Source: Monocercomonoides exilis PA203
Taxonomy: Eukaryota > Protista > Preaxostyla
Direction of reading: 5' to 3'
NCBI GenBank assembly: GCA_001643675.2
Contig: LSRY02000036.1
Span: forward strand, 806,001 to 870,000
Length of the DNA: 64,000 nucleotides
Shown: one piece after another, positions 1 to 64,000 of the stretch
Position numbering within the stretch: the stretch's first letter is position 1
Layout of the letters: each line of letters begins with the position of its first letter
Notes under the pieces: generated by a model
What the model was told of the DNA's origin: nothing
Database searches by the model: none
Seen by the model: the letters and a program-made list of their open reading frames with translations, nothing else
Made by a program: the position numbers and the translations under genes

Positions 1-1487
1 TCGCCATTCTTTGACACAGATCAAGCGGGAGTTTGTGGAATTATTTCCTCAAAGTGCAATGATATTCACAATAACTGATGCTATATGCTTGGAAGAGCAA
101 AATAGCAACATTGATTCAATGATCGAAAGACATTCATCTCAGACTTCTGCTTTGAAAAAAGATTAACCAATGTTGTCTTTCAAAAAGAGTTAATCTATTC
201 AAAAATGCAAGTACGATTTCATAGATTTCATCCTTTTCTCTGAATATATGAGAAAAATCTTCTGGTTTTTATCCAATTTGTTTGTTGCTATTAGACTTTG
301 TTAATTTCGTAATTTTTTTATTTGTTGAAGCAGTAAAAAGCTTCTTGAAGAAAATTTGTAAATATAATTCTGTATAACTTTTGTATTACTGCGTCATTTA
401 CGTAATGTTTTCATGGTTGCCGTTAGCACTTCAAAAGACGAAGCAACTTTCTTTTTTCATGAGAAAAAATTTTCTTCTCTTTCTGCTTGTGCTATCTCTG
501 ATGAGATACTCGAGCCTATGGACATTATATCAATATGAAAATCTCTGTTTTTCTTTGTTTATTCAGCTGCAGATGATGTAGGACAATTAATTGATTATTG
601 TCGGAATAAATTTTCAAAAATTCGTAATCAATGCTGATATCACACAATTATTGATATTCATTTTTTCCCTAATGACCATTGAAATTTCTTTCCTTTCGTT
701 CGAATGATTCTCAAATAAGTAAGAGGGTTCATTTTTTAGTCTCTTCCATATGTGCAAAGATCTCTTTCAGAGACAAACCCGACCAGAATAAAAAACGTTC
801 TGTTTTGTCATCAGACAATAATTCGACTTTAAATACCACATCTTGTATAAGAGATGCAATAAAAGCGCATAGTGGACAAGTTTGAAACATGTGATTTCAC
901 AAATCTTGATTCAAACGTTCAAAAACGTCTTTCATGAAAAGTTAATAATTGAACCTTTGCAAACCTTCAGATAATTTCCAAAACATATTGCACATTTAAA
1001 TCATATAATTGAAACATTGCCACATTAACTTGTATGTATTTAATCAGCGCATTAGCAAGAAAATCGATATTTATCATTTGTTGTTTTAAAAATTTCGTTA
1101 TGGAACGTCAAAAACATTTATAACTAATTTCATCATTTGCATTAAAGTACTTCATATTCTAGCTAGAAATTATTATCCATCTTTTATGACAAATAATTTT
1201 ATGAACAGATTTTTTTTTTTTTAATAAGAAAATTTATTTTCTCAAGAAATTGCATAGAGTCAAATTAATTCATTTCTAAAAAGTAAAGGTCAAATAAAGG
1301 CATAAGTGCTTCATCACTCTCCTAGAAAAGAAAATGATTTCTCCCTCTTTTCAAAAAATTTTATTAAACAAATGAATTGACACTTAAACCAAAACTTTTA
1401 ATAAAAAATTATAAAAAAATTAACAACAAGACATTACTGCAAACGAAAATGAATTTTTAAATTGCTTGCTGAAGATCTATTCCATTT

Positions 1488-3643
1488 TCACACTACGTCT
1501 ATGTGATGTAATTTCTTTTTTCTATGATGCTTTTTATGCTTTTGTGGAATTTCCCGAACATTTTTTTCGTGAACATCATGAGAAGCATTCTTCAACACAG
1601 TCTCTTCAGAATCCAGGTCATTGAATCGCCTTGCATCAGTCTTTGTCATCTGCTGGTACAAGAAGGAAACAATTCCGCAAAGTACACCCACAAACAATAG
1701 AAACCCTGAAATAACACACGAATAAACAAATGAATTAATAAGAATCGTTGATTATTTTTGAATAGAAATACTTCAGCCAAAAATTCATTTATTCACAAAA
1801 TGATGTCTCCATCAAATCATATTTGCCATTCATATGAACAATCATTTTTTATTATTTGTCTTTATTTTTTTTCTTATTAAATATTTCTTAACTTTTTCTA
1901 TGTGTGTGCTTTATATTTCTTTGGCATACCATTTATCCCCCCCAAAGTGAGTGTGTCTGTTGTAAGTCTTGTAACATATTGATTTCTGTCTATTTCTGAG
2001 AAGTCATTGACAACATCATACACATCCTTCAATTGAGTCAAATACTGACAATAAACAAAATATTCGCCATATAAAACACAAAAATAAAATTGATTAATTA
2101 AAAAGTGATAAAGTCACATAAAACTAATATGTTTGAACAAACATCATTATTTCCAATGAGGATGTTATTTTCCATATGCTGCATGCGAATCAGAATCAAC
2201 AGAGACACAATAAAAAGCCCAACAAGAGACAATGAAATGCATAAGAAGAAAAACAGTGAGGCGATGGATGAAGAGAAGAGTGACTGTGCACAAGGGCAGC
2301 AGCGCAGCAGACACGAAGAGCAAGACTGTTCTGAGTATTCATATTCCATTGAGAGTCGATCAGATGACTCAGAAAAAGGGATTGTTGTGGAGTGAGATGA
2401 GGAAGACGAAAAAGCAATTGAAAATAAAAGGATTGCGTAAAGAAGGAAAAGCAGTGAGAATATCAGCAAGGCAAGAAATGGCTTCACATGTGAATATAAT
2501 AAAAAAATAAATGATGATGATTACTAAACAAATAAACAGCTGTGCATACCCATTGCAATGGCTTAAATTTCTTTTAAATGTTTTTCCAAAATAAATTGGA
2601 GAAGAACAATTGTATAATCAAACACAAACATTGAAAATAAGTAACATAAAGAAATAAAAAATATTATTCACAAAAATTTGAAAATAAATAAAACGAAATA
2701 TTTCAAAAGTTTTTGAAAATATTAATTTGAAAAAAACTTTCTTTTCATACCAAACAAGAAAGTGAAGTAGCCGCAAATAAAAGTGTGATAATGGCATTGG
2801 TTATGACAACAACAGAAGAAAGTGATTGCGACAAATTGCGTATGACACCCTTTTTATTCATGATGCTGAAAATCACCAACATTATTCCTGATGATATCAC
2901 AAGAAGTAGATTCAATATCGGCACAGAAACTTTTCGAGACTCAGATTCACGTGCTAGCTGTTGCATAAAATGAACAACAAATAAAAGTCACTTCAATGCG
3001 AAATAGCAAAAAAATTGAAAAAAAAAGAACCTTATCTATGCAATCAAAATTATGTGAGTCGCAACTGTAACTGAGAAGAGATTCCAAACTTGTCAAACCA
3101 TCTGTCGTAGCAGCTCCTGTACAATCAGAAAAATATAAAAAAAACCTTAATCAACTTTGGATAAAATGATAAACAATACTTTGATAAAGAAATCCAATCG
3201 TGAAAAATAGGGAAATTCCACAAATCAAAGACAAGAAAAATTGCAAAATTGCCATTGAAAATGAAATTTTTGTGAATATTCTATTTGATTTTGTATTTTT
3301 ATGAGAACAATCTAATTTATTTAAAAAAAAATTAAGAAAGTTGAATTATTTATAAAACAATTCTTTAAAATAATTTGAACACAAACTTGATAGTATGCCA
3401 AATACTGGTGCAAAAAACGCAAAAGCTCCATTCTTATAAATAGTGTTATATGGAGATTTTCAAATAACATGAATGAAAAACATTCAAATATTTAAAGCAC
3501 ACAATTATGCATATCCAATTGAACTGAGAATAAGCAGAGTAAAAAAATCCGACAAATACAACAGAAAATGCAAGCAATAAAGATGCTCCACATATTATAT
3601 AATATAAAACTCGTAGGACAACAGAAGAAGGAGTTTCATCCAT
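1488..3643 (-). CDS. Multi-exon multipass membrane protein, function unknown
   Basis: Successive hydrophobic minus-strand segments (3446-3643 'LYYIICGASLLLAFSVVFVGFF', ~3181-3255 'MAILQFFLSLICGISLFFTIGF', 2745-2966, 2098-2487, 1488-1697) separated by AT-rich GT..AG gaps, ending in a basic/His tail. Exon joining is approximate and this could be two genes. Confidence 0.55.
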
Positions 3644-3744
3644 GGCATTGTCTCGGAATGGGTATTAAAGAAAATGTGAAGGTTAAGATCAAGAAAAAAA
3701 TTTTTGGATAATTTAAATTCGAGTTACATAAGATTGTTTTTGGA

Positions 3745-4302
3745 ATGATTCCATCAACATTTCATGGTCCACATCCAGGTCCAAAATTTGGCCGGATGGA
3801 ATCTGGCTCTTCGCATAAACCAGGCGCTCCAGATAAAGGAAACTCAAAAACAAGCAAACACACTGTTTTACTTCTTCAAACTTCAAAAGATTTCCAATCT
3901 CGGACTTACCTTCATTTTTCTAGTGTCGGAGAAGCTTTGGATGGTTTATATTTCACTAAGTTTTATGCTCTTAAAAATTATTATAAATGATCAATTTACC
4001 AAAAAATAGGCCTTGTATTGATGTATGAACAAGCACTCGCTCATACAGATCCATCATATACGCCAGCAGTACGTAAATTTACCGAAATATACGAATTTTT
4101 TGACTCTTTTGTTGATCTTGGAGTGTTAGTTTTTACTCCTGCAGTGAGTTTGAAAAATGTTGCTTTTAAGAAATTTCAAAACAATATTTATGTATTTTAT
4201 TTTTTAGACGGATATCGGCCATACACTAGGCAATGGTTAAAAGAAAAACTATTCGAGCATCTCAAACGAGAGCATTGCATTCATAAAGATGGAGAAACTT
4301 GA
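3745..4302 (+). CDS. ERH: Enhancer of rudimentary homolog (2 introns: 3944-4009, 4148-4207)
   Basis: Spliced product HTVLLLQ..SRTYLHFSSVGEALDGLVLMYEQAL...IYEFFDSFVDLGVLVF..YRPYTRQWLKEKLFEHLKR matches the ERH consensus (HTILLVQ..RTYADYESV.E.MEGVC.MYEE.L...LFDFID.L.DLS.LVY..Y.PY.KDWIKEKI). Carries an N-terminal extension. Confidence 0.9.
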
Positions 4303-4644
4303 ATCAATCAAAAAAATGAAAAGAAAAAAATCAATTGGAAAGATTCTTTCCTTGAAAGTCATTTCTCTCATTTCATTTCGAGCTTCCGTTTCGTTTAAGT
4401 TACTTTCACTTTTCATTTCAAAACATCTCTTTTTGCATTTCTACAAGAAGTTTATTTTATCGCTTGAAGTGAAAAAAAAAGGCAAATATTGATTTAATAA
4501 GTTAACATAATTAATTCGAAAAAACAATGAAATTACACAAGTAACAGATGCGAATTACCTACTTTTCAAACAAATACAATCTTCAAAAAGCAAAAAAGAA
4601 AAAGTCTTAAAGTTAATTCAATAACAACATCTCTATCTATCATT

Positions 4645-6757
4645 TCATTCGCAAAGGAAGAAGATTTTGTCGAAAACTCTTTCCATCCATGTGATGATGT
4701 ATCGATGCGAATGCTCGTCCTTCATGCGAACAACTCCTGTCTCCACCAACTGCAAAGGCTTAGGAGGAGGCGGAGGATGACGCTGTCTCCTCTCATTCAT
4801 TCCGTGCACGCCAGCTGCTCCACCGCCTCTTCCTCCTCCTCCTCCGACATGAACAGGTTGAACGTTACCTCTTCCTCTTGCAAACGCATTCCCCCTGCCA
4901 ACATGATGTACCATTCCTCTTCTTCCTCTTCTTCCCCTCGCTCGAAATCCTCCTCGTCTGCCTCTGCCTCCAAACCTTCCACGAACACCAGGTCTTTTTA
5001 TCTTTCCTTTGCCACGTATTTGCAACTGATAGTGGCCATACCGCGCCATTCCCTGCTCCAGCTCCTGTGTGAAGTTGTCTCTTTTTCTCAAAAGAACGCT
5101 GTGCAGCTTGCCAGATGTTGTAAGAGCATACAGGAAATTGGATGTTAAGCAAAGCTTCTTCAGCTGCTTCGTTGGGAAAGGAAGTTGGCGAACTATAATT
5201 GGCTCTGTCAGCCATTCGAATATCTCTGGCACTGTATGTTCACGAGGATCGAATTCGCATATCATAATACGCCCATTTTCTGTCAGCGCCAGCATTTTGC
5301 CGTCTGAAAACATTGCCTCCACCAGCTTTTCTCCGAAGAAGAACAAGTTTGGATCAACCGGAGTGAGGAACGAATTCCCTACGCCGCGTGTGAGGATCCA
5401 GGTCTCCATGAACATCACCCCTTCGGCCGATAAGAAGAACCGAGCGCCTTTGTTGTACTTGACAATGTGATGCTTCCCAAACAGCCCGAACTGCCCCGCC
5501 TCTTGCGGCACAAGCCCACTCAGAACCTCCACAAAACGCGGCTGACGGAACATGTTGGAGTTAGTCAGCTCGACCAGACCAGAAGAAGGAATACTGTTGT
5601 GGAACTTCCGCATCCAGTCGATATCGCCAAAGCAAAACACTGCATGATTCTCAAGAATGATGATCACACGCTCCCAATCCACACATATGTAAGCAACACG
5701 TGACGGCCCAAGAGACGATTGTGCAAGTCCGTCAGGTGATGAAAAATGAGGAATCTTAAAAAAAAAAAGATTAAAAGAAAAAATAATAATTATTTCATTT
5801 AATTTTAATCACACACAAAAAAACATATTCATTTACACACCATAACCCATTTCCTGTCTCTGTACTTTCGCTCTCCATTTGCTTCCCATCCATATACCAT
5901 CAGCTGCCCATTTATTGTTTTAGCACAGAAAAAGTTTCCATCTGAGCTAAGTGAAGAAAATCGATACTCGCGTGGAGGCGCAACAAGCCCACCAAACCAG
6001 GCCTCTCTCTTTCTCTGTTTTTTGTCAGAACGAAGATCACCACTTTCGACAAGAGTTTGCCCCATTTCTCCATTTGGAAGAATATAATATGCAGAAAAAG
6101 CCGGAATATTTGGCAAATTAAAATCTTTCAAATATTCTGTGTTACAAATATTTTTTCAAATCGTTTTTAAAAGCAAATGAAATAAATATGCAAATAAACA
6201 CAAACCAGAATGAAGACACATCGCCTGAACTCTTTCAGGAACTTCAATTCCCTTTACAATTGCAGTTTCAAGAGGATGCGATTCAATATGTCTTCTGTTT
6301 CGTTTCTTTGGGTTAATTCCAGTGCAATTTGCTTCGAAATCCATCAACCCTTGGCATACAAGTCGACGCCCACCAAAATCATCAAAACAAACTTTTAAGC
6401 AGTTCATGATAAATAAAATAAACTTGATAATAAAAAAAATTCATACGTGATTTTATTGCTCTTCCAAAATTTTCATTTTGAATCAATTGCTTTGTTCTTT
6501 TGTTAACTGCAATAAACTAGAATTTGAAAATAAAATCATTTTTCAGTTGAATTTCATGCACAAACGTTAATGAGATCATTCATTGAAGCCATTTCTTTTA
6601 CCAATTCTAACATGATGTGGTCAGGAAGATCTGAAAACGGATTTGGTGCAGAGCCGCTTGGGACTGAAGACGATGAAGCCGCTTCTTTTGAATCAGATGG
6701 AATTAACGAAGATGAAGGTCTTTCATTTTTATAACTTTCAGAATTTGGAGTTGCCAT
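4645..6757 (-). CDS. F-box protein with RCC1/BLIP-II-like beta-propeller repeats and an RGG-rich insert (multi-exon)
   Basis: Spliced N-terminus gives FSDLPDHIMLELVKEMASMNDLIN|FIAVNKRTKQLIQNENF (F-box). Repeats such as 'GNFFCAKTINGQLMVYGW', 'GKMLALTENGRIMIC' and 'NFLYALTTSGKLHSV' resemble RCC1 blades. RG/RGG tract near the C-terminus. Confidence 0.65.
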
Positions 6758-6977
6758 TTCAAAATAATTAAACCTTAATAAGCAATTTTTAACGAACAAT
6801 TTTTTATTGTGGGCAGTGGCAATTTCGTTGGTAATTTTTTTCAAAGAAAAATGTCAAATAATAAATATTAATAAATGTGTTCACGAATGCTTTTTGTTAA
6901 AACACTTTTGAATCAATTCTTTTTTTCATGACGATCATTTCCCTACATTGGAATCATATTTCAATTTTAACGACTTC

Positions 6978-9283
6978 ATGGCTTCACGGGAGGAATATGA
7001 TGAATCAGTCGTTGAAACTCCAAACACAAAAAGAACTGTAAATTCTAGGACGCCTGATGTTTGTTTTAAAATTATATATTTCTGAACTTTGAGGATTTTT
7101 AATAATTCTTACTTTTAATTTTTATGGCTTTAGAGTCCTCTTTCAAGATCAGGGAATGAAACCTCACGTTCAAATCAATTAAGCACATCTAGGGGAGAAG
7201 ACAAAAGACGTTCTTCTCAGTCAAGCCCAACACAAAAGTCAAAAAAGGTACTGCAATGTTTTCATTTTATCACGGCTTCAGTTTGAAAAATCATAGTTAC
7301 CATACGAGACTGGTTTTATTCCTAAACCAGGTACGGAAAATATTGTTCCCAGTTCTATTCCGCAACGTCCGGCAACTGTTGATGATTTGCCCCCAAATGA
7401 CTGGGAAGACTATCGCATTATTCATGCTTTTCGCACACCAAAATCTGTTTGAGCTTTTCTCATTTATTATGTTATTGACATGATATTAACTTTATTTAAT
7501 TCTACAATAGGATGCAAAACCTTCAATTTTATCTGAAACGATTGGAAGAAATCAAACTCTCAAATCATCGAGTCAAGAAAAACATCAGGATCAATCCGCC
7601 ACACAAACAAGGGACTATGAGCGTAATACTCCAACCTCTCCTCGACAAACTGAACGAACCAAAAAAAGTTCTCAGCACGGAACTGAAGTCGATCCTTTGT
7701 ATGAAACTCCGGAAGATATCGCTTCAGTGCTGTCAGAACTCAAAACAAAAGATCCCTTGATAACAACATCGCCTTATTTTGCTTCTCCAAGACAAATTGC
7801 ATTGCGAAGGCCTGTGACACGAACGGCGACGACAGGAGTGGGAAAACGGATAAAAACAAAACCACTTCCTCAAGGCACACTAATTGTGAAGCCATTTATT
7901 ACGAAATCTCAGAAAGAGAAAGAGAAAGAGAAGAAAAAGAGAGAAGAAGCAAAGCTTAATGGGGAAACGAGAGAAAGGGCGACATCCAGATCTCGATCGA
8001 GGTCTCGTTCGAGAGGAAGGGCAGAGACGAGCCGTGGCGGCGACACAACACGAAGAACAAGCTTCAATCACACAGCACAAAAGACCTCGTCTCCTCAGCA
8101 GAAGAGCCCTCGTGGTGGGAGGGCATCTGCCGAAGGGGCAAAAGGAATGAAAGGAGCAAAAGGAGCAAAAGGGGTAAAAGGGGTAAAAGGGGAGGGGGAA
8201 AGAGAAGAGATTCAGGAAAGTGAAAGAGATGGAGCTGAAAGGAAAGAAGGAGGAGAGGGAGATAATAAAAGTGAAGAAACACAACATTTGGATAATGTAG
8301 ATAACGAGCAAGGGCAGGAAGAAGGAGATTATGCAGAGGATGGAGGAGAAGAATACAGGGGAGAGGGAGAGGGAGAGGGAGGAGAAGGAGAAGGAGAAGG
8401 AGGAGAAGGAGAAGGAGAAGGAGGAGGAGAAGGAGAAGGAGAGGCGATGGGGGATGAAGAAGATTGGAGGATGACAATACGAGATGAAGTGTGGGCGAGT
8501 GCGTTTGAGAGGATTAAGGAGCGTATTGAAGGGCTGATGAGAGACGAGGAAGGGAAAAGCAAGCGGATGATGACAGCGCGAGAGAAAGAGGAAGAAGAGA
8601 AGCAGCAGAGGCAGAGGAAGATTGAGGAGAGGATGAGGATAGCGGAGGAATGGCAGGAGAAGCAGAGAGAAGAGAGGAGGAGGAGGAACGAAGAGAGAGC
8701 GAAGGCAGAGGAGGAAAAATATTGGCGGGAAGAAAATAAAAGAGAAAAGATGATGAACAAGAAGCACAGAACACCTGAATATGCGAAGTCGCACTGGAAG
8801 AATGGAAAGAAGAGTGCAAAAGAGACAAATGCAGATCAAAAGAAGAAGAAGCAGCACAGCCAGAAAGAAGAAGAAGAAGCAGGAGAAGGGGAAGGGTGGA
8901 ATAATCACAATGAGCAAGATGCATATGACGAAGGAAGGGAAGGAGATGAGGAAGGCACAAGCGATGCAGAAGAGAGAGACAGAGGAGAAGGAGCAAATGA
9001 AGCAGAAGAAGCAAACCAAGCAAACCAAGCTGAATCAGCAGAAAGCGAACAGCCAAGCAAGAAGGATGAGTCATGTGCTGAACAGGAACAGGCGATGAAT
9101 GAAAGAGAAGGTTCAACACAGCAAATTAATCAAAGTTCTTCAGAAGACGATGATGGCAGTTCAAAAAAGGATGATAAAATTACTCTTACCAATGAAGACA
9201 ATTCACAACACAATTCTTCACAGATACAAGACACGCAACAATTTGAAGAACGTAACTCGGCTGAACGCGGGAATGCGGGATGA
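6978..9283 (+). CDS. Multi-exon low-complexity charged/coiled-coil protein with Glu-Gly tract, function unknown
   Basis: ATG at 6978 (MASREEYDESVVETP...), short AT-rich introns, then a long terminal exon (ORF 7697-9283) with RS, GxK, EG and E/K/R coiled-coil segments. Confidence 0.6.
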
Positions 9284-9529
9284 TAAATATAAAAAAAACA
9301 TATCAATATTTCAAAACGAAAAAATATTTTTAATTTTTCTTGTATTCCTATATTTTTAAAGCCTGTTTTTGTTATTATTTATATGCATCGATGAAGAATC
9401 GGAAAAAACTTTAGAAAACATATAACCTTATGTTAGAATTGATATTTGTTAAGCAAATAGATTTAGAATCTCAAATGTTTGATTATCATAACCATTATAC
9501 AATTTTTCTTTTTTTATTCGAAAAGTTAA

Positions 9530-10902
9530 ATGAGTAAGACTGCTAGAGAACAGTCTCAAGCTCTTCACGATCTCAGAAATTATGCAGTGTTCTCTCAGCC
9601 AAAGTATCTTTCAGACACAGTTTAAAAAATATTGTTTTTTCACATCGACAATTGCTTCGTAACTTTTTTATTTTTTCAGCAACAACCTGGAGATCGAAAA
9701 CGTCCTCAAAGTGCTTACCCAAGTACACATGCAAAGCAAGTTTTGACCAGTCCAACAAAACATGGTACAACGCCTGATGTTTATTTTCAAAGAGAGTATA
9801 AACCGTTATGTGTTGTATGTCTATTAATTCCATCTTTCTTCCTTATTTACAAATTCATTTTGATGAATATTATTTGTGACAAAAATATTATTTATTTGCA
9901 TGTTGTTTTAGGGAGATGAATATATTGAAATGGACAAAATTGAAACAAGAAGAAGAATGGAGCAATCGAAAAAAAATATTTCTACTCGCCCATTTGTTCC
10001 TTCAAGTCCTCCTAAGAAAAGGTTTGCATTTGAACTTTGCATTTAACAGTTAACTTATGTTCTCAGCGCAACCCCAGGAGATAGATACGGGCAAATTGGA
10101 ACTCCACCCGAATATAAACCAGAAATAGATCCATCCACTTCAGTTCTTCCACGTAGGCCTATGTCTGCACGAAATATTATTACAAATCCAGCCAAAAAAG
10201 GAGGACCAGGATATTCGCATCTTACAATTGTTTGGACATTTTTATTGATAAAAATATGGAGTTAAAAAATGTATAAACATTCAACACTTCAACAAATAAA
10301 TAAACATATTTTAGGGAGAAGAATTTAAATACATTTCTGAAGCAGAAGTTCCACCGAAAAAGCCTCCTGTTGGAACAATACAGCCAACATACAAGGCACC
10401 AAAGCCATTTGTGCCAATGATACATAGACAGTCACTTTTTGATGACAAAGTGTATTCTGAGCCTCAAATTGATCCAGAAACATTGAGGCAGCGCGAAATA
10501 AAAGCGCGAGAATTTCAGCTCAGTGGCCGTTCACCAAATGCGGGGTTTTACACATCAAAGAAATATGTTTCTCCAAGCACAAATCGTAAAAGGCCCTCAT
10601 CCGCAGGCGGTTATGTTGCGCATCCTCGTCCATGGTCTGGATCTTGCCATACTCGAGGTACATTCTCAAAATTCCCAGAATATATAATGGACAGCGGACC
10701 GAAAAAGACCACTCCAAAGAAACCAATTCAACCTTTCATTCCTTCTGGCACTTCATCATACACAAAACCAACACCATCAGTATGCTTTTATTCTTTATTT
10801 TTCTTTCAGTAATTTTACAAATTATCTTCTTTTTGCATTATTCATTTTTCATCCACATTTGAATAGATTATTGGTGCACATAGATATACAGGATTTTCTT
10901 AA
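9530..10902 (+). CDS. CFAP96: Cilia/flagella-associated protein 96 (C4orf47/UPF0602 family), multi-exon
   Basis: Exons give 'KQVLTSPTKHG..DVYFQREYKPL', 'GDEYIEMDKIETRRRMEQSKKNISTRPFVPSSPPKK', 'GDRYGQIG', 'RNIITNPAKKGGPGYSHLTIG' and 'GTFSKFPEY', colinear with CFAP96 motifs (e.g. NLYTNPGKKGTGYGYANITIG, GTFDPYPSH). Confidence 0.8.
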
Positions 10903-11258
10903 GAATTTTATTTGCATTATATTTTTTTATTTTCAAACATTTTCAAAGTTTTTAACAAAAAAAAATTTTTTTTTCATTCAGTTATATAAGATCAATTTGG
11001 AAAATTTGTTTCCCATATCATTTTAACATAATTTTGTTGTGTTTTCACATGATAATTTCTTTATTTTTTATTCTTTTCCACGAGAAGTTGTGAATGCATT
11101 AATTTTTACAAATGTTACAAGAACAAACATCATTATTTTTTGAAAATATATGATTAAAGGTTGTAACCATACTTACATGGCATTTTGAGGTACTATAAAA
11201 CAAATTGATGGAATAAAAAATAAAAAGATAATTTTTGTTGATAAATATCTCAAGCTAA

Positions 11259-11948
11259 ATGATTGTCATATGTTTAGAAGGATGCCACGGTTTGCATTTT
11301 TATATTGAATTATTTAATAATATACGAAAACGGATTTTTTTAGGTGTTGGAAAAACAATGCTTATTTCTCAGTTTAAAAAGGCAGGTTTTCAAGTACTCG
11401 ATGAAGCTTTTATGGAGATGCCAGAATACGCATTACATCCTCAAACGTTGGTTATGGAAACTGTGTGGTTGTCAAACTGGTTTATGAGATTGTTAAAAAT
11501 GACCCAAACAGTAAAGGATCATGATTCAACGATATTTATTGCAGATAGATCGCCATACAGCGCTGAATTTTATGCTCCACACGGACATCTTCTTGGTCCA
11601 GTTATAAAAGAGCAAATTGAAGAGTTGAAAACAAAAAATATTTATATTTACACAGTTCTTATCAACGTTGACAAAGAGCTTCTTTGGAAAAGAATTCTTG
11701 AAAGATTGGAAAGAGAGCCTCACAGGGTTAAATATAATGAACACAGCAGAGAATGGATGGAGAAAACTTACAATTGGTACAAAACTCACGAGTGGGATTT
11801 TTGTATTGATAATGGGGAATGGGGAATTGATACTACTCAAATTGTTTTGATGAAAAAGCTTTCTTCATATGCAAGAGAACACGATTTTTCATGTTGGGAG
11901 CATCATGGACTGTTTCATTATTGCCCAGAGACATGCGTTTGTGGATGA
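11259..11948 (+). CDS. P-loop deoxynucleoside/thymidylate kinase-like protein (intron 11290-11343)
   Basis: After splicing: 'IVICLEGCHGVGKT' Walker A, 'IFIADRSPYS' DRS motif and 'LWKRILERLERE' lid, all typical of the dNK/TMPK fold. Confidence 0.8.
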   Translation: MIVICLEGCHGLHFYIELFNNIRKRIFLGVGKTMLISQFKKAGFQVLDEAFMEMPEYALHPQTLVMETVWLSNWFMRLLKMTQTVKDHDSTIFIADRSPYSAEFYAPHGHLLGPVIKEQIEELKTKNIYIYTVLINVDKELLWKRILERLEREPHRVKYNEHSREWMEKTYNWYKTHEWDFCIDNGEWGIDTTQIVLMKKLSSYAREHDFSCWEHHGLFHYCPETCVCG

Positions 11949-12230
11949 ATGTTGTATTTATCAAATGTTAAAATTATCTTTTATACACTTATTTGATGTT
12001 GAGTTGTTAATTTGATATTTTTGTTAAAATTTCCTTCTCATTGTGTTTATTCATCTCATTTAGATATGTTAGAGGTTTTTTTGAAAACCAATATTTTTTT
12101 TTTGAGTTGTGAAAATGAGCTTATTTTTCATTAGAAACAAATGAAAAAAAGTTTGAAGATAAAAGAAAAGAAAAGAAGTGAAAGTGAAAAAAAGTCACAG
12201 AAGTGATGTGAAATAAATAAAAACATATTT

Positions 12231-14744
12231 TTACCTCTGCTCCAAAGAGAAGTCGCTCTGGTTCCACTTTTCAAGGCTGTACACAACTTTTTCAAGTGGT
12301 CTTTCTTTATACTTTCCCTTTTTCGGAAGAATTTTATTTTGAAGCTCAATCATTCTGTTAAGCTGTGTGTTCACCTCGTTCATTTCCTCTTCAATTCTGA
12401 GGAGTTGGTTGTACTTCAGAACATTCTCTCCTCTGTTGGCACCTCCAAACATCACCTGCCCACTTCCTATTCCCACCGCAAAGTCTGCCAGGAACGTGTC
12501 TTCCGTGTTCCCTCCCCCAACCCAAATCTCCTCCTCCCCAAGTTCAAACCCAAAGTTCACCCCTTCCACATCCTCCTGCAACTCATTTTTCTCCTCTTCT
12601 CCTTCTTCTCCTTCTCCTTCTCTTTCTCCTCCTTCTTCGCCTTTTGTCGAAGCCAAATCACTTCCTTCTTGATTGACTATCGGAATTTTCTCAAGTCTGC
12701 CTCTTTTTGACTCCGAGCCTTCGCTCCCAGCAACACAAACAGACCAGCCCCTCTTCATCGCTGCTCGTGCAGTGGCGACAGCTTCTGTGACTGTCTTCAT
12801 TTGCTCCATTCGAAACAGCACAGTGTTCGCTGCCTTCATCGGGACAGCCTTTGGAATCGTCAGCTCAATCACTTTTTTGTCGATGTCTTCGTATTCCTCC
12901 CTCAGCTCCTTCTGCTCCGCGCTGTCTTTCTCCCACTGCGTCTCCATCGTCTCCATCCACTTCTCCACTTTCATCTTCCCTGCCATCCGAACTGCCTTTT
13001 CGGTTATCACTTCTTCGTCGCTGTTGCTTTCGGCCTCGACAATCGCTGCTGTCAGTGTTTCGCTGTCGCCTTCTGCATTTGCTGCACAAGAAGAAGCAAT
13101 CACATCGCTCATCACCTGAAACTTCGAGTCCATAAAGTCAGTTGGATCGAATGATGGAACATTAATTTTGACCTCTTCCTCTTTCTCTTTCTCCTTCTCT
13201 TTGCCTTTCCCTCCTTTTTTCTCTTTGGTTGCTTCTTTTTCTTCTTTTGCTTTTCTTTTTCCTTTCTTCGTCTTGCCTTCAGCTGCAGCCAAAGCAGCAG
13301 CCTCTTCTTCCTTCTTTTTCCGCTCTTCTTCTTCTCTTGCCAATCTTTCCGCCTCTTCCTGCTTCCTTTTCATCTCTTCCTCTGCTCTTCTTTGCCTTTC
13401 CTCTGCTTCTTTCTGCTTTCTCTTCCGTATCTCCTCTTCTTCCTCCTCCCTTGTGGGCTTCTGTCTCTCTACTCGGTGCATCGCATCTGAAAGCTGAAGA
13501 TATCCTTCAACGTCTTCACTTGCGAATGCATCAGACAACGAAGCAATTGGATAGCGACGAACAAGTGACACATAATATGCAACAAGCTCCATCTGATTCA
13601 ACACCCACCTGTGTTTGCTGCCCTTTTCGTTTTCGGTATTTGATGGAAGCTGTGAGGATGAAGCAGTAGATGAGGATGAAGTAGAAGCTGAGGCAGAAGC
13701 AGAAGCAGAAGCAGAGTCAGAACCTAAAGGGAAAGCGGTATCTCCGTTCATTTCAGAAATATTCTCTGCATTAACCTCTGACGCATCTGCATCAATTTCC
13801 TTCTCTTCGTGTGAAATTTCTCTTTCATCGTCTTCGATTTTACTCTCTGCCATTTCTTCATTCGTCTCGTTGGCTTCTTCCTTCATCTCGTTGGTTTCTT
13901 CCTTCATCTCTTCATTATTTTCTTCATCTCCTTCTTCTTCACCAGTCTTTTTCTTTCTTTTATAGCCAAGATAATACAAATTTCTTGACTTATTATAAAA
14001 ATCATCTGCGCCAACTACAATAAAGATTTTGACAATTCCATCATTTCCACTTTCCTTTATTGCTTCTGTAATCATTGTCAGCGCCTCTTCTTCGGTTCTC
14101 AATGGTGGAACAAATCCACCCTTTTCATTAACATTTGTCCATTCTAATCCATATTGTTCTTTAATTTTCCTTTTGATTATTTGGCTGATCTCACTTCCAA
14201 TCCTTATCCCTTCGTGAAATGATGATGCTCCAACAGGAGCAATTTGGAATTCTCGAAATGGAAGTTCATTTGCAACAGGTAATCCACCATTTATAACATT
14301 AATTATTGGTACAGGCAAACGAATAGCAGGATTTTCCATCATGTCAGAAATATGTCTATAAAGAGGTATTCCTTTTTCTGAAGCTGCTCCTCTTGCGACA
14401 GCCATGGAAATAGCCATTGGCAAATTAACGCCAAGTGCCTTTTGACTTATGGATAAATCAAGTTCGCTGAGAATTTTATCGATTGCATGCTGCTGGGTAA
14501 TGTTTTGGCCAATTAACAATGGAGTCAATTTATAATTAACTGTATCAACTACAATTGACGAATTGTAACATGAAATATTACTTAACTCTGAACATTCTGA
14601 CGAATCACTACGAATATCTTGTCGCGTTGCAGAAGGAACGGAAGCACGATAAAGTCCATGATCGGTAAAAAGGTCAATCTCTATTGTTGAAAAACCGCTA
14701 GAGTCCCAAATCTCTCTTGCAAGTACATGCCTAATTATACTCAT
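12231..14744 (-). CDS. Enolase-fold pseudoenzyme (ENO4-like) with large acidic/coiled-coil insertions
   Basis: Enolase motifs appear in order: AREIWDSSG, RASVPS, LPVPIINVINGG, EKGGFVP, YPIASLSD, NTEDTFLADFAVG, KYNQLLRIEEE. Catalytic and metal-binding residues are substituted. Confidence 0.85.
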   Translation of the reverse strand: MSIIRHVLAREIWDSSGFSTIEIDLFTDHGLYRASVPSATRQDIRSDSSECSELSNISCYNSSIVVDTVNYKLTPLLIGQNITQQHAIDKILSELDLSISQKALGVNLPMAISMAVARGAASEKGIPLYRHISDMMENPAIRLPVPIINVINGGLPVANELPFREFQIAPVGASSFHEGIRIGSEISQIIKRKIKEQYGLEWTNVNEKGGFVPPLRTEEEALTMITEAIKESGNDGIVKIFIVVGADDFYNKSRNLYYLGYKRKKKTGEEEGDEENNEEMKEETNEMKEEANETNEEMAESKIEDDEREISHEEKEIDADASEVNAENISEMNGDTAFPLGSDSASASASASASTSSSSTASSSQLPSNTENEKGSKHRWVLNQMELVAYYVSLVRRYPIASLSDAFASEDVEGYLQLSDAMHRVERQKPTREEEEEEIRKRKQKEAEERQRRAEEEMKRKQEEAERLAREEEERKKKEEEAAALAAAEGKTKKGKRKAKEEKEATKEKKGGKGKEKEKEKEEEVKINVPSFDPTDFMDSKFQVMSDVIASSCAANAEGDSETLTAAIVEAESNSDEEVITEKAVRMAGKMKVEKWMETMETQWEKDSAEQKELREEYEDIDKKVIELTIPKAVPMKAANTVLFRMEQMKTVTEAVATARAAMKRGWSVCVAGSEGSESKRGRLEKIPIVNQEGSDLASTKGEEGGEREGEGEEGEEEKNELQEDVEGVNFGFELGEEEIWVGGGNTEDTFLADFAVGIGSGQVMFGGANRGENVLKYNQLLRIEEEMNEVNTQLNRMIELQNKILPKKGKYKERPLEKVVYSLEKWNQSDFSLEQR

Positions 14745-15133
14745 TAGCTTTTAACTTTTAAAATGTTGTGAATAGCTTTGCTTGATTGTAATGAAGTGAA
14801 ACTTGAAACAACCAAACTCGCAATATGGGAACAAGTTGAATTTTTATATTCATATAAATTCTGACATATTCGAACCATATCATTTAACAATCAGAAAAAT
14901 AAAAAAGCATGTTATAATTGACTTTTCTTCAATTTTCACATTATAAGTTGATAATTTAATATTAAAACAATTAAAAATATAAAACATTCTATAATAAAAA
15001 AAAATAAAATAAAATAAAATAAATACACTCTCAATCGGAAAACATTTAATATCTCAAATGCATAACTAAGTGAAATAAAAATAAGAACAATAATCATAAA
15101 CATAATTGGAAAAAACAAAAGTATTTTAAAAAC

Positions 15134-18100
15134 TTACAATGAAATAATTCCATTTGTCACAAGTAGTTTTTCAGCTTTTCTCCAAAGAGTCAAGCTTTGC
15201 TTCCTCCAACTCACTCCGTCTTCTTCAAAGCGCAAGCTCTTCCAGTTGTCCTCTGACTCGTCGTCTTCCTGAGCCGATTCTTCCTCTTCCTCCTTTTGGG
15301 CAGAGATTCCCGTGCCTTTCTCGTTATGAGGGGTAATTTTCTGTGTGTTTAGAGGGCAGAAAGAGAGGAAGAGGGATGAGTCAGCAGAAGCATCAGAAGC
15401 AGCAGCAGAGCAACATTCTTCGTCTGCAAAGCATTTTTCCTCAAAAAGAAGGAAAGACGCGTCTGCAATCACGTGGAGCGGGTGGAGCACAGCAGAATTC
15501 TTCAGAGGAAGATGCAATGAAGAGCAGGATGGCAGCACAGATGCTGCTGATTGAGCAGCCGATGAGCTGAGGACAGTCAGAGAAGACAGGGCGTGGAGTG
15601 TCTGAGGAAGCGACACTCCTCTCAGAAAGGCGAATGCCTCGTGCGGAAGAGGGAAGAAGAAGTGAGGGCGCGAATGGCGCAGCAGCTGGGCAGTGCGGAG
15701 GGTGGGGCGAGGAGCAGAAAGGGCAGAGTCAACAAGAGAATTGGCTGCTTTTGGTGAGGCACGCAGCTGATGCGACAGGCCTCGTATGATTTCAGCCTTC
15801 TTCTCAACCACTTCGTCGATGGGGAGGATGAAGTAGCGGGAGAAGCAGTGGCAGGGCAGCTGGTTGCAGAAGAAGGGAGAGCAGAAGGAAGGAGATGGAG
15901 AACCAAACAGAAGACGTTCTGAAGGATCAGTGTGCGAAGAATGCGAATTCATGCGACAATAACTGCATGTGCAGCTGTCAGATAAAGTGGATGAGTTCGA
16001 AGAAGAGGAAGAAGAAGATGATGACAACGATGAGGCATTTGAATTCAAAGTATCTTCCTTCTCATCTGCATCTGCAGTCGCAAGCGACAAGAATGACATC
16101 AACTCGTGACGTCTTGACTCAGCCGGTGGAAGGCATCCTCTCTCGTTTGCCTCTAATGCAGCTGTCATCGTTTTGAGCCAAGTGGCAGCTGTCTTTCTGA
16201 CAGGCGCGCTTTTCTCAAAGAGCAAAGCAGACACGTCTGCGTAGAATGTGTTGATGCAGAAGGCACAGCGATACTCCAGTGCTGCATGCGTCAGTGAGAG
16301 AAGCGTCTCTGCCACAAGCACTTCCTCTTCGCTCTCAGCGGCTGGGTGTCTCTTTCTGAGCACACGAGGAAGAGAGGATGAGATGGAAGAGGGAGAAAAC
16401 AGAGAGGAATGTGTTGATTGTACGTTGAGTGCAGGTGATTGAATGCTGGACAGTTCTCCTTGTGAATGATTCTGATTGTTGCCAACAGAAATAGCAGAAC
16501 CTGTTCCAATTGAAGTTGTCTTCTTCTTGTTTTCCTCTTCTTTTTTGTTTGTCTGTTGAGATGCCATCCAGTTGTGTGTCTGCTGCTCAAGATTCGAATG
16601 GAACAGAACGTGGAATCGTGTTGACGGTGCTTTTAGAGGTGCGATGAATGAGTGATGCATGACTTCTCTTTGGAGAGGAGATGGACGCAACGAAGAAGAG
16701 GAAGAGGAAAAGGGAGTTGATGAAATTGGCATTTGTGAATGTGCTTGTGTTTGTGATTGTAATTGAGTTTGTTTCTTTTCTTGTGAAGCAACTGCAGCAT
16801 CAGAAGTTGCAGAAGAAGCAGAAACAGAAACAGAAGAAGAAGAAGAAGAAGATTCCAATTTCTGATCTTTTTTTGTGGATTCCTTTGAGATGCTCTCCTT
16901 CGCATTCCTTTCCTGTCGTTCTGTCCCTTCTTTTGTGTACATTCCAACTGCCACCCATTCCTTTGCGATCTGCTCACACGATGTTGTCTTCATGTTCTTC
17001 ACCTCCACACACATCCGAATAAACTGCATAGCCTCGTTCATCCCAAACACTGATGCGTTGATTGAGTTCAGCAGCTCATGGCACGAATGAGAGAATGTGT
17101 ATGGAGTGAGTCTCAGTCTGTTCAGAATTGACAGACAATAAAGCAGACGAACACCATAACGACACTTCGGACTGACTGCATTTTCGATGGCATCTGAATG
17201 CTCTGGGTGGCTGAACGAGGTCAGAATGACAGAGGAAATGTACTGGCAGCAGGAGACATAAGGAGCCAGTAATTGTGCTCTTGTTCTCTTTGTGCTCTTC
17301 TCAGCATCATCTGACTGATTATCGTCTGTCTCCTTCTTCAGTACATCTTCTTCTTCACTTTGTTTTCTATCCTTTTCCACAGCCATCTTCTCCTCTTTCA
17401 TTGCCTCCTTCATCACATTGCAATCATCTGTTGTGATTGAGCTGATGAACAGCCACACTGCATTCACTCCTTGCCCTTCTGTGACACACGTGGGGGTCGA
17501 AGGGAATCCAATCACCGATCCCTTTTTGTGATGAGGCGGAACAAGCGAGCTGTCTGAAAGAGCCAGCGGTGAATGGGCTTCTTTGCCAGACGAAGATGCA
17601 TTCATCATTTCTGCTACTGCTATTCGACTGGCTGCTGTCATCGGCTCTGGGGCATCTTGTGACATGGTGGCACCTGATGAATTGTCTGTGTGAGAAAGTG
17701 GAGAGTGCTTTGATGGAGATGAATCAACAGCAACAGAAGAAGAAGAAGTTTGCTGTTTTGATGTCTTTGCTCCTCTCTCCAGCATGAGAGCATATCCATC
17801 TTTGATTGGAGTGAATGCCTCTTCTGACGAAAGTGCAGGGGCTGACAAGAACAAGGCCAGTGCGGCTGGAGTGAGCCATTCCATAAAAGTGCCAAGACAA
17901 TTGACCAGAAAGTGAGTGGCAGAAGGATTCACATCGAATGGATGCAAAGAAATAGGAGAGGCAAGCGTCTTCGAACGCCGGCGAGTGGAAATGAGTGAAG
18001 GAGATAAAACAGATGATGATGATGAGGAGGAGGAGGAAGCACTTGTATTGCTTTGTGATACAAGCGACTGATGTGCACTATTATCAGCAACTGAAGCAGA

Positions 18101-21100
18101 AGCATTTGATGTCAATCCATCAACACGCACACCATTAGAAGCAGTCGCATTCAACAGCTCCATTCCATCAGGCTGTTCTGATCTGTGCTGGAGGATGGGG
18201 AGGCCCAGAAACGAAGTCTTCTTCATGGCAGACAGGAGCGATGACACAGCTGGTGTTCTCAGAGCAATTGGCACACAAAGCAAGAGACGCAGCATCGACC
18301 GGAAGAAAGGCATGAGAAGCTGGTCTATCGCCATCAGGACAGCAAAGTAGAAACGAGGGGGAAATGTCTTCGTTGAAGAGACACTCATCTTTTGCGATTC
18401 TGCTTTCTTGGCAAATTCAATGTGTTGCAGCTGTTGAAGAATAGATGCTTCTTTTTCTTTTTCTTTCTCCTTCTCTTTCCCTCTGTATTTCTCTCTCTCC
18501 GCCTTCAGCTGTGTCTCCCTCATCTCCAGCCACTGCCTCCTCCTCTCGTTCTCCTTCCATCTCCCTTCTTCCTCAATAGCCAGTGTGGTGGCATATCCCC
18601 ATAGGGATGCTACTGAATGCAGAAGATGCACTCTTGTTGTGAGAGGAGCATCAGGTGACTCAGCAAAGCGGATGAGAGAGGGAAGAATGACAGCACACAC
18701 AAGATGGCGGCGGTATGAGGGGTCGTTCACTGAAGTGGTGGAAAAGGAAGAGGAAAGGGGAGATGAAGATGAAGATGAAGATGAAGATGGAGAAGAAGAA
18801 GAAGCATTAGAAGAATTAGAAGAAGAGGAGGAAGGTGAAGAAGGTGAAGAAGCTTGTTGGTTTGGTATTGTTTGATTCATTGACTGAGCTTGTTTAGCAT
18901 TCTCGAATTGAGGCAGTTCTCTGGCAACCAACAGGAAGCAGGCGATGACACAGAGAGAGTTTGCAATGGCAGTTGCTGAGTCGATGTCTGTAGTGAATGC
19001 ACTGAGTGGAGAAGAGGAAGAAGAATCGGTTGAAGGAGAAGGAGAAGGAGAAGAAGAAGAAGAAGAGGATATTGATGATGTTTGAAGGATTGTGGCTGAT
19101 TGTGATGAATCAGATTGATTAGAAGATGATTGAGAAGATGAAAAGTTGGTTTCTGAGATGGAACTGTTACTATTATTAATATTATTATTAGATGAAGAGG
19201 ATGATGAATTAAGAACAGAAGCAGCATTCGAAGAAGAAAGAGAGGAATAAGCAGAAGATGCCATGATGGGTGACGATGAAGTTGGCACATATTTTTGTGT
19301 GTCAGACGAAGCAAGAGAAGTCTTTGCAGAAGGCGACGGATGAAGAGAAGAGGCAAAAACTCTGCCATTTTTGGAGTTTGCATTCACTTTTGAGGAGAGG
19401 CAGCGGCAGAGCTTGTAGACAGCAGTGTAGCAGAGGAAGTGTCCATCGACGAAAGGAAGGAAGCGGGGGAGGAAGAAGAGGAAGGAGGAAATGTCGCAGG
19501 AGAGGTGAGATTCGAGGCTGGTGAAGAAGTCGATGATGAAGGAGTGGATGATGGAGTAAGGGAAGAGAGAGTTTGATGGGACTATTGATGTGGATGAAGA
19601 AGATGATGGTTGATTGTTTGATTGAGAAATAGAAGAGGAAGGAGAAGAAGGAGAAGAAGAAGAAGCAATTGATTGAATATTTTGAGCAGAAGATGCTCCA
19701 TCACTCTCAATAAGAGCACTGAAAGGCATAATACCCACGTCCACTCTGCCATTTGTGATCTGTGCAGATGGATGGCAGGGAGAGAAAGAAGAGGCAAAAT
19801 CGCATTTTGTGTTTGTCGGGTGGAGCAGAAAAGGCTGATGAAGTAGAGGGGAGAAGGCAGGCAAGGAGCATGAGGCAAAGGAAAGAGTGGAGGAGAAATG
19901 AGAATGAGAATGAGAAGAATGAGAAGAAGAAGAAGAAGAAAAAGTGATTGGAGTAGCTGTTTTCTTCAGTCTGTAGAGCAGATCAGCAGACTGGCACATG
20001 ACACAGCCAGCACATTCGTCTTCATCAGGAAGAGATGGAAGACGAAGGAGGCGATGCAGAAGTCTCCTTGTTTCATCTGCACTTTGAAAAGTTTTTGAGG
20101 GAATTTCTGTGTTTTCAGAGGGAGAAGAAGAAGAAGAGGAGGAGGAAGAAGAAGAAGAAGAAGAAGAAGAGATGAATGCCTTCAAATGATTCACAAAAAG
20201 AGCATTGCGAAGAGGCTGAAGGATGACAGCAGATGCATTCTGAGCAGTCTGCACAGTTTGTGTGCTCATCAGCTGGTGTGTCTGTTTGGATGAATGAGAA
20301 GAAGAGGAAGAGGAAGAAGAAGAGGAAGAAGAAAAGGAAGGAGAATGTTGATTCCTGTAGAATGAATAGAGTGTGGATGCATCACAGAGATAGGACATGT
20401 TCTCTTCGTGTGACAGAAGAAACGACAGAGTCATCGAACGGAAGAAATGTTGTGTCTCTTTGCGACGAGGGCGAGTCCTGAAGAAGTGAGAGGGGAGAAT
20501 GGAGGAAGCAGATGAGGAAGAGGAAAGAGAAGAAGAAGAAGAAGAAGATGATGATGATGATGAATTGTGTGAGAGAAGTGAATAATCCGGCTGAGAAGGA
20601 GCAAAAGGCCTGATGCAAACGAGATGAGGCACGTTTCTGTTGTGGAGAGGGACGAAGCATTCAGACAGAAGAGGCTCCAGAGCTCTTATGCTGAGTGACT
20701 GCACATTCAGAATCTGCTCCACAAACAGGAATGGATTAGCAAGAGAAGGAGAAGGTTGCATGATCGACGATTGGGAATATGTTGGATGGGATGGGAAGGC
20801 ATTTTGGCTTTGGGGAAGAGAGGAAGAGCGGAATGAGCTGAAGCATCCCTCAGATGCAGCTACTGTCTTCACAGGTGCGATGATGTGGTAGATGAAGGCA
20901 AACAAGAAGGAAGGCGTCAGACTCAACTGCTTGGCAGCTGAACGAGGTGTGACACAGCACTGAAGAGCTTTCTCGCAGATCTTCAGAGGATTCGCCTCTT
21001 TCTTCAAAGAAGAGAGAGATGGATGCTGTTTGGACAGAGATTCCTGTGTGGATGGCTCATGCAGCATTGGAATAGCATCCTTTGAACCAGAAGCAGATAA

Positions 21101-24100
21101 AGTTGAAGAAACAGAAGAAGAAGCAGCAGCAGCAATTGTTTTCTGCCTTGTCATCTCCTCCTCCTTTGCTCTCTCGTTGATCTCTCTCCACTCCTCCTCT
21201 CCGCGTGACTGTATCCGCAGCACATGCACCGTCATAGACACACTTATCCAGTCTCCAAGAGATGCTCTGCTGTGCGGCGGGCGCAGCTGAAGAGAGCCAG
21301 GGGTGGGCCACATGAAAGGAGAGGAGCACAAAGGGCGGAAGGGACGGAGGGAGGAGAGGAGATAGCTAGCATCAGGGATTGGGAGGAAGGGAGAGAGAGA
21401 GTGAGATTGAGATTGGGATGGCTTTGAGGAGGAAGAAGACAATGGAGAGGGAATAATCTCGTTTGAAGAGGCATTTGTGGATGTGGTTTCATTGATTGCT
21501 TGTTCATTTGTGTTGTGTGGCTTCACATCCACTCCAAATGGCTTCAAGGAATCGAGAAAAGAATTCAGAAAGTCTGAAATCTTCACAACGGACGGGTCTG
21601 TCAGCACTGGCGATGCTTTCACCCCAGCATTTGAGTTGGATGAAACAGAGGAAGAAACAAAAGTGTTAGCAGAATGTGACATTTGAGATGCGTTCTCACC
21701 GTTTGCTCCTTCTTTGCTCTTGTCTATCTTTGAAGTTTGTTCATCATTTTTGCTCATTGCCTCAGAAGATGCTGTTCTGACTGCTCCAACAGATGGCACA
21801 GATTCAACTGCCCCAGCAGCAGAAGCAGAAACAGAAGAAGAAGAAGCATAATTAGAAGCTGTCTGCACAACAACTTCTCCTCCTTCTTGTCTGCCTGCAC
21901 CTTCCTTTTGGCTCATCTGCTCATTCACAAATGAAAAGTGCTTCTTTTGCAGATCTTCAAACGCTGCAGCCATTCTGGCGATGGCATCAAAAGGCACTTG
22001 GAAGGCATAGTCTGGTCCAAACAGGGCAAGTGGAAGATCAACACGGAGAAATGGAGGAAGCTGGTAGACAGAAGGGATGGGTGGTGCATGTGTGGATGGA
22101 GAAGAAGGAGATGATGATGATGAGGAGGAGGAGGAGGAGGAGGTAGATGAAGAAGAAGATGATCGTTTGTTGCGGAGAGAAGAAGCTGAAGAAGACTTTG
22201 CGAGTGTTGAGTGAGATGAATGAAGAGGAGAAGTATTTTGTAGAGAAGCAGACGAAAAGGAAGAAGAGGAAGAAGAAGAAGATGAAGATGATGATGAATA
22301 TCTCGAACGAAAAGCAGATCCCAAAGTGAAAGGAGCCGACGACGACGAATCCAAACTGCGTCCAGAAAGAGTCCTGACATGCCTTGCTCTTGTTGATTTC
22401 TTCGCTTCTTTTCTTTTTTGTGTCTCTGTTTTCTCTTTTTGTTTGCCTCGCTTGTGTTGAATGGGACTCTGAGAGGAGTTGTGTGTGTGCTCGTGTGAGT
22501 GAGTGGAGGAGTGCCTGTTGTGCTGCAACAAAGTAGAATGGCAGGATTTCAAAGTGTTGTCGCCTTCTTCGTCACTTCTGCCGAGCGTGTTGATGTCTGA
22601 GCATAAAGTGCTCCCCTCAAACTGGTCTGTGTCTTTCTTATCCTCTCCAGTTGCATTCGTGTTTGTGTTTGTGTTTGCATTTCTATCAGCCATTTCTTCA
22701 TCAATATCTTCTTCACTGTCATCAACATCTTCTTCTTCTTCAGAGTCGCCCATGATGAAATCACTGCTTGTCTTCGTCTCATCTTCCACATCGTCTTCCT
22801 CCTCTTCGCTGGCTGGTGGGCGGTAGCTTCCATCGTCTTCATCCAGTTCATCATCAAATGTCCCATCTGACGACAGCTCACGCGGCAGAGAAAGCGTCTC
22901 CTCTTTCTCGTCGTCGTTTGCCAGTTTCATCCGCTCCTTTCGATAAGAATGCTCTTCTGCTCGCGACTTGTACTGTGCATGCTGTCTCTTCCTGTGCAGA
23001 TGAATGCTCTTTTTTCTTTGTTCCGCTTTTCTCTGCTTTCTGCGTGCTGCTTTTTCCTTCTCTCTTTCTCGTTCTTCTTCTTTCTCTCTCTTCTCTTTCT
23101 CTGCTGCTTCACGTTCGGTGTTGAAGACTTTGAATGGAATGATGAAAGGCGAATCAACAGAGAGCGATCGCGGATGCAGAAAGAACGCCAAGTCGTCTGC
23201 AGTCAGCCCAAATGGATTGTCTGGATTGACCATCAGATCAACCTCTGCTGAAGAGACACCAACAGAAGAGGAAGAGGAAGAAGGCACATTGCTTTGTCCT
23301 TGATTGTGCATTTGATTGTGTTCATTCGCCTTGTGGCTGTCTCGGAATCTGAAAAAGGGATCAACTGAGGCAGAACGTGCTAATTTTGGCTCATCAGGCA
23401 AAAGCAGGCTGTTGAAAGAGGCTTCTTTCTCTTTCTCTTTCTCTTTCCTCCCTCTTTTTCGTTCGCCATTCACATTCTCTTTGTCTTTCTCTGTTTTCTC
23501 CAGCATCACCAGCTGAGGAGAAGTGATAGAGAGCGAGCGAGAAGGCGAGGGCACTTCTGATGTTGTGTCTGAAAGTGCAACAGTTTGCGAGTCTTTGAAC
23601 GTCACACTGACACTTCCTTCTGCCTGTTTCTTGCTTCTTTTGCTTGTCCCTTCATCGTCTTCTTCATCTGCATCACCTTCGATTTCATCATCATCATCAT
23701 CCTCATCCTCCCCTCCATCTTCTTCCTCTTCTCCTTGTAATGTCTCCCTCTCTTTCTCTTCTTCGCTCAGCTGATGCGACACAAACGAGTCAGGAAGCGT
23801 TCCTATCGACAGCTCAGTCGAAATAGAGCCAGTTGCCGAGAGCGACCCAACAGTCACAGACATCGGCGTCTGCATAGAAAATGTGTTCGTGTTTTTCTTC
23901 TCGTCGTCTTCGTCTTCTTCCTCCTCCTCTCCTTCTCCTCCTTCTTTCTCAGATCCTTCTTCGAGAATATGGAGTTTATTGTCTCCCGGTCCGTTCTTAA
24001 GCTTCAACTTCTTCTTTTTCTTCTTGTCCAAAGATTGCTGCTGATTCTTCTCAAATTCCTCGTCCAAAGGTGCTGGGACATCGTCAAAGCTATCCACCTC

Positions 24101-26557
24101 CTTCTCTTCATCCGCATTTGCCTTTTCTTCCTCCTCACCCTCACTTCCCTCCTCTTCCAGCTGTGAATGCATCTTCTGCTGTGTCTGCAGTTGAGTGTCC
24201 ATCAGTTGTGGAGTGCTGTCTGTGTGTTCGTCTTTCTTCTGCGAAAAATACTTTGCCCTTTCTTTCTGAAGGAGCTTCTGCCTCATCTTCGCAAAATGCT
24301 TCCTCCTCTGCATCGCTTTGCGCTCATCCAGCATTTCTCCTTCGGCGTCTTTGTCTTTGCTGCCTTCATTTTGATTAATTGTTCCTTCTTCCTCTTCACT
24401 CGATTTTTCGTGTTCTATTCCTTCATGTTTGCCACTTCCATTTGCCTTTCCTTCTTTTCCCTTCTCTTTCTGTTTTCTTTCTTTTTCGCTTTTCTTTCCG
24501 AATGATTCGTTTTTGTAGCTCTCCTCCTCATCCTCCACTTTCTTTGGCTCAAATTTCTCGTTTTGCACAGAATCTGTTCTGAAATGCTTTTTGGTTGCTT
24601 CTTCATTGCTTGTGGCGCCATAGTCAGAAAACGAGCCCGTCAGCTTGCTTTCTTCAAACTCGTCAAATTCATCCTCATCTTCCTCTGCAACAGCCATCAA
24701 AGAGTCGTCGTTGTCTTCATCATCCTCGTCTTCCTCCTCATCTTCATACACATCATCAATGCTGTTCGCGTCTCCTCCTTCGCCTGTCATTCCATTCCTC
24801 CCACTCTTCCTCCGCTTCCTCCTTTCTCTTCTCATCCTCCGCTCGTCCTGCGCATCCACCGATCGCAATGTCTCTTCCCAGTTTCCTCTTTCTTGTGTCC
24901 TTCTCAACTGCCTCTGCGCAACTCTTTCTGAGAGCTTATGAAAAAGCCCCACCGAATTGTTGTTTGAGTCATAAGCACTCTTGTTCTTTGAAGCTACCAA
25001 GGCGCGTATATCAGGCTCTGCTTCATTGGCTTTGCCCTCTTTAAATCTCGACTCCTTTTCTTCTTTCTCTTCTTTCTCACCCAACTCACTCTCTTGCAAA
25101 CTTGGCGAATGTTCAACTTCTGAATGCTTTTCTTTGTCCTTTTGTGCAACCTCTGATTCGTTCGCTTCGCCATCATCACCATCCCCTTCAACTATACTCA
25201 AAGCTGTTTTTGTGTGGCAGCTGTCCAAAGTCCACGTGCTGCCTGCCCTTTCTCTTTCATTTCTTTTGCCTGCAACCTTTCCGTCTTCTTCTTCTCCTCC
25301 GCCAATCGTCTCTAATTTCCCGCTGCTGTTGTATCTTCTTTCTCCTCCGCTGCCAGAGACTGGGGAGTTCCAGTGGCTCTGCTGCTGCTGCTGATGCTGC
25401 TGCTGGTGCAGGCGCGAGGGCGAGTGGGAAGACGACCGCGAGCTGCATGTTCTGACGGGCGAGTGGCGCATGCGGAGGCGGCTGAACGGATGGCCCGGGT
25501 GCGACGAAGAGGAAGTGGAGTGGTGCAGCTGGTTGGACGAGAACAGAGCATACGTCCGGTCGCTGGCATTTCCAAACCCTTCCTTCTCTTTGAGCTCCCG
25601 CAGCGCTTTTTCTTCTTCGAGTTGCCGCTTCAGCTTCAAAAGCTTCCTTCGAGATTCTTCTTCTTCTTTTTCCTCCTCTCTTTCATCTTCTCGTTCTTCT
25701 TCAACATTCTGCATCGGGTAATCGATCGAGTGGACATTAATGTGCAAAGAGAAAATACTCATTGCAACAAAAAAGAAAGCCACCAAGTCTCGGATATGGA
25801 TGTGATAATTACTTGTTTTGGCGATGTCTTCATAATAAAAATAATGAGGTAGTAATGGCGACATGAGAGAAAATCCTTCTTTCGAAAACTCTGTCGGAAA
25901 ATTGATTCCGCTGTGACACAACTCAAAGCCGGATAGCACCCAACGAACTAAAACGAAAGATAATTTACATAACTCTTGACAAATTAATCTCTCCAAACCA
26001 GGTTTTTTTTTAATAATAAAAATTGAATTTAAAGAAAGACTTCCATGTTGAACCCCAACGGTGTGATGAAGAAAAGCTAACGTTTCCTTTAAAAAAAAAT
26101 AAAAAAAAAAGAGGTGTGAATCGAACTATACTTAAATTTTTCAAATGTTATTACAAACTAATATCTGACGAAGACCCAAGATAATTTCAGCTCTTGTCAT
26201 TGATATAATAGCCATTTTCAAAGAAACAACTTTTTCAGTCATTAAAATAAAATGATCTTGATCCTCATATTGTTTTGAAAACTTCAAAACTCCGTGATGA
26301 CACAAAGTTTTCAGCCACTGAAAAAAGTTTGTTAAAGAATTCGATGAAAATTATTTCAATAAAAGACATACTTTCGTATTATTTTTTGCAAGTTTTTGAC
26401 ATATATTTGGAACTGATCGCTTTGAAAAATAAAATATTGAAACTTTATCAGAACTTCCGTTAACAGTAACTTCTGGATAAAAGCAATAAAATCCGCACGG
26501 ATAGCAGCATTGTCCATCTAACGCAAAGGGTAATATCGCAGAATTGCGCTGCCCCAT
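15134..26557 (-). CDS. Giant SCY1-like (SCYL3/PACE-1-type) pseudokinase, ~3,765 aa; exons 26557-26372, 26317-26159, 26086-15134
   Basis: Two phase-0 GT-AG introns join MGQRNS.. (myristoylation-type) 'KVSIFYF', 'KWLKTLCHHGVLKF', 'ILMTEKVVSL', 'EIILGLRQILETLAFLHHTVGVQHGSLSLNSIFI', 'WVLSGFE' and 'HIRDLVAF' in frame to the 3620-aa ORF, matching the SCYL kinase-like domain. HEAT-like segments follow, dispersed among Ser/Glu tracts. Confidence 0.8.
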
Positions 26558-27079
26558 GCGAAAAAAAGCAGCTTTAAGGAATTGATCAAATGGTGAATAA
26601 TAAATAGATTTGTTCAAAAATTTTTATGTGGAAAGAATTGTTCATTAAAAAGAAATAGTAATTTCATTTTGATTTAATTGATCTTAAAGGCTTATCGTTT
26701 TTGATTTACAAAACTTGGAATGATGTTCGAACAAATCTTAATTATTCTTTTTATTCTAATTAAAATGAAGACAAAATGCAGTATTAATAAAGATTATTTA
26801 GCATTTGATTTTTTCTTTCACATTTGAAATAATTGATCACTAACGTTTGCGATTTCATCAGATTTATTTGCATTTTTTGACTTTTTTTTCGATTATTTGT
26901 AAACTATTTTCAAAAAGAAAGTAATTAATAAAAATTTTTATTCGAAAATATGTCGAAATGTGTTCCAGTTTCAGGATTCGTTGGTTGTATATTTGTTGTT
27001 TATGTATTTTGCTCAAAGCATTGAGCATAAAAAGAACCTTTTCGAAAAATTATACTTCAAAATGAGAAAAAGAATAATA

Positions 27080-28079
27080 GGGTGATTTATAAACCCGAAC
27101 ATTTTTATAAACCCGGTTATTTTTTTTGTTCGTTGAAACAGAATAAATACAACATAAAAATATAAAAAGCAAACTTTTATATGTTTATTTTACTATTTTA
27201 TGGCAGTGCAAAAATTTTTTTGTTTCAATTTTTGTTTTTGATGAAGATCTGAGGAATTTTTAATTTATTTTCGATCATTTGTTTTGCTCATTTTTAACCA
27301 ACTCTCTTTTTCTGTCAATTTTTAGGTATAATGTCATAAAACATACATAATGAAGTTTTATTATTCGAAATGTTTTATCTTTTTATCTATTTTTTCTGTT
27401 GTTTTTTTCATTTCATCATTTTTGACAAAAAGTTTGAAAAAATGAAAATTTCTGAACTCTTATTTGATATTTAGATTTATATGTTATGATAATATGTTAA
27501 TAAGATAAAAATGCATTGGAATACTTCATTATAAGTCATTTTAAATTAAATTGAAAACAAAACAAGCATTTTTATCATTTTCAAAAGTTGATGTGCGAAA
27601 TGAATGCAACAACATTTCACAAAATTTTAACTCGGTGAATGCTTTATTCAAACCTTTTTCTTTTCATGCACATCATTTTTAATATGCCAAAAATATTGTA
27701 CAACTCATAATTTTCATTTTTTCAAACTTTTTGTCAAAAATGATGAAATGAAAAAAACAACAGAAAAAATAGATAAAAAGATAAAACATTTCGAATAATA
27801 AAACTTCATTATGTATGTTTTATGACATTATACCTAAAAATTGACAGAAAAAGAGAGTTGGTTAAAAATGAGCAAAACAAATGATCGAAAATAAATTAAA
27901 AATTCCTCAGATCTTCATCAAAAACAAAAATTGAAACAAAAAAATTTTTGCACTGCCATAAAATAGTAAAATAAACATATAAAAGTTTGCTTTTTATATT
28001 TTTATGTTGTATTTATTCTGTTTCAACGAACAAAAAAAATAACCGGGTTTATAAAAATGTTCGGGTTTATAAATCACCC
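27080..28079. mobile_element. Non-autonomous foldback DNA element, ~370-bp near-perfect terminal inverted repeats, ~260-bp spacer
   Basis: GGGTGATTTATAAACCCGAACATTTTTATAAACCCGGTT... (27080-~27450) is the reverse complement of ~27709-28079. TA lies on both sides (equivalently an AAT duplication around AGGG..CCCT). No ORF. Confidence 0.9.
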
Positions 28080-29610
28080 TAATAAGAAAATGATCAAGAT
28101 TTATGTTTCATGAGTTTAACAAAGATGCTAAAAATGATGTTCGAAAGCTTGTGTTGTTCTTTTTTTATTCTATGACTATGGATAATAAACGCCTCAGAGT
28201 TTTTCATTTTTGTGATTTCAAAGATGACAAAATCTTGATTGATGAATATTAATGAATGAGGAAAAATTACAGAAAGATGAAGTGCTCTTTTATGCTTGAA
28301 TTATTGATGGATATGTGATATGATAAACAATTGCAGAAAGAGCTGAAGTATGTGTGGAATATTTTTGAAGAATTGTATGGAGCAAATGAGATTTATGAGC
28401 AATCTTTCGATAATTAAAAATTATATTATTAATTCTTCTCTTGCGTTACGCAATGTCTCTCCAAGAAGTAAATGATTTTTAAAAGCACAGAGTCAAAGAT
28501 AAATGTGATTCAAAGCTTGAGAATTCCGTGTGAAGCACTCATTAAGCAATAACAGCTTTGAATAGCAATGGATAGCCTTTTTAACAAGCAGAAATAGGGA
28601 ATATTTTCGAAATCAAGAAATTTATTGAAATAAATTTATAAAAGCAAAAGAAAGAGAAAGAAGAAATTTTTGCATTTTTCAGTGGTTTTTTGCTTCCATT
28701 ACGTTTCGTTTTCAAATTGCCGGGCGACATGCAAGGGAATATTCAGGGAAGAAAAAGTTTCTTTCAAGATATCTTAAAAGAAACGAGAAAAGTGAAGAAA
28801 GATATCGCCAACTTCAGTTTTGTATCGCTTGAACAAAAAATATTCAGCAATTAAAGTATGGATTTGATTTATTGTGTGATGAACTTTTATTTTGTAAATT
28901 TTTTGTTTTCAATTTTATTTTATTTTATTTTATTTTATTTTATTTTATTGACGATGCTTGCTGTTTTAATCCTTTTTTAATTGAACTTCGAATCATTCTT
29001 CTCAAATATGCTATAAGGCCTAATTTTTTTGATGAATTAGAGAAAAGAAAGAATCATAGCACAAAAGACATGAAGCGGTCTATGATTGTCGTAAAAAGGC
29101 ACAACGACTTTTGATTGGAAGACATAAGAGAAAGTTGGACAAAAGAATTCTTTTTCTTTGTTGAAATGGAAACTCGTTTTTTAAATTTGGTGCCTTCTTT
29201 TAAAAAAGCTAAAGTTAAAGCTATCGTTCCTGTGAGTCTTGCGTGCTAATGATGCGACTGTAACAGAAGGGCTCATGCATGTGAGGTTTTATAAGTATCG
29301 ATATTTGAGAATGAGGCATTTCGTAAAAACAAAACAATATTGAAAAAGGTTCAACACAATGAAATAGCTTGAATGAATACAATTAACAAAAACGCCTTAG
29401 TGCATTCAATGGCTGAAGATAAAAGAAACGAAGCTTTTGCAAAGGTCCATTGTTGAGCAGGTATTATATAGTGGTTATATTTACAAGAAAAATGATTGTT
29501 GAAGTTTTTAAATTTATTGTTCTCTTTCTTTATTGTATTTTTAAAATATTTTTATTTTTCCTTTAGACTGTTCGAAAAGTGCAACCACTTAACTTGAGTG
29601 CTCATAAAAT

Positions 29611-29816
29611 GGCTGATCCTTTTTGAAATCATACTTTCGTTCGAGTTTTGATCAAAATTTTGCTTTCAACGGGATTTTGAAAAAAATGAGTTGAAATTGA
29701 AAACACTTATTGTTTATGATATTACTATTGCAAAAACAAATTTTGACACAAATCCCATTGAGATTATTATTTTGATCAAAACTCGAACGAAAGTGTGATT
29801 TCAAAAAGGATCAGCC
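29611..29816. mobile_element. MITE-like inverted-repeat element (~206 bp)
   Basis: GGCTGATCCTTTTTGAAATCATACTTTCGTTCGAGTTTTGATCAAAAT pairs with ATTTTGATCAAAACTCGAACGAAAGTGTGATTTCAAAAAGGATCAGCC (one mismatch in ~48 nt; weaker pairing extends inward). Confidence 0.8.
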
Positions 29817-30333
29817 AAAAATTATATTTTCATCTAAATGCGATCTTTAAACTTGCATTTGATGAATTCGAAAGTATTCAAAAAAGATCGGGAAATTTTT
29901 AGAAAATATTGATTTAAGGTGATTTACAACAATTTTGGATGAACTCAATGGATTTTTATTTCACTCTGAATATTTGCTGAAAAGCCTTGAGATTTTTTGT
30001 TATTATCAATAATGAGGAAACTATTATATCCAAAAAAAGAATTATGCTTTCATGAATCTGAAGAAGAAGATGAAATTACTTTTGTTTTCATGAAGTGTTA
30101 TTTTCAAGTATATTGATGTTATTAATTACTTTCATTGGAATTAAACAAAGAAATTGGTTTGCAAGGAGAGAAGTGCTTTGCACGCTAGCTACCGAAATGA
30201 AATATTTGAATGATTTTCAAATAATGAAGGAAGGAATTGCAAAAGAAAATAACTTGCAGATTCAATTTGACGATAAAAATATTTCTTATGTCATAAAATA
30301 ATTATTGTTTGATCAGTCTTTTTTACTTCAACA

Positions 30334-33300
30334 ATGTTTACAGTGTTTTTTGGTCTTCAGGTGTTGTCTATGGTTTGTGGAGGAAATGAAGGATGTGTAA
30401 AAAATTTGAATCTTGTAAAACACTTTGGTTCAAATCTGTTGAATTGCATTCATTGTAATATTGCAAGTACAATTGAAATTAAGTGTCTTTTGCTCAACAC
30501 TTCTTTAAAGTTGCAGAAAGTTTTGATTTCTCAGGATTTCTGCGGTTGTGCCTTCTTCATTGATGATAAATCAAGTTTGATCGCTGAAAATGCTCAGTTA
30601 TTGAAGAAATCAAAGATTTCAATGAGTTTATTTGAGAGCGATGGTACTTGTGTTTTATTGAATGTATCTTTGACAAGAAACAATTTTTGTTCGTATTCGG
30701 AATCCATTGTTGGAATGAGAAATCAATGTTCTTCATTATTATTGAAACATTGTGATTGGAAAAATATTGCTTATAAAGGATCAGAAAGCTTTATAAGAAG
30801 TGGAACAGGGAGTTTTGTGTCAATGCTCAAATGTGGATGCACAAATATATCTGAAAATTGTCTAATGAATGAAAAGATGAAAAGAGAAGACTCAATCACT
30901 GAAAGCCACATGGAAGACAGCATTGTGATGAGCTCAATGAATGTGCTTGAAGGAGGAATAGCGAGTGGAACACAGGGATCGGGAGTATTTTTGTGCAGCA
31001 ATTGCACATTTTATCGCAACGAAAGAAGAGATTGGAGAATAAGGAATACAGATAGACTTCCAACAACAGAAACGCAGACATTCAAAAATGCTGAGTGGAT
31101 TGAATGCTCTGCTGAATATGGTGGAGCACTGTATGTTCATGACAATTCGAGTACAACGCTCACTGTGGAGAATTCATCTTTTGTGAAATGCAAGGCAACA
31201 TCCACAAGAGGCGGCGGAATTTATGCTCTGAATATTGGAGAATGCACTGTGAAGCATTCTGTGTTTGAAGAGTGTTATTGTGCTTCATCGACAGATTGGG
31301 GAGGAGCTGGAGTTGAGATATCAGGAATAAGCATCCAGCCATTTTTGGAAAATTGTTTGTTCGAAGATTGCTGGTCTGAGAACGATGGTGGAGGACTATC
31401 TATAATTGCATCATCTTCATCGATAACCACTGATTGCATTTTGGACTGCTCATTTAAAAATTGCAGCTCTCATAACATTACAAATGGAGGAGGGGGAGGG
31501 TATGATGTCATAAATTCGCAAAGATTTGTTTTGAAAAACTGTCTTTTTCAGCATTGTTTAAGTGAGCATGTTGGAGGTGGTTGCTGTATTTCTTTAAATG
31601 AAAATAATGGGAATGTTCTTTGTTTTTGTTACTTTCATAACAACAGTGCTCCAATAGGAAATGATGTGGCTACGCCAAATTATAATAATAATTCTCAAAT
31701 TTTTTGGTGTTTCTCATCAGGAACAGATGGAAATAGATATAATGCAAAAGGAAGTGATAAAAGTGAATGGTTGCCAAACAATGGGGGGAAATGCAGATTC
31801 GTCTCCTCCAAATTGACTCAATCCAAAGCGAAAGATACATATAGCTGCGGGTTGAATGAGAGTTATGCCTGTCTAACAATCAGCCATTGTCTTTCCCAAT
31901 TGATCGTGGGGTTTGTGGAGGAAATGAAAGTGTTGAGTGGAACAGTTGTGGAAGGCAAAGGAGTTGATATTGGAGAGAAAACGATCTGTTTGAGTGGAGT
32001 TTCTCCATCTGGCTCTGCCATTGAAACAAAGTTTGAGGCAAATGGGCTGAGTCTATTTTGTGTTGGAGCAGGGGAGTTGGCTGTGAATGATTTGTTTGTG
32101 GTTCACAACACCTCATTTGAAAACAACCGAAGAAGCAGATTATTTGAGATTCAGGGAAGAGGATTGATGGATGTGAAGAGAATGAACATTTCGATGGATG
32201 CAGCTCATTCAGAAGAGAGGAGCATTCAAAACTCACTTGTGAAAGTTGATGGTGGAGAGTTGAAGATGCAAGATGTGAAATGGTTGCAAACATTCAGCAC
32301 CACAAGCGTGATATCTCTTTCTCAGGAGGCAGCTGTTTCATTGTCTCTGGATAACTGCACATTCAGCAACATTGTGAGGACAACAGCCGGATCATCGTTG
32401 ATGAGTTCAGGTGAAGGGTCATTTTCGATAACACTTGAAGGATGCACGATTTATGGCTGTGGAAGTGAAGATTCTGTTTTTGGAGGAGGGATGATGGTTG
32501 AAGCGGGGAATATTGGTTCATTGAGGATGAATGGAGGGTTTGTGAAGAACTGTTATGCCTCGACCATTCAAGGGAGAGGAGGAGGGATTGGACTGAAAGT
32601 GAAAGATACAAGTGCAGATTTTCTGATTTCATCAACATTTGAAGGAAACAGGGCGAAATGGGGAAGTGATATTTTTGTTGACTCAATCGATCTGGGAACG
32701 ACTGCAACAAGTGGGAAGATCACTTCATTAACTGCTTCGAATTCCACAATAAACAAAATTCGGGGATTCCACAATGGAGATGAAACGATTCCAATTCCAC
32801 TTTGTGTGTATCTGATTTATTTGCCAGAAGAGATTGTTGCAAGCAATGTTGATGCATTTGATCATTCTTATTGTGGATATGCTGAGTTTCCCTGTCTGAC
32901 TTTAAAACATTCGCTGACTAGGCAAGAAGAGGAAAAGAAGATTGTTGTTGATGGGATGATTGCAATGGAAGAGGAGCTGATATTTGACTCCTTCAAGCAC
33001 ACAATCAAGGGGAATGATGAAAACAGCGGATGGAAGGTGATTGACGATTCTGACGGAAGTGGAGAAGGCATGATAACAGTCAATACTAATATGAATTTGA
33101 GAACATTGATTTTCTCCATTCCATCTATTCTACCAAATCATGAAGCATTCTTCAGTTCTTCCTCACAATCATTTTCGCTTGAAGATTGCTCACTGACATT
33201 TCAAGGCTCCCAGTCAGCGTTATCTTATGTATTTTTGTCAACAACAGCTGGTGAGGTGTCCGTTTCATCGTTGAATGTCTTGCACTTGACTATTGGGAAC

Positions 33301-36300
33301 TTTCCGCTGATTAATCTTGATGAAAGCAATGCTGCAGGAACATTCACTTCCATGAATATTGAGGATATAAGCTCGACAACAAATGGTGTTTTGTTTGGAG
33401 TGGAGAATGGAGCATCTTTTTCGATTAAAGATTCAACACTTTCAGTGAAAGCATCTTCACAAACAGATTTGCAGTCAGGATCAATTCAAATGATTTCCAC
33501 AAATTCAGCCAAGTTGCTGAAGTTCACGAATAATTCGATAAGTGGATTCAAAGGAATTGAAGGAAATGGAGGGGCAATTGAATGCACACTTGGGAGAGAT
33601 TGCTCACTGGAAATAGTCGGAGGGATGATGAGAGAGTGCAAGGTTAATGGAGGAAACGGAGGAGGGTTGTGGGTTGAGATGAAAGAAGGATCATCATTCA
33701 CTGTGGGAAACCTGACAGAGGCAGACTCAGCAAAAACAACATCTTTAAATGATGAAAACGATTTCTTCGGGCTCACAAATTGCAGGGCGATGCAAACAGC
33801 AGGTGGAGAGTGTGGATATGGAGGAGGGATTTATCTTCATTTGGATGATGAAGCAAGCTCATTCATCTTGAAGGAGGTATTGTTTTCTGGATGTGATGCG
33901 AGAGAAGGGAAAGAAATCTTCATCAATGCAAATGATCATTCGAGTGTGATGAGTAGAAGCTCAATTGGATTTGGAGTTGATTTGAATGATTTTGCAAAAT
34001 TGGATGTGTTTGAGAGATCAACATTGAATGAAACATTTGCCATTCCGCTGGTATTGTATTTGTGGAATAATTATTCAGGATGTGGATTTGTTGGAGGAGG
34101 ATTGTTGAGCCATGATTTTTCGAAGTGTGGATTCGAAGAGTTTCCATGCTGCACAATCTCCAAGGCAGCATCAGTCCATTTTGAAGGGAAGAAAAAGGAT
34201 GTTGCTCTTCTTGAGCCATTTGTCTTTGAGGAAGAATTAGAGTTGACTTCTAATGAATGGAGCATCAAAGGAAAAGTGGAAAATATAAAGTGTGATGTTT
34301 CTGATCAGAAAAAGGGAACACAAAGTGGATTTATTGCAAATGCAGTGTTTGTGTCAATGACTGGTATTATCTTTTCTTTGAAGAGATCGCTGACCTTTCA
34401 TGAAAGCGTGTTTGAGTGTTGTTTGGGGAAGCTCACACTGAGCAAATGCGGGATGGAGGGAGGCGCAGAGGCTATTTCGACCGTGTTTGTGAAGGCTGTT
34501 GGAGGGATTGTGGAAGTGATTGGTTTTGGATGTGAAAGAGGTGCCAAGTGGGGTTCATCGTTATTCGTTGTTGAAGGGAATGCTGAAAGTGTGTCTTCGA
34601 TGAATATGGCGAAAAGTGATTTTGGAGAAATCACGTTTGGGGATGGATGTGTTGTTGAGTGTCACAATGGAATTATCAATGAGATGTCAGGATGCTCGTT
34701 TTCATCTATTGCTCGCTCACAGGGAAGTGGAGGATGTGTGAGTGTTTCGAACAATAAGGATGATGAAGATAGAAGAGATTTCAAAGTGGAAATAAATGAC
34801 TGTTCATTCGAAGGATGTACTATTACTGGAGAGGAGGGAAATGAGATAGGAGGAGGTGCACTCTTTTGTGAGGCATCTTCAAAAACGAGTCTTGTGGTGA
34901 GTGGGTGCAAGTTTTATTGTTGCACAGCACCATATGGAGAGGGAAGTGTTGGATATGTAGGAGGAATAATGATGAACATACTGAAAGAAGAAGAAGAAGG
35001 GAAAGCAGGGTTTGTGATATATTCGCCTGTTTTTTCATCTGGGAAGCCAAACAATGCGAAATATGGGAAGGATTTATTTGTTTCATCTCCATCGCTAATT
35101 AACAGCATCAAGAACGAAACCCTTCCATTTGTGAAAGATAGACTGGAGAAGCTGACAGAAGACTCGCTGAGAGGATATGATGGAGGAAACAAGGAATGTG
35201 CAATCCCACTGATCTATTTCTGGAAAGGGATTGGAACGAATGTGGTTGTTGCAAGAGGAGGAAACAATGTGGTTGCATGTGGGTTGTTGGAGTATCCATG
35301 TGGGTCTGTTGATTATGGGGTGAAGCGAGGGAGTGACTTAGGGATTGAATCGATTGTTGTTCAGGGGACTTGTGATGTTTGGAGTGAAATGAGTGTGAGT
35401 GGGATGAGGCTGGAAGGAACAGATGGAGAATCAGACAAAATCCAATTTGTGACAGAGATTGAAGGAAATGGGAATGTTGTTGTTGAGTGCAGAGGAGTTG
35501 TTCAGTTCAAAGAAGTGGGGATGATGATTCCAACTGTCTTTGATAATGGTGCGGGAACACTCATCCAGACAGGTTCTAATGCAATCAAAACGAGTATTGT
35601 TGGATGTTCTTTTCACATGAAAGATGATGCTGAAGGTGAATTGTCATTTGTGCTGATAAGTGCATCAAAAGGAATTGTTTCGATTGAAAAGACAAACATA
35701 GTTGGATTCTCAACAACTCATGAGATAATGAGCATATCAACAAAGTGTGTGGTGATAATGAACAATGTGATATTTGAAGATATAACATTGAGTGGGAAAA
35801 GTGCAATTGCGACGACAGAAAGTGTGATTTCTGGGAGGGGGAATGATGATGCAGAAGAAGTGTGGAATATTCTGTTTGACAAATGCACATTTATGAATGT
35901 GAAGCACAGTGCGTCAAACAACCCTTCGTTGCTTTGTTGTGATGCGCCAAATGAAGTGAGATTGAAAATGGATAACTCAACAATTGATGGCTGTGGATCA
36001 GCAAGTTCTCATGAAGGAGGAGGGGTGTTTTTCCTTCTTAATGAGAAGGGGAGATTGGAGATGAATCACACAAATGTGACAGACTGTTTCTGTTCGAACA
36101 TTGGGAGAGGTGGAGGACTGTTTTTGAAAACACAGAGTGTTGCAAAGAAGACTTTGCCATTTGTGCTGTCGAACATCACATTCCGAGGAAATGTTGCATC
36201 GAAGGGGAGAGATGTGTTTGTGAAGTGCACTGACCTTGACACTCAGATTTCGGAGTGGCAGTTCCTGATCAACTTCGGAGAGCCATTTGTGAAGGAGCTG

Positions 36301-39300
36301 GCGATATGGGGATGCGCAGCAGACAATTATGGAGATGAAGAGGATCTGCTGAGGAGGGTGTTTGTGTTCAGGAATGAATTCATATTTGTATCTTCGATTA
36401 TGGGAAACAACAGCGACAGCAAGAACTGTGGGGAAATGAAGGGAGCATGTTCATCGCTGAATGTTGGGGTGAGCCACATCATCCCATCGGATTATTCGCA
36501 GCTGTATGTCTGGAATGAAACCAGATTAACTGGTTCGTGCTCAGCCGAGAAGGTGACGATCAAGTCGATGGAAGCGAACAGAAATGCTGAGATAAAAATC
36601 TGGGAGATTAATTTTGGAGGTGAAGGAGTTGTGACAACTTCGGAGTTTGCTCGATTGGAGAGAGTGAAATTTGTTTTTGAAGGAACGGGGAATATTGGCT
36701 GCTCGTGTTTGATACACCAATTGAATGGATCTCTTATTGTCGAATCTGTTTCATTCCTGTCAGAGAACAGATCAGAGGAGAATTCACAGATCCTTTTTGA
36801 TTGTTCTCTTATTGTTGTTGAAGATGGGCTGTTTGAAGCAGAAAAGTGCAGTGTTGGACATTTGAAATTCTCAAAACCTGTATTCGAGATTTTGAGTTCA
36901 GAAAGAGCAACATTTGAAGATTTGTCAGTCAGTGATGTGGAATGCAAGAGTTCAATGTTTGAATGTGGAAAGAGTGAAAACGTGGGAATTTCAAAATTGT
37001 CAGCCACAAATATCTCTTTGCAAGATAGAAGCCTCATCTCATTCGAAGCAATCAACTCTTCACTTGTTTTTTCATTGATGCAATCATCATTCTCAAACAT
37101 CATCAAAACAGCATCTGGATCCTGCATTATTTGCACAACTCAACCAATGACCGGCTTTGAGATGCTGAACTGCTCTTTTCGTGAATGCACATCAGAGTTG
37201 CAAAAAGGAAGCCAAGTGTCAGTGGCAAATGCAAACAAAATATTTCTTGACTCGTGTGTGTTTGTGGGAGATCTCGTTGGTTATTTCGAAAAGATGAATG
37301 TTGCAATGGATGAAATTTGCAGATGGAATGGGTCTGCAATTGATTTCTCGAGCAGTTCAGCTGTTATGAAAGACACAACAATCAGCAACTCCTCAAAGGG
37401 AGGGATGACTGTGAGAGGAGGATCTGTGACGATTGAGAAAGGAGAATTTTTGAACAATAATCCATTCATTGAAAATTATCCATCATTGAGAAGAAATATC
37501 ATCTGCTCAGATTCTGCTTCGCTGACCATTTCGAGCTTGAAGGGAGGAGATGGGGTGATGCCCAATTCTTCGCTGTGGATTCTGGATGATGGATGCAGCC
37601 TGGAAGGGATGGCAGGAGAAAGAGCATCTTCATTCTTCATTCCGGTGTTGGAAGGGGCTTCGACCAGCGAAAATGGAGGTGGAACAGAAATTCAATTCAA
37701 GGGGGTGCTTCTTCTGCCATGTGATTTGTCATTCCGACTGATTTTGTCAGCTGGAGATACAGACCTGATTGAGACATATCATTTTGCAGAAGATGGGTTT
37801 GTGAGTGAAGCGGAAGCAGTTGGGATGGTGCCTTCGAGAAATCTTTCGTCGATCCCAGATGAGACGGATGTGTCTGTGATGATTGTGTATGGAAAGCGGT
37901 TGTCTGCAACTGATGCATTTGTTCTGAAGAACAGAAGCGAGCCCAAGGCAAATGGGGATGAAAGGGTTGTTGAAGGAGGAAAAGAAGGGAAATCGATCTG
38001 GCCAATTATTGTTGTTATATTGGCTGTGATGTTTCTTATTGTTCTGATTATTTCTGTGATATTCATTGTTCGATGGAAGAAGGTTAAGAATGAAGCAGAA
38101 GATCTGAGAGAGATTGTGAATGATAACATCAGAAAAGATCCAAAGGCGTTTGAGATGGTGACGATGGAGATGTTGCCTGAGGAGCAGTGGAGGAGAGCAG
38201 AGAGGGAGGCAGAGAAGAAGAGCGATGAGAGAATCAAGAAGAGGGTGTATGTGAAAAGTTTGGGACATTCGGAGTCATCGGAGCATCTTCTGTCTGAGAG
38301 TGGATCGACTGAATACATATTGGGGAGAGACTCAGACAAGATTCCTCAATGGATGCTAGAGAAGGTTGATGAAGAAGAAGATGAGGAAACAAGAAAAAGA
38401 ACTCCATCGCCATCCATTTCATCCACTTCAACCACAGACACTTCAGATACAGAATCCACTTTTGTTCGTGGGGAGGATCTGTGCCCAACCACTTCATCGA
38501 TGTCGAATCTGGTGGATGCAATGGCCTGCTCATCTCCTCATGAGAAGCTGATTGTGGATCTGAGGGATTCGCTGTTCATGCTGCTTCATGGGAAGAACGA
38601 GAAGAAGGAGATGGCGATAGGCACTCTGAAGGAAAGAGAGCAGACAGCTGCCCAGGTCTTGTTCTGGGTGGCCAATCTCGCCCTCCACTCATTTTCCGAG
38701 ATGGACAACCCTCTTCAGTCACTTGTCAATCTGAGCCCACACATTGTGCTGTTCTCTGAGCACATGGTCATCTGCATTGTGATGCACTCCGACTTCTCAT
38801 CTGACGATGATTCGGATTCATCATCCATCTCCTCGTCAACTGTTGTAACATCTGCCAGCGATGATGATGATGATGATGATAGAGATTCTTTGCCCTCGTC
38901 TGCGTTTGAGGATGAGGATGACAATTTCAAGAAAGAGTGTCTGAGGTGGAAGGCGCCAGAGCTGCAGATGAACAAGAAGATGGGGGCAACAGAGAAGTCG
39001 GTGGCATTCTCGGTCGGGATGATGCTGTGGGAGTGCCTGACGCTCCAGATCCCGTTTGGGGAGTATGAGGCAGAGGCAGCTGGGCAGAAGATTGTGAATG
39101 GAGAAGTGCCGAATGTGGGGCTGGTGAAGGACACACCATATTTGGAGTTTTGGAGGCTGTGTGTCTCGTGGAATGAGGCAGACAGGCCTTCTCTGAGCGG
39201 GATGAAGCGAGAGCTGATTGGGCACTTTCCAGCTGGGGCAGTGATGGTGACGCTGACAGACGCAATCTGCGATTCTTTGCGAGAAGAAGAAGAAGAGGAA

Positions 39301-39396
39301 GAAGAAGAGGAAGAAGAGGGGATAGAAGAGGAAGAAGATGGGATGAGCGAATCAATAAGCAAAGAAGAAGGGAGGAAAAGCCGAAAATACTTGTGA
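30334..39396 (+). CDS. Giant intronless type-I membrane receptor: Cys/Gly-rich beta-helix (pectin-lyase/Pmp-like GGA/GGG..FxxC) ectodomain, TM, degenerate TKL-type kinase domain (copy A)
   Basis: 3020-aa ORF with a hydrophobic N-terminus, repeated 'GGG.Y/L', 'F..C' and 'CG...PC.T' modules, TM 'WPIIVVILAVMFLIVLIISVIFIV', and kinase C-lobe motifs 'LRWKAPE', 'SVAFSVGMMLWECLTLQIPF', 'DRPSL'. Confidence 0.9.
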   Translation: MFTVFFGLQVLSMVCGGNEGCVKNLNLVKHFGSNLLNCIHCNIASTIEIKCLLLNTSLKLQKVLISQDFCGCAFFIDDKSSLIAENAQLLKKSKISMSLFESDGTCVLLNVSLTRNNFCSYSESIVGMRNQCSSLLLKHCDWKNIAYKGSESFIRSGTGSFVSMLKCGCTNISENCLMNEKMKREDSITESHMEDSIVMSSMNVLEGGIASGTQGSGVFLCSNCTFYRNERRDWRIRNTDRLPTTETQTFKNAEWIECSAEYGGALYVHDNSSTTLTVENSSFVKCKATSTRGGGIYALNIGECTVKHSVFEECYCASSTDWGGAGVEISGISIQPFLENCLFEDCWSENDGGGLSIIASSSSITTDCILDCSFKNCSSHNITNGGGGGYDVINSQRFVLKNCLFQHCLSEHVGGGCCISLNENNGNVLCFCYFHNNSAPIGNDVATPNYNNNSQIFWCFSSGTDGNRYNAKGSDKSEWLPNNGGKCRFVSSKLTQSKAKDTYSCGLNESYACLTISHCLSQLIVGFVEEMKVLSGTVVEGKGVDIGEKTICLSGVSPSGSAIETKFEANGLSLFCVGAGELAVNDLFVVHNTSFENNRRSRLFEIQGRGLMDVKRMNISMDAAHSEERSIQNSLVKVDGGELKMQDVKWLQTFSTTSVISLSQEAAVSLSLDNCTFSNIVRTTAGSSLMSSGEGSFSITLEGCTIYGCGSEDSVFGGGMMVEAGNIGSLRMNGGFVKNCYASTIQGRGGGIGLKVKDTSADFLISSTFEGNRAKWGSDIFVDSIDLGTTATSGKITSLTASNSTINKIRGFHNGDETIPIPLCVYLIYLPEEIVASNVDAFDHSYCGYAEFPCLTLKHSLTRQEEEKKIVVDGMIAMEEELIFDSFKHTIKGNDENSGWKVIDDSDGSGEGMITVNTNMNLRTLIFSIPSILPNHEAFFSSSSQSFSLEDCSLTFQGSQSALSYVFLSTTAGEVSVSSLNVLHLTIGNFPLINLDESNAAGTFTSMNIEDISSTTNGVLFGVENGASFSIKDSTLSVKASSQTDLQSGSIQMISTNSAKLLKFTNNSISGFKGIEGNGGAIECTLGRDCSLEIVGGMMRECKVNGGNGGGLWVEMKEGSSFTVGNLTEADSAKTTSLNDENDFFGLTNCRAMQTAGGECGYGGGIYLHLDDEASSFILKEVLFSGCDAREGKEIFINANDHSSVMSRSSIGFGVDLNDFAKLDVFERSTLNETFAIPLVLYLWNNYSGCGFVGGGLLSHDFSKCGFEEFPCCTISKAASVHFEGKKKDVALLEPFVFEEELELTSNEWSIKGKVENIKCDVSDQKKGTQSGFIANAVFVSMTGIIFSLKRSLTFHESVFECCLGKLTLSKCGMEGGAEAISTVFVKAVGGIVEVIGFGCERGAKWGSSLFVVEGNAESVSSMNMAKSDFGEITFGDGCVVECHNGIINEMSGCSFSSIARSQGSGGCVSVSNNKDDEDRRDFKVEINDCSFEGCTITGEEGNEIGGGALFCEASSKTSLVVSGCKFYCCTAPYGEGSVGYVGGIMMNILKEEEEGKAGFVIYSPVFSSGKPNNAKYGKDLFVSSPSLINSIKNETLPFVKDRLEKLTEDSLRGYDGGNKECAIPLIYFWKGIGTNVVVARGGNNVVACGLLEYPCGSVDYGVKRGSDLGIESIVVQGTCDVWSEMSVSGMRLEGTDGESDKIQFVTEIEGNGNVVVECRGVVQFKEVGMMIPTVFDNGAGTLIQTGSNAIKTSIVGCSFHMKDDAEGELSFVLISASKGIVSIEKTNIVGFSTTHEIMSISTKCVVIMNNVIFEDITLSGKSAIATTESVISGRGNDDAEEVWNILFDKCTFMNVKHSASNNPSLLCCDAPNEVRLKMDNSTIDGCGSASSHEGGGVFFLLNEKGRLEMNHTNVTDCFCSNIGRGGGLFLKTQSVAKKTLPFVLSNITFRGNVASKGRDVFVKCTDLDTQISEWQFLINFGEPFVKELAIWGCAADNYGDEEDLLRRVFVFRNEFIFVSSIMGNNSDSKNCGEMKGACSSLNVGVSHIIPSDYSQLYVWNETRLTGSCSAEKVTIKSMEANRNAEIKIWEINFGGEGVVTTSEFARLERVKFVFEGTGNIGCSCLIHQLNGSLIVESVSFLSENRSEENSQILFDCSLIVVEDGLFEAEKCSVGHLKFSKPVFEILSSERATFEDLSVSDVECKSSMFECGKSENVGISKLSATNISLQDRSLISFEAINSSLVFSLMQSSFSNIIKTASGSCIICTTQPMTGFEMLNCSFRECTSELQKGSQVSVANANKIFLDSCVFVGDLVGYFEKMNVAMDEICRWNGSAIDFSSSSAVMKDTTISNSSKGGMTVRGGSVTIEKGEFLNNNPFIENYPSLRRNIICSDSASLTISSLKGGDGVMPNSSLWILDDGCSLEGMAGERASSFFIPVLEGASTSENGGGTEIQFKGVLLLPCDLSFRLILSAGDTDLIETYHFAEDGFVSEAEAVGMVPSRNLSSIPDETDVSVMIVYGKRLSATDAFVLKNRSEPKANGDERVVEGGKEGKSIWPIIVVILAVMFLIVLIISVIFIVRWKKVKNEAEDLREIVNDNIRKDPKAFEMVTMEMLPEEQWRRAEREAEKKSDERIKKRVYVKSLGHSESSEHLLSESGSTEYILGRDSDKIPQWMLEKVDEEEDEETRKRTPSPSISSTSTTDTSDTESTFVRGEDLCPTTSSMSNLVDAMACSSPHEKLIVDLRDSLFMLLHGKNEKKEMAIGTLKEREQTAAQVLFWVANLALHSFSEMDNPLQSLVNLSPHIVLFSEHMVICIVMHSDFSSDDDSDSSSISSSTVVTSASDDDDDDDRDSLPSSAFEDEDDNFKKECLRWKAPELQMNKKMGATEKSVAFSVGMMLWECLTLQIPFGEYEAEAAGQKIVNGEVPNVGLVKDTPYLEFWRLCVSWNEADRPSLSGMKRELIGHFPAGAVMVTLTDAICDSLREEEEEEEEEEEEGIEEEEDGMSESISKEEGRKSRKYL

Positions 39397-39753
39397 TGAT
39401 GGTCGTATTGGTTTTCATTCTTTTGAGAAGGGCTTTCTTTGCTTTCTTCTTTGAGTATTATTCGTTGAATGAGAAGTGGAGAGCAGAACGTGAATTTTCC
39501 CAGTGAGTTCAGTCTGCTTTCCATTTTTCGATTTTCTTCGAATCAGAATCAAAATGTTTCAAAAACAAATTTTTATTTATTATCATTTGGACTTTTGTTT
39601 TCAATTTTTTGTGGAAGAGGCGTGTGTTTTATGGTGCTTTTAGCATCACCATTTTATTCGGTTAATAACAACGCAAAGCAAATTCAAATCAAGTTGAACA
39701 TTAAAACGAGTTTATTTATTCATTGAACGAATTCAAAATACAAAGCATATACC

Positions 39754-40013
39754 AATATATATGTGTCTAAATTTTTTTTGAAAGTTCCTTTTGTTTAATT
39801 TACAAATAGAATAAAAATTTCATATTTCGATCAAATATCTGTTCCCATTCACCAAATTCAGCTATCATAAAAACAAAATTTTGACAATGTTATTATTTCC
39901 ATTTTTGTGAATTTTCATGATTAGGAACAGAAATTTGATCGAAATATGAGATTCTTATTGCATTTGAAAATTAAACAAAAGGAACTTTTCAAAAAAATTT
40001 AGACATATGTATT
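39754..40013. mobile_element. MITE-like element with ~105-bp imperfect inverted repeats
   Basis: ATATGTGTCTAAATTTTTTTTGAAAGTTCCTTTTGTTTAATTT...CATATTTCGATCAAATATCTGTTCC is mirrored by GGAACAGAAATTTGATCGAAATATG...AAATTAAACAAAAGGAACTTTTCAAAAAAATTTAGACATAT. Confidence 0.8.
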
Positions 40014-40330
40014 AAAGAAAAAAGGAATTTGTATTATTTCTTTCATTATTCGATTTTGTTTGAAATTTTCACAGTGACAAATTGAAGATACAGTCAAAAC
40101 AGAAAATAATCTCAATAAAAACAATCAACATCTGATGTTGATTCTTTTTCATATCATTTCTTTGTTCAAAGAAATATCATTTTTTTATAATTTAGGTGAG
40201 AAAAGTTAACAGTTGAATTGAATGTTTATAAATGAATGGAAAAAGAATCTTTATAGAATCATAAATAAAATAAAGTCAGTATGAGATAATTAATGAGATA
40301 CCATAATAACATTAATTAATAGAGTTATAA

Positions 40331-40333
<3 letters not shown>

Positions 40334-40370
<37 letters not shown>
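40334..40370 (+). repeat. Poly(A) tract (37 nt)
   Basis: Directly visible homopolymer. Confidence 0.95.
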
Positions 40371-40373
<3 letters not shown>

Positions 40374-40776
40374 ATATTGCATGACATCTCACTTCAAGCA
40401 CAGTTATTGATTGCTATGAATTAACAATTGAGTAGATTTTATGTTACCACTTATTTAATGCTTTTAAATAACTATCATCTGAAAAAAAATGAAAAAAGTT
40501 ATTTTTTGAAATTTGATTTGTAATTGAAAGTTTTTTATTTTGGAAGATGCGTTTTATAGACTTTTTGACTATGAACAACAATCTATACACGATTTTGAAC
40601 GATTTGAAAATTTTCAGAAAAAAGAGTCAAAAGTGAATTAAGAATTATCGAAATGAATAAAAACCTGGAGTAATTTATAGAAAAAAGATGTGTATTTTAA
40701 AAGGAGTTGATTATCTTTTAGAAAGATTAAAAAAAAAAGAAAAGTTCAAAGAATGAATTGTTATTTTGGGAGAATA

Positions 40777-41620
40777 GGGTGATTCATCAACCAAAACATT
40801 ATTTGAATTACGGTTGAAATAAAAAAACAATTTTTTTCAAACAATCATATGTGTGATAAATTTTTAAATCATAACTATTTTCGGTATGTTTATTCTTCAA
40901 AGGTTTAATTTTTTTGAAGAAGATTTATTCATTCAAAAGAAAAAACACGACAATTGTTTCAAAAGACAATGTTTGAGATTCAATTCAAGAAAAAATTATC
41001 TTCAAGAGGAGGAACGACTTTTTTTTGTTCATTTATCTGAATTCAAAGTGAATTCTCAAACAGAAAAATTTAACAGACAAATTAAAAAATCAAAAATATC
41101 ACCCACATGTTTATAAACAACGATGCAAATTGCTGCAAATTAATATTGAATTTTTGTTGTGATGATAGTTTTTTTATTAAGTCCGGATAAAAAAACCTCC
41201 CTTAACCATTATTCAAATTGCGCTCAAATACAAGAAAAGATATGAAGTATTTGCAAAATGTTCAAAATAATCATATTTCTCTGGTCATTCACTAGTATAA
41301 AACAACTAACATGAATCTGAATTTTTGAATAGTTTTGAAAATTTTGAAGATGGGTGATTATTTTTGATATCATATTTTTCCATTTAAAATATTCGGTTTG
41401 AAAAAACTCCCTTGAATATCAACAAAAGAATACTGAAAAGTGAAAAGGTTAATAAGAAAAATTCTCATCTTTATTTTAGCTGATTCACTCATTCTTAAAA
41501 CATTTGTGATAATTTAACAATTCAAACACAAAGTCTCTTCCCAATTACAAACAACGTTTGATATATCGATACCCCAAAAAAAGTTATGATTACAAAAATA
41601 ATCACCCAGATTATCAAAAT
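40777..41620. mobile_element. Cluster of decayed GGGTGAT-terminated TIR element remnants
   Basis: TA|GGGTGATTCATCAACCAAAACATT..CGGTT at 40777 resembles the 27080 terminus. ATCACCC occurs at ~41098-41104. An imperfect IR pair runs from GGGTGATTATTTTTTGATATCATA (41352) to TATGATTACAAAAATAATCACCC (~41608). Confidence 0.5.
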
Positions 41621-42068
41621 TTCGATCTTGAATAAAGATTAAAAAATTCGTTTGAATATTTTTCGATTTTTCTTTAAAGTTTTCCGATTGAGAACAATTT
41701 TTTGTGTATTTTTAGAAGATTTTTTCAGACAAGAGAAATAACAGGATTTGAAAGAAAGTAAACTTTAAATCACCATGAAGTGATGTCTTTTGTTTACCAT
41801 CAAAGTAAATCGTTGGAAAATACTGAAGTGCGTCTCAAATCAACAAGCAATAAAATTAACAAACAAATACAAATTGAATGCAGAGATACAAAAATGAAAA
41901 AATATCAAGCAATAAAATATCTTTAATTATTATTCTGAAAAAATGAAAAGTTGTACCAAAAAATAAGAAGGAATCAAAATACAATGGCATGACGTTCATT
42001 TCAATTGTTGCATGGTATTTGTTCAGTCATCCACACAGCAGCCGAACAATCAAAGCAATCACTCAAAC

Positions 42069-43628
42069 TTAGTAATCCCCTTTCATCCATTCCGGAACCT
42101 CGCTCTCAACATAGTTCTTCCAAAATGTCTTCATCGTCCACCCTTCCTTGTTGCTGATGTTTGCATCGTGCCTCATCCACTCCGGCGGTTCGCTCTTAAC
42201 ATTCGCAATCCACAGCATCGCCATCGTCCTCCCGCTCTTGTCCACTTGTGTAGTTCTGTGCCTCATCCACTCTGGCGGTGCTGTCTTCACCCACGTAATC
42301 CAGTGCATAGCCATCGTCATTCCATTCTGGTCAATAAACACTGCCTCGTGTCTCATCCACTCTGGCGGATCTGTTTGAACATCCCCAATCCAATGCATCG
42401 CCATCGTCCATCCGTTCTCATCCCCAACCGTAACCTCGTGCCGCATCCACTCTGGTGGTTCTGATTTGACGTGTCTGATCCAGTGCATCGCCATTGTCCA
42501 CCCGTCCTTGTCCACTTGCATTCCCCTGTGCCTCATCCACTCCGGCGGTTCTGTTTTCACATTCACAATCCATATCATCGCCATCGTTCTCCCATATATG
42601 TCCCCACGCCCCACATCGTGCCTCATCCATTCCGGAGGTTCGCTCTTCGCATTCTCTATCCACAGCATTGCCATTGTTCTTCCTTCCTCGTCTCCCTCTG
42701 TCGCCTCGTGCCTCATTTCCTCTGAAGGCTCTGCTTTTTTTTCAACAATCCAGTTCATCGCCTCTGTTCTTCTATTTCTGTCAAAAACTTTCGCTTCGTC
42801 CTTTCCTCCTTCCAAACTTTCGCATTTTCTCTCATTTTCACAGCTCGATCCCTCTCTTCTCTTTTCTTTATCGTGAGGTGCTTTGTCCGCCTTCATCCAT
42901 TCTGGTGGATCTGTTTTGATGTGCTTTATCCACAGCATGTCCATCGTCCAGCCATCATTGTTCGCAAGTGCGGGATCATGTCTCATCCATTCTGGTGGCT
43001 TTGTTTTCACATTTTTAATCCAGATCATCGCCATCGTCCATCCGTCCTTGTTGCGCAGGGTGATGTCATGTCTCATCCATCCCAGAACATCCGTTTTAAC
43101 TTTACTTATCCACAGCATTGCCATCGTCCAGCCATCATTGTCTGCAAGTGCAGGGTCGTGCCTCATCCATTCCGGTGGAGTATTTTCTTTCAAAATAATC
43201 CAATTCATTGCCATTGTTCTTCCCCAAATATCTTTAAGAGTATTATCATGCTTCATCCATTCTGGTGGTTCTGTTTGAACATGATAAGACCACAACATAG
43301 CCATTGTCCATCCGTTATTGTTGCAAAGTGTGATATCGTGTCTCATCCAAATTGGTGGTTCTGTCCTCACATGACTTATCCATAGCATCGCCATTGTCCG
43401 TCCGCCATTGCCGCCAAGTGTGATATCGTGCCTCATCCATTCCGGTGGTTCTGTCTTCACATTCTCTATCCATTTCATAGCCATTGTACTTCCATCATCA
43501 CCTCCGATTGTTATATCATGTCTCATCCACTTTGGAGGCTCTGTTTTGTTCTTCCTGATCCAATTAATTGCCTTTGTATCTCCTAAAAAGTCTTTCTCAG
43601 GATTTAAAGAACCCGCTTCATTTCCCAT
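42069..43628 (-). CDS. Tandem 30-aa repeat protein (PPEWMRHD-x4-D-x2-G-x-TMAM-x-WI-x2-VKTE), 16 repeats in two blocks of 8; remote ankyrin-like
   Basis: 519-aa intronless ORF. A 90-nt periodicity is visible in the DNA (recurrent CTCATCCAyTCyGG on the + strand). The two blocks are separated by a charged linker. Confidence 0.85.
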   Translation of the reverse strand: MGNEAGSLNPEKDFLGDTKAINWIRKNKTEPPKWMRHDITIGGDDGSTMAMKWIENVKTEPPEWMRHDITLGGNGGRTMAMLWISHVRTEPPIWMRHDITLCNNNGWTMAMLWSYHVQTEPPEWMKHDNTLKDIWGRTMAMNWIILKENTPPEWMRHDPALADNDGWTMAMLWISKVKTDVLGWMRHDITLRNKDGWTMAMIWIKNVKTKPPEWMRHDPALANNDGWTMDMLWIKHIKTDPPEWMKADKAPHDKEKRREGSSCENERKCESLEGGKDEAKVFDRNRRTEAMNWIVEKKAEPSEEMRHEATEGDEEGRTMAMLWIENAKSEPPEWMRHDVGRGDIYGRTMAMIWIVNVKTEPPEWMRHRGMQVDKDGWTMAMHWIRHVKSEPPEWMRHEVTVGDENGWTMAMHWIGDVQTDPPEWMRHEAVFIDQNGMTMAMHWITWVKTAPPEWMRHRTTQVDKSGRTMAMLWIANVKSEPPEWMRHDANISNKEGWTMKTFWKNYVESEVPEWMKGDY

Positions 43629-44267
43629 TTCCTTATTATTTTAGGTGGACTGCAATTGCTTGTTGCTTGCAAACAAGCGATTCAACAAATATGTTTGATC
43701 TTTCAAAAATTCTGTTTCGTTATGGGTTGACACCAGTATTTCGATATTTTAATCGAACATTTCGAGATTCATTTTATACAATGAGAAAAAGAAAAATTTA
43801 TGGAAATGAAATTTTTATTTCAAATAATCTGTGTTTATTCAAGATTTCCCAGTTCATTTGAACATAAAATATTTTTATTTAGAAAAAGAGTTATTAAATT
43901 CCAATTAATCATTTTTCAAAAATTTGAAAACCTCTTTTGAAGAAAGAAGTATGGAAAAACCATGAATGGTTCAACACAATCACTTTATATAATCGAAAAA
44001 GAAATAATTCGAAATTTTTGTCTATCTGTGATGGTCTCCAGTTTAAAAAAAATTGATTGTCAGAAATTTTCCACTGAAGGAGATGGGATATAAAAGAATT
44101 GCGTGGTATGCAGCATTTGAAAGAAAATATTAACAAAAATGCGAGCAGATGAGACGGAATGTGAAATTTGAAGAAGTAATAAAAAACAAAAAAAAAAAAA
44201 GAAAAATTGAATTAGATAAATCTAAAATAAAAGCACTTATCATAGATGAGATATATTTATCTAAATA

Positions 44268-44705
44268 TTCAATATTTCAGGATCTGCCTGTGTCAGAACA
44301 ATAAATAAAAATATGGAACGCGCTTGTGTGCTTGAGTGTTTATTCACTTCATGCTCGCCGACAGGTCAATATGGCGGAGGGATGTATTGCTCATATGTTC
44401 CATCTGCACTCAAAATGAGGTGCCTCCAGTTCATCTCGTGCAACGCAACATCAACTGGCGGAGGATTGGATTTTAATCCAAGTTAATCAGAAGCTCCAAG
44501 CGACAATCATTATTGCTGTTTCTTCTTCTTCCACGATTGCAGATGCACAACCACTTCCACTCCATATGGCCACGATGTGTATTTTGAAGATCGATACAAT
44601 CTCTTCTCATCGAACAACCCGTTCTATGAGTCTTATACAACAAATACTAATGATAAAAGAGAGTGCTATTGGGTAAATGGAGCATATCCACATACAGAAA
44701 AGAAA
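44268..44705 (+). pseudogene. Orphan fragment of a beta-helix receptor ectodomain module
   Basis: Translates ..ACVLECLFTSCSPTGQYGGGMYC...FISCNATSTGGGLDF..*..CCFFFFHDCRCTTTSTPYGHDVYF...FYESYTTNTNDKRECY...HTEKK. In-frame TAA at 44484; no signal peptide or TM context. Confidence 0.7.
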
Positions 44706-44778
44706 ATTCTTCTTCTCCTTTCTTCTTCTTCTCCTTTCTTCTTCTTCTCCTTTCTTCTTCTTCCTCCTCTTCTTCCTC

Positions 44779-44823
<45 letters not shown>

Positions 44824-45060
44824 TTCTTCTTCTTCTTCTTCTTCTTCTAAACCTTCTTCTTCTTCTTCTTCTTCTTCCTCCTCCTCCTCCTCCTCCTCCT
44901 CCTCCTCCTCATTCATCTTCTCATTTTTTATTTGTCTTCATCTGTTGACAATATGTCTTTCCTTCACCTTTCCTTCAATAAAATATTTCATTCATCTTCC
45001 GCCTTCTTTCTCTTCGTCTTTCTCCTCTTTCTCCTCTTTCTCCTTCTCCTCTTCTTCTCC
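44706..45060. repeat. Compound trinucleotide microsatellite (TCT/CAT/CCT), reading as poly-Glu/Asp on the minus strand
   Basis: (CAT) x~14 at 44781-44823, (CCT) run at ~44877-44910, flanked by TCT runs. Confidence 0.9.
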
Positions 45061-46571
45061 AAAGAATATTTCAAATGATGAATTAAACAAAGCAATTTCT
45101 TTCATTTTCAACAAAGTTAACAGAATTTCTGATTCTTCTGATGCTTCTGTTTTTTGATGAAATGAATGAGATTAAAAGATCACCTTCTCTTCATTTGGCT
45201 CATAGAAAGGCAGAGCAAAACACAGAAAATGATTCATTTGTATTCAATCAGCAATATCAGCAGTTGGAGAAGGAAAGGGAGAAGGTGAAGGAGAAGAAGA
45301 AGGTGAAGGAGAAGAAGAAGGTGAAAAATGAGAAGAAAGCGATGATGACGAGGTTGACAATACGCTCAGTGGGATTAAAAGAAGATACAGAGAAGAAGAA
45401 GGCTTTTCTATTGGAAAGTGATGTTGAATACAGAAATAAAAGGAACAATTGATGGGACATCGTTCATTCATTTGGCTATCCTATTGAATTCAACTGAACA
45501 TGAAATGCTCAATCAAACAAGACAAATTGAATAATTCGATTTTTTCTTTCATCTGAGCTGACGGTATTATCAGAACATGAATTATTGAATTTGGTTCCCC
45601 TTCATTCAGATTGAATGAGATTCAAAAAAAGAAAATGAATTCCTTCCATTGAAGTCTGTTCATTGTTTTCTCCCAAATAAGAAATGGAGATTTGTGTGTG
45701 GCATTTATGTTTCTCAAGGCAAAGTTGCTCTTGCTGTTTCCTTTTTTCACTCTCGTTTTGTCTGAAAAATGCCTTTTTCTGTTGAATTTGCAAAACAACT
45801 AGCAGTTAAAAAAAGGTCATTTTCTGCTTCTTCTTTTGTTGTGTCTTTGTCTGATCTTCAAAACGATAAAGCTTTGTTGTTGGAGTTGGTCTCTCAAATA
45901 ATGCCAATTTAGCTCATTACCCAATTCTCCTTGCCTCCGTGGGGCTTGGCGAATTTTGTTCCATTCTTTCTTCATATAAGTTTGTTATGTATTCGTATCA
46001 TTTTGAAACAATTGCTCTTTTCTTTTGTTTTGCTAATCCTTTTTGATTATTGAATTCTTTCATCTTCAACTGTTCAACGAGTCATTTTTGTAAGAAAATT
46101 AAAAAGAAGGTAAACTGAAAATAGATAACATTGTTAAGGTGTGCAAACATTTGTTCTCCTTGTTTCAGTCAGAATTGTTGAATCCAAATGAGAAAAATAT
46201 CTTTTCCTCAAGAATCGTTTTATTTGCTCGTTTCTATTTTCTCATAAAAAGAATTTCATTTGTTTCTTAGAAGTGATTACAATTCCAATCTCAGAGTGCA
46301 TTTGCTTCAAATTGAAAAAAGACAAAGGAAAATATCATCATAATGAATTTCTGTTGGTTCGATCAATCAGAAACAAAAGGTTTTCCATTCTATCCTCGTT
46401 CATACAAACTCTCTGTCTAGTTGAACTTTTCTCTCAAAAAACAATTATTTTATAGAACAAAGCGAGTTGTGTTGAAGTTAGATTTGCTTCTTGAAAGAAA
46501 ATAAATGATGTTTGAATTTTTCGTTTATTTTGTTGAGAAAAGAATAAATATGAACATGTTATTCACTGAAC

Positions 46572-48040
46572 ATGATAAACAGAAAAGATTTTCGAGCAAA
46601 TGATAAATCTGTCAATGAGCTCAAAAAGATAACATCAAACGAACTTTTTTCAGGTTTGTTCATGATTCTGTGATTTGAAGCCCAATTCTGTTTATTTTAT
46701 TATTATTTTCGAAGAATTTCTTCATGAGCTGGGACGTTGCGATGAGAATGTACAAAGGCAGAAAATTGAAGAAATAAATGAAATAATTGAAGAAATGAAT
46801 AAAGAAGAATTTACATTAGTTTTCACAAAGGAACTGTTCGATAAAATTCACCAAATGATTGAAAAAAAGACATTGTCATTGGAAAGCGCAATCTTGCTGT
46901 TAAAGCATGTTGGATATTACAAAGTATTGAAAAAAATATTCAAACTAAATTTCAGCGGAACTTCGCTGGACTGTAGATTTATGAGGATGATTTTAAATAA
47001 AGAGACGAAAAATGAAGGAAAAAACGAAAAGCTTCTGATAGATATCTGCGAATGCTATGTTTTGCTTTACAGAAAGAATTCTTCGGAATTGTTTTCAATT
47101 TGCGTACCCTATCTTCTGAAAGTTGCGATGAACAAGGAGGAAAGCGAAGAAGCACAAAAAGAAGTGGAAATGGCTTTGCTGGCTTTGAGTAATGTTGACA
47201 GATTTTGCGTTTGAGCATTTCTTTTTCGTTTTTGATGTTATTGTTTTCTTTTCTTTTCTTTTTTGTTGGAGATTGGATAAAGAACTGTATTATAAAGAGA
47301 TCAAAGAGATTATCCAATATCATCAGGAATATCAGAATCTGACACGACTTGCCTGTCAGTCTGCTTGGCAGTTTTTGATAAAACGATGGGAAAAAGACAA
47401 AAGTCTCGAAGTAGTGATTGTGAATGAGCTGCATTTTGCGAGAGAATCAGCAAGAGAAGTTAAAGAGCTAACAAGATGTGTGGATTGGAAGAGGAAGGAA
47501 GAAGAGAATGAAAAGAGAAGAAAAGAGACAAAAGAAGAGATTATTTTAATGAGATGGCTTGATACAGTTGATTATTTCTTTATCTTATGCACATTGTGGA
47601 ATGAAGGCTTTGTTGAGATTATTGGCAGCATTGCTCAGTTGGTTCGTGCATCAAAGGCTAATCGCAGAGGAATTCACAATCAGTTCATATGTGCTTTTGC
47701 AAACGCGGCGGGTTGCGACTCTGTGAATATTGGTGCTTTTTTGAAGGAAGGAGCTGCTGATCTCATTTTGGAGGAACTTCAGCAGCCAACATTGGAAGAT
47801 GAAGCTATGTGTGATTGCTTGAGATTCTTTATGAATATTTCAGAAAGACTAAAAGACGAGGAGAAAGATGAAATGGAAGAAGCAAAAAGAAAGGCAACAA
47901 AAAGGAAAGTGTTTGAAAAGATGGAAGAAGAAGGATACGAAGATACCATCACAACTTTCAATGAAACGGTTTATTTTATCAGAGAAAAATATCATTTTAG
48001 ATTATCAATAAATATTTCTGATTATTTTGCAAATGGATGA
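46572..48040 (+). CDS. Member of a lineage-expanded alpha-helical (ARM-like) hypothetical protein family; intron 46654-46714 and a second intron near 47190-47280
   Basis: ORFs 46675-47214 and 47192-48040 contain 'QKIEEINEIIEEM', 'EKLLIDICECY', 'KEVEMALLALSN', 'YHQEYQNLTRLACQSAWQFL', 'LHFARE' and 'FEKMEEEGYED', recognised from recall as a highly multicopy Monocercomonoides-type family. The second splice junction is unresolved. Confidence 0.7.
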
Positions 48041-48473
48041 ATTATGAATGGATTTTTATAATTTTAATAAACGCACTTTATTTGAATGATCTCGTGTTTA
48101 TTCGAAAAGATAGAGTTTATTCAAATAAAATAGATACAATTCAGATTAAGTCGAGAAATTTGAATTAATGGAGGTATTTTTTAATAGCCCTATGTTAATT
48201 TGTATTGAGGTCACTTTATTCACATCAAAGTGCAAAATTTTAAAGTCACCATCTTAATTCAAATTAGAAAATGACACAGAAATTTTGCATTTATGAAAAA
48301 TTCAATGATTAGTTCCAAACTTTTTCTCATATCGTATCATTATAAGTCTAATATTCCCATGAATAATAATGAAGAAAATAAAAAAAAAATAAGTAAAATT
48401 TTAGAAAATAATTGAGTGGAACAAAATTCATAAAGAAAAAAATTTCGACCCATTAATAAATAAAACAAGGCTG

Positions 48474-51400
48474 CTATTGAGGAGGAATATCCACAATTCC
48501 GTAAAACGATCCTTGATTTTTCTCGTTATCATCACTTTCACTTTCACATTCACTTTCATCAACTTCCTCTTGAATATTCTTCTTTATTTCTTCATTTGTT
48601 ATTTTATTCACCTCTTTTTGCGAATCATTCTCTATTAAGATTTGTGACTGAACTTCTTTAGGTATTATAGTTTTAGTTGATTGAAGATGATCTGAATCAG
48701 AACTTGTTCGGATAACCTCAGCTTCAGTTGAACAACCATCAGATTTTTCAATGCTCTTGTCAGACACGATTGATCGAGAAGGGGCCAATTCAATAAACTT
48801 TCCAATTGATTTTTCATCTTTTCCTTTTTGAGAATTCTCGCTTTCGGCTTTAATGTCTTTTTCATTCGTTTCTGCAGCTAATGACATCCTTTTCGAAGGA
48901 GTTGTCATTGAATGGTCTCTTTCATCAAGATGATCACTTTCTTCATCAGATATTTCATCATCGCTCTCTCTAACCTCTTCACTCTCTTCACTGCTTTCTT
49001 TTGATCTGTCAGCCATGTCATTCACACCACCATCAAAATCATCATCAGCCATGCTGTCATCACTTTCACTGTCTTCATCCATCTCATCCAGTTTTGAAGA
49101 TTTCCGTCTCAGATGCTCTGCTTCAGCTGCGTTGCTTTCAACCACTTCCAGATCTTCCTCAGCAAGTGTGCTGTCTCCATCCACAAGCACAAACTTCTGT
49201 GCAACATTTGTTGTCATTCCCAGAAGAAGCCCAAATCTGTCCTCTTTCCCCACAAACTCTTTCCTGCCTCTTTTATTTCCAGCAGCCTTCTTCCTTTCCA
49301 TCGCTGCTGAGTGCTTGTAAACCTTCAATTGCGTCCTTCCGCAGGCTGAGCAGACAGACAGGCTTCTGCTCATTCGGGTGGAAAGCGCACAAAGAGCATT
49401 CTCCACAGAAAAGCTAATGAGCTGTGTGGATGACAGCACCTCTGCAAAGAGGGGCTGAATTGCTGTGGTTGAAATCGCAGAAGAGGCAGAAGCTCTGCGA
49501 GAGACTGCAACAGAGAACGAAGGAGGAACAAAGAACGGAGAATTTGTGGTTGCAAAAAGGGAAGAAAAAGATGGATAAGATGCGTGAGATGTTTGAGCGA
49601 CTGAAAAAGGAGTTGGAACAATCGAATTGATCCGCTTCATCAGTGAAGATATCCAGCAGAGAAGAGAAATCGGGAAGAAAGACAGAATATACGAAGGAAG
49701 CATCGTAATGAACGAGGAAATGACGTGCAGAAAAGCAGCTACAATTTCAATGCTCGGAGTGGCAGACATAGAAGCTACAGTTGAAAATGACGGCAGAGAA
49801 AGAGAAGTGTCAAAGGAACTCTTTTCTTGATGAGAGTGTTGTGTTCCTGATTGTTTAGCAGTAATAGAAGATGCGGATGAAGACGATGGATTAGAAGGGG
49901 AAGACAGACAGGGATTGGGTATGCTTTTTATAGAGACGCTGCGGAATCCAGCTGCTCGTTCCAAAAGGCACAGAAGATTAATCAGAAGAACAACTGAAAG
50001 AGAAGGCTCGAGATTTGGAGCAGTTGCCACCAGTGCAGACGAAAACATAGACAGAACAGATGACACACGAGCAACATCTGCCTGCTGATACAGCAGAGCC
50101 ACAAACACACGATGACTTTGCTGCAATGGCTGCAGAGTGGAGACCGGCTGGCTGAGAGGCTTTGCTGGAGCATCTGACGCAGATGCAGATGAAATTGAGG
50201 TTGCAGCAGAACCCTCCGATGAAGTTGAAGAAGAAGCAGTTGAAACTGATGATGCTGTTTTGGCAGATGGTTCAGTCTTTTCGTTTCCTCGAGAGTTTTT
50301 CCCTTTTCTCCTCTGCTTCGATCCCATCGGAACCATTTCAACTGGCTCTTCCTTTGTCGGTGGAAGATTGTCCAACATCGGATTGGGTAGAGATTCCAAT
50401 CGTTGCTTTCTCTTTTGTGCGGCTGTCAGCTTCTTCTTCTTTCCTCCTTCTTCTTCAGCCAAAGAAGACGAATCACCTGAAGATGCAGACTGATTCTGAG
50501 AAAGAGACGCATTGTTCGAGTGCTGCGATGCTCCTTTTGACTTTCCACGTGTTGTTTCCTTTGAACTTTGGTCAGTTTGCACTCTGAACAGAACACGAGA
50601 CGGAGATACTTCTGAAAGAAACTGAGGGAACAGCGAGGAGAACAGAGGAAGCGACAGATCGCCAAAGAGAGAGGCCAACGAGCAGATTGCCGAATAAACA
50701 GCACACCGAAGACTGGAATGGCGGCGTGTGAGTGCGATGTCTAATGAAATGCGATGGTAGAGAGACGAAAGATGGCTGTTCTCATTGCCTATCGAAGACA
50801 TTGCTGCAACAGCTGATGAAGCTGAAGTCTTATCTCCTGCTGGCTTTGACTGGTTAAACTTTTGAGGTCCTTTTGCTTCTGCTCCGTTGCTGTTAGCTTT
50901 CTTATAATTTTGATATCGATTCTGATTGGCTCCTTTGGCAAGCTTGCTGTTTACAAAATTTTGCATTTCATTTTTTGCTTTTTCTGTCTTTGCTTTCTGT
51001 TTCTCAATTTCTTCGTTTTTGGCTTTCAATCCTTCGTCGTGGCATCGCTCCAGAACAACAAGAAGAGGATTATCTCCTTCTGCATCAGAGAACCGCTTTG
51101 ATGTGTGTGATGCAACAGCAGAAGAAAATGAAGAATAAGCATTTGAAAAGGACGAAGTATCTTTCTCTGCTTTTCCGATTAAGTCGCGCGATGAACCAGA
51201 AGAAGATCCAATGCCAATCTTTGAAACTTGATTATCTTTCTCTCTTCTGCCCCATCTGACGCCAGAGAAAGGTATCAGAAACGCTTTCCCCTCAGGAAAT
51301 GCCAGGCAACCCGAGCGGAATGCGGTGAAAGTTGCAATAAGCAGCTTTATGCCTGCCTCAACTACAGACGCTATCTGAAAAGAGAGAGGCAGTGCATCTG

Positions 51401-52910
51401 AAGCGAATGCGCAGAACACATTTGACAAAAAGCAGAAGTCCAAAGAAATAAGCGAATGTGACACCTGCAGAAACGAGTGGACAAGATGAGATGGACTCAT
51501 CTGAATGGAAGGAATGATTGATTGAGTGACTGATGAAGACACAGACGATGATGAAGAGGAAGGCGTAGAAGTTTTATCAGACGAAGAAGTCGAAGAAGAA
51601 GAAGATGATGACGATGATGAAGGCCAAGAGAGAACAGAAGCACCACTCGTCATCTGTTGCATCTGCCCAGATGAAACAAATGCAAACACATCCTTCAAAC
51701 GCGGCGAGGCGAGAAATGATGAATATGTTCCAGAGGTCAGAATACGAGAAACGACAGAGCAGCCAAAGCGGAGAAGAGAAGTGATGTGAAGAATGCGAAG
51801 TTGACTCGGAGGCAGAATTGTACGACGAATTAGTGTCGTGCCAGCTGATTCAGAAGTTGAAGACATATCTTTTTCATTTCCTTCCTCTTTCTTTCCTTCA
51901 TTCTTCTTTTTTGTATCGCGCTCTGCGTCAGATCCTGCAGTGGCATCAAGATATCTAATCCATTGATTGGCAAATGCATTTCCATTTATCGCTTCATCAT
52001 AGACCCTCACAACATTTAGTGCATGAGGTGAAGAAATAAGTTCAACTTTTCTTTGCTCTATCCATTGAAGAAGAAGAGGAACAAGTAAAGGAACGTTTCT
52101 CATGAAAGTATGAGATGCTAATATGCTTTCAAGGCAATATAGAAACTTTTCAGAAAGTGCTGAAAAAAGGTAATGAACAGGGTGAGATTCAGAAATAACA
52201 GTTGTTGGAATTTGAGTTTGATGAGTAAAAAATGCAGTCTCTGCCAAAGAAGAATGATTAAAAAAGTTGACAGTCATCTGAGTCAAATTTATTGGATCTA
52301 TCAGTATTAAAAAAGTTGGTGCAATTTCTTGAATATCGGTGTATGATAGAAGATGACCAAAAAAAACAATAATTGTGCTCAAAGGAATTAAAGCATCTTG
52401 ACACAACTGAATGGATGGCACTTCTGAATAAACTTTTAAAGCAGAAACCAAAGACATAGTTGTTTTCCTGACGAGATTCGAAATAAGTGTAATTTTCTTT
52501 GGTATATTAAATGTGCTCTCAATAAATGAAGACGATCTTAAAATAGCAAAGAGTTGAGATATAACTTTGCAAGATTTTTGAATCAAAATTTTTGATTCTT
52601 CGCTAATTGAAGGAGAAGAACGGATTAGTTCAGTTTCGCACTTTATAATGTCAATTGAAGCTTGAATTAATTCGAACACATGGGTATATTGTGAAAAGCT
52701 TGACGAATAATTGAAAATTTCTTGCACTATTACAAATCCATTGCATATTTCATGATATTTCTTTGCTTTCAGACATTTTAACGCAGTTGAATAAATGCGA
52801 GCAAAAGTATCAGGAGTTGAAAAGCATCCCTGCTTTATCAATGACAAAATAATATTTAAATTTGCTTCCAGCCGATTAGGATCGAATAATGCTTCAAAAT
52901 ACTGGTCCAT
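48474..52910 (-). CDS. Large helical-repeat protein with acidic tail; possible PELP1/Rix1 homolog
   Basis: 1478-aa ORF. 'SSLRCAVYSAICSLASLFG...LFPQFLSEVSP' followed by a basic KKKK linker and helical segments parallels the PELP1 'STVRTKVYAILELWVQVCG...LLTHLLSDISP' region; D/E-rich C-terminus. The CDS is secure; the identity is tentative. Confidence 0.55.
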   Translation of the reverse strand: MDQYFEALFDPNRLEANLNIILSLIKQGCFSTPDTFARIYSTALKCLKAKKYHEICNGFVIVQEIFNYSSSFSQYTHVFELIQASIDIIKCETELIRSSPSISEESKILIQKSCKVISQLFAILRSSSFIESTFNIPKKITLISNLVRKTTMSLVSALKVYSEVPSIQLCQDALIPLSTIIVFFGHLLSYTDIQEIAPTFLILIDPINLTQMTVNFFNHSSLAETAFFTHQTQIPTTVISESHPVHYLFSALSEKFLYCLESILASHTFMRNVPLLVPLLLQWIEQRKVELISSPHALNVVRVYDEAINGNAFANQWIRYLDATAGSDAERDTKKKNEGKKEEGNEKDMSSTSESAGTTLIRRTILPPSQLRILHITSLLRFGCSVVSRILTSGTYSSFLASPRLKDVFAFVSSGQMQQMTSGASVLSWPSSSSSSSSSSTSSSDKTSTPSSSSSSVSSSVTQSIIPSIQMSPSHLVHSFLQVSHSLISLDFCFLSNVFCAFASDALPLSFQIASVVEAGIKLLIATFTAFRSGCLAFPEGKAFLIPFSGVRWGRREKDNQVSKIGIGSSSGSSRDLIGKAEKDTSSFSNAYSSFSSAVASHTSKRFSDAEGDNPLLVVLERCHDEGLKAKNEEIEKQKAKTEKAKNEMQNFVNSKLAKGANQNRYQNYKKANSNGAEAKGPQKFNQSKPAGDKTSASSAVAAMSSIGNENSHLSSLYHRISLDIALTRRHSSLRCAVYSAICSLASLFGDLSLPLFSSLFPQFLSEVSPSRVLFRVQTDQSSKETTRGKSKGASQHSNNASLSQNQSASSGDSSSLAEEEGGKKKKLTAAQKRKQRLESLPNPMLDNLPPTKEEPVEMVPMGSKQRRKGKNSRGNEKTEPSAKTASSVSTASSSTSSEGSAATSISSASASDAPAKPLSQPVSTLQPLQQSHRVFVALLYQQADVARVSSVLSMFSSALVATAPNLEPSLSVVLLINLLCLLERAAGFRSVSIKSIPNPCLSSPSNPSSSSASSITAKQSGTQHSHQEKSSFDTSLSLPSFSTVASMSATPSIEIVAAFLHVISSFITMLPSYILSFFPISLLCWISSLMKRINSIVPTPFSVAQTSHASYPSFSSLFATTNSPFFVPPSFSVAVSRRASASSAISTTAIQPLFAEVLSSTQLISFSVENALCALSTRMSRSLSVCSACGRTQLKVYKHSAAMERKKAAGNKRGRKEFVGKEDRFGLLLGMTTNVAQKFVLVDGDSTLAEEDLEVVESNAAEAEHLRRKSSKLDEMDEDSESDDSMADDDFDGGVNDMADRSKESSEESEEVRESDDEISDEESDHLDERDHSMTTPSKRMSLAAETNEKDIKAESENSQKGKDEKSIGKFIELAPSRSIVSDKSIEKSDGCSTEAEVIRTSSDSDHLQSTKTIIPKEVQSQILIENDSQKEVNKITNEEIKKNIQEEVDESECESESDDNEKNQGSFYGIVDIPPQ

Positions 52911-52975
52911 GGGTCAAACAATTTTTGTGCTTCGATCACAATTATACAATATGGTAAGTGAGTTGATCATATAAA

Positions 52976-54381
52976 ATGGCTGAGAAAAAATGGACGGTCA
53001 AAGTATGCAAACGATATATCAAATGACTATTTAATGTTCTTTTTATAACAGGCGTTTATAGGAGTGGTTTTGATGATGGTGTTTGGAACGGGAACCATGG
53101 TTGCTTCAAAAATGATGCTTTCTGTTAAAAGCAAGGATTTAAGTGGAAACATAACGAAGTTTAGCAAGGCAATATATCAGTCTCTTATCATGTTCATTGC
53201 TATGTCCATTTGCTATCCGATCTACCTTATCAGTAACGCTGTTCAAAAATCTATGAAAAAAAGAAAGCGATCAAATTCTGGAACAATGGACTCAGAGTAT
53301 TTAACACCTGAAGAGAAAAAAGAAAAACGGAATCAAGCAATTAAGGTATTTCTTTTGTGATATTTATTTCGCTGTACATTTTTTATTGATGAAAAATTTT
53401 TTCTAAAATAATTTTTTTCCTCTTTGCAAGGGTCATTGCCTAATTGGTATTCCTGCGTTTTGCGATCTTTTTGCAACAACTCTTATGACTACAGGACTTA
53501 TGTTTATCGATGTCTCTGTTATGCAAATGCTCCGTGGAAGTATGGTCATATTTAGCGCTCTGCTCACAATCTTCTATCGAAAAAGAAAACTTCGAGGATT
53601 TGAATGGCTTGGCGTAGGCTTATGCTGCGCATCCATGGTATTTGTGGGATTATCATCAATTTTAGGATCTACTAACAAAGAAGGTGAAAAATGGGAATTG
53701 CAATTACTCGGATGCTTGTTGGTTGTTGGATCACAAGTTGTGCAGGCAATGCAAATTGTTATTGAAGAGGTGTTGCTTGCTGATGTGAAACTCGAACCTT
53801 TGGTGGTTGTTGGTATGGAAGGCGTGTGGGGAACAGTGTTGTGCGTGGCATGCTTTGTTCCACTTTTCTTCTTCCTTCCAGGCAAAGACAATGGACATTA
53901 CGAAGACACATATGATACATTTTACAAGCTTGTGAGAAGCGAAATGCTCATTTACACAACAATTGTGTATTTTGTTTCGATTCTCTTTTTGAATTATGGT
54001 GGAATGATTGTGACATCCGAGCTTACAGCAGTTCACAGAACTATTTTTGAAGCTCTTCGGACGTTGTTCATTTGGATCGTTTCGCTGATTATTTTCTATG
54101 GCGGATGGTCCGACTACGGAGAAAAGTGGACGAACTGGAGCTACATGCAGCTTGGCGGGTTCCTTTTGCTTGTGACTTCGATGCTTTTGTACAACAAAGT
54201 CATTAAGCTGACCTGCTGGTTCAAGTATCCAAGGAAAGAAGATGAAGTTTCTCCAGATCCTGAATCTTCCCCGTCATATCCGATTACCAGCCCAACAAAC
54301 TACTCGAAAGAGGAGAACCAGCCTTGGATGAATGCAGCTGACACCTCTCGCCCTCTTCTGGACAACCGCGAAAATTATTGA
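52976..54381 (+). CDS. Drug/metabolite-transporter superfamily, SLC35F6-like nucleotide-sugar-transporter-family protein (introns 53003-53051, 53346-53430)
   Basis: Motifs 'IPAFCDLFATTLM..GL..IDVSVMQMLRGSMVIFSALL', 'Q.VQAMQIVIEE', 'VVGMEGVWG' and 'LTAVHRTIFEALRTLFIW'; ~10 TM helices. Both introns are phase 0 and restore the frame. Confidence 0.85.
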
Positions 54382-55225
54382 GGAACAAATTTATGAACAT
54401 GAACTTCATACGCATTTTTGTACGAAGTTCGAATGAATGACTTCTTCTTTGTTATTTCTTAAAAAATTGCATTTTAATGCATTTGTTATCTCTTTCTTTT
54501 CCACTTGGCAATCTTTTTCTTGAACAATTTTTTTAATTTTTATATTTTTGAATCTGTCAAATCCTTATTTAGACGAATATCAGAAATCTTCCACATCTTC
54601 AACATTTTTTATCTTAGCATTTTTTTTAATTGTATTTTTTTTTTACTCCGTTTATATAACTTGTTGTTCACGTGCAACTGTATTATGCACAAGAGTGAGA
54701 CTGTTTCCTATCCTTTATACACTTTTTTTATCATCACACAACACTTTTCCTTTCTATTCCAAACAGAATTACGAGAGAATCACTTTCCTCTTCAGTATTA
54801 TTTTATCAGCTGCACACAATAAATGTGAATGTTAATGGTTGTCCATGTTCTTTAAAACAATCTTTATTTATAAGGATTTTTTCCATAAAAATTCTGTTGA
54901 AACAAAAAAATAAGTGCGGATTGTTGACGTTTTGGCGAATGTTTGAATTCAATAAAAATGTTGCGTTCAAAGATAACAAGCAATTTTAATAAAAGATTTA
55001 TATCATAATAAATTCAAAATTGATTAATTCTGAAAATAAAAAAACAAAAAATGAAAAAAAATTATAAAAAAACAGGAACATAAAGGAAAGGGTTATCAAA
55101 CATATAAGATTTACAGCATGTCTGAGCATAATGAAAAACCATTCAATAAAAACATGAAATTAAAAGGTAAAAAAAATAAATTTCTTGTTTTCAAAACAAA
55201 AAAAATATGTAAATCTCCCCAATTT

Positions 55226-56377
55226 CTAATTTGGCGCAAAATGTTCCACTTCATCATCTGATTCCTCGTCCATCTTTGAAGAGTCTGTATCAACAGATGA
55301 AAAAGCATCAGATGCAATTGCTTCTTCATTTTTATAATAACCTTGCGAATAAATGTCAAAAGGAAGTGAAGATCTTTCATTAGAATTCACCTCATGAGGT
55401 GAAATCAAATTGTAATCAAATGTTGATGATGATAAATCAAGTGCAGAATAATTGAGAAAATGATGGCTTTGTGCATTTGGTGGATGGTTCTGATCTTCTT
55501 GGAGCCTTAGAAACTGTCCAGCCGAATAAGGCTGCCTCATGCTGGAAGCGTTCTCCATGCCATCGCATTCTGCTGATGGTCGGGCCGTCTGCTTTTGAAA
55601 TAAAGCTGCCCGCAAAAGACAAATTGAAGGCAACAACTCCGATGTAAGCGCAGGCAAAGAAACTTCACCGGCTTCATTTCTCTCAACGTTCATAGATTTT
55701 TGGTTTGCAGATGCGTGCTCGATTTCTTTGAAAAAATTCGTTTCGTTTGCTTTCATATTACGTTGCTTCACAATTGCATACGGTGATTCACGTCTTCTAA
55801 ATGAAATAATTGTTTCCGCGATAGGAGAATTGCGATTATGCAGCAGTGATTTTAATTGGGACGAATTTACCATTCTATAAAGAGCAGATGGAGATAAATG
55901 ATTTGCCAGAATGGAATATATATCTGAAAGCTGCTTCAAATCAAATGATACATCAACATTCATATCTATGAATTGATCGAGAGACAATGCACCTTTTTTA
56001 GCTTGCGGAAACACTTCTTCATCAACTTTTGCTTGTGCAGTTTCGAATGTTTCATAATCTGAACAAGGAATTTTTTTGAGAAGTCTGAAAGAAATTATTC
56101 AAAGTTGGCATTAACAAAATGAAAGTGATTGAAAAAACAACCAAACAAACGGAGAATTTTTCTCAGAGCCTCCTCTTCTGATGTAAAAAATATCGGAATC
56201 GAGCTCTTCAAAATAATCATCAGTCTGATTCATATTTGATGTACCAATTGGACTAGAGTACATCTGAATTTTGGGCAGATTCACTTCAACATTATCAGTC
56301 ATATTTCTATTGTTATAGAAGCGTTTATTCGAAGATATATTCTTTTCTTCAACATCAAAATTAAAATCGGAATTCAT
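55226..56377 (-). CDS. Hypothetical protein (at least 2 exons)
   Basis: ORFs 56111-56377 and 55226-56014 are separated by a short AT-rich GT..AG gap; acidic C-terminus; no recognisable domain. Confidence 0.55.
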
Positions 56378-56849
56378 CTATAAAATCATTAACAAAATAG
56401 TTATTTATTTCACAAGCTTTGATCAAAAAGAAACAAAACTTCACACTATTCAAGTTAAAAATTGGTTTCCAGATAAAAAATAGTCATAAAAATTTAATGG
56501 GAAATCGATCTATTTTTCAAATATTCCTTTTTCTGAATCAATTAAGAATACAGAAAATAATATTTTTCATAAAGAATCGACAAAAAATGACAATATTTCT
56601 TCTTCATTTTCTGAGAGAAATTCTTCAATTTCTTTCTTTTATTTTTGCGGAGCATATAAACAAGTGTTGAATTCTGCATTTCATCAATAAAACATCAAGT
56701 ATGCAACAAAAAATGAAAGTATTAGTAAATGATTTTTCACCAGGAAAATCGCGGAACAGCCCAAGCTGATTAAAAGCTTTTCAATTAGCAATCCCTTCTC
56801 ATTTTATGTTCATTTTGCTTCTTTTGGAATGTTTGAAGCAAATAAATGA

Positions 56850-59800
56850 TTAAACTTTGCATCAACCAGATTGCTGTTCATTGCTCATTTGGTCGATCGA
56901 CTTCATTCTTGTTGAGCGGAAAACAGCCGATAAAAAATTCAAAAGATAGCAAGAAATCTGAAACAATCAGCTGTGGATGTTTCTTTCATTGGAGCCTTCA
57001 AATGTCAAATGCAGATCAACAAGAGTTGTTCGAGTGACCTCTTTGCTGCTTCCAGAAATTATTTTAAAATTGAGAGAAATAATAAAAGAAAAGAAAAGAA
57101 TAAAAAAAGAGCTCGTGAAAAAAAAAGTCAAACAAGCTATTTTGTTTGACAAACCTTTCCTCAGCTTCAAAACAATCACTGATTCGAATTCACTTTTGTT
57201 CGATAAATCCTCTTCCCATTTTTCACTCTCTTCTCTTCTTCTTTCCTTTCTTGTGTTCTCTTTTCCAAGAATCGCAACAAATGCAAAGAACAAGAGGTTT
57301 TCTTCTTTTTTGTTTCAGCCTTGCTGATTTCTTCCGGCTTATCCAAAGAACAAACTGATGCAACAAAAACAACGTTGAATCGCTCGTGGTTTGTCAAAGA
57401 TAAAGAAACGTCTGATCCATAATTACAAATTTGAAATGAACAATTCCTTCAAAGAAGATCATCTTTTTGAATCATCAATCAATCGCGTTATTGTTCCTTC
57501 ATTCAGATCTGGCAAAATCATTTCTGGTCCAATGCTTTTGCCTTTCCTTCATATCCTTTTTTCAAAAGCATTTCATTCGTTCCTCAGCATTTTATGGTCA
57601 ATTAAAATGGAAAGTGCAACACATTGGTGAAAGCCTATCTCCCAAAAAATCTTGAATCAAATGCTTAATGAATTCAATAAATTATGTCAGCAATATTTGC
57701 GAAGAGGAAAATCGAACGCAACATGAACTGGTTTCGTAAAAAGTCGACCAAAATACTTTCCCTTCTCTCTGGCCAATCCTGAAAATTCTGCTGCAAAAAC
57801 TCCCACTTGCCAAAAAAAAATCTGATACCACTTTGCAAAAACACTGATTCCGCTTTGGTTAAGAACAAAATAGTTTCAAACAAAAGAGCCAATCCAACTG
57901 ATATTGCGCTCAAACAATCCGCAGAAGCTACCAAATCCATCTTTCTCTGCTTGATCCAGAGATGTTCCCCAGCTGCTCAAATAAAACTAAAAATGAGCAA
58001 CACCATGCTCTAGGATTTGCATGAGGCAATGATTCTATCAAAAAAGACGTTTTCAGTTTTTGTTGACCATGCAGCAATAATAGAGCCATCCGCATTGCTC
58101 AATTCTTCCTCATCCAACAACTTTTTGTCATCTTTCAAAGAAACTGAATTCTCTTTTTCGGTCTCTCTTCATCTTTCTTCGGTTATCATTTCTTCACTTC
58201 GATTCCAAAATCCATTTCCTTGTCAGATGCTCTTCTGAGTGTGAAGCAAGTGATGTGTCGATCATCTTCAGTATTTCTTTTCCCATTGATGTGCCTCCAA
58301 TACAGGCCAGCAGCACGATACTCGCTGTTTCTCTGCCATCTCCTTCCTCTGAACAGCCCTGCTGCATACACTAAAATTCTTGGCCTCATAAAAGTGCTTG
58401 TTTACTGCACTTACAGCAGCCCAGAAGGTTTTATCTTCCATCGCAGTGAAAAACAAATGTGAAGTCTCAGATGAAATTGAATGAAGCATTCTCAAGAAAC
58501 ATCTAATTATTCTGTTCCCAATCCAATGAAATGAACTTAACATTGCAACATCTGGAAAGCCAAAATGATTGAACAATGCTAGCGAGGTGAAGCGAGAGGC
58601 ACTTTTCTGGCTGCTCTTGTGATGGCTTCTTTCTCTCGAAAGGAAAAGGCTCCTGGCTGAGAGAAGAAACAATGCGCATCAAAAGCGGAAATCTCATAAG
58701 ATCCTGCTTCGCAGCCTGAACAAACTGCTTCGTTGTGAAACCTTCAATTTCAGGAGAAAAGTCGCTCTGCATTCCAAGCTGACTTCGCGTCCTGTATTTT
58801 TTGATAAAGGCAAATTCTGGCTCTTCAATTTATCCTCCAGATTGTTTCCATTTCAATTAATGAAGCATTTTGATTCAATAACACAAATTTTTGTGCAGCA
58901 GATTTTCGCCTTAACTGCTCCAAATCGTCTTTTGGGAGTGGAAAATAAATCAGTTGAAATTCATTTAAAGTTATTTGAATGGTTTTGTTGAAAACAAGAA
59001 TTTTTGATTCCCGAAATGCATCAATCAGAAATGTTAATGGCAAATAGATGCATGGCTGTGGCGTTTGTGAATCCTGAGAAAGATGCGCGCAGGGCAGCAA
59101 ATTCAAGCATGAAAGATAAGGATTGATCTGTTAAGGTTGAATGTTTCAAAAAATAAAAAATACTTATTTAATATAAATGAAATGACGAATGAACAAACAA
59201 AAATGTTTTTTTTCTTCAATGTGCATTCAATAATGCTCATTTGTTCAGGCGATTTAGCTTCGCGCAAGCTTGCTTCTGTCAAATTTCTTCCATCTTTGAA
59301 AATAAATCATCATCAATTCAGCCCCAAATCAACTCGCTCAAAAACAAAGTGACCAGCTTCTACATATAAAGATCCGTTATGTCCTTTACGGTGTTTGTAG
59401 AGATATAAGGGATTTGAGCGCTTCATCACGATTTTCGAGTGAAATATACATATTTGCGCTCAACTGAACAAATCAATCCCATTCACCACCACCACGAGCT
59501 TGAAGCATTCGAAAAAAATGATTTATTCATCTGTGGTTTTTGTTCATCCACCAGTCATTCCATCTCAATGCAAAAAAACGATTTTAAATCAAATACTTCA
59601 CCCAACATATATTTCTGATGAATGAAAAACAGAATTTCCCTCAAAAGCTGTCCAGAGCAGCAAAAGCGTTCAAACGATCAAAGGCTCAAATGACATAAAT
59701 TTGCTGCATTCCGGGAAGTGTTTCTTTTGTTGGATTTAGAAAAACGCACAACATGATATTCCGATAGTTTGTATTTTTTGTGTTTATTCGAGTTGAGATT

Positions 59801-60370
59801 CGAATTTCTTGTAGCAATTAATTTATTTAGCGCATCATTAATTTTGTATGACGAGGAGAAAGCAGTGCCAAAAATGTTTTTGGACATACCATGCAGGGCG
59901 TTGTTCACAAAAAATTTTATCAAAAACTGCGAATTGAAGCGAATGGAGCAAGCTGATCAAAACGAAAGCCCCAACATATCAAATAAAATTAGTGATTGCT
60001 CCAATTTCTTTTGAATAGCAAAATCCGTTCGCTCTGTTGTGAATGTGCTTATTTCAATTAAAGATGAAAATTATTCTCCGTTCTTCAAAAGCGAAGGCCC
60101 TTGTTGAATTTTTCGATGATGTTGGATTTTCTTTATTTATTTCTATCGGTGCTGCTGCATGCATTTATTCCATTTCGATGTTTCATGTGCATTTGCCTTT
60201 GAGGAATCAAAGGAGAGGATAGCCTGCAATTTCCTGTTCTCGCTTGGATGACAAAATAGATTGCTGCTATTTTCAAAAATAAAGATAAGGCGCTTGGGTG
60301 GAGTTGAATCATGAGCAAGAATACGCAAAGTGTGCTGATTTTAAGGAACTTGAAAGAAGTTTGAATTCAT
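56850..60370 (-). pseudogene. Heavily decayed intron-containing gene of unknown family
   Basis: From ATG 60370 one frame stays protein-like for ~1.1 kb with frequent in-frame stops. An intron-like GT..TTAACAG segment lies at ~59200-59128, and further broken minus-strand ORFs continue to ~56.9 kb. Confidence 0.5.
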
Positions 60371-60898
60371 CTTTTCAGAGTGGATATTTTCATTTTTTGT
60401 GGATTGATCCTGTTTATCTCTCTCTTTTTATTTCATTTTTTTTATTACAAATTCAGAAAAAAAATTTTTTTTGAAATTTTATTTTTTATTTTATTTTTAT
60501 TTTTCCATGATTTTGCAGCGTCATTTTCCAAAAGAAAAAATTCACGAAGCACATTTTTGAAAAATTCAGAGAAAAAATAAAGGATTGAAAATTTCCTTTG
60601 CAGAACAATGTTCACCCAGAAAGAAAATTGCTCTCAAAGCAACAGCTGTAATTAAGTTTCAGAAGTATGTCCAGAGATTTCAATTGCTATTCTATTAAAT
60701 GCATCAATTTGGATTGACATATTTTGAAAAGTTTGTTCCAAAGACAATTAGATTCAAAAATGCGGGGAAAAGTTGTAACATGGAAATAAAAATATGAGAA
60801 TAAATGCTGTTAAGTCTTTTTGTGTCTTTAAAAATAATGGTGCAGAAACGAAAAGATGGATTATGGATGGATGATCTATCAATTATTTTGGCTGAAAA

Positions 60899-63800
60899 AT
60901 GCAACTTCTTGTTGTTTGCCTTGAATTTGTGATTGGTGCATTTGGGAGCTGTCAACTACCTGACAAGAATGAGGAACAACTCCAATGCTGGATGGGGATG
61001 CTCAAAGGAAGACAAAACAGAAACGAAGAATGCGTTGTGAAGACAATGTGCAGAATGCACAACTCTTCAATTGGACTGGAGAATGTTTGCATTTATCGAT
61101 CAAGAGAAAAGTGTTCGTTTTTTGTTGGGGAACAATCTGCGCTGAGTTTTGGATGTTGCCTGCTGACTGAGAAAGGGAATCTTTCGTCTTCGACGATTTG
61201 CAATTGGGGGTTTTGTATTTTGAGAAATACATCGCTGATGAGCCGCTCTTGTTGTTTTTTGACAAACAGCGTCGTGGAGATGCAAAAAGCAAGTTCGTGT
61301 GTGCAGATAGAAAACTGTGAGTGGAGGAACATTGCGTTTTGTGGGAAAGGGAGTATTTTGAGAAATGGGGAAGGATTCAGCGAAGTTGTGAAAAAATGCA
61401 CTTTTGCGAATGTGACTGAGATGAACAAAGCCGATGAAAAGATGAAAAGCGAAGACTCAATCACTGAAAGCCACATGGAAGACAGCATTGTGATGAGCTC
61501 AATGAATGTGCTTGAAGGAGGAATAGTGAGTGGAACACAGGGATCGGGAGTATTTTTGTGCAGCAATTGCACATTTTATCACAACGAAAGAAGAGATTGG
61601 AGAATAAGGAATATAGATAGACTGTCAACAACAGAAACACAGACATTCAAAAATGCAGAGTGGATTGAATGCTCTGCTGATTGCGGTGGAGCACTGTATG
61701 TTCATGATAATCCAAACGCAACGCTCACTGTGGAGAATTCATCTTTTGTGAAATGCAAAGCAACATCCACAAGAGGAGGAGGCATTTATGCTCTGAATAT
61801 TGGAGAATGCACTGTGAAGCATTCTGTGTTTGAAGAGTGTTATTGTGCTTCATCGACAGACTACGGAGGGGCTGGTGCGGAGGTTGAAGAGTTGAATGTT
61901 CAAGTTCTTTTCGAAAATTGCATGTTTAGAAACTGTTTGTCGCAAAATGATGCAGGAGGCTTATTTATTGGAACATCAAAAGCATCAAAAACAAACGATT
62001 GTGTGCTGGATTGTTTGTTTATCAATTGCAGTGGCAATAATGCTAGTAATGGTGATGGTGGAGGACTGATGAATTGGAACCAAATTGATAAGATTGTGAC
62101 AAAAAACTGTTTGTTTATCGGATGTCATTCAGATAAGGAAGGCGGAGGAATTTCTTTAATGGTAAGAAGCTTTTCAGGAAGTTTGATTTGTTTTTGTTTT
62201 TTCCACAATAACAGTGCTCCGTTCGGGAGCGATGTACTCGTCAGTCAAAAAATAGATTATTCCCAACTGATTTGGTGTTTTTCAACAAAAACAGATGGGC
62301 TGAGATATTATGATGGGGAAGATAAAAGTGAATGGTTGCCAAACAATGGGGGGAAATGCAGATTCGTCTCCTCCAAATTGACTCAATCCAAAGCGAAAGA
62401 TACATATAGCTGCGGGTTGAATGAGAGTTATGCCTGTCTAACAATCAGCCATTGTCTTTCCCAATTGATCGTGGGGTTTGTGGAGGAAATGAAAGTGTTG
62501 AGTGGAACAGTTGTGGAAGGCAAAGGAGTTGATATTGGAGAGAAAACGATCTGTTTGAGTGGAGTTTCTCCATCTGGCTCTGCCATTGAAACAAAGTTTG
62601 AGGCAAATGGGCTGAGTCTATTTTGTGTTGGAGCAGGGGAGTTGGCTGTGAATGATTTGTTTGTGGTTCACAACACCTCGATTGAAAATAATAGAAGAAG
62701 CAGATTATTTGAGATTCAGGGAAGAGGATTGATGGATGTGAAGAGAATGAACATTTCGATGGATGTTGCTCATTCAGAAGAGAGGAGCATTCAAAACTCA
62801 CTTGTGAAAGTTGATGGTGGAGAGTTGAAAATGAAAGATGTGAAATGGTTGCAAACATTCAGTATCACAAGTGTGATATCACTTTCTCAAGGATCGTCAG
62901 TTTCATTCTCTCTGGATAACTGCACATTTAGCAACATTGTGAGGACAACAGCCGGATCATCGTTGATAAGTGCCAGTGAAGGGCCATTTTCGATAACACT
63001 TGAAGGATGCACAATTGATGGCTGTGGAAGTGTTGATTCTGTTTTTGGAGGAGGGATGATGATTGAAGTGGGGAATGTTGGTTCATTGAGGATGAATGGA
63101 GGGTTTGTGAAGAACTGTTATGCCTCGACCACTCAAGGGAGAGGAGGAGGGATTGGACTGAAAGTGAAAGATACAAGTGCAGATTTTCTGATTTCATCAA
63201 CATTTGAAGGAAACAGGGCGAAATGGGGAAGTGATATTTTTGTTGACTCAATCGATCTGGGAACGACTGCAACAAGTGGGAAGATCACTTCATTAACTGC
63301 TTCGAATTCCACAATAAACAAAATTCGGGGATTCCACAATGGAGATGAAACGATTCCAATACCGCTGTGTGTGTATCTGATTTATTTGCCAGAAGAGATT
63401 GTTGCAAGCAATGTTGATGCATTTGATCATTCTTATTGTGGATATGCTGAGTTTCCCTGTCTGACTTTAAAACATTCGCTGACTAGGCAAGAAGAGGAAA
63501 AGAAGATTGTTGTTGATGGGATGATTGCAATGGAAGAGGAGCTGATATTTGACTCCTATAAACACTCAATCAGGGGGAATGATGAAAACAGCGGATGGAA
63601 GGTGATTGATGAATGTGATGGAAGTGGAGAAGGCATGATAACAGTCAATACTAATATGAATTTGAGAACATTGATTTTCTCCATTCCATCTGCTCTTCCA
63701 AATCATGAAATATTCTTCAGTTCCACCTCACAATCATTTTCGCTTGAAGATTGCTCACTGACATTTCAAGGCTCCCAGTCAGCGTTATCTTATGTATTTT

Positions 63801-64000
63801 TGTCAACAACAGCTGGTGAGGTGTCCGTTTCATCGTTGAATGTCTTGCACTTGACTATTGGGAACTTTCCGCTGATTAATCTTGATGAAAGCAATGCTGC
63901 TGGAACATTTACTTCCATGAATATTGAGGATATAAGCTCGACAGGAAATGGTGTTTTGTTTGGAGCGGTGAATGGAGCATCTTTTTCGATTAAAGATTCA
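60899..64000 (+). CDS. Second giant receptor paralog (copy B), 5' part; runs off the window end
   Basis: Open frame from ATG 60899 (MQLLVVCLEFVIGAFGSC...), absent from the ORF track because it has no stop in the window. Near-identical to copy A at 61434-61860 and 62321-64000. Confidence 0.9.
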   Translation, partial: MQLLVVCLEFVIGAFGSCQLPDKNEEQLQCWMGMLKGRQNRNEECVVKTMCRMHNSSIGLENVCIYRSREKCSFFVGEQSALSFGCCLLTEKGNLSSSTICNWGFCILRNTSLMSRSCCFLTNSVVEMQKASSCVQIENCEWRNIAFCGKGSILRNGEGFSEVVKKCTFANVTEMNKADEKMKSEDSITESHMEDSIVMSSMNVLEGGIVSGTQGSGVFLCSNCTFYHNERRDWRIRNIDRLSTTETQTFKNAEWIECSADCGGALYVHDNPNATLTVENSSFVKCKATSTRGGGIYALNIGECTVKHSVFEECYCASSTDYGGAGAEVEELNVQVLFENCMFRNCLSQNDAGGLFIGTSKASKTNDCVLDCLFINCSGNNASNGDGGGLMNWNQIDKIVTKNCLFIGCHSDKEGGGISLMVRSFSGSLICFCFFHNNSAPFGSDVLVSQKIDYSQLIWCFSTKTDGLRYYDGEDKSEWLPNNGGKCRFVSSKLTQSKAKDTYSCGLNESYACLTISHCLSQLIVGFVEEMKVLSGTVVEGKGVDIGEKTICLSGVSPSGSAIETKFEANGLSLFCVGAGELAVNDLFVVHNTSIENNRRSRLFEIQGRGLMDVKRMNISMDVAHSEERSIQNSLVKVDGGELKMKDVKWLQTFSITSVISLSQGSSVSFSLDNCTFSNIVRTTAGSSLISASEGPFSITLEGCTIDGCGSVDSVFGGGMMIEVGNVGSLRMNGGFVKNCYASTTQGRGGGIGLKVKDTSADFLISSTFEGNRAKWGSDIFVDSIDLGTTATSGKITSLTASNSTINKIRGFHNGDETIPIPLCVYLIYLPEEIVASNVDAFDHSYCGYAEFPCLTLKHSLTRQEEEKKIVVDGMIAMEEELIFDSYKHSIRGNDENSGWKVIDECDGSGEGMITVNTNMNLRTLIFSIPSALPNHEIFFSSTSQSFSLEDCSLTFQGSQSALSYVFLSTTAGEVSVSSLNVLHLTIGNFPLINLDESNAAGTFTSMNIEDISSTGNGVLFGAVNGASFSIKDS

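Follow-up and report, generated by a model that had tools for sequence, protein, structure and literature searches.

Two paralogous genes, copies A and B, lie on the same strand of a 64,000-nt stretch of contig C32 of the Monocercomonoides exilis PA203 assembly (the window), and their sequences switch abruptly between near identity and deep divergence. The locus raises the question of which process has produced this pattern. A sequence-only reading had described the genes as receptor paralogs built from constant blocks (C1, C2) and hypervariable cassettes (V1, V2), and had proposed that segmental recombination or gene conversion exchanges the variable blocks as in dedicated diversification systems. 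Genome-wide searches covered the 82.3-Mb assembly of 101 contigs. They yielded a sample of 62 family members, whole or partial (the B segment, window copy A and loci L002–L068), and the family analysis is based on 30 N-terminal halves plus 31 further V2 segments, making 61 V2 segments in all. The features of the two genes are collected in Table 1.

Table 1. Features of copies A and B (window coordinates unless a contig is named)
Feature	Position	Strand	Description
Copy A, whole gene	30334–39396	+	3,020-aa uninterrupted ORF
A block V1	30334..30868	+	genome-wide DNA search finds only itself
A block C1	30869..31295	+	near-identical to B C1
A block V2	31296..31755	+	best other genome copy is C, 77%
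A remainder	31756..39396	+	beta-helix modules 2–6, transmembrane helix and cytoplasmic tail; near-identical to B, 12 clustered difference patches
A transmembrane helix	37996..38070 (aa 2555–2579)	+	25-residue hydrophobic stretch, then RWKK
A kinase-like C-lobe	38923..39216 (aa 2864–2961)	+	PF07714 and solved-structure kinase matches
Copy B, whole gene	60899 to beyond window end; stop at contig C32 ~875.9 kb	+	3,013-aa ORF
B block V1	60899..61433	+	signal peptide and first rungs of beta-helix module 1
B block C1	61434..61860	+	middle rungs of module 1, kept alike in A, B, C and E by homogenisation
B/D common tract	61826..62528	+	whole V2 and first ~200 nt of C2; D at contig C32 ~920.8 kb
B block V2	61861..62320	+	last rungs of module 1, the family's hypervariable segment
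B block C2 onward (module 2 on)	62321..64000	+	A-like body, runs off the window

The ungapped identity between A and B, measured in 60-nt windows at a fixed offset of 30,565 nt, is 0.33–0.57 in V1, 0.85–1.00 in C1 and 0.27–0.62 in V2. From position 62321 of B it is 1.00 for ~360 nt and then 0.83–1.00, with the differences clustered. DNA identity jumps sharply between about 45–60% and 95–100% at the block boundaries, confirming the constant offset, the abrupt switches and the sudden restart of C2 followed by patchy differences that had been noticed earlier. The protein identity of 25% in V1 and 47% in V2 agrees with the quarter and the half estimated by eye, and the compensating indels seen in V2 are one pair of single codons. 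From codon 475 on, 256 of 7,617 sites differ between A and B; the two remain identical for up to 1,380 nt at a stretch, compared with a mean longest run of 178 and a maximum of 493 in 10,000 permutations (p < 1e-4). The conserved scaffold described for V2 was also recovered, with the GGG motifs, C..F.N and FHNN...G.D invariant or nearly so in 30 paralogs. The notion of length-conserved hypervariable cassettes stood in part: the conservation of length is real, but it is not special to the V blocks, as the lengths of C1 and C2 are kept just as well throughout the family.

The family genes are single ORFs, so that a spliced model is needless. Those of A, B and C are uninterrupted in the assembly at 3,007–3,020 aa each, and that of C (3,007 aa) is complete and reads on into the kinase-like tail. 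Copies C, D and E, as well as most of the family matches, sit in open frames of ~2,500–3,050 aa; C and E each have their own start codon and their own upstream flank. All five partners, A to E, are situated inside ~280 kb of contig C32. A 3,620-aa ORF adjoining copy A was considered as a family member and rejected as unrelated. A homologue search among 5.8 billion proteins found 108 sequences, all 108 of them from M. exilis and many carrying PF07714, and the family is large and, among these proteins, restricted to this species.

The proteins of the A/B family are type I membrane proteins of ~2,500–3,000 aa. A signal peptide is followed by six right-handed beta-helix modules, a single transmembrane helix and, on the cytoplasmic side, a tail containing a degenerate TKL-kinase-like C-lobe. 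On the isolated tail of A, PF07714 scores 26.1 bits and passes the Pfam gathering threshold of 23.1, in an alignment that starts at the APE region and covers only profile positions 162–258 of 258. Among solved structures, the kinases TNNI3K, ILK and TAK1 match best (E 5e-4 to 8e-3), and they align to the tail over the C-lobe part only. Inspection by eye of the sequence upstream of the C-lobe match did not reveal an HRD motif, and to judge from these features the A tail is likely a pseudokinase. The earlier assignment as receptors is borne out by the membrane anchor and the partial kinase-like tail.

An AF2 model of B residues 1–520 (pLDDT 74.7, pTM 0.78) shows module 1 as one continuous beta-helix. 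Foldseek with this model returned weak E-values only, at 2e-3 or worse, and the fold was named subsequently from VIA-align, where the top rows were all beta-helices (Z 25.9, rmsd 3.4 Å over 331 residues against 6nw9_B). Pfam gave no matches on the ectodomain, and recognition in the ESM Atlas was low, with matches without names. The fold of module 1 resembles that of right-handed parallel beta-helix proteins such as phage tailspikes, AlgE epimerases, PL6 lyases and pertactin-type adhesins (Z 20–26, rmsd 3.1–4 Å over 300–365 residues), whereas the sequence identity to them is just 7–13% and no Pfam match links them. The common fold is no proof of a common function. Module 1 would be the ligand-binding tip of the receptor.

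Comparison with the partners proves that copy B is a mosaic, composed of a C/E-type 5' flank and V1, a common C1, a D-type V2 and an A-type body. Over all 535 nt, V1 of B is 95% identical to C and 93% to E at the nucleotide level, and about 45% identical to A. The C1 blocks are 94.6% identical between A and B and 95.8% between B and C, with dS of 0.12–0.15. V2 of B is 56% identical to A and 98% identical to D over all 460 nt. The common tract with D extends over 746 aligned nt at 98%, whereas B and D as a whole are 66% identical, and otherwise ~61% at the protein level. C2 and C3 of B match A at 96–99%. Copy A contains foreign sequence as well: the patch at 34950–35180 is 90% identical to paralogs on contig C27 and only ~83% to B. 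No exact donor was identified for this patch, the C27 paralogs being the best match, and it is regarded as being of a foreign type. For V1 of A there is no donor at the DNA level genome-wide, and placing it as a distant sister of the B/C/E V1 gives p = 0.47 in the AU test.

The trees of the separate blocks are incongruent with strong support, as had been predicted. V1 groups (B,C,E) and C1 groups (A,B,C,E), each with 100% support; V2 groups (B,D) and (A,C), both with 100%; and C2 and C3 give ((A,B),C) with 97–100%. For groups picked after the trees had been inspected, the AU test rejected {A,B} (p = 6e-6) and {A,B,C} (p = 0.002) in V2, {B,D} (p = 2e-58) and {B,C,E} (p = 8e-5) in C2, and {B,D} in C1 (p = 1e-35). 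The PHI statistic was 0.140 compared with 0.424 under permutation for the 5 genes and 0.830 compared with 0.976 for 30 genes; in neither set did any of 1000 permutations reach the observed value (z = -77 in both). The predicted heterogeneity in dS was likewise found. Between A and B, dS falls from about 3 in V1 to 0.15 in C1, is saturated in V2, and drops again to 0.08 in C2 and 0.02 in C3; between B and D it is 0.105 in V2 as against 1.10 in C1. Block trees, AU and PHI tests, dS and the partner sequences all agree and support segmental recombination or gene conversion, rather than selection on point mutations, as the origin of the A/B pattern.

Similar mosaics occur elsewhere in the family. 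L004 and L031 are 100% identical over 2,812 nt yet 36–57% identical 5' of codon 487, mosaic tracts at 98% cover 654 nt in L016–L034 and 420 nt in C–E, and the mosaic pair L025–L026 has a V2b-only tract that is 100% identical. Sharp identity jumps in independent paralog pairs concentrate at the C1/V2 and V2/C2 borders, in line with the breakpoint clustering that had been predicted; this is a descriptive result and the pairs are not fully independent, and the strict histogram of tract endpoints contains 9 tracts, too few for a test of clustering.

An account without recombination, in which old duplicates diverged in the ordinary way, with strong diversifying selection acting on the two V blocks and purifying selection on the rest, could draw on the position of V1 and V2 in the membrane-distal module, a plausible site of ligand contact. 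It is already contradicted by the tests above and is barely credible: not only dN but also dS varies more than 100-fold from block to block, dN/dS is below 1 wherever dS can be estimated (0.03–0.46 in the V blocks of the mosaic comparisons), a single history is rejected, and V2 of B is nearly identical to that of an otherwise distant paralog. A further account is an artefact, either as chimeric joins of paralogs in the ONT assembly or as identical tracts made by Pilon homogenisation. ONT reads were assembled with Canu and the result was polished in ten Pilon rounds, and the family overlaps with 'unclassified repeats' (PMC8767320); in addition, the 27.5-kb contig C95 duplicates a locus on C13. 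Independent short-read contigs, from 2016 DNA and from RNA of another study, nevertheless confirm two of the three B junctions. RNA contigs without mismatches bridge V1/C1 at 61274–61528 (255 nt) and V2/C2 at 62198–62490 (293 nt), whereas the C1/V2 junction is absent among the contigs listed. The V2/C2 junction of A itself appears as a loose contig end, at 62321, carrying the end of A's V2. One DNA contig was not counted as support for B, as it has D-type bases at 62230, 62239 and 62245. These Logan contigs are short in this repeat family and have rare variants dropped. Polishing, moreover, cannot make blocks of 460–535 nt at 45–56% identity, the long ORFs of A, B and C are intact, and analogous mosaics are present in many pairs on several contigs. 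We therefore consider an artefact extremely unlikely.

The sequence-only reading had likened the pattern to VLR, vlsE and VSG mosaics. A programmed and ongoing system of this type would copy V1 and V2 cassettes into expressed receptors during vegetative growth and so vary the surface repertoire. It could account for a V2 that is hypervariable family-wide (mean pairwise identity 0.56–0.67), for breakpoints at both V2 borders, for the clean V2 transfer between B and D, for the L025–L026 tract, and for the few short significant templated runs that were found within V2 in an otherwise mixed test. Other evidence speaks against it. V1 is not a two-sided cassette: no similarity between A and B was found anywhere upstream of it, so that V1 is where their homology begins on the 5' side. 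V1 of B is contiguous with an upstream flank common to C and E (at least 756–1,370 nt at 90–93% among B, C and E, and 90–91% from B to either of the others) and moves together with it, and the upstream flank of A is unrelated to those of B, C and E. Mosaic patches run along the entire 9-kb gene, beyond the V blocks. No silent partial donor cassettes, or arrays of them, were found among the partners, which are full-length and apparently intact frames, and the complete ORFs of A, B and C in the assembly differ from the incomplete germline gene of a VLR-type locus. Around V2, only short direct and inverted repeats at chance level were detected, and its borders are ordinary conserved coding sequence. 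Of the 61 V2 segments, 57 lack any copy that reaches 95%, and the other four are the B–D pair and one pair due to a redundant contig; most V2s are thus private, and swapping of a whole V2 is rare rather than routine. The common tracts also keep 2% divergence (dS 0.1) and are therefore not very recent. A programmed system is thus very unlikely. RNA contigs matching the B-specific V1 and V2 suggest that copy B is transcribed.

The Borrelia vlsE and lamprey VLR systems operate inside a single individual or clone. Each pairs one incomplete or expressed locus with silent partial cassettes, and the flanking repeats are defined. The M. exilis genes share with them variable segments in a constant frame and sequence copied from other loci, but the partners are all complete genes, no flanking repeats were found, and the common tracts have a dS of about 0.1. 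The var genes of Plasmodium falciparum, the VSPs of Giardia and the VSGs of trypanosomes are mosaic surface-protein families shaped by ectopic recombination or gene conversion. Like these, the M. exilis family is large, clustered and lineage-specific, its paralogs are patchworks of differing histories, its conserved blocks serve as recombination anchors, and its outermost domain is the most variable. In contrast, the genes alone give no sign of mutually exclusive expression, an expression site, a telomeric location or silent donor arrays, and the ectodomain is a beta-helix with a kinase-like tail attached, unlike the DBL, CXXC and VSG folds. M. exilis is a gut commensal that is not known to be a target of adaptive immunity. 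In the receptor-like kinase and resistance-gene clusters of plants, paralogs exchange sequence as well. The likeness extends to a repetitive solenoid ectodomain, a transmembrane helix, a TKL-type kinase-like domain, the clustering of the genes, and conversion that homogenises most of the gene while the ligand-binding part is hypervariable. However, the M. exilis solenoid is a chain of right-handed beta-helix modules instead of LRRs, only the kinase C-lobe is detectable in A, and dN/dS does not exceed 1 in the V blocks of the mosaic comparisons.

The family most probably evolves by segmental duplication together with frequent interlocus (ectopic) gene conversion or recombination among paralogs. 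Exchange would take place mostly between neighbours on the same chromosome, in tracts of ~0.2 to >1.4 kb that would hold most of the gene near-identical between partners. Such tracts would tend to end on meeting very divergent sequence and so would leave islands of deep divergence. The chief ones are V1 and V2, which form the first and last rungs of module 1, the membrane-distal one. Now and then, a tract anchored in the conserved flanks would move a whole V2, as between B and D. There, the 5' half of the tract is D-subfamily-like and the last ~200 nt are A/B/C-like, which implies at least two events. We infer that the mechanism is homologous recombination limited by mismatches, by selection keeping V2 diverse, or by both, and that exchange occurs on an evolutionary time-scale and not within a culture. 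It is a familiar mode of evolution for surface-gene families, and there is no sign of a purposeful cell programme.

The divergence of V2 in young duplicates calls for separate consideration. In recent segmental duplicates, the synonymous divergence of V2 is about 4–20 times that of the flanks. In the pairs L020–L024, L012–L022 and L015–L021, dS is 0.5–1.1 in V2 compared with 0.06–0.19 in the flanks, and at least 434–1,446 nt of upstream non-coding DNA are 91–95% identical. No V2 donor above 79% exists in the assembly for A, C, E, L020 or L024; the sole close copy of the L015 V2 is on the redundant contig C95, and the nearest V2 to that of L021 among the 61 is 77% identical. Simple conversion with V2 exempt fits the young duplicates only if long tracts homogenise intergenic DNA too, and the V2 divergence may owe something as well to locally elevated mutation or to conversion in small pieces from many donors. 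That V2 is diversified in place by a locally raised mutation rate, atop ordinary gene conversion elsewhere, would agree with a 4–17-fold excess over the coding flanks in four to five recent pairs other than B–C, with a V2 divergence far above the 5–9% of the upstream non-coding DNA in the three pairs compared, with the lack of donors in the genome for these pairs, and with several duplicate pairs that stay mutual nearest relatives in V2 on long branches. The same pattern results, however, from conversion tracts that end at V2 and homogenise the sequence on either side of it. Furthermore, a mutational signature or machinery was not identified, the most extreme case, B–C, is explained by the transfer of D-type sequence, and some runs within V2 are templated; such targeted mutagenesis is therefore very improbable. 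The broader proposition, that V2 is actively diversified at a rate several-fold over that of the surrounding neutral sequence, whether many paralogs serve as templates for piecemeal micro-conversion or mutation is locally targeted, we regard as unlikely. If it were true, each sampled receptor would possess a private ligand-binding segment, and a germline or vegetative mechanism of receptor diversification would exist in a free-standing protist gene family, the largest of an amitochondriate eukaryote.

The 'protein tyrosine kinase (TKL)' expansion of M. exilis, with 332 genes, is reported to be the largest gene family of the genome (PMC6759080; PMC8767320). The A/B family very probably represents the same genes, or at least one large branch of them, as its homologues are annotated as MONOS_ proteins with PF07714. 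The texts of these two papers do not contain 'gene conversion' and do not mention a beta-helix ectodomain or mosaicism ('pectin' and 'beta-helix' are absent from PMC6759080), and the literature searched holds no link between Monocercomonoides and gene conversion for this family.

Previous listings of the largest gene family of this mitochondrion-less protist give it no other label than 'tyrosine kinases' or 'uncharacterized'. The genes of one large branch, at the least, code for giant receptors, each with six beta-helix modules, and gene conversion keeps these genes alike except at the hypervariable tip. This likeness explains why the genes have been registered as 'unclassified repeats', and it is a warning that gene trees, orthology calls and short-read polishing are unreliable in the family. 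That young duplicates show such an excess of synonymous divergence in V2 is a peculiarity specific enough to be tested. As a hypothesis for the expansion, the family may serve the cell as a varied set of recognition receptors, whose ligands could be glycans of bacteria or of the host.

The two receptor paralogs in the window, copies A and B, were compared in five blocks that run 5' to 3' as V1, C1, V2, C2 and C3, where the V blocks are divergent and the C blocks near-identical between the copies. The copy A protein has a signal-peptide-like N terminus, an ectodomain of 2,500 residues, a transmembrane helix and a cytoplasmic tail of 440 residues. Cap motifs (CG..PC.T) at residues 505, 847, 1265, 1649 and 2032 split the ectodomain into six modules. 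The tail matches PF07714 with 26.1 bits, against a cut-off of 23.1 bits, and the match is confined to the C-lobe (profile positions 162-258), the same part over which solved kinases align. AlphaFold modeling of B residues 1-520 with 30 paralogs gave a structure (pLDDT 74.7, pTM 0.78) that superposes on right-handed beta-helices, which make up all the top rows and include the CBA120 tailspike TSP3 (Z 25.9, rmsd 3.4 Å, 331 residues). V1, C1 and V2 are accordingly successive rungs of one membrane-distal module, and the V2/C2 border is the junction of modules 1 and 2.

Positions of the receptor paralogs and of other open reading frames (ORFs). L-numbers are family loci, and G000:Cn is contig n of the same assembly; C32 carries the window
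Feature	Location	Strand	Description
Copy A	window 30334-39396	+	single uninterrupted ORF, 3,020 aa
Copy B	window, from 60899 past the end	+	3,013 aa, completed from L035
B block V1	window 60899-61433	+	
B block C1	window 61434-61860	+	
B block V2	window 61861-62320	+	
Transmembrane helix	aa 2555-2579		
Paralog C	contig C32, ~645 kb		
Paralog E (L037)	contig C32, ~688 kb (G000:C32:687300-693300)		
Paralog D	contig C32, ~920 kb		
L004	G000:C9:~810.1 kb	+	
L031	G000:C9:~796.4-799.2 kb	-	
L015, V2	G000:C13:~12.2 kb		
L054, V2	G000:C95:23937-24525		
ORF	window 7697-9283	+	528 aa, no Pfam family
ORF	window 12231-14744	-	837 aa, Enolase_N and Enolase_C
ORF adjoining A	window 15134-25996	-	3,620 aa, uninterrupted, no Pfam match
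ORF	window 42069-43628	-	519 aa, no Pfam family
ORF	window 48474-52910	-	1,478 aa, no Pfam family

No duplicated sequence lies between A and B, which identifies them as dispersed paralogs and not as a tandem segmental duplication. The long ORF adjoining A has no similarity to the receptor family. The enolase ORF is roughly double the normal length of an enolase, with its Enolase_C match broken into four stretches, and may represent an enolase that is extended or fused, or else a gene-model read-through.

A six-frame search of the genome (82.3 Mb, 101 contigs) found at least 44 paralogs. All 108 of the 108 database homologues are M. exilis proteins, annotated as 'uncharacterized protein MONOS_...' or 'putative protein tyrosine and serine/threonine kinase'. 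The largest gene family of M. exilis is that of the protein tyrosine kinases of the TKL group, with 332 genes (PMC6759080; PMC8767320), and it overlaps unclassified repeats (PMC8767320). Gene conversion is unmentioned in both published genome papers (PMC6759080; PMC8767320), and 'beta-helix' is unmentioned in the 2019 genome paper (PMC6759080), the sole paper checked for that term.

At a constant offset of 30,565 nt, the identity between A and B is 0.33-0.57 in V1, 0.85-1.00 in C1 and 0.27-0.62 in V2; from 62321 on it is 1.00 for ~360 nt and then patchy. These identities bear out the abrupt switches at block boundaries described in the sequence-only reading, and the compensating indel pair and retained scaffold residues that it saw in V2 are real. 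The long-range linkage of the B blocks comes from the ONT assembly, and Logan contigs from a 2016 DNA run and from RNA runs of a different study served as an independent check. Across V1/C1 (61274-61528) and V2/C2 (62198-62490) they agree with B without a mismatch; among the matches listed, no contig covers the C1/V2 junction of B. One contig with a loose end at 62321 reads the V2 terminus of A, showing that the V2/C2 junction of A exists too. The presence of V1 and V2 in their B-specific form in RNA contigs suggests transcription of B, DNA being a possible contaminant of RNA libraries. A contig from DNA run X1 (record 5, window 62092-62350) agrees with D at three sites (62230, 62239 and 62245) and with B at 62332; it may reflect either a further variant or an assembly path that switched, in the de Bruijn graph, from one near-identical paralog to another.

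Genome-wide DNA searches with the V segments located the relatives of the divergent blocks. V1 of B is best matched by C (95%) and E (93%), and V2 of B by D (98% over all 460 nt), followed by a further paralog with 92% over the first 274 nt. For A, V1 has no match elsewhere in the genome, and the best match of V2 is C at 77%. In the DNA preceding the ATG, at least 756-1,370 nt are shared by B, C and E at 90-93%, and A is without similarity to these flanks. Downstream of the gene, ~300 nt are common to A, B and C at 92-95%. The homology between A and B extends from codon ~179 to ~300 nt past the stop codon. The proposal that V1 is an exchanged cassette did not hold, because the DNA upstream of A and B is unrelated and the B flank is of the C/E type.

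By fine mapping, the tract shared by B and D spans about 61826-62528. It resembles the D subfamily in its 5' part and the A/B/C type over its final ~200 nt, in D too, so that at least two events are needed; the transfer between B and D could have gone either way. Paralog E resembles B and C at 90-96% identity through its upstream flank, V1 and C1, and from V2 onward the gene belongs to another, very large subfamily (134 first-look candidates at about 72-76%), ~53% identical. E, too, is a chimera.

Maximum-likelihood trees, each of one of the five blocks in 30 paralogs, contradict one another at full support. The V1 tree groups (B,C,E) and leaves A alone on a long branch, the C1 tree groups (A,B,C,E), the V2 tree contains (B,D) and (A,C), and the C2 and C3 trees show ((A,B),C) with E distant. 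With groups named post hoc from these trees, the AU test on V2 rejects {A,B} (p = 6e-6), {A,B,C} (p = 0.002) and {B,C,E} (p = 1e-4); {B,D} is rejected on C1 (p = 1e-35) and on C2 (p = 2e-58), where {B,C,E} is rejected as well (p = 8e-5). The incongruence that the sequence-only reading had anticipated is thus present. PHI, in our own implementation, gave z ~ -77, with 0 of 1000 permutations as extreme, for the 5-gene and 30-gene alignments alike. Between A and B, dS is about 3 in V1, 0.15 in C1, saturated in V2, 0.08 in C2 and 0.02 in C3, and between B and D it is 0.105 in V2 versus 1.10 in C1 and 0.56 in C2. The dN/dS ratio is below 1 in all blocks with estimable dS. Divergence is strongly uneven in dS, not in dN alone, whereas uniform dS would have spoken against recombination. 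The proposed gene conversion or segmental recombination is supported, and C, E and D can be named as partners.

Of the 7,617 sites from codon 475 to the end of the gene, 256 distinguish A from B, and 213 of these 256 lie inside 12 patches. The longest stretch without a difference measures 1,380 nt; in permutations it reached at most 493. Inside the patches, copy C usually agrees with one partner, and the A patch at 34950-35180 is 90% identical to paralogs on another contig versus ~83% to B. Conversion is thus pervasive, with many partners, and extends beyond V1 and V2. A second and still cleaner case of the A/B type is formed by L004 and L031, which lie in opposite orientation ~11 kb apart. 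Over 2,812 nt (A-codons 487-1401) they do not differ at all, whereas 5' of that their identity is 36-57% and their upstream flanks are unrelated; the breakpoint lies at the junction of modules 1 and 2.

The comparison with VSG, vlsE and VLR made in the sequence-only reading implied a dedicated diversification system. The searches made revealed no hallmark of a cassette system: no silent partial donors, the partners being open frames of 2,500-3,050 aa; no repeats or signals flanking V2; and no incomplete germline gene. Paralogs C and E each possess a start codon and an upstream flank of their own, and the shared tracts are still at dS ~0.1. On present evidence such a system is unlikely, and ordinary interlocus gene conversion with recombination in a clustered multigene family is the best-supported explanation. 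Loss of homology at the hypervariable distal-module rungs would fix the tract ends, and selection for diverse distal rungs perhaps sets them too. Exchange within the var, VSP and plant resistance-gene families, which are mosaics as well, may be a fitting analogy. Mosaicism by conversion has not previously been described in M. exilis or in this gene family; the kind is a known one, and its occurrence here is well documented.

Across the family, mean pairwise nucleotide identity is lowest in V1 and V2 (0.55-0.69), versus 0.70-0.85 in C1 and at the start of C2. Sharp jumps, defined as identity of at least 0.93 falling by at least 0.30, recur in independent pairs around two places, codons ~285-324 and codons ~473-482; the pairs include L020-L024, L012-L022, L004-L031, L019-L028 and the A/B/C/E set. 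The family-wide comparisons fit mosaicism throughout the genome. In five close pairs (six with the older L007-L009), the flanks are mostly 93-99% identical and V2 just 55-87%, and dS is 0.5-2.5 in V2 versus 0.06-0.19 in the flanks (up to 0.55 for L007-L009). Three close pairs are young segmental duplicates, as their upstream non-coding DNA is 91-95% identical over 434-1,446 nt.

The sole feature that ordinary conversion leaves partly unaccounted for is that V2 shows too much synonymous divergence in young duplicates. V2 of C, E, L020 and L024 has no copy above 79% in the whole assembly, the nearest V2 neighbor is less than 85% identical for 46 of 61 V2 segments, and matches of at least 95% among the 61 are limited to B-D and one redundant-contig pair. 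When runs of differing sites were compared with third paralogs as templates, significance was confined to a few short runs (p < 0.002, 0.004, 0.006), the majority falling short of it. There are three readings of the V2 excess: conversion tracts may end at V2 while homogenizing the DNA on either side of it, intergenic DNA included; V2 may be replaced piecemeal from many donors; or the mutation rate may be locally raised. V2 of L054 is 100% identical to that of L015; the matches of its 27.5-kb contig C95 mirror those of C13 in other searches too, and C95 probably represents redundant sequence, a duplicate contig or a haplotig, and not a separate locus. The synonymous excess of V2 in young duplicates merits experiment.
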